63,216 nt of DNA, filler included, from Pelomyxa schiedti (GCA_020536535.1; 15 parts of 15 records of this genome joined end to end with filler, not necessarily neighbours in it), one strand, 5' to 3'. Counted from the first letter of the whole stretch, positions 1 through 63,216 are shown. Notes: a model not told the origin generated them from the letters alone. Translations and numbers: made by a program.

Positions 1-1613
1 TGACGGCTGCTCTTGCTTTGCTCACAGGGGTAGCTCGATTGATTATGGCTCATCAACCCTCATTGGAGCTCTCGTTCGTTTGCCCAAAGTGCGTGTCGAA
101 GGGCCTGCAATACGGACCCGAAGCGAGAAGCACACTCTCTGAGCATGGCTATAGTTACCTCTCACACAGAACAATCATGGAAGCGGTGGATGATAACCAA
201 GAGGTTATCATTTGCCCGAGGGATCACCAAGTAGCCATTGCTGAGGTTGCACCAGGTGACTTCTTCAATCCTTCTGTCATCAACATCAACAGCGGCAGCG
301 GCAATAAAAAGAATTCCGTGGAATTGGAACAACATGGAATAACCACCCCCATCAACACTGGATATGAACAACCCACGGTTACTCCACATTCCACCGTGCT
401 ATATACCGACAGTGCCGACCCAGATTCTGCCAAACATGCTTTGGAGCTGTTGCTACCAGAAGTGAACACACTGAAAAACGTTCCAGACCATCCCAATGTC
501 ACAAAGTTCTATGGGCTAGCTCTGAGAAGTGATAAAAGCGCTCTGCTGGGAATGAATGAACACCTTCGGCCACTCAGTCTTCCTCCTGAGTTGTTCCCTG
601 CTGCTGTCACCTCGTCATTGACAATAACTTCCCCCTGCAATGAGGTTCTCTCACTGGCACAACTGCTGAAGGTTCTGTTCTGTTACAACCCACTGCAGCC
701 ACAAGATGAAATTCTTCCAATGTGCCTGCGGGAACATATACTGAGAGATGTTGCACGTGGCCTTTCTCACCTTCACAGGCAGTATCCTTCTGTTGTGCAT
801 GGCGACGTTCAAGTTGGTTCGTTGTGCCTGCACACTTTTTCGGTGTGACTAACTTCAATTCCACATCACAGGAAATGTTCTGATCACTTCCTTGGATCCC
901 ACGGGATCAAGCCCTTGGGCAAAGGTGTTTCCCTTCCTTCACCTCGCGTTTTGTTGTAAAAGAGAACTCACACACAAAAAGATTACAGTCGGGATGATTC
1001 CGGCAGATTACAACACACTGAAGGATGAGGTCACCACGTTAACCTTGACCTCTGGCTCTGTACAAACAGGAACAAACATGAGCCCGGAAGCCATCATTCA
1101 AGGGGACACTTTTCCAACCACCCAAGGCGACGTGTGGAATTTCGGTATTTTCAACATTTCTATTTTCAATGGAAGTTCTCTCACAACACACAAAAAAGGA
1201 ATTCTCGTTCACAACGTTGTTGCACCACTCTCCTTTGTAAACCTCAAGTCAAAAACCTCATCATCTCGGAATCCAAAAACCAGTTCCGGCACCCAGAGAA
1301 AAGCAATCCCGGTAGAATCTGCTGCTCCCGGTAACTTTGCCATTCAATTCATTCGTTCCCCGCAACTAATACCGGCAAATATAAACAGTGCCGGAACTGT
1401 CGGTACTAAAATGCACAACGGCACGATCACGACCCTTTGACACAGAAACAACAGGCAAAAATCCCGGTAGTTTTAACTCCCACCCAAATTCCATTACAAA
1501 CTCTCTCACACATAATAAACAGTAGAATTATCCGCAGCCGGAGAGCCCCAACACAACTACAACAACTACAGCGGAATTATTGAGGTGGAGAGGTACCAAG
1601 TGGCCCCAGCACT
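1..1613 (+). CDS. Roco-like C-terminal fragment with pseudokinase, copy 1 (partial, intron-containing)
   Basis: CPKC...CPRDHQV..EVAPGD resembles the end of a COR domain. Kinase motifs follow: HPNVTKFYG, HGDVQV/GNVLI (across an intron at ~820-870), SPE, DVWNFG. Near-identical to 1714-3343. Confidence 0.6.
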
Positions 1614-1713
1614 NNNNNNNNNNNNNNNNNNNNNNNNNNNNNNNNNNNNNNNNNNNNNNNNNNNNNNNNNNNNNNNNNNNNNNNNNNNNNNNNNNNNNNN
1701 NNNNNNNNNNNNN

Positions 1714-3542
1714 TGACGGCTGCTCTTGCTTTGCTCACAGGGGTAGCTCGATTGATTATGGCTCATCAACCCTCATTGGAGCTCTCGTTCGTTTGCCCAA
1801 AGTGCGTGTCGAAGGGCCTGCAATACGGACCCGACGCAAGAAGCACACTCTCTGAGCATGGCTATAGTTACCTCTCACACAGAACAATCATGGAAGCGGT
1901 GGATGATAACCAAGAGGTTATCATTTGCCCGAGGGATCACCAAGTACCCATTGCTGAGGTTGCACCAGGTGACTTCTTCAATCCTTCCGTCATCAACATC
2001 AACAGAGGCAGCGGCAATAAAAAGAATTCCGTGGAATTGGAACAACATGGAATAACCACCACCATCAACACTGGATGTGAACAACCCACGGTTACTCCAC
2101 ATTCCACCGTGCTGTATACCGACAGTGCCGACCCAGATTCTGCCAAACATGCTTTGGAGCTGTTGCTACCAGAAGTGAACACACTGAAAAACGTTCCAGA
2201 CCATCCCAATGTCACAAAGTTCTATGGGCTGGCTCTGAGAAGTGATAAAAGCGCTCTGCTGGGAATGAATGAACACCTTCGGCCACTCAGTCTTCCTCCT
2301 GAGTTGTTCCCTGCTGTCACCTCGTCATTTACAATAACTTCCCCTCATTGCAATGAGGTTCTCTCACTGGCACAACTGCTGAAGGTTCTGTTCTGTTACA
2401 ACCCACTGCAGCCACAAGGTGTGCCACCAGAGGAAATTCTTCCAATGTGCCTGCGGGAACATATACTGAGAGATGTTGCACATGGCCTTTCTCACCTTCA
2501 CAGGCAGTATCCTTCTGTTGTGCATGGCGACGTTCAAGTTGGTTCGTTGTGCACACTTTTTCGGTGTGACTAACTTCAATTCCACATTTCAGGAAATGTT
2601 CTGATCACTTCCTTGGATCCCACGGGATCAAGCCCTTGGGCAAAGGTGTTTCCCTTCCTTCACCTCGCGTTTTGTTGTAAAAGAGAATCTAAGGAACTCA
2701 CACACAAAAAGATTACAGTCGGGATGATTCCGGCAGATTACAACACACTGAGGGATGAGGTCACCATGTTAACCTTGACCTCCGGCTCTGTACAAACAGG
2801 AACAAACATGAGCCCGGAAGCCATCATTCAAGGGGACACTTTTCCAACCACCCAAGGCGATGTGTGGAATTTCGGTATTTTCAACATTTCTGTTCTCAAT
2901 GGAAGTTCTCTCACAACACACAAAAAAGGAATTCTCGTTCACAACGTTGTTGCGCCACTCTCCTTTGTAAACCTCAAGTCAAAAACATCATCATCTCGGA
3001 ATCCAAAAACCAATTCCGGCACCCAGAGAAAAGCAATCCCGGTAGAATCTGCTGCTCCCGGTAACTTTGCCATTCAATTCATTCGTTCCCCGCAACTAAT
3101 ACCGGCAAATATAAACAGTGCCAGAACTGTCGGAACTAAAATGCAGAACGGCACGATCACGACCCTTTGACACAGAAACAACAGGCAAAAATCCCGGTAG
3201 TTTTAACTCCCACCCAAATTCAATTACAAACTCTCTCACACATAATAAACAGTAGAATTATCCGCAGCCGGAGAGCCCCAACACAACTACAACAACTACA
3301 GCGGAATTATTGAGGTGGAGAGGTACCAAGTGGCCCCAGCACTTTCCACTGGCCAATTCTTCGTGGACACAGACACTATGACAACATCAACAACAACAGA
3401 CGCGGCCGGGGGCAAGCAGAAGGCGTGGCAGCGCGTGATTTTGCCATTATGGGCACGGCAGGTTATTTCATGCTGCCTTGTTGCCGATCCCTCATTCAGG
3501 TCTCCAATTGAAACCATCATCAACATCTGGGATCACTTCTGA
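1714..3542 (+). CDS. Roco-like C-terminal fragment with pseudokinase, copy 2 (5'-partial, multi-exon)
   Basis: Same motifs as copy 1. The last exon (ORF 3315-3542, CCLVADPSFRSP) matches kinase subdomain XI. Confidence 0.65.
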
Positions 3543-4522
3543 GGATGGGGATCAAAAAAAATTTCCATTGGTTTTTACACATGATGTGCAGGGGAGTATG
3601 AGTCACACTCACAACAAACAAGGTTGCTGAGTTATTCTGGGCTGCCCAGACTGTCATTGACAATGTAAGTGAATCATCACCATGGATCCAACCAGTCAAA
3701 GCAAGATCGCACCTGAATTTAGATTAGTTCTCCTAAAAAGATCGGGGGAAGAGCAGCATAAACACGAAGCACGCACCACTGCCGGGTATTTGGCAAGAAG
3801 ATCGGCAACATGAGATGCCTCCCGCTCGGAAAGAAGACGGAAGTCAACGGCATTTATTATCCTCACTCTATCGGCATTCTTCCGCTGAATTCCGCACAGC
3901 CGTGCGTGTATTGTATGTATTCGCCTCCCTTCATTGTGGAATAGTACGAGTTTTGATCACTCGCTTTTTTGTTAGATAATTCAAGTGATAGAAAAAAAGG
4001 AAATACATGGCAGGTTTCAAGAGGAATAGAAACTGTGAGTTGATAACAGATGGCTGGACAAACCACCGCATTTCCAGTTAGATTCAACAAAACCATAGAC
4101 TGGCTCAACAGAGCATCTTGACACCATTTGTGACAAAACAACATACAACAAATAGGCAAATCGACAGAACGTTTAAAAATTCCCCTCTGCCCAAACAACA
4201 TAGCATCAGCAGATGCACCCCGCCAAAAGGAAAACTGGGGCCACCACACCACATACCAAACTTGAACATTTGCCGTAAGTGCAGAGTTGGCAACATAAAA
4301 CATCTTGCACCACACCACCCATACACGCGTCCCCCACCGCGTTTTACTCAATGCAACATCTCCAAGTTTTTGTTCTTCAAAATTGAAGTGTGCTGTGATT
4401 GTTTGAGGACGCGTTTGTGGCACTAAGGTTGGGATGAACCTTCACACATTAGTCTCTGGTGAGTCCAAGTCAGGAAACCCAAAGCAAACCAAAAACAACA
4501 ATTGAAAGCAACCCATCATCAA

Positions 4523-4622
4523 ATGGCCACCGCAAGCGCGGGCAGTGAGGTTGGGCGATGGGAGTGGTTCGATGCCGTGTATCAAGGCGACATCGACACA
4601 ATGCGGGTTCTTCTGGACGGCG
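4523..4622 (+). CDS. N-terminal fragment of an ankyrin-repeat protein, cut by contig end
   Basis: MATASAGSEVGRWEWFDAVYQGDIDTMRVLLDG aligns with EWFRAAHRGDTDTLRRLLAG of the genes at 30590 and 33049. Confidence 0.6.
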
Positions 4623-4722
4623 NNNNNNNNNNNNNNNNNNNNNNNNNNNNNNNNNNNNNNNNNNNNTTAATTAATTAANNNNNNNNNNNNNNNNNNNNNN
4701 NNNNNNNNNNNNNNNNNNNNNN
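4623..4722. other. Artificial contig linker (N-TTAATTAATTAA-N, stops in all six frames)
   Basis: The same 100-nt linker also starts at ~11289, 13587, 28285, 29778, 45279, 47641, 50733, 54731, 55974, 58286, 59529, 60937 and 62089. Plain 100-N gaps start at 1614, 8767, 32240 and 42068. Confidence 0.97.
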
Positions 4723-4732
4723 AGTTGGGTGT

Positions 4733-7700
4733 TTATAGGCTCAAAAGATTGAGGTTGTAACGGGGAGATGAGGCGGCATCAAGGAATGACAGCAACGCAC
4801 GAGCAGCAGCAGGCACGTCACGCAGTGCCATGTTGCAATAAACAAGCCTCATCACTTCATTCACGGTAACTTGAAGTGAATTGGATGGAGACACTGATGG
4901 CACAACATCAACGCCGAGGCGCAGCCCGTTGCGCTGGAAGATGTCTGTCAAGGTCTGCCTGTGTTCCTTGAACAGCGACTGTCTCATGGCCGCGATCATG
5001 TCCTCACGTGCCTGTTGCGGGCATTGTTGTGTCTCCTGCCGTGTGGTCCCTGTAGATTGCGGCAGTGCTGATTGTGAGAGCGATGGCGCGGCCGGTGCCG
5101 CGGCTGTGACATCAGAGAATGACTTGGCCATGGCTGCTCCTTTGTTCTGTTCGGTGTTTTCAATGTGGGTCAGGAACTGAGTTATTACGAGGAGAGGGAG
5201 TGACAGAATCGCCCCGCAAGCGAGGAGGGCCTCGTGCGACGTGGGCCGTCGGCTGCAATCACGCTCAAGAAGCCACCCAACAAGCCCGGCGAGAACTGCA
5301 TCCAAATCGACGGCAGGTGGTGAGGATGATGATGTTGTGGTGCTGGATGCGGACGATGATAATGCGGCGGATGGCGGAGGAGTTTGATGGCTGCTGGTGT
5401 TGTTTTTGCGCCTGGGGATGACTGGAGGGAGTGTGGTGTCACGTATAAGGTTGATGGGGGTATCGTTTCCACGCGCGAAAGGGTGCCTCCCGGAAAAAGT
5501 CTCAAAGAGAACACAGCCAACAGCCCACACATCGTTTTTGAGAAGTGGGAATTTCATAAGTGCCTGTATCACTTCAGGTGACCTGTTGCACATGTTGCCA
5601 GGGAATGTTTCACCGTTGGGCAAAACCAGGGGTTTCCCATCCTGACAAAACACAGCGGTTCCGAGGTCACAGAGAGCCCAGATGTTTCCTTTGATGTGTG
5701 GCCTCTCCATCAGCAGGATATTGTCAGACTTGATGTCACAGTGGAACCACCCTCGTGTGTTGAGGTGGTCAACTGCACACAGCATGCAAAACGCAAGCTG
5801 AAGCACATCCCTCGTTGTGCCAAGCGGGTGTTGTGGTGGTTGTGAAGATATGCCATCCAGTTCGGATGGTGATCCCTGAGAATGAGTGATAGGTGTATTT
5901 TTGGGTATAGCACGGAGCGTTGAAAGGAGGGACTCCAGAGTGCACTTCCCGAGTTCCATTGTCATGAACGTTGTTCGTTGAAACACTGGGATCGCGGCCC
6001 GGTCGTTTGTGCACCCTGACACCCAATTTCGATCTTCGTCAACAATCGTGTATTTCATCCTCATGCTCTCTCCAATCAACGAGAGTGAAGTATGGCCGCG
6101 GAAGTGGTTGAAGACATTTGTGAAGCACCAGTGTGGGTGCATCACTGCGACCTCGTATTCCCTTTCGAATTCAGTCCTCAATTGGAGGGTCTTCATTCCT
6201 GCACTATAATTGAACATCATCTTCACAGCCACCTCTTTTGGTCCTTTGGTGGGACCGTGGTCATCAGTAACACATAGGCCTCTACGTTGGAACACAATTG
6301 GAACTCGGCACACGGTCCCAAATGAGCCATTGGCAATGAAGGTTGCCCTTGTCAGATCAAGATCGTTTAACTCCACCAGAGCCATCCTCCCTTTTTGGAA
6401 TCCACAGAGGACTGTCTCCAGGTTGCCACCAACCTCCAGTGCGTAGGCTTGTTGTGCAGCAACACTCTCTTCAGCGTTTGTATGTTCGCTTGTTGTCTTT
6501 TCTGAACGACTTTGCATCTCCTCAAATGTACTTCTTTGCTGACGTAAGGCATTTTCTTTTTCCACTTCTAGGGCACTTTTTTGTTGCTCAAGTGCGTGAT
6601 GCTTCTCAGTGTTAAGCAGAAGCTCTTGTTGCCTAAGAGCATTCAGCTTTTCAGTGCTGAGGGTACTGGCTTGTCTCTCCAAAGTATTCCGTTTTTCTAT
6701 GTTGAATGAATCTGCCTGCGCTAGGAGTGCACCTTCCTTTTCCTGGGAGAGTTCAACTTTTTGTGCTGCCAGAGCGTTCTGTCTTTCAGAGACCAGCATT
6801 CGTTTTTGTTCGTCCAGTACTTCACTGTGAAACTACATCATGTATGTGAATTGTATGGTTATGTTCCCTTTCAAGAATAACCTCTTTCATGAGAGTAACT
6901 AGCAGCACAACGTGCTGTGCGCAGGATTTCAATGAAACGGGAGATGCAGTGAGCGATTGGTGCAGATCAATAAGGCTACTAGCCGCTTTGGTGGGAATTG
7001 AATGTTTGTGGCTACAATCTAACACGGAGGGAATGAGCTCCACACATTGCCAGAGAGCAAGTCCATCTTGGAGGTAATGCTCAAGCCAATAATCATGGAG
7101 CAAAGGAGCAAACACAACTTCATCGCCATTTTCTGAGAAGTACTTGGCTCTAGGATGCATGATTGTTTGGTTAAGTGTGTGGGAAGAAGTTAACACACAT
7201 AATTTTACCCTCATCGGTACTTCCCCTGCCATTTACTGCTTTGCATAGGTCTGGGATCTGTTATGTGGTTTCAGCTGAGTTAATAAAATAATTGGTTTGG
7301 TTTGTTAACCAACTTGGTTGAGCCACACATTCCCATGTGCGAACTGCTGCAAGTTTACCAACACTGAACCAATAACTTTGTCAAGATCCTCAGATGGAAT
7401 CACCTTTTCTCCCTAAAACTGGTGAGAGATGCTCAAGGTCTTCAAAGGCTCTCAAAGGGAGACACACATAGTGGTTCCTTGCAAAGTCCATGAAGTACAC
7501 CCCGAAGAGAAGACTGCTATTCACCAAGAAGTGCGTTACCTAGTTTGTGGTTTGTGAGAAGAGACAATCGAAGGGAGGAGCAAGTCATAAAACATACAGC
7601 TTTGAGGTGCCAATCACACAAGTGGATGGATTGTTGTAACTCATTACAGAGATGCTCATAATCCCTTAGACATAGTTCCGTCTATTTTGTACACAAGTAA

Positions 7701-10700
7701 TTAATTGGGGTTGGCACTAGGGTGATAATGCAAAAGTGATAGAGGTACGTGGACATCAAATCCAGGCGGGTGAATTCCTCCCTTTTGTGCAAGCCAAAAC
7801 CACACAATTTGTAAGTGGTGAAACCTCTCTTGCAACAGGATGCAAATGTTGTTAATGTCGGGCAGTTCAACATCTGGGAATAGTGCGTGATATATTTCGT
7901 TCAGGTGTGTACTATGTGTTGGGGGTGCCTTCCTTATTTTATGTGGGTGACCACATTGATACAGAAGGGGAGTACCAAGATTTGATCTCTTGAAGGGTGA
8001 CTTGCTTATTACAGATTCGCTCAACTTGTGCTCTGATGGTGCCACACAACTGCTATTTTTAAGTTTGCTTGCTTCTGGAGGTTGTTCTAACCTGTTGGCA
8101 CCCCGCTTCATAAAATTTGAAGAAAGGGTGATCTGATTCCAAATCTTTCAATCGAAACAAGGGTAGGATGGATGAAGAGAGATCCATTACTTGATTAACC
8201 GCTATGGTACGCCCAAGTTGCACACTCTGCATCAAAACGGCGATTACAATAGAGCTCTCGCCCTCCTGTTTCGAAAGGTTCGAGAGGTGAGATTGGATCC
8301 ATGTTCCAAGTGAACAAAGTTGAACTGCAGTCGATCCGACTTGGGGTGCTTCAGCACTATAGTTCATGTGGAAAAAAAGGTGTTGGTAAAGGGTCTGTAT
8401 TCGTAAAAGGGATAGGAATACCTGACAATGAGGGCGGCTGGATGGAATGGTGATGGTGATGGTGCGAAAGAAAAGTGAGATAGAAGTGAGACAGAGGAAG
8501 AACAAAAGTGAGTTCATCATACAAACTGTTTTGAGCATGAGAAGAAACAGTGGTGACTGCTGTTGGTCAGGTTTTTCCTTTTCATACAGGAACAATGCTT
8601 TGACAGTGTTGGCAAATTCCCTTGTCAACGGTTTTGCATCCACCTAATTGTTCTCAGAAAAAAAAAGGGGTTGTTCATGGACCTTTTTCATGATGATGTC
8701 TTTCATGCAGATGAGATCATGGTGATCCTCAAAGGAAAATAGTGTTGAGTAGTCAGGGCAATAAAGNNNNNNNNNNNNNNNNNNNNNNNNNNNNNNNNNN
8801 NNNNNNNNNNNNNNNNNNNNNNNNNNNNNNNNNNNNNNNNNNNNNNNNNNNNNNNNNNNNNNNNNNAATTGTTCTCAGAAAAAAAAAGGGGTTGTTCATG
8901 GACCTTTTTCATGATGATGTCTTTCATGCAGATGAGATCATGGTGATCCTCAAAGGAAAATAGTGTTGAGTAGTCAGGGCAATAAAGCGAAATCCGGAGG
9001 AAAGAAGAAACATTTCTGTGCCTATTGCTGTTAACTAATATGAAATGAGAGGGTTGGTGACACACATGAAACTGGAATTGAATGACTTGTGAAGCAAATC
9101 GCGCAATGGGAGGAACTTGAGTCTACCAGACTGTGGACTGAGATTGTATCGGGAAACCAGTATTTGGGCATATTTGTCCAACACCCAACCAATTTGATGT
9201 GGTTCCCACACAAGTGCATTCCTCCACAAGATGCTTTGGAGAATTTTGAGTTCAAGGCACATGATTGGAAGTCTATCATTCCTTTATCAGAATATAGAAA
9301 CCAAAAAAAAAGAGATGTGTACTGTTGGAGCGTGGCAAATGAGGAAAGCGATTGAAAAAAATGAGTCACTGATATATCAAAGAACTTGAGATCGTTTTCT
9401 GATTTGACAACCTCCAGTAATGCAGTTCTGACAGCCTCCAGTCCATACTGGAGGGTTCTCTGAAAAAGAAGAAAAATCGAGTTGTGAGACGACTGAAGAA
9501 AAGAAAATAGACGGAGATAGAAATCAGCATCCAAGAAATAAGCAAACCTCCAAGAAAGGAGCAATGAGAGACTGCCTCTCTCCTCTGCATAAGGAAATGA
9601 GGAAGAAAAAACCTAAGTCAAGAAGTACAAACAGATCTTCTAGACCAGCAATCCATTCCAACCAATACCACCATGATCCCATCCTCTGTGCATTACCAGT
9701 CTCTCCTTGTCTCAGTGAAGGGCACGTGAGGTTGAGCAAATCATGGTAATAGTTGTTGAATTCCTGAAAAAACAAAAACAACCAGGATTGTATGAGTGAG
9801 AAATAAGGAGATAAGAAGGAATTGTGGAAGGAGAAAAATCCGAATTACATGAGTGTTCCCTTTGGGAATGGAAAAGCCACAAGGACAAATCCAATAAATG
9901 TTTTTCACAACAATATCGCGTGTTGCCTCCGCATTTTCTTCACGGGCTGCACTTTTGATTGTATTCTGAAACAGCATGACGGCCCCTTGCAACACACTCA
10001 GTGACACCTTTGGTGGCATCTTTGATGAGAGTTGCTTGTAAAGAACTGGTGGTCTGAATTCCCCCAGAAACAGGTGAAAGTTCAACAAACAAATTGACAA
10101 AGCATACTTATTGAAGAAATCAACAATAATACTGGGAGAACATCGTGGGAAGAACTGCTCCCGAACGAAACTGTCCCATGCCCACAGGAGCTGGTTTTTA
10201 AAAATAAACAAGGAATAAAGGGATTACCCAACAAAAAACCTGAGACTCATTTTGAATCCCTTGGATGAAATTCAGGGCCAAGTGCAAAATTTGAAGTTGA
10301 AGTTCACGTTTTGGCTATGATCCAGCAAGTGAGAGGTCGAAAAATTTTGGAATGATACAGTCAGATAGGTGCTTTGCAGAAGAGCCACATTTGAACACCT
10401 GCAACCCAAAAGATTCACAAGCACGTCAAACAGGTAACGATCTTCTTGTTGAAGCGCTCTCAATGCCTGTGTCCAACGTGTTAAAAAACCAATAAAAACA
10501 ACAGGAAAACAGACAGTTAAGATTCTGTTGTCTTTTTCTGCCACCGCTGTCTCGTCAGCTGATGGAACATGAAAAATGGAAACAAGGATGTGACTAGCAG
10601 CTTCATTCAGAAATTGGATAGCCTCCTCCCTCTCCTGCTTTTTCTCAACAAGAAGCTTCCTGTGGAAAGTATAAACAGGAGGAAGCTGTGTTAGGGTGAG

Positions 10701-11166
10701 GCATTGATTTCAAAAAGAAAAACTCAGTCTAGCAGCCACGCAACTCGAGGAGCCTCAGGAGCATGTAAATGAAAAACGGAGCGTTGTCAAACAAGTAACT
10801 TCCATATCTGGAGCCGTGTCCCGACAGCGTGCCCAAATACCTCACCGCGGTCAACAACCCCCCGATGATCCACGACACGTGCTCTCCGAATTGTGGGTTG
10901 GTCTTGTTCTCGTTCCACTCGTCGAACTCGTTGAGCAGCCTGAACACCTTCCTGGTGAAATTCGTGTCCAACGGAGTCGTGGTCACGACCAACTGCAAGT
11001 TTATGTCCTCCAGCGGCGGAAGCGTCGTGATGTATTTGGCGACAAGGTCCGATATTCCCACCCCAAGCAACCAGTGCAGTTGCGTTGCGGCGTCGTCGGG
11101 CCCCGTAGTTCCTTTGTGCCGCGCGAATCGGCCGATGACGGACAGGCGGTCCACCAGGCGGTCCAT
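4733..11166 (-). CDS. Large multi-exon protein: unknown helical N-terminus, coiled coil, C-terminal Ser/Thr kinase with PINK1-like motifs
   Basis: ORF 4733-6799 carries NGSFG, VAVKMMFNYS, HCDIKSDNILL, DLG, GN..NRSPEV and KNDVWAVG. Upstream minus-strand ORF pieces separated by short GT-AG introns run back to MDRLVDRL at 11166. Internal exon boundaries were not fully resolved. Confidence 0.7.
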
Positions 11167-11388
11167 CGTTGGGACTGCCCAAGTGTGCACACTTTTTATC
11201 GGGTTTATTAGTTTTCTCAGTCCAGAGACGAGGAACTGAGACGGAAAAAAAAGGCGTTTTCTACAAGACCATCGGCCACGGGGTGCAANNNNNNNNNNNN
11301 NNNNNNNNNNNNNNNNNNNNNNNNNNNNNNNNTTAATTAATTAANNNNNNNNNNNNNNNNNNNNNNNNNNNNNNNNNNNNNNNNNNNN

Positions 11389-11519
11389 GCGCTGCCGCCG
11401 CGGCGCCGCGCCAACCGCCCCGCGGCACAAAACATCAACAAATCCCGGCAAAATCGGGCCGCTTCGCCCTGCCTTGCTCACTAAAAAATTCTGTTTTTCT
11501 CATTTGACTCGCCCCGGTG
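11389..11519 (-). repeat. GC-rich dispersed repeat terminus (putative DNA transposon end), copy 1
   Basis: The reverse complement matches 36151-36285 and, with a deletion, 27043-27110. The end is flanked by TA. Confidence 0.75.
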
Positions 11520-11632
11520 TAATCAACTGACTCAAAGTTCGGAGTGATGTAGTTGACCCAAGACCACGCACACACCAGTTCGCACTTCTCCCACTTGTTT
11601 TCCGTTAAACCATTGAACCTTCTCATCAAAGA

Positions 11633-12778
11633 ATGACTGCACGACGACACACAACAGTCCAACCCATAATCGACACACGATCACAGTTTGTTGCATTTGC
11701 GAGTTCCTCCATCGAGAGGTGTGGTGTTGGCAGCGCAGCCAAGTTGCTGTCCCACAATCCGGCGCTGTGTGAGTTGTTCGGCCGCGACTGGGTCGCCGGC
11801 AGCTGCAAGCAGATCGGCACAACCATCGCCATCCCCTCTGCCCCAGGGCCCGTCCACGTCTTCATGGGCGTGAGCGCCACACTCGGCGTGGTGTGGTGCA
11901 CGTGTTGCGAACAGTTGGAGAGAAATTGGGGCACGTGTGACATCAATGGGTGCACTCAGGGCGATTATGACAGGTTCTTGGAGGGATCAGCCTGGGGAAA
12001 CTCCGCGGTTCTTGACAGCAGGGGAAACGTGGTGGCGACGTTGGATTGTGGGTCGCAGCGGCTGGTACCAGTTTACGGAGTTTGGAAGAGCAACAAAAAG
12101 TGGCTTGTGAAAGTGGACACCTCGTCGAACCTTGTTGTGTGGAGGATGAGAAATGGCGTGCCTGTGTCGTCCAAGGGTGTCGCTGTGAAATGTGTGTCGC
12201 CACTTGGTGGGCTTTCTGCAGGGTTCTCTCCGTTTGACCCTTATGGAGATGAACTGGTGTTTGTTGGGAACTGCCGACAGGGGCCTCTCATTTCGTTTGT
12301 TGATCTGGAGAAGAGTGTTGGTGCCGGAGTCACAGTGAAGGCAAGGGAGAGTGCTTCTCTTCCACACTCAGACCCAAATGTATTGCTTTGGCCCTCACCA
12401 GACACGATCCTCACTGTTCACTGGGATCCAAGTGGGCACCGAGTGTACAATGCAATGACTGGTCGGCTGCTGCACAAGTTTTCAGAGACTGGCTTTGTGT
12501 TGCCTGTTTCACGTGAGCACATTGTTTGGGCCAGAAAAGATTCGACATGTGAAGTGTACCGTGCTTCTTGTTCTGAAGTGAGTGAGCCCTTGTGCCGTTA
12601 CAATTGTGAGCCCCTGAATCGCGACCGTGGTATCTCATCAAATCCACTTTGTTTTGTCAGACAGGATGAGGCACCCTCCTCCACGGCCACACAGGACCAC
12701 CTTGTGACCACTGCATACATTCATTACACCATGACAGGCACACAGCTGGCAATACTGACGATAAGTAACACACCCTGA
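11633..12778 (+). CDS. Family X hypothetical protein (381 aa, intronless)
   Basis: Motifs DTRSQFVAFA..RCG, GVSATLGVVW, NKKWLV and FVDLEKS are shared with other family members in the window. Confidence 0.8.
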   Translation: MTARRHTTVQPIIDTRSQFVAFASSSIERCGVGSAAKLLSHNPALCELFGRDWVAGSCKQIGTTIAIPSAPGPVHVFMGVSATLGVVWCTCCEQLERNWGTCDINGCTQGDYDRFLEGSAWGNSAVLDSRGNVVATLDCGSQRLVPVYGVWKSNKKWLVKVDTSSNLVVWRMRNGVPVSSKGVAVKCVSPLGGLSAGFSPFDPYGDELVFVGNCRQGPLISFVDLEKSVGAGVTVKARESASLPHSDPNVLLWPSPDTILTVHWDPSGHRVYNAMTGRLLHKFSETGFVLPVSREHIVWARKDSTCEVYRASCSEVSEPLCRYNCEPLNRDRGISSNPLCFVRQDEAPSSTATQDHLVTTAYIHYTMTGTQLAILTISNTP

Positions 12779-12789
12779 GCCACCACCAT

Positions 12790-13466
12790 ACTGGTGTCGA
12801 CCAAAGGAAGCTCGATGCCTCTGAGTATGGGAGTGAATGGCTCTCCCTGGCCTCCACAGTGACTCCAGCACTACAACTCTTCTCGAGGTCAACAAATGAT
12901 ATGAAGGCTCCCCCCTCGCTGCCACTACCCCTCTCTCCGATAAGGACAACTTCATCACCACAAGGATAAAATGGAGAGAACCGTGCTCCATCGTTTCTCG
13001 GTCGCAAGGAGGTGCATCTCACAACAGTTGCGTGGGACGGGCACACGGGCACACCGTTGTTCATCCTGTACACAACCAGGTTCTTCGCTGCATTGACCTT
13101 CACAAGCCACTTTCCGTTGGTTCTCCAAACAGGGTACTTGTCCACCTCCCCGTCACCAAGCGTTGCCACCACGTTCCCCCTGCTGTCGACGACACACGAA
13201 GGTTTCAGCTCATCACACATTAACCTGTCATCACCCACGGTCACTGTGATGCACCCAGACGCCCGATAGTCGAGGCACGTGCACCACACCACGCCAAGTG
13301 TTGCGCTCACACCAATGAACACATTCACCTGCTCGAGGGACCACTCGGGCTCCATCTCATCGGAATCGGCATCGGCACGTGGTACAGGGAGAATGATGGT
13401 GGTGCCGACCTGCCGGCAACAACCGACGACCCAGTCGCGGCCGAACGACTCGCACAGCGCCCGATT
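12790..13466 (-). pseudogene. Family X paralogue, truncated at both ends
   Basis: Aligns with 11633-12778 from NRALCESFGRDWV to LWSTP. The 5' end is replaced by a repeat at 13467; the 3' end abuts the stop of the + strand paralogue. Confidence 0.7.
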
Positions 13467-13586
13467 GTGAAAGTGATGACTTCCCGAAAAAGGGAATCAC
13501 AGAGTCAGCCCTGAGCAACCCTCAGAAGTCGGACCACTTCTGGGAATTCAATGGCACATGACGCTGTGCTGTGCGTCCACTGAATA
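13467..13586 (+). repeat. Short dispersed repeat (SINE/LINE 3'-end-like), copy cut by contig end
   Basis: Matches the reverse complements of 42989-43179 and 37107-37240. Confidence 0.7.
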
Positions 13587-13686
13587 NNNNNNNNNNNNNN
13601 NNNNNNNNNNNNNNNNNNNNNNNNNNNNNNTTAATTAATTAANNNNNNNNNNNNNNNNNNNNNNNNNNNNNNNNNNNNNNNNNNNN

Positions 13687-15200
13687 CGCTGCACTGAAAA
13701 ACAGCATTGGAATTGTTGAAATCAATTTGAACAGCATTGGAATTGCTGAACTTAGCAGCAGGCCTAGGAGAGCCAATTAGTTATTTGTTTTGGAGTGCAG
13801 GAAGGAACCTGTGGTGTTGAGGAGGTTGTCTTGTCCAGTTTGGACAAGAAGGAAAACTTGTCATTGGACGACCCTATACTAGACTGCATGCACCATTTCG
13901 TGATGGATGCACAGCCTGAGAGATCTGCACCAAGCCAGAATCTATGAGCCAACATTCATATCATCTGGAGGCACCAGAATCTTCTGCATGAAGTTAATTT
14001 GGCATCTCTGAAGAGAATGGTGTTACCTTGCTCAAATCAAGATGTCCTGAGGAATTTCTGGCAATTCTGACACCAAGTCTGCACACAGCATAGGTGCAAA
14101 TTCGAGAACAGCACTGCACACACAGGAGGCACCTGGAAGCGTGGGAAATGCTAAAACGCCAGCAAGGAAACCAAGGCAAGGAAGCCACAATTGCATATAT
14201 TCACCAAGCAAGGAAATTGCTCAAAATCCTTCATTTTCAAATTGGACCTATTTCTTGAGTTAGAGGAAATCTCTGAGGAGCTGAACATACCTATATTTGT
14301 CAAGAATCTGAAGCTCATCAACGAGAGCACTGCAAGCAATCTAGCACTTGCTCTAGGACCGCCATGAGCAAGAATAATCTGAGGTGGCCAACACATCATT
14401 TCCAAGCATCTGCACAAGCGCTGGACACTGCAATGCACAAGTGAGATCAATATATACTCTTATGGAAATTGCACATACCTGGAAAAGCAAATGCTGCAAG
14501 CCAGACACTGTTCAATTCAGCTGAGAGCAGCAAGCAAATCATTGTCAACGCCAAGGCAATGGCATCTATCTGTATCTTATGTACTTATACAAAGGGTAGG
14601 AGCAAACCTAATTCAGCAAAACGCAAGAAGCACATCAGCACAGCTCAAGGCATGCTAGAGCATTCAAGCTGCACAAGCTAGGAGCAGTTGGCAACAACAG
14701 CAGTCTTTGCTATCTTCGCCATGAGTAAGAAATCATCTTATGGAAAATGGAACCATACCTGGGAACAATTCATGCTTGCAATTCATTCAAGCTAGAAGCT
14801 GGCAGCGCAGACTTCAAGGAGAACACCCAGACCAAGCACTGCAAGGAGCAGACAGCATCCCAACAACTGCAGAACGAATTGGCAAGTCAGCTTCAAAGTC
14901 ACTTCAAGCCTGGAAATGTAATCAGCCCAATTTCAAGAGTCCCTTGTTCTGTCAAAAGTCAGATGCAGAACAGCAACTATTATGGACTTACCTAAAGGCT
15001 CTAGGCATGCATACAGAGCACTTTCTGAGGTGCAGGAGATATCAGCATCAATCCTTATGACACACCTGTGTGCTGTCGCCAAGAGGAAATTCATGTGGTG
15101 ATGCAAGGCAATTTATCTTAGGAGTGATAAGGTAGTAGCTAAGGAAGAATTGACACACCTGAGCATGCATTGAGCACTGGTGGAAATGAGGAGCATTCTC
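13687..15200 (+). mobile_element. Decayed retroelement remnant, probably DIRS-like
   Basis: LHIPGKANAA at 14469 resembles the RNase H HIPGxxN motif. 14238-14380 recurs at 22041-22185 and, inverted, at ~24800-24890. Many stops. Confidence 0.5.
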
Positions 15201-15219
15201 CTGGGGCAAAGGTGCTGTA

Positions 15220-15445
15220 AACGAAAAAGAAACAGAACGGAAAGGAAGAAACAGAAAGGAACGATACGGAAAGGAAAGAAACAGAAAGGAACGAAACGGA
15301 AAGGAAAGGAAAGAAACAGAAAGGAACGAAACGGAAAGGAAAAGAAAGAAACAGAAAGGAAAGGAACGGAACGGAACGAAACAAAACGGCAACACGAAAC
15401 AATGAAACGACGAAACGAAACGAAACTACAAACGAAACGAAACCT
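15220..15445. repeat. Purine-rich low-complexity tandem repeat (GAAA/CGAAA/GGAAA units)
   Basis: Directly visible. Confidence 0.9.
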
Positions 15446-15499
15446 TGTGTCGCTTATCCGGATGTCCCCACACACCGGCACCATCAAAAAACGAAAATG

Positions 15500-17200
15500 T
15501 TTTTTCAGGAATTTAACCCCTCGAGTGTCAACAGTTCACCAGAACCTGCCAGATCTTTGCAACAAACAAGCAAGAATGTTGTCTTAGTTGTTGGGTTGTA
15601 GAACTTCTTTACTTTCCAGCCATATACCAAAGCTGTACCAAAAGACCATTGAAGAATACTCTGCGCTGGTGTTATTATGATGACTGCGAAAAAAGTCGCG
15701 GCAAGCTTGCCATTGGAACCTTGTGTTGGGAGCTGGTTACCACTGGCGCCGCAGCAACGGATGCTGCCGTCCAGGTGCCCACGGCATCCCCAGCCACCAC
15801 CCCAACGCCAACGCGCCGGCCATAGCTCCCCGGCAGCCTCTGGCCGACCGTGGCCTGCACTGGCGTGGTGATCCCAGAAGAAAGTGCCAGATTGTTCCCA
15901 CTAACCAGCTGGTTTTTCTGGGTCGCAGTACTTATGGGAACGGTTTCCCATTTTTGAAGCCCGTCAGCTACTGCCAGAAAAAAGCTTACTGTTCCGTTCT
16001 AGACTCCTATGGGACTTCCGCAGCAGTACCGCTGTGCAATAATGGACGGAGCACGGGATAAAAAAATGGGAAACCCACACCCACGCCCACATCTGAGTGA
16101 ACGCTACTTATTGTATGTTGTATGTTGTATGTTGTTTGTTGGCTGTCACTTGCTGTTGCTGTTCAAAATGATTTGCTGTTTTTTGTGGGTTTGTGGTTGC
16201 GTTTTATTAAATGTGGGAATCCTGCTTCCTTATGTTGTATTTATGTTTGTCTTTAATCCTGTACTGCACTCCTTGGCAAGAAAGTGAATAATGTTTCCTT
16301 TAGCGGAGAATCCAAGCAAGCTTAAAAGGTAAACTATAGGAACTTAGAACAGCATTGTATAAAGTTCCTGTACCATTGTTGGTTGCATGGGTACACTATA
16401 ACAAGGATGAGTAAACTTTGGGAGAGGAACTTGTATTTATCTGGCCACTGAGTTAGGTTGTATGACAACAATAAGCAAGTTGTTACCGATGCTCGCTCAA
16501 TCCAGTGTGGAAATGATGGGGCATCTAATAGCCGGCAAATATTTCCGAAATGACAAAGGCGGCAATGCTAGATTGAAATTATCTAAAGCTGCGTATTATT
16601 AGACAACTGTGCCTATGCATTGTATTTATTGAGTGTTTTATTAACCAGTTAACGCCGTTGAAACACATAGAAATTTTCAGGTTTTACCTGATAGATATGT
16701 CTTTTTTCGAGTGGGAATTGCTGAGCTCAAAGGGATTTTCGGAAGAGTGACAATAATATATTAATAGCTATTATATAGACCAGAATCTGGCACAAAGTCA
16801 GTGTGGAATCTCTGAAGAGAATGGCATTAACTAACCTGAAGAATCTGCACCAAGTCACCATGTGGAAATGGTTCTGCAATTGGATGAGTCCTTGCACAAC
16901 TGGGAGTTGAGTCAGTAAAACCAAAGCCAATGTTCAGCGCAATGTTTATTGGGAATAGTGCCAACATGGTGCTAAAACATCGCTGCTGCTGGCCCCCCAC
17001 ATCTGATTGAATATATCTGCGTTTTGTTAGCAGTTAATGTGTTGAAGTACTGGTTCACTGCACCGGAAATGGCAAATTCTTGTTGAACATGGCACAGGCA
17101 GAGATGTGGGAATGGGGTTTCTTAGAGAAATGAGCTATATTTTAAAAGAACAACTGTTTCAAACCTTGGAAGGGTCTGGTTATGTCTTTAAGTAATTCTG
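15500..17200 (+). mobile_element. Decayed DIRS-like reverse transcriptase/RNase H
   Basis: YYDD at 15673, then GVVIPEE/KCQIVPTNQLVFLG (~15865-15923, frameshifted), then VVTDA at ~16480. The order matches DIRS RT-RH. Confidence 0.6.
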
Positions 17201-17335
17201 AACCGCCCAGTGTGCAAATGATGCCGAGATGGGACAATCAAGCTTCAAAGGCCAGAAGAAGCTTAGAAGTGTGTCATGGGGAGAACTACCTGAGGAATTC
17301 GAGAGAATGCCAGACTGCGATTCATCCGTCAATCA

Positions 17336-19063
17336 TTACACAAGGTGTTTGTCCGGCGTGGTGTCATCGTGGCCCGCCAGCCGACGCTGTAGTAAGTGAG
17401 GCGGGTTACGTCGGGAGCGAGGTGGCAACGTCGTCGTCGAGGCGAGTCGTTGGAAACCTTCGTGATAAAGGCACCCAACGGTGCGGACCTTGTGCACCTC
17501 CCACCTTTTTTGATGTGGTTCTTGCTGTTGTGTGGTCACATGGCACAGTGAGTGATGTTGTTGCGTGTGTTGTGCAAAGGCAGCACAGCCAAAGACCTGC
17601 TGCCTGGGACTTGGGGTCAAGTACCAACATGATCAGTGACCAAGAAACACATGTGCCAGGACGTGTTCTAAAATCACTGCAACACACTCCTCGTTTTTCT
17701 CCCACCAACAACAAAAGCATAGTCACACACGACGTTCAGAACAAAACCCAGCCCCCCCCAAAGTTTTTTTCATTCAAGCCTCCTTCCTCCTGGCAAGTGT
17801 GTGGTGCTTTGTGAGTCCCAGACTGCGAATGGATACAGTGGTGTGGAGTGGTGACATGAAAACAAACGGCATGAAGTGCTCCTTGGCAAACTCGGCTGTA
17901 ATTTTGTATCAACCACTTGACCACCTTTCCTGACTGTACATGGCGTGTGCATGACAGACCACTGGATATTTTGTGAGCCTGGAACCCACCACCTTCTGAA
18001 GACACGCAGTGCATGGTCTGTGACAGGCTCCACGCTTCCACAGCACAGGTCACTGTGTACACTCTGTAACACCTGGCTGCAGGGAAGGTGTCCAGCAATG
18101 CCCCAAACTCATGTGGCTTTTTACGAAGAAGATTCACAGTTTTTGCACTGATGTTTGTGGTGGAAACCCTGGTTATCGTGAGTGCTTGAACAATACATTC
18201 TTGAAGGTCTTTGGCTGGAGATGTTGCTGTCATCGACAGGATGAACTTCACTGTTTCCACATTGTCTTTCTCGTTTCTGCATGCTGAAACTAAATCTCGA
18301 GGAGTGACTGGGTACAATTCCGTGATGATTGAGCTCACAATTTCCTCATCAGCAAGGCACCTTGTTGCATGCTTCATCAGCTCTTGGTTGGCTCTGATGT
18401 CAAATTACTCAACACCCACTTAAAACCTTTGGAACTCCTGCCTGACACTCAACAAGCGGGCATCAATTGGAACCCCAAAAGTACCCTTGATCCATTGGCA
18501 CCCTTCCTCGAACTCGATGTCGTTCCTCTGCTGTGCCAGCTCCATGTATTTTCGAAGTATTCCACATCCCAAAGTTGGAATTCTGTCTGCACCAATAAAC
18601 CACTCCATGCACATCTTCACAACCTCCACACTCGCGCTGCCAAAGAGGTCCTCCTGTGTCAGCAGTGCATCTCTGCAAGCAGCCAAAGCGCAAGTTGTGG
18701 ATGACAACCACTTCACAATGTCAACATGACCCCGTTTCACAGCACACAGGAATGGTTGGACGAGTTCCCAGTCCTCAGTGCCAACGCGGCTGAACCTCGA
18801 CATCACCCACTTGACAGTTTCCAAGCTCCCACCCCAGCAAGCCTCAAACAAAACGCTGTGGCATGTCTCGCTCATTTCGCTGATTGAATCAGCCACATCA
18901 AGGTTGTCTCTAGGCCACCTCAGTGACTTGAAGTAAGAAGAAGCCCTCGGGTCCAGGAGTTCCTGTGCCACATTCAAGTGTCCTCCTGTTTTTATCAGTG
19001 GGATAAAAGTGGTGTTTCACACACATTTACATTGAGCACAAATAAAACGGGACCAAGTGCAGT

Positions 19064-19128
<65 letters not shown>

Positions 19129-19636
19129 CATACCAGCACAGAGTCCTTTGAGTACAGTGAGGCACTCCTTGGCGTTGTTCCTCGTTATGACGGCGTGTCC
19201 CACAATCCATTCCGCGCACCTCTTGCTCCCTGCAAGACCAGCGCACCTCAGCCCAAAGTACCGCGACGTGTGCATCACTTCCTCCGTTCCACGTCCGCCC
19301 CCGCCGCCCCAGTCATCGTCACCGTTGTCGTGCTCCGCCGTGCCGGCACCAGCACCCATAACTGCTCTGCAGGCGAGGTGTACGAGCGGAAAAAGAGCTT
19401 CGGCGAGGGCCATCGGCGCCACGCAGTCGCCGACACGCCACTGGGGAACGACGTCGCGCCAGACCGCCAGCGACACCCTGACGATGTGCCCTTTGCACCC
19501 CCGTAGTTGTTGTTGCGTCTCCTGCTTCCAAATCGGCGTCGATGGGCGCTGCTGCCACACGAGACGACGACGCATCACTCAATGTTGTTGTTGCAACTAA
19601 TCCACTTCCGCAACAACGGAAATCGCTGATGTCCAT
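17336..19636 (-). pseudogene. Family Y degenerate ankyrin-like repeat protein, frameshifted
   Basis: Motifs VSLAVWRDVV, AEALFPLV..AC, GLCAGGHL and ACWGGSLETVKW. One intron at 18986-19133; frame changes near 18420 and 17750. Confidence 0.7.
19069..19125. repeat. (CA)n microsatellite within an intron
   Basis: About 28 perfect CA units. Confidence 0.95.
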
Positions 19637-19897
19637 GCTGGTTCCAACGCATCCCAGTGGGGCAAAAAGTGACAGGTTCTTTCCAGTTCACAGAAACCTC
19701 CCAGTCTGATCGTTGTCAGTCGCTAGCACAAGCGAACCGGATCGCTACACTCTGTTGGTCACTGCACCCGATTACGTCCCCCGGCCGTGAGAGAAATTTC
19801 AATTAAAACAGGGAAAAACAAATAACCATCACGAGAGTTTGTTTGGCAGTGTTCCAGGGGTTTGGCAGTGGTTTTGTGTATGGATTGGGGGTTTGGG

Positions 19898-22040
19898 TTA
19901 TATCCTGGACTTCTTCTTCTTTGTGGACTGGACGATGGTGATCTTCTTCCTCTTCTTGCCGGCTCCGGCGGCGCTGGCGCTTGCGGCGGCGGCAGCGGCG
20001 TCGGCTGCGGCGGAGTCCTGGGCCTCGATGGCGACGCCGAGGGGCAGCTGGTCCTTCATGCCGGGGCCGCTCAGCACGATGTGGGGCTGGTGCGACGCCC
20101 GCTGCACGCGGCGCATGGCGTCCACAGAGGCCAGGGGTGTGTCCGTGGAGCTGCTGCGTTTGCGGGCAAGTTCTTCCTGAATTGCCAATCAGTAATTTGT
20201 TGTGTCTTGTGAGTTGTGGTGATGCAATGTAATTTGATGCGGTGCGGTGCGGTGCGGAGTGCTGTGATGCGGCTGTGCCATTGGTAATTGTAATTTGTGG
20301 AGTGGAATGGAATTGCGGTGATGCGGTCGAGTGGATTGAATACCTGGTATTTGCGGAGTGCTTTGTCCAGCTTGTTCTTGCCGGGGCATTTGCCATGGAA
20401 CTTGTAGGAGAGGCGCCTGAAAGCTTCTTTGGGGGTAAGGACACGGCCTTGTGGGAAATTAGTTTGGGAGGGATGAAGAAAAGTGGTGGAAAACACACCG
20501 AATTCATCTGTGTATTCTAGTCTGATATTGGGAGCAGGGTCATCTGTTTTGGTAAGTGTCAAAACGTGATCTTTAGCTCTGCCGGCATAGTTCACAAGAT
20601 CGTGCTCATCTGCTACAACACCTCGTCGTTGAAGCATTCGTATAGTGGCACCAACTCCTGATGAAACAAGCGGCTCATCCTATATAAAATGTCACAAGGA
20701 CACAAGTCACAACACCAAATGCTATGGGTGAGGGTGAGATATCAATATTATTTATAGAAGTGGTGTACCTCTAATGGATTGGCCTCGTTTTCTTCTTCAC
20801 TTGATGACTCTTCCTTAACTTCTTCGAATTCCTGTTCACCTCCATCAACAACAGTCTTCCACCTACTCTGAAGATCCTGTGGCTTCTCTGTATCAGGTTC
20901 TTCTTCCTTTTTCACAACCACTGGCTCTTGTACTGAAGTCTTCGGAATTTCTGATGATGATGTGGTTGTTGTACTTGTAGTTGTAGTTGTGGTTGCAGTG
21001 GCAGTGGTTTGTGTGGTACTTGGAACCTCTTCTGCCGCCGGCTCTTCAGGCTTTACAGCAGAAGCCGGCAGACTTCTGCAAAATTCCCCAATTTGGGTCA
21101 GAACCAAGTCCGATGTGAGGGAATTGGCAGGAACACTCTCACTCTCAACTTTAATTCCAACACGGTCCACGATATCTGTTTCTGAACGTGGGAGCTTCTT
21201 GGATTCTGTGAACTTGAGTTGTCTTGCTCTCATGATAGACTCAAATAAATCACCATCATCTTCCACAACATCATCGTCCTTTTCCCCACCTTTCTCTAAT
21301 TCCTCCCCCTCTTCAACTCCTTGGGTCATCCCAACATCCCCTTTATCTCTGCTTTCTGAAAGCAGCATATTATATTGCAACTTGATTTTTGCTTCCTGCT
21401 CTGCTTTGTTTACAGCACGGGCGTAGGCCTTGTCCCTTTCCTCTTGTTCAATTCTTTCATCCTCCCGTATGGCACGCAGTGCTTGTTCTGATCTTTTCCT
21501 GTGGCTTCCATGGTCCCGACTGCTGCTGTGAACACCGGCAACAGCGGCAGCAATCTCCGCATCTCTTTCAGCTTTAGTTGATGACGATTTGGATGGTGCT
21601 GGAGGAGGAGTCTTTTCTGTTGTGGGAGAAGGCGGCTCTTCTTTGACCTTGATTTTCTTTCTTCTTGCAGCCATTGCTGATGTTTTCTTCGGTTTTCGGA
21701 ACTTGGCAATTTCTTCACTGGTGTAGTAATCAGAAGCTATTTTGGAGCTGGAGTCAAGAGACACAATAGGCAGTGATGGTGATCCGCCCGACGATGCTCC
21801 TAATGCAGTCTGCTTTTGGGTCAGCTGTCCAATTGTGTAGACGGGAGCTGCTGGCCGTTCATCATACTGTGGCAAAACTGTATTTGCACCTGTGAGCTCC
21901 TCGTATGCTGGCTTGTGTGGTTTGGACTCTTCAATTGCGCGCACCCTTCTTTCTTCCTCCGCGAGTGACACATTTTCCAACAGATCCCCTTTTGGTCGAT
22001 CTTGATTGCCAACATCATCCTTGTCCAGTTTGTCGCTGTC
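19898..22040 (-). CDS. SART1: U4/U6.U5 tri-snRNP protein SART1/Snu66, C-terminal portion, multi-exon
   Basis: Motifs LENV, VLPQYDE, DYYTSEEIAKFRKPKK, DEPLVSSGVGATI, EYTDEFG, LTPKEAFRRLSYKFHGKCPGKNK and PHIVLSG. Confidence 0.9.
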
Positions 22041-22930
22041 AAATCGGACCTATTTCTTGAGTTAGAAGAAAGCTCTGAGGAACTGAACATACTTGCTATT
22101 TGCCAAGAATCTGATGAAGCTCAGCAACGAGAGCACTGGCTGGCAATCTAGCACTTGCTCTAGGACCGCCATGAGCAAGAACATTCTGAGGCGTTGTTCA
22201 TTCTTCATCCAAGACAGCTGCAAGCCAGATGCGCAAGGACAGAGGAGATCATACAGACCAATCACTGCAATGAGCATACAGCCATCCTAACAACTGGCAG
22301 AACGAATTGGCAACACCAGGTGCACCCTTCTCTCTGCCGTGGCCATCACCTCCTCGTCTCCCATTCTAGCTTTGCCCCCGGACGTCAACGCGGCACCCGA
22401 GTCGGCGCCAGCGTCGGCATCCAATCGAAGTGGCCAACATGGAGCCGGCAGACAGAATATCTCAGCTGGAAATTCCACATCTGCAGAAACGATGTGGTGT
22501 ATGCAATGCCAGGGAAGACCCTGTTTCGTTTCGTCCAAGACAAGGCTGAGCAGAAGGAAAATGTCCTGGATTGGAGGTGAATATTGGGTGATAATTAAGG
22601 CAAAAAAAACCAGTGGAGCTCACACGTTTCTGGGGGACTGGTGTGCACAGTCACCTGCCAGTCTGAATCTGGGAGAGAGACTTCAACATGCTTTTCAACT
22701 GGCACTTTGGCAGCATGCATCTTGCAAAAAGGATTAGCGTGGAAATGATGGACTCCGGCATACGAACGCAGGAATGCCAGATATGAATTTGAATTCAAAG
22801 CATCCAAAGCTATGTATTATCAGAACAACTCTGCTTATTCATTTCGTTTGTATTTATTTATTTGTTGTTTTATTGGCTTATATTGGCGTTTTATTAACCA
22901 GTTATTGCTGGTTCCACACATAAAATAACT
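22041..22930 (+). mobile_element. Decayed retroelement fragments
   Basis: 22041-22185 is homologous to 14238-14380; 22735-22930 is homologous to 16500-16680. Confidence 0.6.
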
Positions 22931-24489
22931 TGAACAAAAGTGTTACAATGTAATAATAGCATAAGCACCGAATTGGTGGAGCCATGTTTTCATTGTGTGG
23001 GAAAGAATGTGCAGTCCCAGGGCTTGCGACATGGGTCTCCCCTCGCAGCAGTCATCAATTTATTTGACGTTTTGTCAATAACGAAAGATGTAACTCCACT
23101 GCGCGCTGCCGCCGGGCAACAAAATCGGGATTCGTTTTCGTTTCGTTCGACACGTAAAAACTGAACGCAAAAAAAAAGTTGGCATGTGGTGGTGATGGGG
23201 CACACAGATAAGAGAAACAAAGGTTTGTTGTTGTTGTTTTGGTTTTCCTTTCGTTTCGGGTTTTTTTTTCCCTCTATTCCTTTGGTGTGTGGTCCATGTC
23301 TTTTTAACTTTTTCTTTAGCCACTTGTTCTCTCATCCTCTCTTTTTATTCTCAACCCACTCAGCAAATAATAGGTGCCACAACTGCCGAATTGAGCAAAC
23401 ACCAAGGCCCGACTTCTACTCACCTTCATTCCCGCTTCACTTCCCTCCACACCTCTCCCTCTATCTCACACTCCAATCCTGCTCTCCACCACTCTCTTGG
23501 TTCCTTCACCGCCACTGCCCGGCAACTTACAACGTAAAGAGTGCAAAGGCAACGTTGGGAGCGATAGAGCGAGGTTGGCGAGGTTTGATGCAACACAACA
23601 ACATCGGGAGTGGATACAGTGGCATCACTGGGGATAAGGTGAGGCTGCGAGTGAGTCAGCAGCGATGTTTTTAGTGAGTCAGCAACATCAGGAGCCCTCA
23701 TAACTGCCAGCTCATTTCCGAAATCATCACCAAGGTCATTGCCTTCCGTTATAATATAAAGCATTTAAACGCACATAGATCCCAAAAAAATTACACTCAG
23801 TGGAAGAAAGAGCAGGAGAGGATACAGAGACAAGCAGCAAGAAAATTCCATGGCTTATTTTTTCTTTTCTTTTTTCCACTTTATGTGACCTTGATCAGAC
23901 TCTGCTTGCTGATATCTGTGCACATTGCACATTTGCCATAGCTTTGGCCACCAGCAACGCAAAGTATGATGACGATGATCTGATCTCCACTCACTCACCT
24001 TCCCAACCACAAAAAAAAGGCCAGGTTGTGTGGTGGCACTGAACCAGAAACAGGGGAAGGAAAGAAAGAGTGTGGGGGGAAGCGGCTTGTGGCGGGGGCT
24101 ACCGAAACCGCCAGAGATCCGCCAAAAACGAAAAATTTGGATAAGGAAGGGGACGCTTTCGTGCGCGTACTACTTGTGGTTCACTGTTCCTTCCACTTGC
24201 CATCATCCCCCCCTCTCTTCCTCTTCACCTTTTGGAAACTCCCAGGACAACAAGGTGAATATTTCCCAACTTGCAATTTTCTTTATGTTTGACTCTCGCA
24301 CTCCCTTTCCACACACACATTCAGGGTTTTTTTTTTTTGTTGTTATTGTCAGTTCCATTGGGGGTTTTTCCCCCACCTACTCTCAGCCAGCTTGGTGGCT
24401 TTACAGCACTATCACTTTGGCTTCTTGCAGCCAAGTATCCCCCAAATGTGGGTACACTGTATCCTGTTGTGTTCTTCTAATCCGATTTT

Positions 24490-26960
24490 AGGTATCGCTC
24501 TCTTGTTTTGAAATCAATGATCCCACTTCAGCAGTTCTACTTGGGTTCTGCTGGAGCAGCTTCTGCTTTTGCCCATTGGTTGCCATTGCCTTGGGTGTTG
24601 CCAATGATCCAGTTGCGGCTTCTCAAGTGCACTCATTGGCTGTTGAGCTGTGTGTTTGGCTTTTCTCCGGTATGTGCAATTGAAAGGAGCATACATGGGT
24701 CTGACTTGTGCATTGGCCAGGGTTGAGAGCGTGTGCGTTACATATGATTGGAAATGATGCCTTGTTCACCTTTCACTACTCTTGTTTCTGGCTTTCGCAA
24801 CACTACTGCTGGATCGCTCTCAGTGCTCTCACTGCTGATCTGAAGGTGCTTGGCAACTGCCAGGTATATTTACTTCCTCAGAGCTTGCCTTGGATTTATT
24901 ACAATCAGACGCAAAAGATTGAATGCCTGGTTTTTGTTACCGGCTCTGTGGCTATATGTGTAAATATGTTATGTTGCCAGTGGTATGTATTGCGGTGGCG
25001 GGTTGCTCTTTATGTTGATGCGGCGGTGCCAATTGATGGTCTTTGTGCTCTTCCCAGACTGTTATCCTTTTGCCGATGTATGCTGATGTGGATAATGGCT
25101 GAACTGCCTTGGTGCATGAAAGGTGTCACTGTTGCCCTCACACATTATTTTGATTGATGGAGTTGTAGGCAGTTCTCGTTGTTGCCTTTCATATCCTCGC
25201 TACTTGCACACACCAGAGATTCCAAGTATTGGCACGCCCCGCACATCTCGGTCTGCACAGATTCCACATCAGATATCATTCCGGCAATTGTACGTCGGCT
25301 CCGCGTACTGCTTGGCAGCCCCACAATCAGGTTTCCATCTCAGGATTGTGCTGCACAATTTGACTTTCTTGCCAGCAAATCTTGCGTCAATCTCCGCATT
25401 CTTCCTGCTGGTTTATCCCCGATTTCTCTATCGCCAAGATTTTTGTGTTCCCCCTGGCTGCTGACTCAACATGTCTCTATTTTCCATGAGGCCAATCCTT
25501 GTTATTCGCCAGTGGCCTCTCTCCAAGCAGGTAACTCCTTCGCTTTCAATGCATGGGGGACTCTTAACCCTGATTGCACACAAGGGCATTTGCTTTCCAC
25601 CTTCCTGGGGGGATCCCATATCAAATTTCTCGTCGTTGGAGACAGCCTGCCAGGTTGCCTCCTCAGAGGAGAAGAGGGCCATCCATGTTTCCAAGAGGTT
25701 GGTCCGCCGCAGATACAGCCTTCCCCACATGACATGTGGGCCAGTGCCTCAAACACTCACCTGGTGAGGTGATGGCTTGGGTGTTTGTGGGCATCAGTCG
25801 CCCAATGACCGTTGTCGTGTCGTGGTGGTGCGCGTAAAAGCAGGTCGGAGTATCGATGGAAGTTGCAACTCAACGTGGATGGACGTGGCCACACACCGGC
25901 CAAGGCTCAGACAAGTTCCTCCCCCGTCATTATCACATTCACCTTTGCTGTACCCGGTGACCATGCTCACCTCTGGAAGAGGTACCGAAGAGGCCCTTGT
26001 CAGATCGAGTATGTACACAAACCGGTGTTGTGTTCTAACTTCTTATTACACTAGATATGGACCCAGACAGGAGATGGACCACAACTGGCATGTTCAATCT
26101 AATCTACAGAATGGCACGTGATGACAAGGCGATCACAATTATTCTTAATTAATCACATTCATGAATGTTTATAGCTGCACTCCAAAAACAACACAACAAC
26201 AGAGTTAAGACTAAGCTCCAGGTATACAACGAATTTGCTCTCGTATCGCAAAAGCTGGCTAAACTTATACTGGTGCAATGAGTCGTTTGTTTTCTAATGC
26301 TGTGTGGAGTCCAAGGAATGGTTTGTTGGAGGAGAAATTATTCCAGGTTCGTAACTGCTGCAATATAATTCCTTACATTACACAGCTCACTGGGAGTGGT
26401 GATGGAGCTGCTTTGAGTGGGAAGTGTGGAGTTATTGCCGGTACTGTTACTCTTTTTTTTCCGAACCAGTACTCTAGAAAATGCATTCCAAGTCTTGGTG
26501 TCTGAGTTGCAATGGGTATTTTCTGAGGGGAATGGCATACTGAAGAGAAGTGTGTGATGAACAACCTGAGGAATCTGTCCTGCAGTGTTGTATGCATTCC
26601 TATGATTTCCACACTAAGCCTGTTGATGCATGGTACCAGTGTTGGAAATGGTTGCTTTTGAGTTGAGTTTGCCTTTGAAGCTTTGTTGGATTGTCAAACA
26701 AGGGCCTGGCAGAACTGCAGTACAAAGAGATTGCCATTTCCGTTTCAAAAATCCACAACAACTAGCAAGAACACTGGCTCTTTGGAAAAGGGTGCATATT
26801 CACAGTGGCAAAGAACGGTGTTTGAAGAGGGCAACCCTTCCCATAAGTACTTCTACACATAAAAACAGTTGGTTTTGTGGGAGAAAGCCCCAACACAATC
26901 TGGGATCACCCCAACAAAGGTTGCAACGAACATTGCATTGATGTGATGTAAGACCACATC
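24490..26960 (-). mobile_element. Decayed DIRS-like element, inverted copy
   Basis: Reverse complement of 26820-26910 matches the RT segment at 15867-15960. Reverse complement of 24590-24720 matches 14430-14565. Confidence 0.55.
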
Positions 26961-27042
26961 TTTGGCATTCAATCAGTGTCTCAATGACTCTTGGCCTTTA
27001 TTGGCATAAAAAGTGAAAAAGAAGGAGAACATTGTTTTTGTA

Positions 27043-28284
27043 CACTGGGGTGCAAGTCAAATGAGAAAAACAGAATTTTTTTGTGCCGCGGAGCGGTTGG
27101 TGCGGCAGCGCGGCGTGTGTCTTTGTTGAAATGGGTTCGCCGCGGTTGCGCTGCCTTGAGAATGAGGCCTTCATTTCGTCAGGCATAAAGCCCCAAATTT
27201 TGAAAAAGCGCGTACAAAAAACTGGAGTGGGCAGGCGGTTTACACTTGGGAGGGGTCGTTTGTTTGCGGTTGGCGTTGGGGAGGAAAAAACAAAAAATCT
27301 ACTATGCCGGTGTTTCAAGTGGTTGAGGATGTATGCACTCCCACTTATTGCCAGTCTCCCTCTTGCACAATTTACAACATCCCTTCTTAACGCTTTTTCG
27401 CTCTTCATCTCATACTTCACAGTTTCGGCCTCTCAATCCCAGCAGTGTACCACCGTTTTCAAGTTTCTCCTCCTGAAAGGGCTCCGCCATTGGTATGCTT
27501 ATTTATTTAAATAATGTAATTTACTTTAATTTAAACACTTCAGTCAGTATTTTTTTTTTCTGCTATTTAAGTTTGTTTTTGTTTAGTTTGGTTTTGTTTT
27601 TTATTCCCACATCAACACAGGCCCTTGAAGATAATGATGCAGGGGTGCTGGTGCTCTGGTAGGTTTCCATTTATCTTCTCTGTTTTTCTTTTTCGACTTC
27701 TCACATTTGATAGCCAGGTGGTGTTTTAGATGTTAGTTGAGAGGCAGAAGCAAGCACGCACCCAGAAGAATGTGTGTGCAGCTCAGCTCCATTCCAGCGG
27801 TATTCCTCTTCTTCTTTTAGTTACCCAATATACTCACCTCCAATCTCTAGATCCTTTCCCGCACTCAACCTGTATGGCATTGGAGCCCTTTGACTTCCAG
27901 CAGCTTGGCCGCTGGTATGTTTCTTCTTTGAAATCTCCCTCTCCCTTTTCATCATCACCCCACTGAAACATAATAGGTACCCTGGACTGACACCGCCCAG
28001 GAGAATGGTATGCAGCTCTGCTCCACGTTCCTCAGGTTTTCACTTTCAGTGCCCCTACATGCCAGAGTCCACTTCTCCCCTGATGAGAGGAAACTCAAAA
28101 TTAATTTAATTTAATTTAATTTTCCAGGGACACATCAAAAAAGGGAGCATAAAAGAGGTTTGCTTTTTTTTTGCTTCCTTTCACTCATTTTTAATTGTAA
28201 TATATATTTTCGGCATGAAAAAAAATGTAAAGTATATATATTTCCGCTATAGTTCCGCCATTAATATATGTACATAAGAACATG
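27043..28284 (+). mobile_element. Putative DNA transposon: shared terminus plus internal region with short introns
   Basis: Begins TA|CACTGGGG..AGTCAAATGAGAAAAACAGAATTTTTT, as at 36151 and 11519. The right end is not seen. Confidence 0.5.
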
Positions 28285-28407
28285 NNNNNNNNNNNNNNNN
28301 NNNNNNNNNNNNNNNNNNNNNNNNNNNNTTAATTAATTAANNNNNNNNNNNNNNNNNNNNNNNNNNNNNNNNNNNNNNNNNNNNGTGGTGAGATAGAGAG
28401 ATAGAGA

Positions 28408-29777
28408 TTAGTACCTGAGAAGGAGCTGTGTAAAGACTGTGCACCCTGTTTCGGCATCAATAACCTGCAACTGTGTGTCTACAACATGAAAAATAAGCCC
28501 AGAGTATCCAACAACCTTGTGACCATTATCAGGAGGTGTTTGTGCATCACCTTCATTTCTAACACCACCATGAGGAAGTGCTGTTGTTGTCGTTGTTGCT
28601 GTTGTTGACGGTGACGGGACTAAAACAAGAAGTTGTATGAGTTTGATTGGCCTTGTTGTGTCATTGCAGTCCCAGATTTCACATGATGCAGGTGGTGGGG
28701 AATTTGGCTTTGAGGGCAAGAAAGGACACGAGGACACACAGAAAAGGGATTCACTTAGCTGTGACAAATCAGTGCCTGTTGTATTGAGCCACTTCACGTT
28801 GCTGAACTCGACAGTGTTACCTTCTGGAAGCTCAAAGGTGGAACCGGCACTTCTGGTCCACGCTTGGTTGTCAAAGGAGTGGGTGCTCACAATGAAGATA
28901 TGCTCACCACTTTGCTTCCTCATCCTCACAATTGATTCTACCCTGTTACGTGAGGCAGGCAAGCTGACACATGTTTTACTGGCCATGGCGAGCATTTTCT
29001 CCTTTGTGACTCCTTTGGTGGGAACAACCATGATCAAGTACAGTGCCAGCTCGGCAAGGTCTGCAGGGGCCTTCACAAGAGTAACAACCAACTCACCCAG
29101 GAGGCAGTCAGTTCTGAATACACTCCACCCAGTTGGTATTGTAAAAATCACCCCATTCGGCTGTACTGTGCCCGTGATTGGCCTGTATGGGGAAATTCCC
29201 ACAAACGCAACACAGCGTTCCTTTGTCTTGGCACTGGCTCCCCCAAAAACAGCCCACTCAGAGCTTGCTGTGAGATGGCGCACCCCCCTCACCCATTGCT
29301 TGGTGGACAATCTCACGGTTGTTGGCACTGGGCCAGCGGAATCACGCAGAATCACTGTGTGACAATCATCCTCCACATACACAGACTTGCTCCACCCAGC
29401 AAGTGCCTGATCAGTGACGTCGATCAGAACCACCTTTGGCTCTCGGGTCACGCCGAGAGTCACAGCAGAAACCCCAAAATAGATAGTGATTGGGTGGAAC
29501 ATGTCCTTCTTGTTCAGCCTGGAAGCCAGAAACTTGATGTCAGTTGCCATTTTCTTCGTGGAGACAATGAACCTCCTCTCAGTGCCAATGACCCAGTCGT
29601 CCCACATTTTCCTCAGAAGCAGGCACGACACCAATCCAGAGAGTAACCTCACTGGGCTCTTGACACCACACCTGGGGTGTGATCCCGAAGCCAGTGCAAG
29701 CATCTGACACCTCGCATCAATGAACCGTTGCCCTGTTTGCAACGGCTTTTGGTACAGAACCTCCTCCTTCAGGAGTG
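28408..29777 (-). CDS. Family X hypothetical protein (possibly 5'-partial)
   Basis: 444-aa ORF with IDARCQMLALASGSHPRCGVKSPVRLL and FGVSAVTLGV. Confidence 0.8.
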
Positions 29778-29877
29778 NNNNNNNNNNNNNNNNNNNNNNN
29801 NNNNNNNNNNNNNNNNNNNNNTTAATTAATTAANNNNNNNNNNNNNNNNNNNNNNNNNNNNNNNNNNNNNNNNNNNN

Positions 29878-30058
29878 CGCATGATAAAGTGCGTGCCGTG
29901 CGCGAGTGAGTAATGATCGTGCGTGTTACATCGGACGTGTGGTCCCTCAGCGGGATCTTACGATTAAGCAAACGCCAACGCGAACAACAACACACACAGA
30001 CACACCCGGGTGGTCCGACGACGATCAACTTAAAATCACTGCCTTTGTCCGCTGCCAT
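29878..30058 (-). CDS. Ras-superfamily small GTPase, first exon fragment
   Basis: MAADKGSDFKLIVVGPPG is the start of a P-loop; it is followed by a probable intron and the contig end. Confidence 0.55.
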
Positions 30059-30589
30059 GTTGTTTGTTGTGTGAAAAACTATGTTTAAAAACCAATTTGT
30101 TTTTTCTGTGATCTGATCACAATCGATCCAACTAGTCAGGTTAGGGGCACTGTGATGCCTGTTCCACAGATTCATGAATAAACAAGCTCTCACTTGAGCA
30201 AAGACAATTTTCTCTTTTAAAACTACACGTGTTGAAACACACGTGTTGTGTGATTCAGTAGAATACATCATTTAAGTCCTGCAAGGAAGACCAGGGATCC
30301 CTATTGTGATTAGTGACATGCGTACTGACTGTGGGTAGTTTCTCTCTGTCCCTTGATTTTTTTGTTTGAAAAGGCTGTCCTTAGTCTTTCACAGTTTGAT
30401 GAACCACTGTGGGACACATTTCTGAAACTGACTTTCGGTGGACATGTGCATTCCGAGTTCCAGGGCACCAACCGTTGAATGTTTCAAGCAGCACCACAAG
30501 ACTTGACTGAGGTGTCAAGTTCGTCAGGAATTTTGATTTCTTCGACTTGAACGATCCAAATTGTAGTTCAACAACAGTCTCCAACAACC

Positions 30590-32239
30590 ATGGCGACAAC
30601 AACGACAAAGTCACGCAACGTGACCAGGGAGTGGTTCCGCGCCGCGCATCGCGGCGACACCGACACACTGCGGCGTCTGCTTGCCGGCGACCACGACCTA
30701 CTAAACTCTGTGAACGACGAACGACAACGAGTGGTGCGAATGCGTTTGCGCGATATTAATTCGTTTTGTGTGCACCCACACACGCAGACAGCGTTGCATG
30801 CAGCCACGTGGGGAGGGGAACCGCGGTGCGTTGAGTTCCTGTTGTCAATGAATATCGATGTCAATTCTCAGGTATTCCCTCATTTTTATGTACAAACTCA
30901 CAAACTTTACCTCTCACTTCACAGATTGTGTGTAATACCCATCTGATTATGTTTACATTCCCTTTCCTCTAAAAACGTAAATCTAGGGGAAGCCTGTATG
31001 TTACTGCCATAAACCTCCATCCTTCCAATTTATTTATTCATCAATTTCTTACTTGCTTCAATTTCTCTCCTTGCTTCAATACGTGCCCCGTTTAGGATGT
31101 GTGCCACTGCCCCCACCCTTTTTATTGCGTTTATTCATCAATTTCTCTCCTTCCTTCAATATGCGATGAATTCAGGGAGTGTGTAACTGCCCCCACCCTT
31201 TTTATTGCGTTTATTCATCAATTTCTGACTTGCTTCAATTTCTCTCCTTGCTTCAATGCGTGCCACATTTAGCTTGTGTGTAACTGTCCCCACCCTTTTT
31301 ATTGCATTTATTCATCAATTTCTGACTTGCTTCAATTTCTCTCCTTGCTTAAATATGTGATGAATTCAGGGAGTGTGTAACTGCCCCCACCCTTTTTATT
31401 GCGTTTATTCATCAATTTCTGACTTCCTTCAACTTCTATGTGACACGATATCATTTTTCTACCTCTATTGTTGGACAATTGTGCCTTTATTGGCCACCAG
31501 GGAGTAAGTAAACACTCCCTGCAACTTTTTGTTCTGACTTTTTCGGGATTTTCACTATTTTGCACTGCAGATTGTATCACTCACTCTTTGGTTCTCTCTT
31601 TACTTAACTCTTTTATTATCAGCAAGTATGCACAGTTTTATTGTTATTCTCTTCCTCTATCTTATCTTTTCTTGGGGCTTTCTCTCAAATGAAAGGGTGA
31701 TGTATGTGAATGTCCTGTTTTTCTTTCCTTTATTAATTTTCTCTCTCTCAGACCGCACTTCACCTTGCCTGCCAGAAGGGAAATGTTGAAATTGTGAAAC
31801 AACTTGTGGGTACTGGCACCACAAACATCAAGGTCCCCCCCCCCATGTTGATTTGTATATGTGTTGTAATTTTTTCCTGTTGGAAAAAAATAGAACACAG
31901 AGGGAAAAACACCTGTGGAGTACTCCCAGAATGATGAAATGCGGCAACTGTTCCAATCTGTGTGTTGCACAATTCCTGTTGCCACAACAACCAAAACAAA
32001 AACAAAAACAACAACAACACAGAAAGTCCCCACTCCCAAAACAGCACAACTGCATCCTCCACCGTCTGCAACTCCTCCCATGTCTCAACCACCCATCGTC
32101 ATCACCACCCTGGAACAGCTCCACAATCTCGTCGCCCATGATTTGTTATCTTCATTCCCATTGCCTCCTCCAAACAAACCATCATCATCCCCACCACCAC
32201 CACCATTGAAGACACCTCCTTCCACGGTTCTGTCCAAAG
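30590..32239 (+). CDS. Ankyrin-repeat protein with microexon cassette, paralogue A (3' part lost in the gap)
   Basis: Predicted exons: 30590-30733, 30788-30871, ten microexons within 30925-31701, 31752-31832, and 31894 to the gap. Two TALH ankyrin motifs plus GKTP. Confidence 0.8.
30996..31440 (+). repeat. Minisatellite of ~80-100-nt intron+codon units (paralogue A)
   Basis: Unit: GTGTGTAACTGCCCCCACCCTTTTTATTGC...AG followed by 3 nt. Confidence 0.9.
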
Positions 32240-32339
32240 NNNNNNNNNNNNNNNNNNNNNNNNNNNNNNNNNNNNNNNNNNNNNNNNNNNNNNNNNNNNN
32301 NNNNNNNNNNNNNNNNNNNNNNNNNNNNNNNNNNNNNNN

Positions 32340-32663
32340 CGCCTCCTCCACCACCACCTCCTCCTGCTCCTCGGGCATCGCCGTCGTGGCCCTCGCTGCC
32401 GCCGCGTAGCGGCTACTGCTGCTGCTGCTCGCACTCGCGGTCGCAGTCGTAGTAGTAGTACTCGTAGCGGGGGTGGTTGTTGTTGGTGGTGGTGTTGTTG
32501 CAGCGGGGGTGGGGGGCGGAGGTGGTGGTGGGGGTGGGGCGGAGAAGAGGAGTGCGAGGGAGACGGCGCTGAGGCACCGTGGCACGCTGCCCACAGCTGC
32601 AGCGGCGTCCACCGTGTTGTGGTCGTACTTGTCTTTGCGGGGAAGTGTTCCCAGGGACAGCAT
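32340..32663 (-). CDS. Hypothetical Pro/Thr/Ala-rich protein, N-terminal fragment
   Basis: GC-rich ORF from the ATG at 32663 running into the gap. Confidence 0.45.
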
Positions 32664-33048
32664 GGCTCGGGGCGGAAACCTTATTTTGCTCGATCTGGCA
32701 GAGCCCCAGTCGAAATTTGACGAACAATGACAAGGTGATGGTTACTTGTGCCGCAAGGTGTGGAATGAATTACTCTATAAAACCCCTCCCCCCTCTCCTT
32801 AGGGAAATTAATTTCTAGAAAACAAAGCTACCGTCTCCCTAGAAGGAGATGAAAGTTGTTTTCTTTTTTTAGAGTGTAGGATGAGGTGGAGATGTGAATT
32901 CCGAGTTCCAGGGCACCAACAGTTGAATGTTTCAAGCAACACCACAAGACTTGACGGAGTTGGCAAGTTCGTACAGAAATTTTGATTTCCTCGACTTGAA
33001 CGATCCAAATTGCAGCTATCTCCAGGGCAACAACAGTCTCCGACAACC

Positions 33049-36000
33049 ATGGCGACAACAACGACAAAGTCACGCAACGGGCCACGCGTGGGACCCAAGG
33101 AGTGGTTCCGCGCCGCGCATGGCGGCGACACCGACGCACTGCGGCGTCTGCTTGCCGGCGACCGCGACCTACTAAACTCTGTGAACGACGAACGACAACG
33201 AGTGGTGCGAATGCGTAACAACTCTTTTTTTTTTTTTTTCCCGCGCGATATTAATTCGTTTTGTGTGCACACACACACACACGCAGACAGCGTTGCATGC
33301 AGCCACGTGGGGAGGGAAACCGCGGTGCGTTGAGTTCCTGTTGTCAATGAATATCGATGTCAATTCTCAGGTATGCCCTCATTTTTATGTACAAACTCAC
33401 AAACTTTACCTCTCACTTCACAGATTGTGTGTAATACCCATCTGATTATGTTTACATTCCCTTTCCTCTAAAAACGTAAATCTAGGGGATGCCTGTATGT
33501 TACTGCCATAAACCTCCATCCTTCCAATTTGTTTATTCATTAATTTCTTACTTGCTTCAATTTCTCTCCTTGCTTCAATGCGTGCCCCGTTTAGCTTGTG
33601 TGTAACTGCCCCCACCCTTTTTATTGCGTTTATTCATCAATTTCTCTCCTTGCTTCAATGCGTGCCCCGTTAGTCTGTGTGTAACTGTCCCCACCCTTTT
33701 TATTGTGTTTATGCATCAATTTCTTACTTGCTTCAATTTCTCTCCTTGCTTCAATGCGTGCCCCGTTTAGCTTGTGTGTAACTGCCCCCACCCTTTTTAT
33801 TGCATTTATTCATCAATTTCTTACTTGCTTCAATTTCTCTCCTTGCTTCAATATGTGCCGCGTTTAGCCTGTGTGTAACTGTCCCCACCCTTTTTATTGC
33901 ATTTATTCAGCAATTTCTTACTTGCTTCAATTTCTATGTGTGCATTTATTCATCAATTTCTTACTTCTTTCAACTTCTATGTGACACTATATCATTTTTC
34001 TACCTCTATTGTTGGACAATTGTGCCTTTATTGGCCACCAGGGAGTAAGTAAACACTCCCTGCAACTTTTTGTTCTGACTTTTTCGGGATTTTCACTATT
34101 TTGCACTGCAGATTGTATCACTCACTCTTTGGTTCTCTCTTTACTTAACTCTTTTATTATCAGGAAGTATGCACAGTTTTATTGTTATTCTCTTCCTCTA
34201 TCTTATCTTTTCTTGGGCTTTCTCTCTCAAATGAAAGGGTGATGTATGTGAATGTCCTGTTTTTCTTTCCTTTATTAATTTTCTCTCTCTCAGACCGCAC
34301 TTCACCTTGCCTGCCGAAAGGGAAATGTTGAAATTGTGAAACAACTTGTGGGTACTGGCACCACAAACATCAAGGTGTTCCCCCCCCATGTTGATTTGTA
34401 TATGTGTTGTAATTTTTTCCTGTTGGAAAAAAATAGAACACCGAGGGAAAAACACCTGTGGAGTACTCCCAGAATGATGAAATGCGGCAACTGTTCCAAT
34501 CTGTGTGGAGCACAATTCCTGTTGCCACAACAACCAAAACAACAACACAGAAAGTCCCCACTCCCAAAACAGCACAACTGCATCCTCCAGCGTCTGCAAC
34601 TCCTCCCATGTCTCAACCACCCATCGCCATCACCACCCTGGAACAACTCCACAATCTCGTCGCCCATGATTTGTTATCTTCATTCCCATTGCCTCCTCCA
34701 AACAAACCATCATCATCCCCACCACCACCACCATTGAAGACACCTCCTTCCACGGTTCTGTCCAAAGCTGCTGAAGATGGCATCAACAACCTTGGGAAAC
34801 AAGGCACAACCGTGGAGGCATCGGTTCTCATGCTGGTCACTGACCAATTGTCACAAACCCTGTCAACCCTCCTTGACCAGCAGAAAGTTCACCAAGGCAA
34901 TGCAGAAAAGGTCGCCGTGCAAGTTGAAGTCACAGGGAACCAAGTGGAACAGGCACAGGCACAGGTGCAAGAACTGGAGCGCAAGCTCGCACAAGCAAGG
35001 CAACTGCTTGGTGCAACAACGCAGGCCAACACACTGGCAAAGAAGCAACTTGATGAGTCCAGAGAGCTCACTGCCACCATCACCCGGAACATCTCCATGG
35101 TGCACGAAAAGCAGGAGGCTCTTGAGCGCAAATTGGCCTCCGTGCGAAAGGTTCTGTCCTCTCTGAGCCAGAAAGCAAGCACGCGAAACCTGCTGCAGTT
35201 TAACGTTGAGGACATCGGCTGCTTGCTCTGTGACCTGGGTCTCCAGAAGCATGCTGACAAGTTCAGCTTGAACGAAGTCGATGGTGAAGTCTTTCTGGAA
35301 CTGAACAAGGCAGGACTGGAGGAGCTTGGGGTCACTCAGAGAGCTGAGCAGGACCTTCTATACCATACAAGGGCAATGATAACTCATTGCGGTGCAATTC
35401 GCGCACCATCGGCCTCTGACGCGGGGGGCACAGACGCTGCTGCATCGTGGGACGTGAACGAAGTTGCAAGCTGGTTGGAATCCCAAGGAATACCTCCCCA
35501 AGCCATCACGTGGTTCCGCGAGATGGGAATAACAGGAATCTCGCTGCTTTACATGGAGGCGCAAGAAATAAGCAGTGTTCCAGGTCTCCCATTCGGGCCC
35601 CGGCACAAGCTCCTGAAGAGAATTGGAGAGCTCAAGTCCGCAGTTTACACTCCAAGAAATCCCCGAGCACCTTCATCCTCCGGTTTGTGCTTATCTTGTT
35701 GAACCATAACCACTTTCAACTGACCAAAACAACCAAGGACCTGGTCACACAGCAGCCGCACCATCGAGCATCCCTTTGGCTGTTCCGGCACCACTTGAAT
35801 TCCTCTGCCCAATCACGTGTGACTTGATGAACACTCCCGTTGTTGCTGCCGATGGGTGTGTTTCGCGAACGGGTTTACAATTCCTGCGTCTCTAACACTC
35901 AACTCGTAGATACTGTTATGAGAAGACCGCGATTGAGGAGTGGCTGAGGAAGCACAACACATCGCCGATGACCAACGCTGCTCTTTCCAGCAAAGCGTTG

Positions 36001-36063
36001 GTGGCCTGTCACACCCTCCGCAGTGTTATTCTCGACTGGAAGAAAGCCAACAACATCCCATAA
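33049..36063 (+). CDS. Ankyrin - coiled coil - SAM - SAM - U-box E3 ubiquitin ligase with microexon cassette, paralogue B
   Basis: Predicted exons: 33049-33204, 33287-33370, ten microexons within 33424-34243, 34294-34374, 34437-35682, ~35738-35855, ~35910-36063. SAM motifs: FSLNEVDGEVFLEL..LEELGV and WDVNEVASWLES..GITGISLL. U-box: EFLCPITCDLMNTPVVAADGYCYEKTAIEEWL..SPMTN. Confidence 0.88.
33495..33985 (+). repeat. Minisatellite of intron+codon units (paralogue B)
   Basis: Same unit as 30996-31440, with different 3-nt spacers. Confidence 0.9.
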
Positions 36064-36150
36064 ACCAACCCAAACATCCCATGCCCCCAGAATAACTGGG
36101 GGCCAAATAATCCAATTTCATGTTAGAGAAAGTGCCTTGTTGTTGGCTTA

Positions 36151-36900
36151 CACCGGGGGGCGAGTCAAGTGAGAAAAACAGAATTTTTTAGTGAGCAAGG
36201 CAGGGTGAAGCGGCCCGATTTTGCCGGGATTTGTTGATGTTTTGTGCCGCGGGGCGGTTGGCGCGGCGCCGCGGCGGGGCAGCGCGGCGTGTGTGTTCGT
36301 TGAATCGGGTCTCGCCGCGGCTGCGCGGCCTTGACATAAATGGCATGTTTGGGGTTGCGGAGACTGTGCGGTGACTTGCCTCTTTGTTTATCTCCACACC
36401 ATCAAAAAAATCGCTGCTACGAGGGGAGACCATGCCGCCCTGGGGTGAAGAGGAACAAGCGGTACCCGCCTTGTGTCTTCCATCACGTCGTGCCATCTAA
36501 TATTAATTGTTTTATTTCTGAATCAATTAAATTAATTTATATATATATTAAATATTTATATTTTATTTATTAATTAAGCATTTATTATTAATTTAATTAA
36601 AAGTAATTTTTTACGCATTTACGCCTTGTAATAAGGTAATAAGGCCTACAGCATTGCCGCACCCCTTTAATGTATTTCCGAGCCTTCACTGGTATGTGGC
36701 TTCTTGTTTCTTTGTTTTCTTTTTCCCATAGCACTGGGACACTGGTATGCTTTTTTTTTTTTTTTTTTTTTTTACACTTAGGTGGTCAACTTGCCTGCCG
36801 CTGCTGACATGACAACCACCAACGTACATCCTTCTCCTTTTTTGTCATTGCTGAACAGTTGTAGGTACCGGACTGACCAACCCCAACTTCCCTAACCCAC
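36151..36900 (+). mobile_element. Putative DNA transposon: shared terminus plus internal region
   Basis: TA|CACCGGGG terminus matches 11519 and 27043. The right boundary is uncertain. Confidence 0.5.
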
Positions 36901-37106
36901 TCTCCCGCTTTTCCGCTTTCCAACTACCACACTTTACTGTGACGGGTGCACAACCAGGCCCAAATTTCCCTTCTTACTCTTTCACTCTCATGTGTACCCA
37001 CAACGCCCACTTCTCTCCAAAATGTGGATTTACAACGTGGCATGTGAGTATACTGACAGGGAGTGACAGATGTGTTCGTACTGAAGCAAGATAAAGAGGA
37101 AACAAA

Positions 37107-37240
37107 GTATTTTAGTTGATCTGGTGAAGGTGTGGTTACAGTGTGCATCGCTCAAAAGCCCAGGTTCTTCCCATGAATTCCAGGTATCCAGTGGACCCAC
37201 AGCACAGCATCACGTGTCATTGAATTCCCAGAAGTTGTCG
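37107..37240 (-). repeat. Short dispersed repeat with A-rich 3' end, 5'-truncated copy
   Basis: Matches 42989-43135. Confidence 0.75.
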
Positions 37241-38430
37241 GAAGAGAGCGCAAACAAGAGGGAGGGGTGTTAGTGCCGAGGTGAAGTGGGTGGAGGCGGA
37301 AGTAAAGCCTGAACATTGTTCAACCACGTGCAGACATGATGTGAGCGGGGCACTGGTCACTGTGGAGCACATCTTCCACCACCTGGCTGCCTCCCTCTCG
37401 TCCTTGTATGATCCTTCAATCCTGTTGTTGTTGTTGTGCTGACCAGCTTTCTTCCCATACACCTGTGCAATCTTCAGGATCACATTGAATTTGTCCTCAA
37501 CTTGGGTTGGTTGTCCTGGCTGGCAAACAGTGCGAGGTGGAACAGCCTCAGTGCTCCTTTGTGTCCCTCCTCACTCCGGCTCCTTCCCAGTGCATCAACC
37601 CCAATGTTCCAAAGCTTCCTGGAGATTGTAAACACTGCGCACTTTGCAGTACACGTCTGCGAGGTGCATGCTGGCATCGAAGCAGCCCTGTGCTTCGGCC
37701 AACTTGAGAAGCCTCACAGCCTCGATGGGCTTGTCATGTGCAACAATGGCAGCAAGGTTCATTTGTGCTTCAGCATCTCCTTTCGCGGCAGCAAACCTCA
37801 TCAGTCTCAGGCCCTCAGCTTTGTTCATTGGAGCTTCTGCTTGTCCCCTTCACCGAGATACATCATTCCAAGCTCCCTCTGAGCGGGGCAGTAACCAAGT
37901 GAGGCCGCTTTCTTGACGTTGTTGAACCCACCAACGGCTGTCAGTGCTCGTGGATCGCCACCTTGTGCTGCCATTCCCACGTGGAACTGGCTTCTGTCTC
38001 TATCAGTGAACTCGAACAAGACATTCTTGCAGAAGGAGTACATTGGGTAGCCTGTGTCCAGCACAAAGCCCAAGAAGAAGTGGCAGAATGACCTCACTTT
38101 CTCAGGATATCTTTTGTCCCCACATGATGAACCAAGGAATGGACCATCCATTCCTGCGACGTGGAATTGCACGTCGCGGCGCAGTGGAGCAACTCGTCCC
38201 ACAAGTACATCTCGGGCCGCCGACTGCGAGCAAAAAGCTTCGGCGCCGATCGGAACAGAAACCCCAGCATCACGTGGGCAAATGCGCGCGCGTCGGGCGT
38301 GCTTGGCGTCGGCTGCCAAACTCCGCAGCAGATCGCAGCACCTCTGAAATTCACTTTCCACGTACAAGCGCAGGCACTCACTCGCGATCTCGCTCGTCGT
38401 GTCGTTTTTTCCACGCGACGCGGCATCGTG
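37241..38430 (-). pseudogene. SEL1-like repeat protein, frameshifted paralogue
   Basis: Aligns with 38558-39874 (GDPRALTAVGGF, KAASLG, AAKGDAEAQ, EAARWWK) but is split over several frames. Confidence 0.75.
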
Positions 38431-38557
38431 TTTACTCGGCCGAAAGAAAAGTTTAGCAGTAAAAAAAAAGTGATCACTATGACGAAAAAGGAAAAAAAAT
38501 TCACTTGGTAAAGTAAGACTCTGCTGCTCACCACCTCTTATTGTTCCACAGGCTTAT

Positions 38558-39874
38558 TCAATGGCTGAGTAGCACAGTTTTGGAAGGCTTGAGGTGGTGG
38601 ATGACCAGTTTACTGACTTGCTCAGTGTCTCGGAAAAAGCAAAAATTCAGCACAATCCGAGAGGGGCACTTGTCAGAGTTGAGCATCAGCTTCCACCACC
38701 TTGCAGCCTCCCTCGCGTCCTTGTACCCATCAGGGGCCCCCCTCCCTTCCTCGTACAGCTTTGCAATGTCGGCCACCAGGGTGAACTTGTACTCGATTGG
38801 ACTGTTCTGGAGGGCCGCCCATGCCAGGTGGTACAGCCTCATTCCCTCCTTTGTGTCCCTCTTCAAGCCAGAAACTCCAAACCAGGTCAGCCTTGCCAGT
38901 GTGCAAAAGGCTGTGGCCCACTCTGCAGGGTCACTGCTCTCGCGGCCTTCCTTCCACTTGTTGAACACTGGCTCTGCCATTTTCAGGAGGCGAATTCCCT
39001 CAGGGAGGTTGTGGACACATTCAGGGCCCGAGATGTACAGTCCTGCCAGTCCAATCTCTGCATCAACGTATCCTTGTGCTGCTGCCAGCTTGAAAAGCTT
39101 CACAGCCTCGACAGGGTTTTGGTTTTGGATGTATATCTTTGCAAGAAATGTTTGTGCCATTGCATCACCTTTCTCAACCGCAATCCTAAGCAGCTTCATT
39201 CCCTCCGTTGCATTCAATGGCACCTTGGGGCCTCCTGGGTACTCTGCCCCGTGGAGGTACATCATTCCAAGGTTCCTCTGAGCAGTGCAGAAACCAAGTG
39301 AGGCCGCCTTCTTGACGTTCTGGAACCCACCAACGGCTGTGAGTGCCCTTGGGTCGCCACTCTGTGCAGATACTTCTGCGTGAAAAGAGCTCTGTTCCTC
39401 GCTTGTGAATGGGAAGTCACCATAATCTTTGCCCAGAACCATGGCCAAGAAGTAGTGACAAAATGCCTTCACCTTTTTCCCACCACAACTGTTGTTGTCC
39501 CCATCACAAACAGAATGCACCAAATTTACCATCCATTTTTGGGCCCTTGAGTCACACCCCGCAGCACGCCGATGGAACTCGTCCCACAAGTACGTCTCGA
39601 ACGGCTGACTGTGCGCGAAAAGCTTCGGGTCGGCCTGGAACAAGAACGCCAGCATTACGTTGCCGAAAGCCCGCGAGTCGTCGTCCTCGTCCGCCAACGA
39701 GCACGCGAGGCGGTGGAACCGACGCAGATCGCTTTCAGCGAACAGCCGCAGGCACTCCTTCGCTGCCGCGCTCGTCGCCGCGTCGTCGTCGGGGTTGCTC
39801 TGAGCCGACACCGCCTTCACGTCGTTGTGCTTCTTTGTTTTACGCGTGCAGTCACGTCCTGCCTTTTTGCCCAT
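38558..39874 (-). CDS. SEL1-like repeat protein (438 aa)
   Basis: SEL1 consensus matches: AQRNLGMMYLHG, AVEKGDAMAQTFLAKIY, AAAQGYVDAEIGLAGLY, LYEEGRG..D.REAARWW. Confidence 0.85.
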   Translation of the reverse strand: MGKKAGRDCTRKTKKHNDVKAVSAQSNPDDDAATSAAAKECLRLFAESDLRRFHRLACSLADEDDDSRAFGNVMLAFLFQADPKLFAHSQPFETYLWDEFHRRAAGCDSRAQKWMVNLVHSVCDGDNNSCGGKKVKAFCHYFLAMVLGKDYGDFPFTSEEQSSFHAEVSAQSGDPRALTAVGGFQNVKKAASLGFCTAQRNLGMMYLHGAEYPGGPKVPLNATEGMKLLRIAVEKGDAMAQTFLAKIYIQNQNPVEAVKLFKLAAAQGYVDAEIGLAGLYISGPECVHNLPEGIRLLKMAEPVFNKWKEGRESSDPAEWATAFCTLARLTWFGVSGLKRDTKEGMRLYHLAWAALQNSPIEYKFTLVADIAKLYEEGRGAPDGYKDAREAARWWKLMLNSDKCPSRIVLNFCFFRDTEQVSKLVIHHLKPSKTVLLSH

Positions 39875-40017
39875 TTGCTCCCTTCCACCTTTGTCGAGAA
39901 AAAGAATGACGACCCGGTACTACAACCATTGAGTCCCGTGGGGAATGCTGATGTAAGCATTCCTGGAAGCAAAGTTTGATTCAGAACAAAAACAACGAAA
40001 GCTGCGATAGACGAACC

Positions 40018-42893
40018 ATGTTGTCTCCGCCCAAACCCGCAGCCAAACAAATTATTGTGTTGGGTGCTGAATGCAATGCAGGGCAGGTAACATATTTCCA
40101 AGTGTTTCTACAAAGAATATTTGCCGGCGTTGCGCCAATTTATGAGTTCGTTGATGTGATGTTGCAGAATAAACTAGTGAAAGCACTTGTGGGACTGCAC
40201 CAGGGACCAGATGAACCAGTTCAGATCCCATGTGCGAGAGTTGGGAAGGATGCCCGCATTTGGAGTATGCAGTGGATGTCAAATGGTTTTTTTTTTAAGT
40301 TTAGTTTTTTTTTTTGCTAATGGGCATTTCAAGACGAACTTCTGGCTGTCAACTTGAATGGTTGAGTGTCTATTTGTTTGGTTTCTGATAACCCTCAAAC
40401 AAAATGCACAACAGATGTTTCCGAAATGTGGGTCTGGGATTGGACAAGGTACTTTGTTTTCTCCGATGCAGTTGTCCTGTGCTTCCCACTTCACACAACC
40501 TACGGAGATTATTCCCTCAACCCTATTTCATTCCAGGTACCACTATTCCCTCCCCACAATCTTGTTTTTTCTTTAAACAGTTGTACATATGATCTGTTGT
40601 GCACCTTTGTTTATGTTTTCTGCAGTATTTTCCAGAAGTTTGGAACAAGAAACGGTTCACACCTATTTTTCTTGTTGGGATAAACGATCACCCAGAAAAG
40701 CCAGCATCTATTTCACGTAAACGGTGCATCAAGGTATTATTATCAAGCCACAGCAGCTTGTTTGCTTTCCTTATTGTCATTACATCTCACAACAACCCGC
40801 AGGAAGCAAAGAGAATTGGAGCTGTTTACTATCTTGAATTCAATACAACAACCCTTGGAGGAGTTAATGTACTCTTCAATGTACTGTTGCAAGCTCTCAC
40901 CAGAAAAATTGAAATCCATGGAGACAGATGGGAGCCTTTGGTTGGGATATCAGGCTACCCCGCTGGCTTTGACCTGTAACTATCTCAGTGATATCCTAAA
41001 AAAGGGTTCCCTGGATGATTCAAAAAAAAGGTGTGGCCATGTTTGCACTGTTTATTCAGATCGCCTCTACCTGTTCGGCGGTCGCAACAGAGGGGGACTT
41101 CGCTTCGAGGGGTATTATTTAGACCTCTCAGCATCTCAGGATTCCAACTGGGAACTAATCCTTGGCAAAGACGCACAGTTTCCTGAGTTCCCGGCATACT
41201 GCACTTCACAGAACGGCCAACTCGTTTATTTCTTTGGTGGAACAGATGTGTTACCCACTGAAGATTCACCGAGGATCTTTGATGCTGCCAAATCCCGAAT
41301 GGAAGCCATACAAGTGGCAAATCCATCAGAATCCCCACCACGAAGTTACGGTGGAACTCTCGTGATGTATGTGTGACTCCCCTCAAACTTGAAATACCGT
41401 AATCGGGAATTCCCAGTCATGACAACAAACTGTACTTGTTTGGAGGCTCTGTTTCAGGATGGGCCACTGATGGTTTTTATGGTACCTCCCCAATTCCCAT
41501 TCTGTACTTCCACTGACCTCACATCACCACAACAGAGTTCAATCTGGCAACGAAGATTTGGAAGGAATTGCCCCCACAAGGACGTTTTCCACAAGTGCGA
41601 TACCATCACAGTTCATATTGCAAGTATCTTACTCTCATCACTTTCAAGAATTGACTGATTCAATTTATTCCCCAGAAACGGAGTGATGGTGATTCTCTGT
41701 GGACTTGGAAACAATCGTGACAAATACAACGATGTTTGGAGTGTAGACCTTTCCAAGGCATCGGCCGAAGGAAAAGCAACGTGGAATCTGATTCCGTGCC
41801 GTGGAACACCACCAACACCCCAAAGAGGCCACGCTGGGTGTTTGTTGAACAATGACTCCTTCATGTTCGTTGGCTCTTCAAACGCGAACCCACAATGTGA
41901 GTTTTTTCAGTATGTTTTCCCTGCCAACATATTTTGGTTGGCTACAACAACACACAGTTTTGATACAAACACATTCACTTGGAAGGAGATGGAAATGCAA
42001 ATGTCTCCATTTTCGAGAGAGGTCAGCCCTTTGTTTTCTTCTGCGTTTTTGACATTCTCACAGTTCTNNNNNNNNNNNNNNNNNNNNNNNNNNNNNNNNN
42101 NNNNNNNNNNNNNNNNNNNNNNNNNNNNNNNNNNNNNNNNNNNNNNNNNNNNNNNNNNNNNNNNNNNACAACACACAGTTTTGATACAAACACATTCACT
42201 TGGAAGGAGATGGAAATGCAAATGTCTCCATTTTCGAGAGAGGTCAGCCCTTTGTTTTCTTCTGCGTTTTTGACATTCTCACAGTTCTTTGGGATCACTG
42301 CGTGGAGAAATCACATCATCATCACCAGTGGTATCATTCGTCGGGAAAGACCCGCGCTTTTGAGTGATGGGTACATTTCAGTCACGCCCTCACTCTTTCC
42401 AGAGACTCCGGCACAAGAGCAAGTTCCCAACACCATTACCTCTGATGGCACTTTTTCCGCATTTCAGGTTGCTCCACCAGACTGCTGGATGCAAGTGATT
42501 GCATTCTTGGATGTGGATGACATTTGCCGGCTGGGGCGAGTAATTTCCCCCTTCTTGGATTCCATTTAACGCCACCCGTTCAGGTATCAACGGAATTATA
42601 CCGCATCTGCTCCAGTGACGAAGTGTGGAAGAAATTTCTTCCTGTTGGTTTGCACAGGGGAACCGGCCTGAAGCCATTTTGTATGCACCCACCCCATAAA
42701 CACCACCCCATTTCATTTTGAGCTGATACCTCCTTACACAGGCGTTCCCGTGTGGAAGAATCCATTACCGCTGGTTCCCACAATCGTTCCGCAATACAGT
42801 GTATGCCGGTACCATCCCGAATTGATCATGTCCACTTACCATCACCACCTTCGACAGTGTCCAAGAATCCCGCGGTTCCCCGATTTCGAATGA
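40018..42893 (+). CDS. Degenerate Rho-like GTPase - Kelch repeats - F-box protein, multi-exon
   Basis: Rho-like: DAVVLCF, TPIFLVG, EAKRIGAVYYLE. Kelch: GHVCTV..LYLFGG, VYFFGG, KLYLFGG, RYHHS, YNDVW, RGHA. F-box-like: PPDCWMQVIAFLDVDDICRLGRVS..Y..C..DEVW. Confidence 0.75.
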
Positions 42894-42988
42894 TGACAAA
42901 TAGCAATACATGTCAGACATGCCCTTGGAGCAAAGTCAATTTGTTTTCAATTTGTAGTTAAGTGCTTCAAATCCCTTCACGAAAGAAA

Positions 42989-43179
42989 TATTTATTTATT
43001 TTAGTTGATCTGGTGAAGGTGTGGTTACAGTGTGCATCGCTTAAAAGCCCAGGTTCTTCCCATGAATTCCAAGTATCCAGTGGACGCACAGCACAGCACA
43101 ACATCACGTGTAACTGAATTCCCAGAAGTTGTCCGACTTCTGTGGGTCGCTCAGGGCCGACACTGTGATTCACTTTCAC
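42989..43179 (-). repeat. Short dispersed repeat ending in (TAAA)n
   Basis: The minus strand ends CCAGATCAACTAAAATAAATAAATA. Homologous to 13467 and 37107. Confidence 0.75.
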
Positions 43180-43388
43180 GACCCCGATCTCGTTGTCAAT
43201 TTGTAGTGACAACAGCCAGTGCTGTTCCAGCTTCTTTTTTTTAGACATCTAACAAAAGATTGGGTTTCAGGTCGAGGCTGTTACCATCCACTTGGTACTA
43301 TGTTAGTTTTCCTGAGGGATTGTTTTGATTGCAGTGTCTCCCAGATCAGCCGTTGGTGATTTCCAGTAAAAAACCTGTCGTTTGGGAG

Positions 43389-45278
43389 ATGTGGGGACCC
43401 GAGCATGCCGGCAAACGAATTATCGTGTTGGGTGACCAATGCCACGGAAGGGTACTTGTTTTCTATCCTTCTTTTTGGTTTTTTACTCTTGCTATTGTTT
43501 GTATGGCAATAATAATTCAAGAACTTCGTAAATAATATTACTGACCTCGAGGTTCGGGCTATAATTGATGCTTTGTGATGTTGCAGAATCAACTGGTGAG
43601 GGAACTTGTTGGACTGAACCAGGGACCAGATGAACCAGTTCAGAGCCTATGTGAGTATGGCACTTCCGCGTCAGCGAGTGGCAAGTGCAGCTGGAGCCTG
43701 CACTGGATGTCAAAGGGTAGGGTAGTTGTTTTTTGCCTTGCTTTTATTTTTTTTTTAATCTGCATATAGGTGAACTTGTGGCAGTCACATTGAATGGTTT
43801 GTGAGTGTTCGATTTCTGAGAAGGCACCACACTAACTCCCACCACACACACATACCCAAAGATGTATCCAACATGTGGGGTGATTGGTCGAGACCCAGGT
43901 CGTACACTGCGCATTCTGATGCAGCTGTTCTGTGCTTCTCACTTCATTCACCTTCTTCGATCGACTCTATTTCATCCCGGGTTCGATCCCCAATCTGTCC
44001 ATACCCTTCTTTTTCACATTTCTGCATTTTGTGCAGTGGTTCCCAGAAGTCTGGAACAACAAACGGTTCACACCTGTTTTTCTTGTTGGCATCAACGAAC
44101 ACCCAGAAAAGCCAACATTGATTCCGCGTCAACAGTGCATCCAGGTACAACACAACTTTTTTGATATACCACACAACAAATGACACGCACATAGGAAGCA
44201 AAGCGAATTGGCGCTGTTTACTATCTCGAATACAATGCAGCAAGTTCTGCTGGAGCCAATGTCTTATGCAACGTGCTCGTGCAAACTCTTGGGAGAAAAA
44301 TTGAGATACAAGGAGACAGATGGGAACCTTTTTCCGGGATCGGTGGCTACACTGGCGGCTTCGGCGTGTGTGTTTTCAACTCTCAATTATACTTTGTTAT
44401 CCTAACTTTTACAGGTATGGTCATGTTTGCACTGTTTGTGCAAATCGTCTCTATCTATTTGGTGGTCGTAGTAGAGACGGAGTTCACCCAAAGGGCTACT
44501 ATTTGGAACTTCCAGTATCACAGGATTCCGGATGGAAATGGAAATCAGTCGAGGGCAAAGCTCAGTTTCCTCCGTTTCCAGCATACTGCACTGCAATGAA
44601 CGGCCAACTCGTTTATTTCTTTGGTGGGTCATCTAATCTCCCTGATGAAAGTGCACTTATGGTCTTTGACACAACCAAGTCCCGTTTGGAAACCATTGTG
44701 CCAGCAAATTCAGCAAAAAAATCCCCACCAGAGAGTTACGGTGGAACCCTTGTGATGTATGCATGATCCCCCATTGGAATACAGCCTCTAATTGAAATTC
44801 TACAGCCACGAAAACAAACTGTATTTATTTGGTGGATCTGTTTCAGGTGTGGCCACTGGCGGTTTTTATGGTACCTCCCCAATTTCCATGATTTTCCCTG
44901 AGAGTACTTCAACTGACATTATGTCGCGGCAACAGAGTTCAATCTGATCAAGAAGGTTTGGAAGGAGCTGACCGCCAAAGGACGTGCTCCCCCGGAGCGA
45001 TTCCATCACAGCTCATATTGCAAGTATCATATAACCATCACTTTCGAGAATTGACTGATTCAATTCCAGAAACGGAGTGATGGTGATTCTCTGTGGACTT
45101 GGAAACAATCGTGACAAATACAACGACGTTTGGACTGTCGACCTCGCCAAGGCATCAGCCGAAGGAAAAGCAACGTGGAATCTGATTCCGTGCCGTGGAA
45201 CACCACCAACACCCCAAAGAGGCCACGCTGGGTGTTTGTTGAACAATGACTCCTTCATGTTCGTTGGCTCTTCAAACG
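43389..45278 (+). CDS. Tandem paralogue of the Rho-like/Kelch gene, 3'-partial
   Basis: Same exon order and motifs (RIIVLGDQ, DAAVLCFS, TPVFLVG, YGHVCTV..LYLFGG); cut by contig end. Confidence 0.75.
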
Positions 45279-45378
45279 NNNNNNNNNNNNNNNNNNNNNN
45301 NNNNNNNNNNNNNNNNNNNNNNTTAATTAATTAANNNNNNNNNNNNNNNNNNNNNNNNNNNNNNNNNNNNNNNNNNNN

Positions 45379-47280
45379 CTGGATTCAAGTGCCAAAACAG
45401 CAACAACTCTCACGGATACACTTACCGTAATCCCGGAAACCCAGCAAGAGCAAATCCAACACTTGCATGGGCATGTAAATGCGCATGCTCACAAACCTCC
45501 AACACCCAATTCACTGGGTCCTTCTGTCAGCGTTGATGTTAGAATGTATAACAGCATTCATATCTCTCCGGATCCAAAGATATACCGAAGCGCCATCAGC
45601 AACACCACTCAACCCACCCTTACACCCCAATCCACAACATCATCGGACAGCAACACTTCCGTTTGGACAGGTTCACTTGTTAAAACCGGAAGTCTATCAC
45701 TGCCCGCTCGGTTACTCAAGCAGAACTTACCACTTCTGCTTCTACTGCAACAACAGATGCATTTAAGGCAACTGCAGCAGCCCCAAACGCAGCAATCACA
45801 CACAGATGAGAACACCACAGCAGTTGAATGCGCACCCTCAGCCATAGCACCCATAAAAGAGGTGACCTATTCTTTTTTCCCAACTGCGTTCTAAATACTA
45901 TAGATCACACCACTGCAAGACCCTGTCACACCCCAGAACTTACTGCTGAATGTGATTGAAAACTTTCCGTGGTGTCGTTTCATTGAAGAGGTAAACAGAG
46001 CTTTTGGAAAATGCACCTACAGCGCTGAAAGAAGCAAGGGAGGTGTGGTAAATAGCTTTGCAATCGAAAAAAGCCACAGTATTCCTCTGTCAAGCATCAA
46101 CTTGGTTCCCCAGATGACACAAAATCAAATTGCTGCCTGCTTGCGGCACTTGGTTGAGTATGTGTATTGTACCTAAGGTTTGCTTCTCACCTTCTACGTG
46201 AAGGAAAGGATATTTGACTGTTGAGGCTGAGGAATTCAGGAGAACTCCGAACTGGGAAATGTTATACACTCAGAACAGCCAGGCCCGGAAGACACTTAAA
46301 CATAGATGTACGCTGATAATTATTTCTTGGTTTTCCATCATTTATGTATGAAGATCGTGAAGATCGCATTGGCTTTATGGAAGCCGAGATCACAAAAGGA
46401 GAGGAAACTGTCGGCCCACTTAAGAAAACCGGGGAGCAAGATCCCGTTAAACAAACCATGGAACAAGTGCTTCCCTTTCCTTCCACTTTCATTGTAACAT
46501 TTTTCAGGCATTCTATAATGTGGTGTATTCTGGAAGTGCTAACGCTGTGAAAGCTGACGCGGGACAAGACCCACAGCAGCAACAACCGCAACCACAAACA
46601 CAACCACAGCCACAGACACAACCGGAACCTCCATTGCATGCACAATCGGAAGTGCATCAACAAACCCCACCCACAACCCACTCTGCGGACTACATTGAAG
46701 AAGTATGTGCGATAAATCAGATACCAAAGAGAAATGCCGGAACCAAACCAGTAGTGCAAGAAGGTGACCCCCACAGAAAGTCGGAAAAGTTCACACCACA
46801 GGTTTGTTTCTACTCAGATTTTCCTGTCACTATTAGTAATAACTAATGGCAATATCCAATATACTATACTTCCCACAGCAGCAAGTGAAGTTTGGTACCG
46901 GTGCCAAACTCAATACCTACACTTTGCCAGAAATTCTCAGCCTTCCAGGTTCCGCTCAGTTCTTCCCTTTTATCAGCTTGCCCCTCCCTCTGCTCCCATC
47001 ATCGCGGCCGGCACCAACATCTACCACCTCTACTTCAACAACACCGGCAGCAATATCCCGGCAATATCCTCCCGTAGTTTCCACCGTAACGGCTTCATCA
47101 CAAAACGCAATTCCAAACAGAGTTGATGCAGGGACATCTACACCCGGCAACATCACAACATCACGCAGGCGTAAAACCACCACACACAGAACTCACTACT
47201 CCAACAACACAAACCCACAGCAACAACCTACACCAACAAAAAGGCACAGAACAAACTGCCAAGTCATGCAAAGACACTAA
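45379..47280 (+). CDS. Hypothetical Gln/Pro/Thr-rich multi-exon protein (partial)
   Basis: Plus-strand ORF segments separated by short GT-AG introns; no domain recognised. Confidence 0.4.
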
Positions 47281-47420
47281 CACCAGAAACTCATTTCAAT
47301 CACAGGAATAGGACTAGGAATAGCCTCACAGCTTGACTGTCAGGCTACATCAGTAACATCAACAATAGCACCCACTGGCTTCTATTAATACATACCATAA
47401 TTCGGAATCCACACACGCAG

Positions 47421-47594
47421 GTGGGCTTGGATGACTCTGGAAAAAGCGCACTGCTTTACAGGCAACTGCGTGGTGAAGTCACCACCACTACTCCTACAGA
47501 TGGATTCAATGTGGAGACGATTCAACTCAGGAACCGCGATTTTGACATTTGGGATTTGGGTGGAGGGCCAGACATCCGGCGTCACTGGCCACAT
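47421..47594 (+). CDS. Arf-family GTPase exon (G1-G3)
   Basis: VGLDDSGKS..PTDGFNVETI..IWDLGGGPDIRRHWPH, bounded by cag and gtatgt. Confidence 0.85.
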
Positions 47595-47740
47595 GTATGT
47601 CCATCCCACTATCTCTACAAGCAGAACCCACAACCAAAACNNNNNNNNNNNNNNNNNNNNNNNNNNNNNNNNNNNNNNNNNNNNTTAATTAATTAANNNN
47701 NNNNNNNNNNNNNNNNNNNNNNNNNNNNNNNNNNNNNNNN

Positions 47741-50732
47741 TCATTTGTGTCGCAAGACAGTTTTATTAAACTGTTTACACCCGCAAAGCGTGGTGCGGTC
47801 TCTGGCAAATATTCCTTTGCTTGGTGGCCGTTTTTGAAAAACAAAAAAAAAACGTATCTACAGCTATTCACCTGAGGATGAGGACAACAGTTTGGAGTAT
47901 GGCACCCAAGGCCAGTGCCTGTGCAGCCTTAATTTGCCTGAAACTGTTGTTGTGGTGGATGAGGATAGAAAGATAATGATGATGACGATGAAGGAACAAT
48001 GTGAGTGTATTCGGGGTTGTGTGTTCGAACGGTGATGTGAGGGGACCAACGAGGACATCACCGTCCTCGTAACAGACCATCGCTGTATGCACGAATGTGA
48101 GAAAAACGGGAAGAGGGAAAATCTTATGATTTATATCAGATTTCCGCTACCTATATTATTAGATTATTTGGTCGCGGAATTTAGAGAAAATTCTCTTTAG
48201 AATCTAGAGAAGGTAGAACTTCCACTCACCAAAGCTCCAAACATCGGACTTGATTCCGCACTTGGAAGTAGCAAGCACTTCCGGAGCATAAATGTTGATG
48301 TTTGAGAAGGTTGTTTGTACACTCAGAGATGTTCCGGAATACAAGGTCTGCGATAACCCAAAATCGGCGACCTAAGTAATGTATGTTACTTAGGCAGTTG
48401 ATTATACCAGAGTCAGGAATGGAAGGAAGCAGTGAACTGAAAGCTGTGGTTGGTGATGGAGTTTGTACTCAAGGTTACATTGATCGCACCAGATATTACA
48501 CTTCAGCACTTGCCAATTATTTGGGCTCTCTGGAACTTCCTTGGGAACCTCTGTTTGCATGCAAATTCTGATGACGTGGCTTTCACTATCATGAGTAATT
48601 AACAACTGTGCACTAGAAGAAGACCCTTGTTGAAGTGAGCTCCTTACCAATAAACCAGCTTTCCAGATATAACTGGAATAACCTGCAGGATTTGAAGGAT
48701 CATAGTCATCATCCGTGAGAAAAAGCCACAAGGTAAAAAGTCAAATTTAATAGCCCGGCCGTTGAAGGTCAGAGGAGAACCTCCAGTATTCCAAAAGTCA
48801 TTAAGGGCCATCCGATTTTCCGCAGTATCTGGCAGATCATCAGGGAGAAGGGAGGGGGTCAAGAGGCGGCCATCTGGCATCCTGCTTACAATCTCAAACC
48901 GTTCCATGAGCTCAACAAGGGTTCTGTGTACCACTGGGAACTTTGAGAAGGCATTGGAAATGCGGTTGTCCTCCAGGAATCCATCAAAAATCCATCGGGA
49001 GTTGCCGGCAATGGAGATGAGAGAGGTCATCAGCTTTGAGAGCCATGCCGGCTTCAAAATGACTAGTTCCTCCAGGGTTAGGCCTTTTTTGGTTGATGTC
49101 ATGCCCGATTCAAGGCTTCAGAACTAGAACTCAGAGAAGTTCTTCCTCTTCCTTTTTGAGGTCGGAAGTGAATGATAGCCCCACAGTAGGCCAAAAAATC
49201 AGAGCACATGTGAACCTCAAGAGCTTATCATGGTAGTAATTCAAAATTGTAAGATACTCCAGTGTTGTTTGACTTTAGTGCTTCGAGCAGCAATGTCTCA
49301 TCATCGATCATTCCCCCTTTATTGTTTATTCAATAAGGTGGTACCTCCATTAGGCAATAACGAACATACAATCCAGTGCTAACTTCCGCAGAGAGGAATT
49401 CCTTTTCAGCTTTGATGTGAAATAGTGGAAGCTTTCCTTTTCCTTCTTAAACGCTGAAGAACTAGGCAGCATGTAATCACAGATTTCAAGCGAGATGATG
49501 GATTCCAGCACTCTGAAGACCCATTTGTCAAAGCCCCATGGAAGTGATTCTGTGGAGGAGTTAGTAAATAATAACAATTAAGCGGTAAGAAAAGATACAC
49601 AGTTTTAAGACTCAATTTGAAGTTGTGTGTGTACCGGATGCCCTCTGAAAGGTTTCTAATGGCAACTTTGCTTATCGGAATGCCTGAGAGAACCGTAAGT
49701 ATTTACTGTAGATAGTGCTAGAGTTACCAAATAACTCCAAACTGAGGTAGTCCAATTAAGAAAGAGGATTTGTCAAAAGAGAGAGAGAGAGAGTATTATT
49801 AATATTTATGTTCACACCAACATCGGTATCGATGGCGATTGTTTCCCCCTTTTTAATGAAATGGTTTCTATTTCCATATGAAAGAAATGGCTTTCCCATC
49901 CGGTGATTGTGAATCCCAACATCAGAAGAGCTCAGTTTCTTGTTCTCAGCAGTCTTCCCTTGGTGAGCAAGAAAATACATCTCAAATATAATGAGAGGTG
50001 CCAGGTCTTCCTCCTTGCTCGGACACCACATTATGAAGTTGGATGCATTGTACTACGAGAAATCATCAGTGGGGAGATAAACTTGGCCTGGGGAGGTGAG
50101 AAATACCGTTAGTGCCATTCCAAGCCCTTCAAACACATGCAATGGCTCTCCATTTTCATCTGGGAGGGCTTTAGAATAGCAGAGGAGCGCCTGTAGTATG
50201 GGTGCCATCTCCAGAAGTAGTGGCGCAACCGTAAATGCAGTCCAGGTATTGAGGTATCATATTCAAGAAATTCCTGTTGAGGCATAGTACATAACAACAA
50301 CAGGTCTGCCAGTTCCCCGCCATTTCCACAGAAACCCTACAAACCCATTCCAATTTTAGTCCCAAAACAAGAACAGAAGATTTTCCCTCTTCCCGTTTTT
50401 CTCACATTCGTGCATACAGCGATGGTCTGTTACGAGGACGGTGTTGTCCTCGTTGATCCCCTCACATCACCGTTCGAACACACACCCCGAATACACTCAC
50501 ATTGTTCCTTCATCATCATCATTATCTTTCTATCCTCATCCACCACAACAACAGTTTCAGGCAAATTAAGGCCGCACAGGCATTATCTTTCTGTCCTCAT
50601 CCTCAGGTGAAGTAGATACGTTTTTTTTTTGTTTTTCAAAAACGGCCACCAAGCAAAGGAATATTTGCCAGAGACCGCACCACGCTTTGCGGGTGTAAAC
50701 AGTTTAATAAAACTGTCTTGCGACACAAATGA
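47741..50732. mobile_element. Element with long imperfect inverted repeats (47741-48125 / 50377-50732) enclosing a gene fragment
   Basis: The two contig ends are reverse complements over ~360-385 nt, with several indels. Confidence 0.6.
48225..49620 (-). pseudogene. Roco-family fragment (COR domain plus kinase subdomains VII-IX), frameshifted and internally deleted
   Basis: COR-like: LVILKPAWLSKLMTSLI, LMERFEI, PSLLP, FDFLPCGFFSR. Kinase: VADFGLS..YAPEV..KSDVWSFG. Confidence 0.75.
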
Positions 50733-50832
50733 NNNNNNNNNNNNNNNNNNNNNNNNNNNNNNNNNNNNNNNNNNNNTTAATTAATTAANNNNNNNNNNNN
50801 NNNNNNNNNNNNNNNNNNNNNNNNNNNNNNNN

Positions 50833-52195
50833 TGAGTGTTACCTTGGTTGAAACCCACTTTGCGAGTGCGGAACCATTCCTTTTTGATGTGGAACATGCT
50901 GATGCAAACGTTGCTGGTGTTGGAATGCAATGCCTCTCATTCACAAGCCACTCCGCAAGAGATACATTGCCCAGGTTTTTGCAAGAATCATTGAACGCCT
51001 CTTCAGTTGGATCTTCCACTGAATTTGACAGAGCCCACTTCACAAATTCCACTTTCTTTGCTTGTTGAATAATCTCAATAACTCCACCTTCCATTATCTC
51101 ATCTTCCAGCCATTTACAATCTTCCAAAGTTGAGTGCTTGTTTCCCACCAATTGAAGAAGCAGACCGAACCTGCCAATTGGCATGTGTACTTCTTCACAC
51201 CACTTGATGTTGCTGGGACACTTTCCAATTGCGCATCGATCAACTAATTCAGGGAGGGCAAATTCTGGGAAATCGTTCACCAGGTCAAATTCCCCAGGCA
51301 ACCACTTGAAAGATTCAATGTTTCCGCAATAGAAAACATACAGCAAGGAAGTATACAACGCCCATGGAACATCATCCCGCCAGATTTTCAATGCAGACAG
51401 CAACCACTTCACTTCATCCACATTTACAGACCCACATGCAATCATTAAAAAATGAAGAGCACAATCTGAGCTTTTCACATACTCTCTCACCTTCTCCCTC
51501 AACAACCTCGCATTTTCAACGTTGTTCCCACCTCGGGTTTCAGGAACACCACTACCACCACAGAAGCTCCAACCTTTCACAAAACGCCCACTCCACAACA
51601 CTGGCAATGTCCCAGCAGCGGACGCACAGGTACAATCACCAATCTCAGTTCCATCACCAATCATCCTGTGCGCAAGTTCCACATGGCCACCAGCACACAG
51701 CCCAATCAACACCGCTGTCATCTCCTTGATAACAGCTGTGCTTATTCTCTGAACGTCAGTAGCAGCAGGACTGGAAGAAGATGTAGAAGAACGAGGAATT
51801 TCCGAAGTTGCGGCCCCGACATCCAACACTTTGAACTTGTGCCTGTGTTCTATGAGCCATACAACACACGAGGCACTGGGAACCGCGGCCGCACTTGCAA
51901 TTACTTCATATGACCGAAACTGAAAGCCATCCCCGTCGTGCATCGACATTAACCTCGCGCAAACCAGTCCCACAAGTGGGAACATGGCCTCCGCGACGCC
52001 GAGCAGGGTCACCGCCATTGGGCACACGCCTTTGTTGTTGACAGAGATTTCGGGAGGGTCGAGCCATCCCGGCGACACGACGCAGTCCCACACAAGCCGC
52101 GAAACCCTCAGTGTCCATTCAACCATCGCTGCCGTCTTCGTGGTTGTTGGTTGCGACATCGGGGGTGCGGTTAATGATGGTGGGACGACACACAA
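50833..52195 (-). CDS. Family Y ankyrin-like repeat protein, 3'-partial
   Basis: Motifs VSRLVWDCVV, AEAMFPLV, GLCAGGHVELA and repeated ..VKW/AEWL units. Confidence 0.75.
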
Positions 52196-52228
52196 ATTTG
52201 ATTTCGTGGAACCTTGTACAACTCTACC

Positions 52229-52958
52229 CTAGTACTCTAACCGCCACCACCCCGTCGTCTGCCCAGGCGAGCCATCACATCTCCCATCACTAACAACCTT
52301 GGTTTTTTTTTTTTGTTGGGGTGGTATGTTAAAAACGATCTCCCAAGGGTGGTGAGGAGGGTCGTGGTGCTGTTGTGGTTGTGGTAGTGGTCCACGGGGC
52401 TTCTTTTGTGAGAGTAGAGAGTGAAGAATGAGAGAAAGAGAGCAAGAGAACGAGATCAAGGGGAAGTACAGCCTTACATTGCACTCTGTTCGGCAAAAAA
52501 AAAAAAAATTGACAGTCTGTCACAGTCAATCGCACAACCACTCTGCAAGATTTTACACACTCCCTTTTTATCCCTTTACACAACAACAACGAGAACAAAC
52601 AAGAGAACCCTTTATTCTCTTCACTCTCACTCGTTTTCTTCCTCTGTGGGACTTATTCTCGAGCCCAGAAGCTAACAGCACCTGTAGTTTCCATACTGAC
52701 TGATCCTGTGTGTATACTAGTGTTTGGATTACATTCTTACATCGTACTCTAACCTCAACCTGTGCACAAGTTCCACTCAGATAACAGCTGTGCTTATTCT
52801 CTGAACAGTAGCAGCACTCCCCGTCATGGACCATGGGTGAGTTCCATTGTTCACAACAATATTCTGGCACCAACCACCAATGAACCGCCACCACGCCATC
52901 ATCTGGTGCCGCGCGAGCCGTCGCATCCTAACAACCTTGGTAGATTGGTGGTGGCGTC
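52229..52958 (-). pseudogene. Deleted duplicate: remnant of a family Y gene plus the 3' end of a family X gene
   Basis: 52760-52815 matches 51665-51765; 52290-52400 matches 52930-53015 (APRPSS..PLGDRF*). Confidence 0.6.
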
Positions 52959-54311
52959 TTAAAAACGATCTCCTAAGGGAGGCCAGTGTGGGGAGGAGGG
53001 ACGTGGTGCCGTTGTGCCTTTTGTGTTGGGGGGCACATTATTGGTGCGTGTAATTGCAAACAGAACTGTGCCTGTCCCGACATCCTGGAAATTATGTCTC
53101 ACAGTGCGGGCATCATCACTGGCGAATACAACCAAGCCTAAGTGAAGATACAACATTGCAGCATGCGTTTGCAGGCACAGGGGCTCACTCAAGTTTGAGG
53201 TGGAGTAAACCTCAGAACCCCTGCTTGTCCTGCTGACAAGGACGCCACTCCTCACCTTTGTTCGTGCAAGTACATGTGCTGGTTGTACGAAATGCAAACT
53301 TGAGTATTTTGGCTCTGGGAATAGTACTGTCCCACCTGCCACGTGGCCATTTACAACAGGTTGCAGCACGAAGCCAGTTTTTGACCAGTAGAGAAGGAGG
53401 AATTCGTCATGGGACACCCACTGGAAGTCAACAACTCTTGTATGTGGGATAACAATGCTTCTGGTTATAGCCAGACGCCCACCCACACAGCTTTCCTGCA
53501 GGTCAACGAACAGCAGCTCGGTGGTGTCTGATGTCACAATGGTAGCAACAACCAGTTCGTCGCCATGGTGGCTGTTGCATCCCAGAGGGTTGAACCTCAC
53601 GCGAACCGAGAAGGCGCTGGGGCCAAACCCCCAGGACTTACAGTGACCAACAGGAAGGCCGCCGTCAAGCCTCCACACCAGCAGGTATTGACAGTTTTTG
53701 CACAGGACCAGCCACTTGCCATTGGACTCAAAGTCAAATAGAGACACAGACCATCGCAACTCAGATGTCGCCACCATCATCCTGCCACTGTCCTCAGCCA
53801 TTGCAAAAAGAGGCTGGCCTTCAACAACCACACTGGACCTGTCAAACGAGGCGAGCCACCTCCCGCAGCCAAGGTAGCACCCAATGTGCACACTGTTGGA
53901 GCACGGCGACGCCGAGCCAAAGTCCGAGCCACCAAACACGTGCACGCGGTGCCACACCACCCCAAGCGTGGGTGACAGCCCAACAAAGACGACGAGGCAG
54001 CAGTCACCACACTGGAGTGGGTCGCTGCCACATACACTGAAGCCAATGGCTCGCCGATGCTGCTGCTGCTGCCACGTCTCTGCTGGAACAACCCACTTGG
54101 TCCCAATGTGGCTCACCAACACGTGAGTGGCGTTGGACAGGAGCCTGACCGGGGAGAGGGGCCAGACGCGGGTTGTGCCATCGCCAGCAACACCAACACC
54201 ACCACGACCGCAACGTGGGATCATGGCACCGCATGCCAACGCAACGAACTGCGACCGTGCGTCCAACACCCGTTCGATTTTGAACGGTCCACTGGTGCAG
54301 TGTTGGTCCAT
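52959..54311 (-). CDS. Family X hypothetical protein (450 aa)
   Basis: Motifs LDARSQFVALAC..PRCG..SPVRLL, GLSPTLGVVW, NGKWLV and FVDL. Confidence 0.8.
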   Translation of the reverse strand: MDQHCTSGPFKIERVLDARSQFVALACGAMIPRCGRGGVGVAGDGTTRVWPLSPVRLLSNATHVLVSHIGTKWVVPAETWQQQQHRRAIGFSVCGSDPLQCGDCCLVVFVGLSPTLGVVWHRVHVFGGSDFGSASPCSNSVHIGCYLGCGRWLASFDRSSVVVEGQPLFAMAEDSGRMMVATSELRWSVSLFDFESNGKWLVLCKNCQYLLVWRLDGGLPVGHCKSWGFGPSAFSVRVRFNPLGCNSHHGDELVVATIVTSDTTELLFVDLQESCVGGRLAITRSIVIPHTRVVDFQWVSHDEFLLLYWSKTGFVLQPVVNGHVAGGTVLFPEPKYSSLHFVQPAHVLARTKVRSGVLVSRTSRGSEVYSTSNLSEPLCLQTHAAMLYLHLGLVVFASDDARTVRHNFQDVGTGTVLFAITRTNNVPPNTKGTTAPRPSSPHWPPLGDRF

Positions 54312-56073
54312 AACGTTTGTCTCTGCTGTTTTTTTCGCGGGGAGTTGGTATTACCAATTATTAAAAATGTAGTGCCGTCTGGTGGTCTGTGGTGACTTGG
54401 CGTAACGCGCAAGTTGGTGACTCGTTTTTTTTTAAGTTATTTCGTTTTTGTTTTCTTACTCGCCCATCACACAGGTGAGGGTTTTTGACCCAAAAAAGCC
54501 TCAAGTTCACTACTATACAAGCCTCAATATTTATTATAATTATTAATAATAATAATAAATATATTAAAATAATATTTAGGTCGACAACCCTGTACAGTCC
54601 ACTAAAAAGTAAAATTCCCTTTTATCACCCAACAACAACAGGACTGTGGATGCCAGAAGGTTCCGAACAGAGTGAATTCTCAAACCACTTCGCCCCACTC
54701 CACTGGCTTCACTCACTGTCACTCACCCACNNNNNNNNNNNNNNNNNNNNNNNNNNNNNNNNNNNNNNNNNNNNTTAATTAATTAANNNNNNNNNNNNNN
54801 NNNNNNNNNNNNNNNNNNNNNNNNNNNNNNGACTGGGCCACCCTCCTGGCTGACCTGTGCTTTTTTCTTTTCTGCTTTCTTTTCTTGTTTTTTCTCCCAT
54901 AGTCTAAGGCCAAGCTTTGTTGCTGGTGGATTCTGATCACCACTGGAGCCAGAACTAGAGCCACGTTAGAGAAAGAGAAGCTTCCAGCGCAATTGACCTA
55001 GAACTGGAATCTTGGATTTGCTTGGAGCTGCGGCGTGAGCTGTGACTTGAACTTACAGCCTCTTCACGCACGCTATCAGCCTTTTTGGTCAACTTTTGAT
55101 GCGTCGGTCGATGTGTTTTTTCGCGTCGTGTTGTAGTAGTTGTTGTAGTCGTAGAAGTAGTCGACGTAGTTATTTCTGACGATGATGACGTTTGGCTACT
55201 AGACATTGTCGAGATTGCGTGCCGTATTCTATCTGTATTTTTAAAATGCTGTACAAAAAAAAAATAGAGAGTAAACTGCACCCTTGTCGGTGCCGTAGAC
55301 TCTAAATTGTGCATCGAGTTTAAGTGACCTCTTTTTAATCTTCTTCTAGTTACTGGTTTAAGTCTCCGAGCCGGACATGCTCATCATCGTTGATTTGCCT
55401 ATTGAAGGGGTGGAAAGAAAACTGAATTCAGTTTTTTTCTTAGAAAGACCGTTTGACAAAGAAAACCATGTTGTTGCCAATGTCCCCTTCTGCCTGAGTA
55501 AATAATTCAAGTATCTGGTTACGAAAGGGGTTTTTTGACAGTAACCTTTTGTCTGACATCTGGCCTTTGTCTCAAGAAGGACCTACTGGTTCTGAGATCT
55601 CGTCTGTGCATCTTGTAGAGTGATCTACACTCAACGAGGTGGGCACATTCCCAATGAACACAGTAACCGTGGGACTTCACATCATGAGGGTTTTCCAGAA
55701 GATGAAGTGTCAGCAAATTGAATTATTTACTCATGCCAAGGTGCCTCCCCTTTTTTCCACAAAATTGAATTGTTGTATTGTTCTTTTTACCAACGATGCA
55801 AAGGTGTTTTCAGACACAAACGAGGCAAGGGTAAAATTATTTGTGTGGAAGTCATAACAGGAAGTTCATTACTACTTAGGCCCGGGTGATACAGCCATGG
55901 TTTTGTCTACTCACCTTCAGCAAAGACCTGCCCTAGTAAAGTGAAATGCAACTCACTCAAAGCAGCAATGTCANNNNNNNNNNNNNNNNNNNNNNNNNNN
56001 NNNNNNNNNNNNNNNNNTTAATTAATTAANNNNNNNNNNNNNNNNNNNNNNNNNNNNNNNNNNNNNNNNNNNN

Positions 56074-57039
56074 ACCCTCGGTGTTGTCAGCTGGTCCCTG
56101 TTCAAGTCCGACATGTGCACAGTTTACGGCTGCGTGGGACCCAACTCGGTGCTGTGTTCCCACATCCGGGCCGGTGTGAGATGGACCGGAGATTTGAGAA
56201 TCGTGAGGGTTGGAGATGATGGTGGTGTCAAAGAGGAAAGAGAAAGAACGGGAAAGGGGAGAGCTGCGGCGAGCGTCATCGACGACTGCGCCGAGCCGTC
56301 GGAGGACGGGATGGTGGTGTGGTCGTCCAAGTGCACGTTCCCGAGGCTGCCATCGGTGAGGTGCAGCAGGAGGTGGGTCGTGGTGTATTTCCCAAGCAAC
56401 GATGAGCTGTGGATTTGGAATGTCGCTGGACACCACGGGACTCCTGTCGAGAGGCAGGTGAAGCTGCGGGGTTTCGAGCTGAAACCGCTGAATGTGTGCT
56501 TCTCACCACGGAGCGGCGATGTTCTCGTCATGTTTCCCTCTGCTGGTAGTTTTGTGGTTTTTGTTGATTTGTGTGCCACCTACGAATCAAGCTCGTTGGT
56601 GGTCACGTCAAAGCTCGTCTGTGGTGAAGAGTGGCCTGTGGGTGTGATGTGGATGCCTGATGGCTCAATGAGTTCCTTGCATTTCCGTTCCCCCGCAACG
56701 CCTTCGTTCCAGCTTGTGAATGCAGAGCCGAATCACACGAGGTTCTTGTTTCCAGATGGGCTCAACATAACACCAATCAGCGAACACCAGGTTTTTGCTA
56801 TGCCAAGGCTGATAGGATCTCCCATTCAGTTCAGTGTTTATCACACCAGGAACCACACGCCCATTCTTTGTGTACCTTGTGTGTGGGCATCGCTGTGCAC
56901 TCAGTCGTCATCAGGCCTTGTTGTTTCAACACAGGATAATTTCTATTCTGACACTCCACCTCACGTGTTCTCAGTGCACGATTGTGTGTCTTGTGTGCAC
57001 CTTGGTTGTTTCTCTCTGCCTGCCCATCTCTTTCTCTGA
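56074..57039 (+). CDS. Family X protein, 5'-partial
   Basis: SRRWVV, WIW, FSP..D.LV, VFVDL and a C-terminal D...G..L pattern shared with other members. Confidence 0.65.
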   Translation, partial: TLGVVSWSLFKSDMCTVYGCVGPNSVLCSHIRAGVRWTGDLRIVRVGDDGGVKEERERTGKGRAAASVIDDCAEPSEDGMVVWSSKCTFPRLPSVRCSRRWVVVYFPSNDELWIWNVAGHHGTPVERQVKLRGFELKPLNVCFSPRSGDVLVMFPSAGSFVVFVDLCATYESSSLVVTSKLVCGEEWPVGVMWMPDGSMSSLHFRSPATPSFQLVNAEPNHTRFLFPDGLNITPISEHQVFAMPRLIGSPIQFSVYHTRNHTPILCVPCVWASLCTQSSSGLVVSTQDNFYSDTPPHVFSVHDCVSCVHLGCFSLPAHLFL

Positions 57040-57193
57040 AAAAAACCATTGATCCACGTGCCTTCATTCTGGGTGAAAAAAATTCAATTCCCTGCCCCCA
57101 GGGAATTCATGGTGTCACATGCCAAATGAGGGTAGTAACGTGCTTCTTGACAATCTTCTTATTATCCATAATTATTATTACTCTCTGAGAGCT

Positions 57194-58285
57194 ATGTCAA
57201 CAACAAAGACACAACATTCAACAAGATCTTGCGCTGGCCTCAGCAGTACCTCAAGACACACTGTAATTAGGGTGTGTTTTTCCCCTCTCTCCTGCTTTTT
57301 CCTTGCGTACCACAAAAACCAGAGAGATGAGGGACGGCGATTGGTTGGCATCTCGCGAATGGTGTGGGAGCACGTCGTGGCGCCGAGGTGGATAACGACG
57401 ACGAGGGGAGACAACCAACACAAGCTGACGATGAAGAGGTGCGTGAAAATCATGACGGTGGCTGAGGCTCTGTTCCCGTTGGTTGCAAAGGCTTGCGCGG
57501 TGGTGCTAGACACGAGGGACGTCACTACTGGTGTGGACGACAACGGGGCACAGGACATCTGGCAGGAGGGCAGGTGCCAAGTGAAGTACAGGTCATCGTA
57601 CTTTGCAGTGGAGTGTGCAGCCATCGTTGGGGTGCAGAAGGGTGACGGTGGTGCCAGTGGTTGTTGGTGCCCATCGAGGTGTTTGCATTGGATTCTTTCA
57701 CACAAGAAGTCAAGGAACATCGAAAAAGAGAGCATGGCTGTGCTTTGGGGCCTGTGCTCCAGCAACAACCTACTTGCTGCTCAACAATTGGTGCTCAATC
57801 CAGGACAATCACTTCATGCAGGCACTGCTGGAACTCGTTGGGCATGGGATGATGAGGTGAGGGATAGCCTGAGGTGGGACTACAATTCCAATGTGCTATC
57901 GACTCTCCTGAGCTGCGTGTGCAGGGCAGGCCACTTGGACGTTGCCAAATGGATTGTTACGAGGTTTGAAGTGGGAGAGTGGGGGATTTGCTGGGCATTC
58001 CTGGCTGCAATAAGGGGCAGCCACATTGCTGTTGCCAAGTGGCTTGTTGGGCAGTTCGACCTTGGTGTTGCATCAAAAGTTTGGAAACCATTCCCTGCAA
58101 ACATCCTGGCAGCCCAAAGTGGAAATCTTGATGTGATGAGGTGGTGCACAGGGACGCTTCCAAAGGACAATACACCCCCAATGGCATTAGCTACTTACTT
58201 CTTGGCAAGTGGCAACACAGTTGAGCACAAGATTGAAGGTTGCAAGTGGATTTCTGCACAGTGGCCATCAAAAATGAATTGGAAC
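57194..58285 (+). CDS. Family Y ankyrin-like repeat protein, 3'-partial
   Basis: Motifs ISRMVWEHVV, AEALFPLV.AC, WGLC and CRAGHLDVAKW. The start and a possible early intron are uncertain. Confidence 0.75.
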
Positions 58286-58395
58286 NNNNNNNNNNNNNNN
58301 NNNNNNNNNNNNNNNNNNNNNNNNNNNNNTTAATTAATTAANNNNNNNNNNNNNNNNNNNNNNNNNNNNNNNNNNNNNNNNNNNNGCCAAAGTTT

Positions 58396-59528
58396 TTAAC
58401 TCAAAGGCATGCCAAGCCACAACTTGACTGAAGCTTCAAAGGGGTTTCTGGATTGTGCCACCACGTGATCGCGGAATTCGTCAATTGTGAGGCCAAAGGA
58501 TTTGATTGTGTGGATTGCAACGTGTGGTGAACGTGACACCAGTGGCATCAAGTGCTTGCGTATCAGTGCACCATCAATTGCAGGACCATAGTGATCCACA
58601 ATCATGTGCCAACCTGTGAGATCGATGCTGTCCTCACGCAGGCTTCCCAATTGAGCCATGTCCACAATCTGTTGTTTAATATTTTACATGGTGGTATGTT
58701 TGTAGTATTTGGAGACATACATCAGACAAAGGGATGTCGAAACGATTGAGAAGCCACTGCACACAACGGTTCTTCCGACCTGATAATAGGTTGAAAAACA
58801 GACAGTTGTGGTTGGCCTTGATTTGACTGTATTGCAGGTTGAATTTCTGAATCACCCACTTGACTTCTTTGCTGGAGTATGGATGGAATGACTCTGATGT
58901 CAGGCAGTGCCCAATGAACTCTGGTGTCAAAACTGCCGAACGAGCACCGGAACACAGGTGCTGGAATCCTTTTATGTGACATTTAAGGAGTTCAGACACA
59001 AGCTTCTCGAACTGTGCTTGGTCAAGGAGCGGTTCAACTGCAGGGAAGGTCTCCAACAGCAGTGCCACTGAATTCACACGACAATAAAGGGCTTGTGAAA
59101 TGGCCTTGTGAATGCAACTCATGCTTATCCCTGAATGATCCGGTGCTGAGAGGTGCTGAAGGAACCACTCCAATCCCACAACTCTGTCTTTGTAATCACT
59201 ACGCTCTGCGCAGACCTCAACCAAACAGTTTTCAGCAACCTCTGTGTTTGAGTTGACAACATCCATCACGTGGAAGGTCTCATCCAACCACTCTGCAACT
59301 TCAATGTTGCTGGAGCTGAGTGCAGACACAAGTGATTTGATTATGTCACTTTGTGAGAGTGAAACCCGCAGAGACAACCACCTTGCAAGTGTGGCTCCTT
59401 TTTTCCTTGATGTTGAACATGCTGACGCAAAGGTTGCTGCTGTTGGTGTGAAATTGTGCTCTGTGACAAGCCACTGAGCGAGTTCTGCATCTCCAGTATT
59501 TTTGCAGACACGGTTGAACTCCTCCTCA
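58396..59528 (-). CDS. Family Y protein, C-terminal part (frame break near 58700)
   Basis: TAATFASACSTSRKKGATLARW aligns with the end of the 50833 paralogue; KEVKWVI and VQWLL units. Confidence 0.65.
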
Positions 59529-59628
59529 NNNNNNNNNNNNNNNNNNNNNNNNNNNNNNNNNNNNNNNNNNNNTTAATTAATTAANNNNNNNNNNNNNNNN
59601 NNNNNNNNNNNNNNNNNNNNNNNNNNNN

Positions 59629-59812
59629 CGCTGCCGTGCCCACCGAGCCAACTTGGTGCCCTGGCCTTGCCTCCCGCCGCCGAGTCGCTTCGTGCCGACG
59701 ACCCCGCCCCGCCGCCGCCTCCTCCTGGTGGCTCGTCCTCCGACTCCACCCCTTCGTCGTCTCCCGGCGCGAACGCCCCCACGGGACACCCAGTCATCAC
59801 CCCCGTCTTCAT
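59629..59812 (-). CDS. Hypothetical Gly-rich protein, N-terminal fragment
   Basis: GC-rich ORF from MKTGVM to the contig end. Confidence 0.35.
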
Positions 59813-59949
59813 TTTCTGTAATTGAGGGGTTTTAGGAAAGCTCAAAAAAAGACAGGTTGAACCAGAAAATTCTTTGGAAACAACACTTGTCACAGTCCTG
59901 GAGGCAGGAGAGCTGGGGTGTAGTAGGGTCAGGGAGGGGACTCCCGTGC

Positions 59950-60620
59950 GAGTTTGAGGTGTACATCTTAAAGAACCTCTTGAACGGAACGGGCGGGCGG
60001 CGGTGCCCATGATGTGTTATGGTGATGTAGTGCATACCGGCGCCGAACAACAAACAGCGCTCAGCGTAGTCAAAACACCACTCGGTAAGTGGAGCCCAGA
60101 GTTTACGTGTTCTGGATGGGCGGGTTCGCACAACCAGCTACCCGGCCTTGTGGAGAAAGGTACCAAAAACCTACAAGTTTTAAACGGAGGAACGAGATGC
60201 AATAAAGTCGTTAAGTTACATCATCCGTGAAAAGGGTAGTCTATTGTGCACAAGCTTTGTGAGGTCGTCCGTGCTTGCTTCCATATTTCCATTCCAACTT
60301 TTACAGAGTTAGTCCATCACATAAGGAAATAAGTATCTCTACTTTCTCGTCTTACCTTGCTCAGGGTGTCATTCCACCATACTTTCATAAAAATTACAAG
60401 ACAAGCTTTTTACACGACATACAAACTGGATTGGCTTGAAGGGGATGGGGGAGAATCAGGAATGCTTCACGTCAGGGGGGGAGGGGAGGCACACCATTGG
60501 TTTCAACATCTACGCAAGGCGCACAAGCGATCCCATCATTCGGAGATATGCGCTGGCTTTGGAAGGGGAAAAACTCGAGCGTTCGCGCTCCAAGTCTGTG
60601 CGACCACCTAGTTTCGATAA
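59950..60620 (-). mobile_element. Decayed tyrosine recombinase (DIRS/Ngaro-type)
   Basis: LGARTLE, HLPSGVLTTL and LFGAGM..ITHHGHRR..FKRFF occur in the order of the R...HxxR...H/W...Y motifs, with frameshifts. Confidence 0.45.
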
Positions 60621-61036
60621 TAGCGATGGTGGCCATAAAATCCCGAGATATGATGTCACGGCTTAACTCGCCAGGTCTTTTTGAGCTTCCACTCCCTTTG
60701 GGATTGAGTGGGAAAAAATGGTGGATGAAAGGTGCTGCCTGTGGGACGTGACAAAAAAGAACCCATAAATTTAGATCAACAAAGTAAGATACCTAAAAAA
60801 ACGCCAGACTGCCGATATATAGAGGATAATGGGTTTGTGTTGTTTGTTAGGACAAAAATGAGCTCAAGAAAGACAGCACATGAGAGTTCACACGTTCTGC
60901 TGTGTGCCTGGAATCAGGTGGGTCATACAGTAGAATNNNNNNNNNNNNNNNNNNNNNNNNNNNNNNNNNNNNNNNNNNNNTTAATTAATTAANNNNNNNN
61001 NNNNNNNNNNNNNNNNNNNNNNNNNNNNNNNNNNNN

Positions 61037-61262
61037 GAAGTGTTTGATAAAAACGGAGATGGAGAAATAGACATGGAAGAACTCCGCCGGGTTTGTTTTT
61101 TCCTCTGTAACAACCATCTTCTAAATCTTTCACAAGGTCCTTCCCACACTAGGAGAGGCTCTCACTGATGATCAGATCGTGCAAATGATAAAGGAGGTCG
61201 ATGTCGATGGTGATGGCAAGATAAGCTTTGATGAATTTGTGCAGATCATGACAATTCACTAA
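61037..61262 (+). CDS. Calmodulin-like EF-hand protein, C-terminal lobe (intron 61091-61136)
   Basis: EVFDKNGDGEIDMEELRR/VLPTLGEALTDDQIVQMIKEVDVDGDGKISFDEFVQIMTIH*. Confidence 0.9.
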
Positions 61263-61429
61263 ATGCCAAAATACATTAATGCCAATAATAACAACCTTAT
61301 GGGAGCCTGTTAGTAGTGTTTGCACTCCCAACTTCGCCCTCAACTTGGCCAAGTTTGTGGACCTCCCCAACTTGTTAGTTTTCTAGAAACGACACATAAC
61401 ACAACATTGTTTTATCTAAAATTGAAAAG

Positions 61430-62088
61430 ATGTCTGTGGAGAAGACACTCCCACAACAGACCAAATCGTTGCCTTGGGCACTGGAGTACTTGTTGGACGG
61501 TGCGCGGCGCAGTCGCCGCTGCGGGTGCTGCCCCACCACGTTCTCTTCCACGACATCGGCCGGGACTGGGTTATGGGTGTTGCCAGGACGGCCATCGTCA
61601 GTGTCGTCCGCGACGAGGAACTCAACGGCGGCTGGACGTCGTCGTTGTGGTGGTTTGTGAGTGTGTCGCACACACTGGGTGTTGTTGGAATCAGGGTTGA
61701 GGACCCTGGCCTTGGGTGTGACCCCAGAATGGTGTGTGGGTGGGTTGACAGCAACTCCGGGAGGATTGTGATGTGGCCAAGGCCGCTCCCTGCAACTGCA
61801 CCGGGTGAATCGGTCAAGTCAATCTCCTTGAAGAGGGGTGAAAAGCTCGGCTGGATTGACGTAATGGATGGGAACACGGCAGTTGTGTCAGTGGTGAAGA
61901 GGCGTGAGAATGTGTTGTGGTTTGATGACTTGGAGAAAACTCACCAGAAGGGTGTATTTGTCATCACTCAGGAGTTCCACCTTCCTGCTAAGTGCACTGG
62001 CATTTATTGGTCTGCAGAGCATGGTTTCATTGTTTCCATCAAGAACAGTGGGAAGGGTTCTGGGTTTATGATCCTGGCCACACGCCAA
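61430..62088 (+). pseudogene. Family X member, likely frameshifted near the start; cut by contig end
   Basis: DQIVALG..GRCAAQSPLRVL, IGRDWV, VSVSHTLGVV and FDDLEK. The ATG at 61430 is in a different frame. Confidence 0.6.
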
Positions 62089-62444
62089 NNNNNNNNNNNN
62101 NNNNNNNNNNNNNNNNNNNNNNNNNNNNNNNNTTAATTAATTAANNNNNNNNNNNNNNNNNNNNNNNNNNNNNNNNNNNNNNNNNNNNAGCATCAAGCAA
62201 TGCTTTCTCTGCCACAGAGAGACAATCTGGGTGCCGTGGAAAAGGGAGAGGTTTGGGTGAGCCTAATCACATTTTGCCACCCACAGTTTCAAAGCTTACC
62301 GGCGGCACCACCAGTAAGATGAACCGGGGATCACACACACAAAAAAAATAAAAGTGACAGGTAAATTGCCAAAGTGCTTTACCGGCGGTGCCGCCAGTAA
62401 GGGTTGTGAATTTGGCACCAAATAATCAAAATGCACAGGGAAAA

Positions 62445-63216
62445 CATACCTCCAGCATGACACCGAGAGATGCAATCATACACACCCTCGATGTCGGTCG
62501 CTGTGAGCACTTTACCGATTCGAGCATCTTGCCAGATCTGAGGGCTGATTCCCTCGAGGCACCGACTGCACTGACGGAGTTTAACCCAGATGGCCGGGTC
62601 GTTACGCCACCCCACATGCGGAATGTCCCTCTCCCAATCTTTGATTCTGCCCACATCCAGATCTCTGTTTTTGTTATTGAATTTGATGGATTAAACGCAG
62701 GCAAGACCACACATAGAATCGCAATATGCTTTCCATGCTACCCCTTCTTGTGCGCGCAGCACATATAGGCTAAACAACAACAACAACACACAAGTTTTTG
62801 ATCCCACAATGCTGAGAAACCGATCACAAGTTCGTGGAAAACATCTTTTTTTCCCGCTCCGAGAGGTCCGACTAGCGTTAACGGTCCGAAAAATTCGTCC
62901 GATAACCGTAACGACACAAGCCGAAAAGTGCCAAATACGTGGGTATGGCGAGTGAGGCACGGTGTTGTGTGTCTATGCCACCCACAGATGAGCTGTGTGG
63001 GGAGACACCTTTGTTGTTTTGTGTGTTGTTGTCGGCACATGCAACTAAGACACATATCGTTTTTCTGGTGTACCTGTGGCCATTTCCACCAGCCGAATAG
63101 TGCCGTGAAATACTGAGGAGCCAATGTTGTCCATCTCAGTCAATGTGGCATCGTGAAAATACTTTGAGGAAATTACCTGGGCCATTTCCTCAGCTGCCAT
63201 CACCTCGACTTTGTGC
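62445..63216 (-). CDS. Hypothetical multi-exon gene fragment
   Basis: Open exon-like segments (HKVEVMAAEEM.., DLDVGRIKDW..CHAG) bounded by AG/GT. Confidence 0.3.

Follow-up and report, generated by a model that had tools for sequence, protein, structure and literature searches.

The window analyzed here comprises 63,216 nt, filler included, in which 15 parts of 15 records of the Pelomyxa schiedti (Archamoebae) assembly GCA_020536535.1 are joined end to end. At positions 29878–45278 it holds a complete contig of 15,401 nt, on which two tandem paralogues, Pelo_4154 (gene A) and Pelo_4155 (gene B), are found on the plus strand; the translated large exon of gene B is 100% identical to GenBank Pelo_4155. 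Gene A starts with an ATG at 30590 and is interrupted by a gap of 100 N at 32240. Its exon 1 (30590–30733) was assigned from the sequence, from its match to P0006 and from the homologous B intron, which is spliced in RNA. Exon 2 (30788–30871) encodes ankyrin (ANK) repeat 1 and ends with ..VNSQ in phase 0, its B homologue matching positions 4–30 of the 33 positions of the Pfam Ank profile. Exon 3 (31752–31832) encodes ANK repeat 2, starts with T-A-L-H, also in phase 0, and has a B homologue with a Pfam match. Exon 4 (31894–32239), read from the sequence, is ended by the scaffold gap. Gene B (33049–36063) is made of exon 1 (33049–33204; RNA joint 33204>33287 and P0001), exon 2 with ANK repeat 1 (33287–33370; RNA contigs and Pfam), exon 3 with ANK repeat 2 (34294–34374), exon 4 with a third ANK-like turn, a coiled coil and two SAM domains (34437–35682; Pfam SAM_1 and SAM_2), exon 5 with the start of the U-box (35738–35855) and exon 6 with the remainder of the U-box and the stop codon (35910–36063), exons 3 to 6 each being supported by RNA joints and Pfam. 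Four ordinary introns of gene B, of 82, 62, 55 and 54 nt and all of the GT..AG type, are spliced in RNA contigs; these joints establish the exon map and demonstrate that the gene has short introns. Pfam searches of B, run exon by exon, assigned Ank to exons 2 and 3, SAM_1/SAM_2 to the part of exon 4 that follows the coiled coil, and U-box to exons 5 and 6. Judged by these domains, the protein resembles an E3 ubiquitin ligase that carries a small N-terminal ANK module.

The source of the assembly should be considered when referring to the results below. It was obtained from amplified single cells and scaffolded with RNA reads, and its genes were annotated with a pipeline of Augustus, PASA and EVM (PMC8887013); the array unit counts given here may thus be inexact. 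The same paper reports 7.43 introns per gene, with GT-AG borders in nearly all, and is silent on microexons (PMC8887013). True adjacency of genes A and B hinges on the scaffold join at the 32240 N gap, right after which a GC-rich low-complexity stretch (32340–32640, with CCT, GCT and GGT runs) shows no clear tie to either gene. Another 100-N gap, at 42068–42167, carries an exact 121-nt duplicate on both flanks (41947–42067 and 42168–42288); contig ends that overlap were probably joined here in the RNA-based scaffolding, so that this gap is likely artificial and its exon duplicated. The remainder of the contig contains more tandem gene pairs, namely a minus-strand pair at 37300–39900, whose complete member has a Sel1 repeat, and two multi-exon Kelch-repeat genes, 74–97% alike, on the plus strand at 40020–45278, and tandem duplication seems to have acted locally over the whole 15.4 kb. 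Two copies of a 102-nt repeat, 97% identical to each other, are found at 37108–37209 and 42997–43098, directly downstream of gene B and of the first Kelch gene, which are unrelated; the repeat could be a common 3' element or a small dispersed repeat.

The feature under study lies between exons 2 and 3, where an interval of 880 nt in A (30872–31751) and of 923 nt in B (33371–34293) can be parsed in full, by regex scan, into 11 GT..AG introns and 10 microexons in each gene. The array introns measure 49–171 nt, and in either gene eight microexons are 3 nt long, a ninth has 9 nt and the last 6 nt. In A, the head of the array contains the ATT (Ile) microexon at 30925–30927, which is ATT in seven of eight aligned paralogues and ACT (Thr) in the eighth (locus L006), and whose identical B site is spliced in RNA. 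It is followed by the 9-nt exon at 30987–30995 (G-K-P), which is 9 nt long in all eight aligned paralogues, varies in its middle codon, is present in annotated P0006 and contains an internal AG at 30993 that might shorten it. The central microexons are GAT (31096–31098), GGA (31176–31178), CTT (31273–31275) and GGA (31370–31372), and the tail holds the conserved GGA (Gly, 31501–31503) and ATT (Ile, 31571–31573), then CAA (Gln, 31623–31625; GAA in B) and finally the 6-nt exon GGTGAT (G-D, 31696–31701), which was placed by scan, alignment and Pfam position and is invariant in all six tail-aligned paralogues. The initial annotation had listed these AG-NNN-GT sites together with the internal AG, and each was found exactly there. 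It had further described two alternating unit types in A, one in which the intron ends with GAATTCAG before GGA and one in which it ends with TTTAG before a variable codon, and a minisatellite built of the central introns. Both descriptions hold: in A, the GAT at 31096 follows ..TTTAG and the GGA at 31176 follows ..TTCAG, and TRF reports intron-plus-codon units with periods of 80 and 97 nt at 31058–31437, where matches to an HMM of the unit interior are also found. In B, the counterparts of the A sites are present from 33424 to 34243, with plus-strand microexons at 33424, 33486 (9 nt), 33595, 33674, 33771, 33868, 34042, 34112, 34164 and 34238 (6 nt), and the minisatellite occupies 33553–33935, again with a 97-nt (and 80-nt) period.

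If all microexons are used, the predicted loops are I-GKP-D-G-L-G-G-I-Q-GD for A and I-GMP-L-S-L-P-G-I-E-GD for B, which differ, as had been claimed, in 5 of 13 residues. In the A/B alignment, the microexons differ at 10 of 39 nt, as compared with 3 of 349 in the non-repeated introns; the large exons differ at 1 of 84 (exon 2), 2 of 81 (exon 3) and 6 of 324 positions (exon 4), i.e., by 1–2%, so that introns and large exons outside the repeats are indeed nearly identical between the two genes. It should be noted that part of the codon differences between A and B reflects swaps of whole unit types and not point changes.

To describe the arrays beyond this pair, we compared seven paralogue loci (L001–L007). 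Exon 4 and the annotated N-terminus, used as protein queries, retrieved at least ten family members, all of them P. schiedti proteins. When the protein collection was searched with the N-terminal 112 residues and exon 4, only GenBank models were retrieved and no transcript-derived fragments. The exon 2–exon 3 zone spans 1837 nt in L001, 1004 nt in L002, 1857 nt in L004 and 1862 nt in L005, in each case without any N, and together with A and B these loci follow a common plan: a head of Ile and then a 9-nt G-x-P exon, a centre of 4 to ~14 units per paralogue, and a tail of Gly, Ile (Thr in L001), Glu or Gln, and then the 6-nt G-D exon. Related arrays are also found in L003, L006, L007 and the second gene of L002. 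Between ANK1 and ANK2, 10 to ~20 microexons are counted per gene (up to 19 in paralogues other than A and B). The downstream part of L007 encodes ANK and a protein kinase (Pfam Pkinase), and the cassette is therefore common to ligase-type and kinase-type genes. The arrays include higher-order repeats, such as CCT-TTT-CCT-TTT in L005. This range of unit numbers, along with the higher-order repeats, agrees with the earlier proposal that the array grows and shrinks by whole units, for which crossover or slippage would be the mechanism. A degenerate unit was seen in L007 at 5680–5705, where neither the AG of the acceptor nor the GT of the donor is retained (..TTTGG-TAT-ATG..) and two introns are fused into one of 115 nt; this may be an example of microexon death.

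Across ~75 kb of family loci, the strict motif YAG-NNN-GTRYGY is almost confined to the arrays, and the AG-NNN-GT pattern within them is far beyond chance. Every site has its AG and GT in good sequence context, with a pyrimidine tract and YAG on the acceptor side. When the scan was anchored on strong donors, the nearest upstream AG was located at 3 nt in 77 cases, at 6 nt in five and at 9 nt in five, with none within 15 nt in the remaining five. All 87 AG-to-donor distances are therefore 3, 6 or 9 and none is a non-multiple of three, as the initial annotation had expected of functional spacers. A directly juxtaposed AG and GT, i.e., a zero-length exon of the recursive-splice type, never occurs, as at least 3 nt always separate the two. 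For conservation, we aligned the non-repeated head of the array in eight paralogues and its tail in six. The splice-dinucleotide columns are invariant in 28 of 28 cases, as opposed to 111 of 476 (23%) other intron columns (Fisher p 2.5e-17), while 18 of the 27 microexon columns are invariant, a share similar to that in the flanking large exons (28 of 51). Between repeated units, AG and GT show a pairwise diversity of 0. The suggestion that the splice sites are under constraint is thus strengthened by the paralogue alignment. In addition, a TTCTRAC motif resembling a branch site is conserved in a tail intron.

The codons of the repeated units behave differently from the remainder of the unit. 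In L005, which contains 13 near-identical units of 101 nt, codon position 1 has a diversity of 0.59 and codon position 2 one of 0.72, as compared with a mean of 0.069 elsewhere; the corresponding values for the units of L004 are 0.76 and 0.64 versus 0.113. Codon positions 1 and 2 thus exceed the other unit sites ~5–10-fold, the excess at the codon being 5- to 7-fold per site, and in some unit pairs only 1 of 104 non-codon sites differs but 2 of 3 codon sites do. These substitution densities support the earlier view that the codons are diversifying. A few non-codon sites are, however, equally diverse, these being two-allele markers of unit subtypes, so that the codon excess is strong yet not unique. 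As read from the sequences, the codon divergence could stem from selection or from a local mutational bias. The array triplets are NNT or GGA with rare exceptions, the third position being T in 62, A in 12 and C in three. When the array codons were checked for competing splice sites, no stop codons and no NGT, AGN or GTN triplets were found among them. A repertoire free of stops and of competing sites is in keeping with selection on a codon that is translated and has to be spliced cleanly. As an alternative source of conservation, we considered an intronic RNA gene and rejected it: the units have no Rfam match at E≤1 and show no greater folding stability than shuffled sequences (z 0.25 to 2.0), and the conservation is hence not that of such a gene.

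Transcript data were taken from three single-cell RNA-seq runs (X1–X3) and one DNA-type run (X4) of a single study, and were analyzed as contigs. The most informative is an X1 contig of 352 nt, in which intron 1 is gone, position 33370 is joined to 33486 via exactly ATT, and the sequence then continues unspliced for ~77 nt into the following intron. No such joint was found in the DNA run X4. As ATT is the exact predicted microexon (33424–33426, plus strand), and as no shifted donor or acceptor can yield it, the 3-nt exon is used. The donor used is the first GT of the GTGTGT motif, and the molecule is a partly spliced intermediate from which the 5' introns were removed first. Of the ten B microexons, this first one is the one seen spliced in RNA, and the other nine are predicted, all of this being at the level of contigs. 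An X2 contig connects exon 2 of B to exon 3, with 84 of its letters left without a match; no mix of removed and retained B introns adds up to 84. Unspliced array sequence of several paralogues is plentiful in the RNA libraries as well, and may represent pre-mRNA or DNA contamination. A shorter form of the B array was observed as well, in which 33744 is joined to 33988 with 10 other letters between them, both in a DNA contig (X4, depth ~180) and in an RNA-library contig (X1). It lacks 243 nt of the B array, i.e., ~2.5 units; an allele, an additional paralogue or a variant in copy number could account for it.

The position of the array in the protein can be deduced from the Pfam Ank profile, of which exon 2 reaches position 30 of 33 and exon 3 begins at position 4, so that the array has to supply about five residues of the hairpin between the repeats. 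Its last exon, of 6 nt, provides the consensus Gly-x before the T-A-L-H of ANK repeat 2. In B, the 9- and 6-nt exons alone give the canonical loop length, and all microexons together give a loop longer by 8 residues; with all predicted microexons, the loops of L001, L004 and L005 are ~20 residues above canonical. L007 is without the 9-nt exon, and the 3-nt exons are required there for a normal loop length. The hairpin and loop region of ANK repeats is part of their known binding surface (PMC4986451). An AlphaFold model of the annotated N-terminus, computed from the single sequence, places the site loosely between two helices with a mean pLDDT of 50, and the placement given here accordingly rests on the Pfam profile positions.

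The existing gene models of the family need to be corrected by hand in this region. The GenBank model of B includes only the 9- and 6-nt exons (GMP-GD) and has the canonical 33-residue ANK spacing, and that of A includes only the 9-nt exon (GKP); A and B are identical in sequence at the 6-nt exon, yet their annotated loops differ. All ten family models that we inspected are wrong or broken at the array, with genes split and introns translated; for members other than A and B, one gene is annotated as an N-terminal stub plus a separate C-terminal gene, or has its intron repeats translated. For L001–L007, the affected models are Pelo_6818/6819, 6823/6824, 4541, 16958, 16377, 16513 and 4505; the N-terminus of Pelo_6824, for example, consists of translated intron repeats. 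Given this conflict between the A and B models and the reading of several others into introns, the annotation is weak evidence for or against microexon use. Truncated GenBank models of the form ..NSQ-I-V.. were considered as transcript support and rejected, as they use the first acceptor and then run on into the next intron. In one model, an odd donor has no effect other than to lengthen the ORF, and the truncated models may be ab initio predictions.

Taken as a whole, we consider it probable that these are real spliceosomal microexons of one codon each, plus one of three codons and one of two, in the ANK1–ANK2 loop of a multi-copy P. schiedti family, with the first demonstrated in RNA and the use of the others predicted. 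One could instead suppose that the mature mRNA uses few or no 3-nt exons, the zone being one to three long introns that carry a minisatellite of decoy splice sites and the ATT contig a minor or dead-end intermediate. Such a situation would agree with the exact canonical ANK loop length of the annotated B model, with the incomplete splicing of the ATT contig itself and with the abundance of unspliced array sequence in the RNA runs. It leaves unexplained, however, why AG-to-GT spacing is always a multiple of three, why the tail microexons show coding-like conservation and why diversity peaks on the two bases after AG; it would leave the L007 loop too short, and the annotation on which it leans is contradictory at an identical 6-nt exon and enters introns in several models. 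Intron size speaks to the same point, as the other RNA-supported introns of B measure 54–82 nt, among which array introns of 49–171 nt are normal in size, whereas a single intron of 880–923 nt would be an outlier. We therefore regard the few-exon alternative as unlikely, though deserving of more weight than the two that follow.

That each unit is a self-contained intron, and that the summed X4 DNA depth over the repeat is 20–100 times that of its flanks, could also be taken to mean that the units are an introner-like mobile element inserted repeatedly at one spot, with the variable triplets as insertion junctions. A unit-interior HMM built without the splice sites nonetheless gave 59 matches in the ~75-kb sample, 59 of 59 on the sense strand inside family arrays and none in ~20 neighbouring genes; moreover, the triplet before a unit is unlike the one after it, so that these are not target-site duplications, no terminal inverted repeats or structure were found, and the excess depth can be explained by at least ten paralogues with 4–14 units each. 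On this sample, such an origin of the units seems to us very improbable. Misassembly of repeats is a concern in any assembly built from amplified single-cell data with RNA-read scaffolding (PMC8887013), especially with N gaps and a duplicated gap flank nearby. The same architecture is, however, found with diverged sequence on seven other contigs, the arrays are free of N, and X4 DNA contigs independently cover the array tail, so that misassembly, which could affect the unit number only, is hardly credible as the source of the array.

In the reading that we prefer, that of genuine one-codon exons, the family proteins combine ANK, coiled coil, SAM and U-box, with a kinase in one related member, and each unit is one codon preceded by a full short intron, which has a donor such as GTGYGTAA, a branch site of the TTCTGAC/TTCTAAC type, a pyrimidine tract and a terminal YAG. 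With AG and GT only 3 nt apart, the factors bound to them would clash, and neighbouring introns could hardly be recognised simultaneously. Most likely, the introns would thus be removed one by one through intron definition, and the one partly spliced contig suggests that the order is probably 5' to 3'. As the microexon lengths are all multiples of three, the skipping or inclusion of any of them is neutral to the frame, and loop length may range upward from the canonical five residues, reaching 13 for A and B and ~25 for paralogues outside this pair. The length of the central array would change by tandem duplication, slippage or unequal exchange of the intron-plus-codon unit, which the variable unit number, the higher-order repeats of L005 and the B DNA form shorter by 243 nt all support. 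As bases 1 and 2 of the codon change much faster than the remainder of the unit, the sequence of the loop diversifies, either under selection or through a local mutational bias.

A search of the literature revealed no report of microexon arrays in Amoebozoa or Pelomyxa. The closest system is that of the NACHT-ANK ('nank') genes of Tuber melanosporum, whose 3-bp mini-exons are described as numbering in the dozens (Iotti et al. 2012, Fungal Biol 116:261, via PMC4986451, PMC3689799, PMC9815663 and PMC10197012). Going by these secondary accounts, the truffle genes share with the Pelomyxa genes the presence of many codon-sized exons within the ANK-repeat part of an expanded gene family. The accounts also read the mini-exons as diversifying a recognition domain by alternative splicing; for the Pelomyxa array, the corresponding RNA evidence consists of one partly spliced contig and one contig joining exon 2 to exon 3. 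Pelomyxa belongs, however, to Amoebozoa, a supergroup other than that of Fungi, and its proteins carry no NACHT, as the domains detected by Pfam are limited to Ank, SAM_1/SAM_2 and U-box, with Pkinase in L007. The amoeba case further details an intron-plus-codon minisatellite with hypervariable codons. It seems likely that the two are convergent. In the literature searched, these truffle genes are the sole precedent for diversifying a binding surface in this manner, and the device is very rare.

Other known systems resemble the arrays in single aspects. The micro-exon genes (MEGs) of Schistosoma contain runs of symmetric exons of 3–81 bp, in multiples of three, the skipping of which keeps the frame and varies the protein; most of their coding region consists of microexons, their introns reach 5 kb and their products are secreted (PMC10526429). 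In Pelomyxa, by contrast, only one loop is concerned (39 of ~1,900 coding nt in B), the introns measure 49–171 nt and the domains are of cytosolic type. Isolated 3-nt microexons of animals and plants use canonical splice sites and are often missed by annotation and aligners (PMC8632122, PMC8042270, PMC8831610), but they occur singly or in small clusters between long introns, whereas Pelomyxa presents tandem arrays of 10–19 separated by homologous short introns. In fungal NLR repeats, exchange keeps tandem units near-identical apart from a few hypervariable positions, which in ANK lie at the beta-hairpin/loop surface (PMC4986451); there the unit is a whole coding repeat of 33 residues, and here it is an intron with a single codon. 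Introns can also be gained by tandem duplication of a segment with splice signals, which creates new introns (PMC4974935), while in Pelomyxa whole introns are duplicated together with one codon. Finally, near-abutting introns removed stepwise recall recursive splicing, although recursive sites leave no exon and the Pelomyxa sites leave 3 nt.

A bolder possibility is that the array acts as a combinatorial generator, in which each one-codon exon is independently included or skipped, giving up to 2^n loop variants at the target-binding tip of the ANK domain for a gene with n microexons, to which rapid germline turnover of codons and unit number would add. This would furnish E3 ligases and kinases with a recognition repertoire that arose independently of the truffle NACHT-ANK genes. 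We put this forward tentatively and would at present sooner doubt it than assume it.

Chains of up to ~19 one-codon exons, with acceptor and donor 3 nt apart, test the limits of splice-site recognition and offer a natural system for ordered, intron-defined splicing. As all ten inspected family models are wrong at the array, similar arrays are likely to go unnoticed in other protist genomes. Should the truffle and amoeba arrays be convergent, the device may be a widely available path to diverse receptors in lineages other than animals and plants. For Pelomyxa itself, duplication of an intron together with one codon makes the loop evolvable codon by codon, and, if the combinatorial proposal were true, the recognition loops of its E3 ligases and kinases would vary, with prey, parasites or the many endosymbionts of the amoeba as conceivable targets.

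Follow-up and report, generated by a model that had tools for sequence, protein, structure and literature searches.

The question raised by this locus is whether the 923 nt that lie between two ankyrin exons of a predicted ubiquitin ligase gene from Pelomyxa schiedti are spliced as a run of codon-sized exons, and if so whether these exons are joined in many combinations, such that one gene would yield many versions of a single loop. P. schiedti is a free-living, anaerobic amoeba whose genome (GCA_020536535.1) was obtained by single-cell sequencing, with gene calls from Augustus, PASA and EVM (PMC8887013). In the window (the whole stretch of DNA analysed, 63,216 nt), positions 29878-45278 represent one 15.4-kb contig of this genome, and the stretch 34458-35684, in a long exon, is 100% identical to Pelo_4155 (P0001, 617 aa).

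Pelo_4155 lies on the plus strand and consists of six ordinary exons with ten microexons between exons 2 and 3. Exon 1 (33049..33204; P0001) holds the start codon and the first, capping ankyrin repeat, and is followed by an intron (33205-33286) that is removed in RNA runs X1 and X2. Exon 2 (33287..33370; Pfam Ank E=1.2e-5, covered by an X1 RNA contig) is a 28-codon ankyrin repeat that ends with Q in phase 0, while exon 3 (34294..34374; Pfam Ank E=7.2e-7) encodes a further repeat that starts with TALH. Both of these array-flanking exons begin at Pfam Ank position 4, and the alignment bears out an earlier sequence-only reading of the locus in that the upstream exon supplies 28 of the 33 residues of a repeat. 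Exon 4 (34437..35682; Pfam, RNA contigs) encodes the ankyrin C-cap, a Pro/Thr linker, a coiled coil and two SAM domains (SAM_1 E=5.9e-16, SAM_2 E=1e-14; the coiled-coil matches are weak), and exons 5-6 (35738-35855 and 35910-36063) encode the U-box and the stop codon, with a Pfam U-box match on each and both introns removed in RNA. From N- to C-terminus the protein thus comprises ankyrin module, linker, coiled coil, SAM domains and U-box. The U-box is complete in the expressed frame (Pfam positions 2-21 and 25-72 over exons 5-6), and by its domain content Pelo_4155 is a predicted U-box E3 ubiquitin ligase, as had been proposed, with the coiled coil and the two SAM domains to be added to that description. 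The domain search returned only Ank, SAM, U-box and coiled coil, with no NACHT or other ATPase, and by eye the N-terminus is polar and without a signal-peptide-like stretch. A pseudogene is ruled out by the open frames and by the removal in RNA of all four ordinary introns. The microexons account for 39 of the ~1,880 coding nt.

The intervening segment (33371-34293) can be parsed as ten microexons of 3, 9, 3, 3, 3, 3, 3, 3, 3 and 6 nt, flanked and separated by eleven GT..AG introns that measure 49-171 nt. All ten had been called before from the sequence with the positions and letters that we find, and checking confirmed that each is a multiple of three, in phase 0 and without a stop codon; against the 50-130-nt spacing suggested there for a genome scan, one intron is 171 nt long. 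When all are included they read IGMPLSLPGIEGD. Microexon 1 (ATT, Ile; 33424..33426) is spliced in RNA, as described below, and microexon 2 (9 nt, GMP; 33486..33494) has an acceptor used in RNA, is present in the NCBI model and recurs in paralogs. Microexons 3-6 (CTT 33595, TCT 33674, CTT 33771 and CCT 33868; 33595..33870) are recognized by the tandem repeat and by exon/intron divergence, each being one codon in a 79-97 bp tandem unit; three of the four are preceded, at a distance of 45 nt, by a branch-point-like CTKAC. Microexon 7 (GGA, Gly; 34042..34044) has a strong GTAAGT donor and a slot kept in paralogs, microexon 8 (ATT, Ile; 34112..34114) occupies a slot that is I or T in paralogs, and microexon 9 (GAA, Glu; 34164..34166) one that is E or Q in paralogs and K in a decayed copy. 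Microexon 10 (6 nt, Gly-Asp; 34238..34243) is present in the NCBI model and in a paralog RNA contig whose loose end falls at 34294; it gives the ankyrin G-x ahead of TALH and is invariant among paralogs at the protein level.

The segment contains only 16 AG dinucleotides, ten of which open microexons and one of which is the final acceptor; four others lie in or just after a microexon or donor, and the last (33909) lies in a partnerless partial duplication of 43 nt. AG-NNN-GT occurs nine times compared with 1.0 in dinucleotide shuffles (maximum 5 in 2000), a contrast that is inflated because 4/9 of the motifs sit in the 79-97 bp tandem repeat. Across the seven complete arrays of the gene family, an acceptor, 3 nt and a donor follow each other at 9.3/kb versus 0.14/kb in 170 kb of other Pelomyxa DNA (both strands), a 66-fold difference. 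Moreover, among acceptor-to-donor lengths in these seven arrays only 3, 6 and 9 are enriched and 4, 5, 7, 8 and 10-12 are absent, which fits what frame-neutral skipping requires. Chance or a repeat artefact as the source of the array is ruled out by motif density, codon divergence, the stop-free units and the RNA joint.

The RNA evidence comes from assembled contigs, which lose rare variants, of three single-cell RNA runs from one sample in one study. A 352-nt contig of run X1 matches exon 1 with 0 differences to Pelo_4155, lacks intron 1, and continues through exon 2 and ATT to position 33486, that is, with ATT between 33370 and 33486 (depth 7.5). Its length (178+85+3+86) and the bin depth show that it reads on into the intron after microexon 2. 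Both introns flanking a 3-nt exon were therefore removed precisely, in a partly spliced molecule, and the donor after microexon 1 was cut at the first GT of GTGTGT. Genomic DNA in the RNA library is ruled out as the source of this joint, since the joint of exon 2, ATT and microexon 2 is missing from DNA run X4 and both introns are uncovered in X1 RNA. Another contig of run X1, which belongs to a paralog outside the retrieved loci, runs from a pyrimidine tract and AAG through the Gly-Asp hexamer directly into the TALH exon, at a place where all genomic copies examined have an intron; here the last microexon is seen joined to TALH in RNA. In both informative contigs splicing is incomplete, inner introns being retained. 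Among the contigs listed for the three RNA runs we found no bridge from exon 2 to exon 3, direct or with an insert, and no spliced tandem-unit exon of the microexon 3-6 type, and unspliced, intron-containing RNA across the tandem units is present in all three; since rare variants are lost on assembly, these contigs are compatible both with combinatorial skipping and with its absence. Summed DNA-run contig depth over the unit (window 33500-33940) is 2,000-11,500 compared with 100-350 elsewhere, which is not a copy number; together with the unspliced unit RNA it suggests many more genomic units than were retrieved, and frequent intron retention.

Further evidence on the units comes from comparing them with each other. 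In the regular arrays (L006, L007, L008 and that of Pelo_4155), introns are ~5% divergent versus 44-57% for the three exon bases. Pairwise diversity among units is 0.66 at codon position 1, 0.71 at position 2 and 0.38 at position 3, and 0.00 at the AG and GT, where the random maximum is 0.75; these pairwise values, like the Fisher test given below, take related units as independent, partly reflect whole-unit replacement, and are descriptions, not probabilities. Leaving out the slots L001:8274, L002:9805 (a 9-nt exon) and L002:10433 (a false call), 78 units contain 0 stop codons and 0 codons with GT, and use Gly only as GGA, a pattern that fits amino acid selection together with avoidance of internal donors. 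The residues (G17, Y12, L10, I8, D7, P6, F6, N5, H4, S3) are led by Gly (22%) and Tyr (15%), and one residue may be repeated in an array (Leu five times in L006, Pro five times in L007). A CTKAC branch-point-like motif lies 43-53 nt upstream of nearly all unit acceptors tested. With introns ~95% alike, codon positions 1-2 near saturation, AG/GT fixed and no stops, these data point to diversifying selection on the coded residue. The microexons are real, as the sequence-only reading had it; they are coding, with diversification at the first two codon positions, and RNA junctions support the first two in Pelo_4155 and the last in a paralog.

The array is one of a family. Two array-bearing loci lie in the window and nine more came from homolog search and locus retrieval, all eleven in P. 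schiedti; seven arrays are complete, with 10, 10, 11, 19, 19, 19 and 25 slots, and of the other four loci one is decayed, one deleted and two are truncated at contig ends. The layout is constant: an I/T slot, a 9-nt exon, 4 to 20 one-codon units of ~100 bp, then G, I/T, E/Q and GD. The 9-nt slot, whose middle codon is variable, reads GMP, GKP, GAP, GVP, GEP, GPA, GKA or ELP, and the G slot near the array end has a strong donor across the family. Array length changes in the middle, through gain and loss of the ~100-bp tandem units, which are homogenised within each gene: in young arrays unit likeness is 0.91-0.95 within genes and 0.71-0.89 between genes. Gly units have a distinct acceptor sequence common to paralogs, and with the within-gene likeness this suggests that arrays grow by unequal exchange and that units travel as cassettes. 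In the old, diverged arrays of L001 and L003 (75-79% unit identity) every AG-NNN-GT is kept, whereas the decayed copy (L001:16666-17816) has lost some, together with acceptors. At L004:6495-6930 (Pelo_6014), microexons 1-2 are followed by the middle of exon 4, the array and third repeat being gone through deletion or misassembly.

The paralog in the same window, Pelo_4154 (copy 1; 30590..32239, plus strand), ends at an N gap and has the same ten slots as Pelo_4155; its array (30925-31701) reads I, GKP, D, G, L, G, G, I, Q, GD. The two differ at 10/39 microexon bases versus 36/841 intron bases (Fisher p=1e-5), a contrast that is partly whole-unit replacement and not point change. Copy 1 (30437-32239) and copy 2 (32885-34767) are 90% identical over 1.9 kb, including ~150 nt upstream. 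The P. schiedti assembly was scaffolded using RNA pairs (PMC8887013), and their tandem placement may therefore be a scaffolding join across the N gap at 32240-32339. Beside this gap a Pro/Thr-rich open frame on the minus strand (32340-32663) enters the Ns and has no Pfam match.

What follows the ankyrin module differs between family members. SAM-SAM-U-box lies downstream in Pelo_4155, 6819 and 16390, SAM-SAM in Pelo_6824, and U-box alone in the decayed copy, whereas at L006 it is a coiled coil and protein kinase, annotated with a start inside an open frame that runs on from the ankyrin exons. Tying the array to a ubiquitin ligase was thus too narrow; the module is a sensor of the whole family, also fused to a kinase. 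Most array genes are split in two at the array by the NCBI annotation, and its models include GMP and GD in Pelo_4155 and GKP only in Pelo_4154, which we do not count as evidence for skipping because they are possibly ab initio. Clusters of ankyrin-kinase genes lie beside array genes (L001:1-7568 and 13286-16213; L003:1-2376); a scan of these adjoining clusters found no microexon arrays, and they are a possible source of the kinase effector.

Where the array falls in the protein can be read from an AlphaFold model of the ankyrin part of the NCBI protein (pLDDT 96), in which the insert falls within the loop that joins helix 51-59 to helix 74-80; structurally the model is closest to DARPins with two internal repeats (TM 0.84-0.89). 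Judged by this model, the array encodes the predicted inter-repeat hairpin, second to third repeat, of a DARPin-like fold, which is where it had been placed before. Randomisation of the inter-repeat beta-turn is used in DARPin libraries, and LoopDARPins lengthen it. The comparison with DARPins and LoopDARPins lies in fold, size and variable residues on an inter-repeat loop; these are synthetic libraries, whose binding surfaces are formed by helix and loop residues, and they serve as an analogy for loop binding and not as relatives (PMC8048499; for LoopDARPins, Schilling 2014, as cited in PMC9873692). The Gly/Tyr-led vocabulary bears a resemblance to CDR-H3-style antibody libraries, where the same two residues lead (PMC9873692).

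Loop length can be set against 697 natural ankyrin repeat spacings, 52% of which are 33, 29% 34 and ~8% at least 37. An insert of five or six residues brings the spacing back to its usual value, and inclusion of all microexons gives 41 in Pelo_4155 and 56 in L003, which would be unusual since 33-34 makes up ~80% of natural spacings. As to how many loops are available, ordered subsets of the ten microexons of Pelo_4155 give 892 distinct peptides (fewer than the 1024 implied by an upper bound of 2^10 subsets), or 14 if only the four tandem units vary, and those of the 20 units of L003 about 242,000.

We consider it probable that, in addition to shuffling at the DNA level, the weak and mutually interchangeable units are joined by splicing in many different combinations. 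The array would then be a diversity cassette in a family of P. schiedti intracellular sensor-effector proteins, in which the hairpin between repeats 2 and 3 of a small DARPin-like ankyrin module is built from a run of phase-0 microexons. Middle units, with weak and near-identical donors (mostly GTGTGT after T), would be included or skipped in many combinations, and flanking slots would be included more often; those kept across paralogs (I, GxP, G, I, E, GD) may be partly constitutive. Each gene would produce a pool of loop variants, between 14 and 892 peptides for Pelo_4155 and >10^5 for the longest array, from two layers of diversity, namely unit shuffling in DNA between genes and alleles and the choice of subsets in RNA. 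Least secure is the function. The architecture, the precedents discussed below and the many prokaryotic endosymbionts of P. schiedti (PMC8887013) suggest that variants might bind proteins that are damaged or foreign, coming for instance from endosymbionts, prey or viruses, while the SAM domains and coiled coil might cluster the receptor and the U-box ubiquitinate or the kinase signal.

An alternative that we regard as rather unlikely is that all microexons are always included, each gene having one long, LoopDARPin-like loop of 13-28 aa, with diversity among paralogs and alleles instead of transcripts; the ~100-bp intron units would serve as recombination handles through which crossover and conversion add, delete or swap codons without frameshift. 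Within-gene unit likeness and the Gly-unit acceptors common to paralogs, as signs of cassette movement, agree with this, as does the sole RNA contig of an array start, which has microexons 1 and 2 in order and unskipped, and the all-slot loops, being Gly/Tyr/Asn-rich, are plausible as loops. However, it would demand up to 26 successive faultless splices over 3-nt exons with weak donors, and repeat spacings of 41-56 that would be rare in ankyrins; one invariant isoform should also yield a single contig, and no such contig appeared, a weak argument at low coverage. Less probable still is a restricted choice, in which one or a few units, mutually exclusive or limited by length, would give loops of ~5-6 residues (e.g. 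X-I-E-G-D, G-I-E-G-D or I-GMP-G-D) and tens of forms, not thousands. The last four slots amount to five residues, exactly the canonical gap, the NCBI model has five (GMP and GD), and 80% of natural spacings are 33-34, all as this would have it; but with ~50 nt from donor to branch in the units, and ordinary introns here of 49-62 nt, there is no steric block, and repeated identical codons in one array add nothing to a one-of-N choice and make little sense under it. Very hard to credit is a reading in which the middle units form an intronic minisatellite without coding function, only the outer slots being exons or the array mainly tuning expression via intron retention: unit introns are indeed present in the RNA of three runs with none seen spliced, and tandem amplification inflates motif counts, but variation is limited to the first two bases between fixed AG/GT, stop-free and avoiding GT, the unit donor context is that of the exactly spliced microexon 1, and the old arrays of L001 and L003 retain each AG-NNN-GT where the decayed copy does not.

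Codon-sized exons in an ankyrin sensor have their closest precedent, one named in the sequence-only reading, in the NACHT-ankyrin (nank) genes of the truffle Tuber melanosporum, which reviews report to be diversified by splicing tens of 3-bp exons in alternative ways (PMC4986451, PMC10197012, PMC13449251; original report Iotti et al. 2012). As there, we find an expanded ankyrin gene family with codon-sized exons in the sensor domain, a domain proposed in Tuber to belong to non-self receptors; such exons number 8 in Pelo_4155 and up to 23 in L003, and one 3-nt exon was seen spliced. In contrast to nank genes, which these reviews present as NLRs with NACHT and reported alternative splicing, the Pelomyxa genes encode no NACHT or other ATPase and thus fall outside the nank family, and they have a small N-terminal ankyrin module, SAM/U-box or kinase effectors, an amoebozoan host and ~100-bp tandem units. 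By analogy they probably work alike without being members, and the Pelomyxa arrays look like an independent, unannotated, non-NLR counterpart of the Tuber system in Amoebozoa. The micro-exon genes (MEGs) of Schistosoma share runs of symmetric, tiny, frame-preserving exons, and in the cited account their isoforms arise by exon skipping (PMC4015677). The symmetric 3n phase-0 microexons are common to both; however, the MEG proteins are described there as small and secreted, and microexons can take up as much as 75% of their coding sequence (PMC4015677), whereas the Pelomyxa microexons, mostly single codons, make up at most 6% of a cytosolic multidomain protein and are confined to a single loop within a folded domain. 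Brown algal ROCO-LRR and NB-ARC-TPR genes and Podospora HIC WD40/ANK NLRs likewise combine tandem units that are nearly identical with concerted evolution and with hypervariability at a few codons for ligand contacts, but these candidate immune receptors shuffle whole protein repeats (PMC13449251), and the Pelomyxa unit is ~97% intron and carries one codon.

Traits of an innate-immune repertoire are present in the family, with eleven loci, birth and decay (one decayed and one deleted copy) and codon hypervariability of the sensor. Whether it goes as far as an independent CDR3-like repertoire, with a Gly/Tyr-rich loop spliced codon by codon on a DARPin-like scaffold, ubiquitin-ligase and kinase outputs and ~10^5 peptides per gene, is a possibility that we hold seriously but slightly doubt; if true, each cell would have a somatically diversified pool of intracellular receptors, perhaps to manage endosymbionts or viruses. 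Each gene probably makes many differently shaped binders, something known before only from the truffle receptor family. If so, this would be the second reported ankyrin sensor spliced codon by codon, in another lineage, a non-NLR protein and a single-celled organism, and would point to convergent evolution of receptor diversification at the RNA level. The one-codon tandem units moreover show the origin and renewal of microexon arrays, and these genes offer a natural system in which to study how the spliceosome recognizes long runs of 3-nt exons.

Among the papers searched, none contained both 'microexon' and 'Pelomyxa'. Word-based searches for relatives outside P. schiedti returned only P. schiedti proteins or generic ankyrins, a HMMER search was uninformative because long multi-ankyrin proteins crowded its results, and two metagenome scans were empty; such searches are weak for split, intron-rich genes, and the negative results do not amount to evidence of absence from other Archamoebae. 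Since the arrays are missing from the public annotation, which also divides most of the genes in two, similar systems could hide in other intron-rich protist genomes.

Several other features were observed in the same contig. Downstream of Pelo_4155, 36471-37035 is 79% conserved beside the L001/L002 paralog and contains short segments that look like exons (one of ~13 nt lies near 36732); it may be a small multi-exon gene missing from the annotation. A 140-nt repeat (37108-37242 and 42997-43136) has 92% identity between its copies. On the minus strand, 37217-38367 and 38558-39874 are a related gene pair, 67% identical over 650 nt, the second with Sel1 repeats. An exact 121-nt duplicate (41947-42067 and 42168-42288) flanks an N gap and is an assembly overlap artefact. 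Finally, 40018-42900 and 43400-45278 are tandem copies with Kelch repeats that share 72% identity over 1.8 kb. On visual inspection there is an N-terminus resembling that of small GTPases and, near 42480-42540, a motif resembling an F-box; they are possibly further ubiquitin-pathway adaptors.
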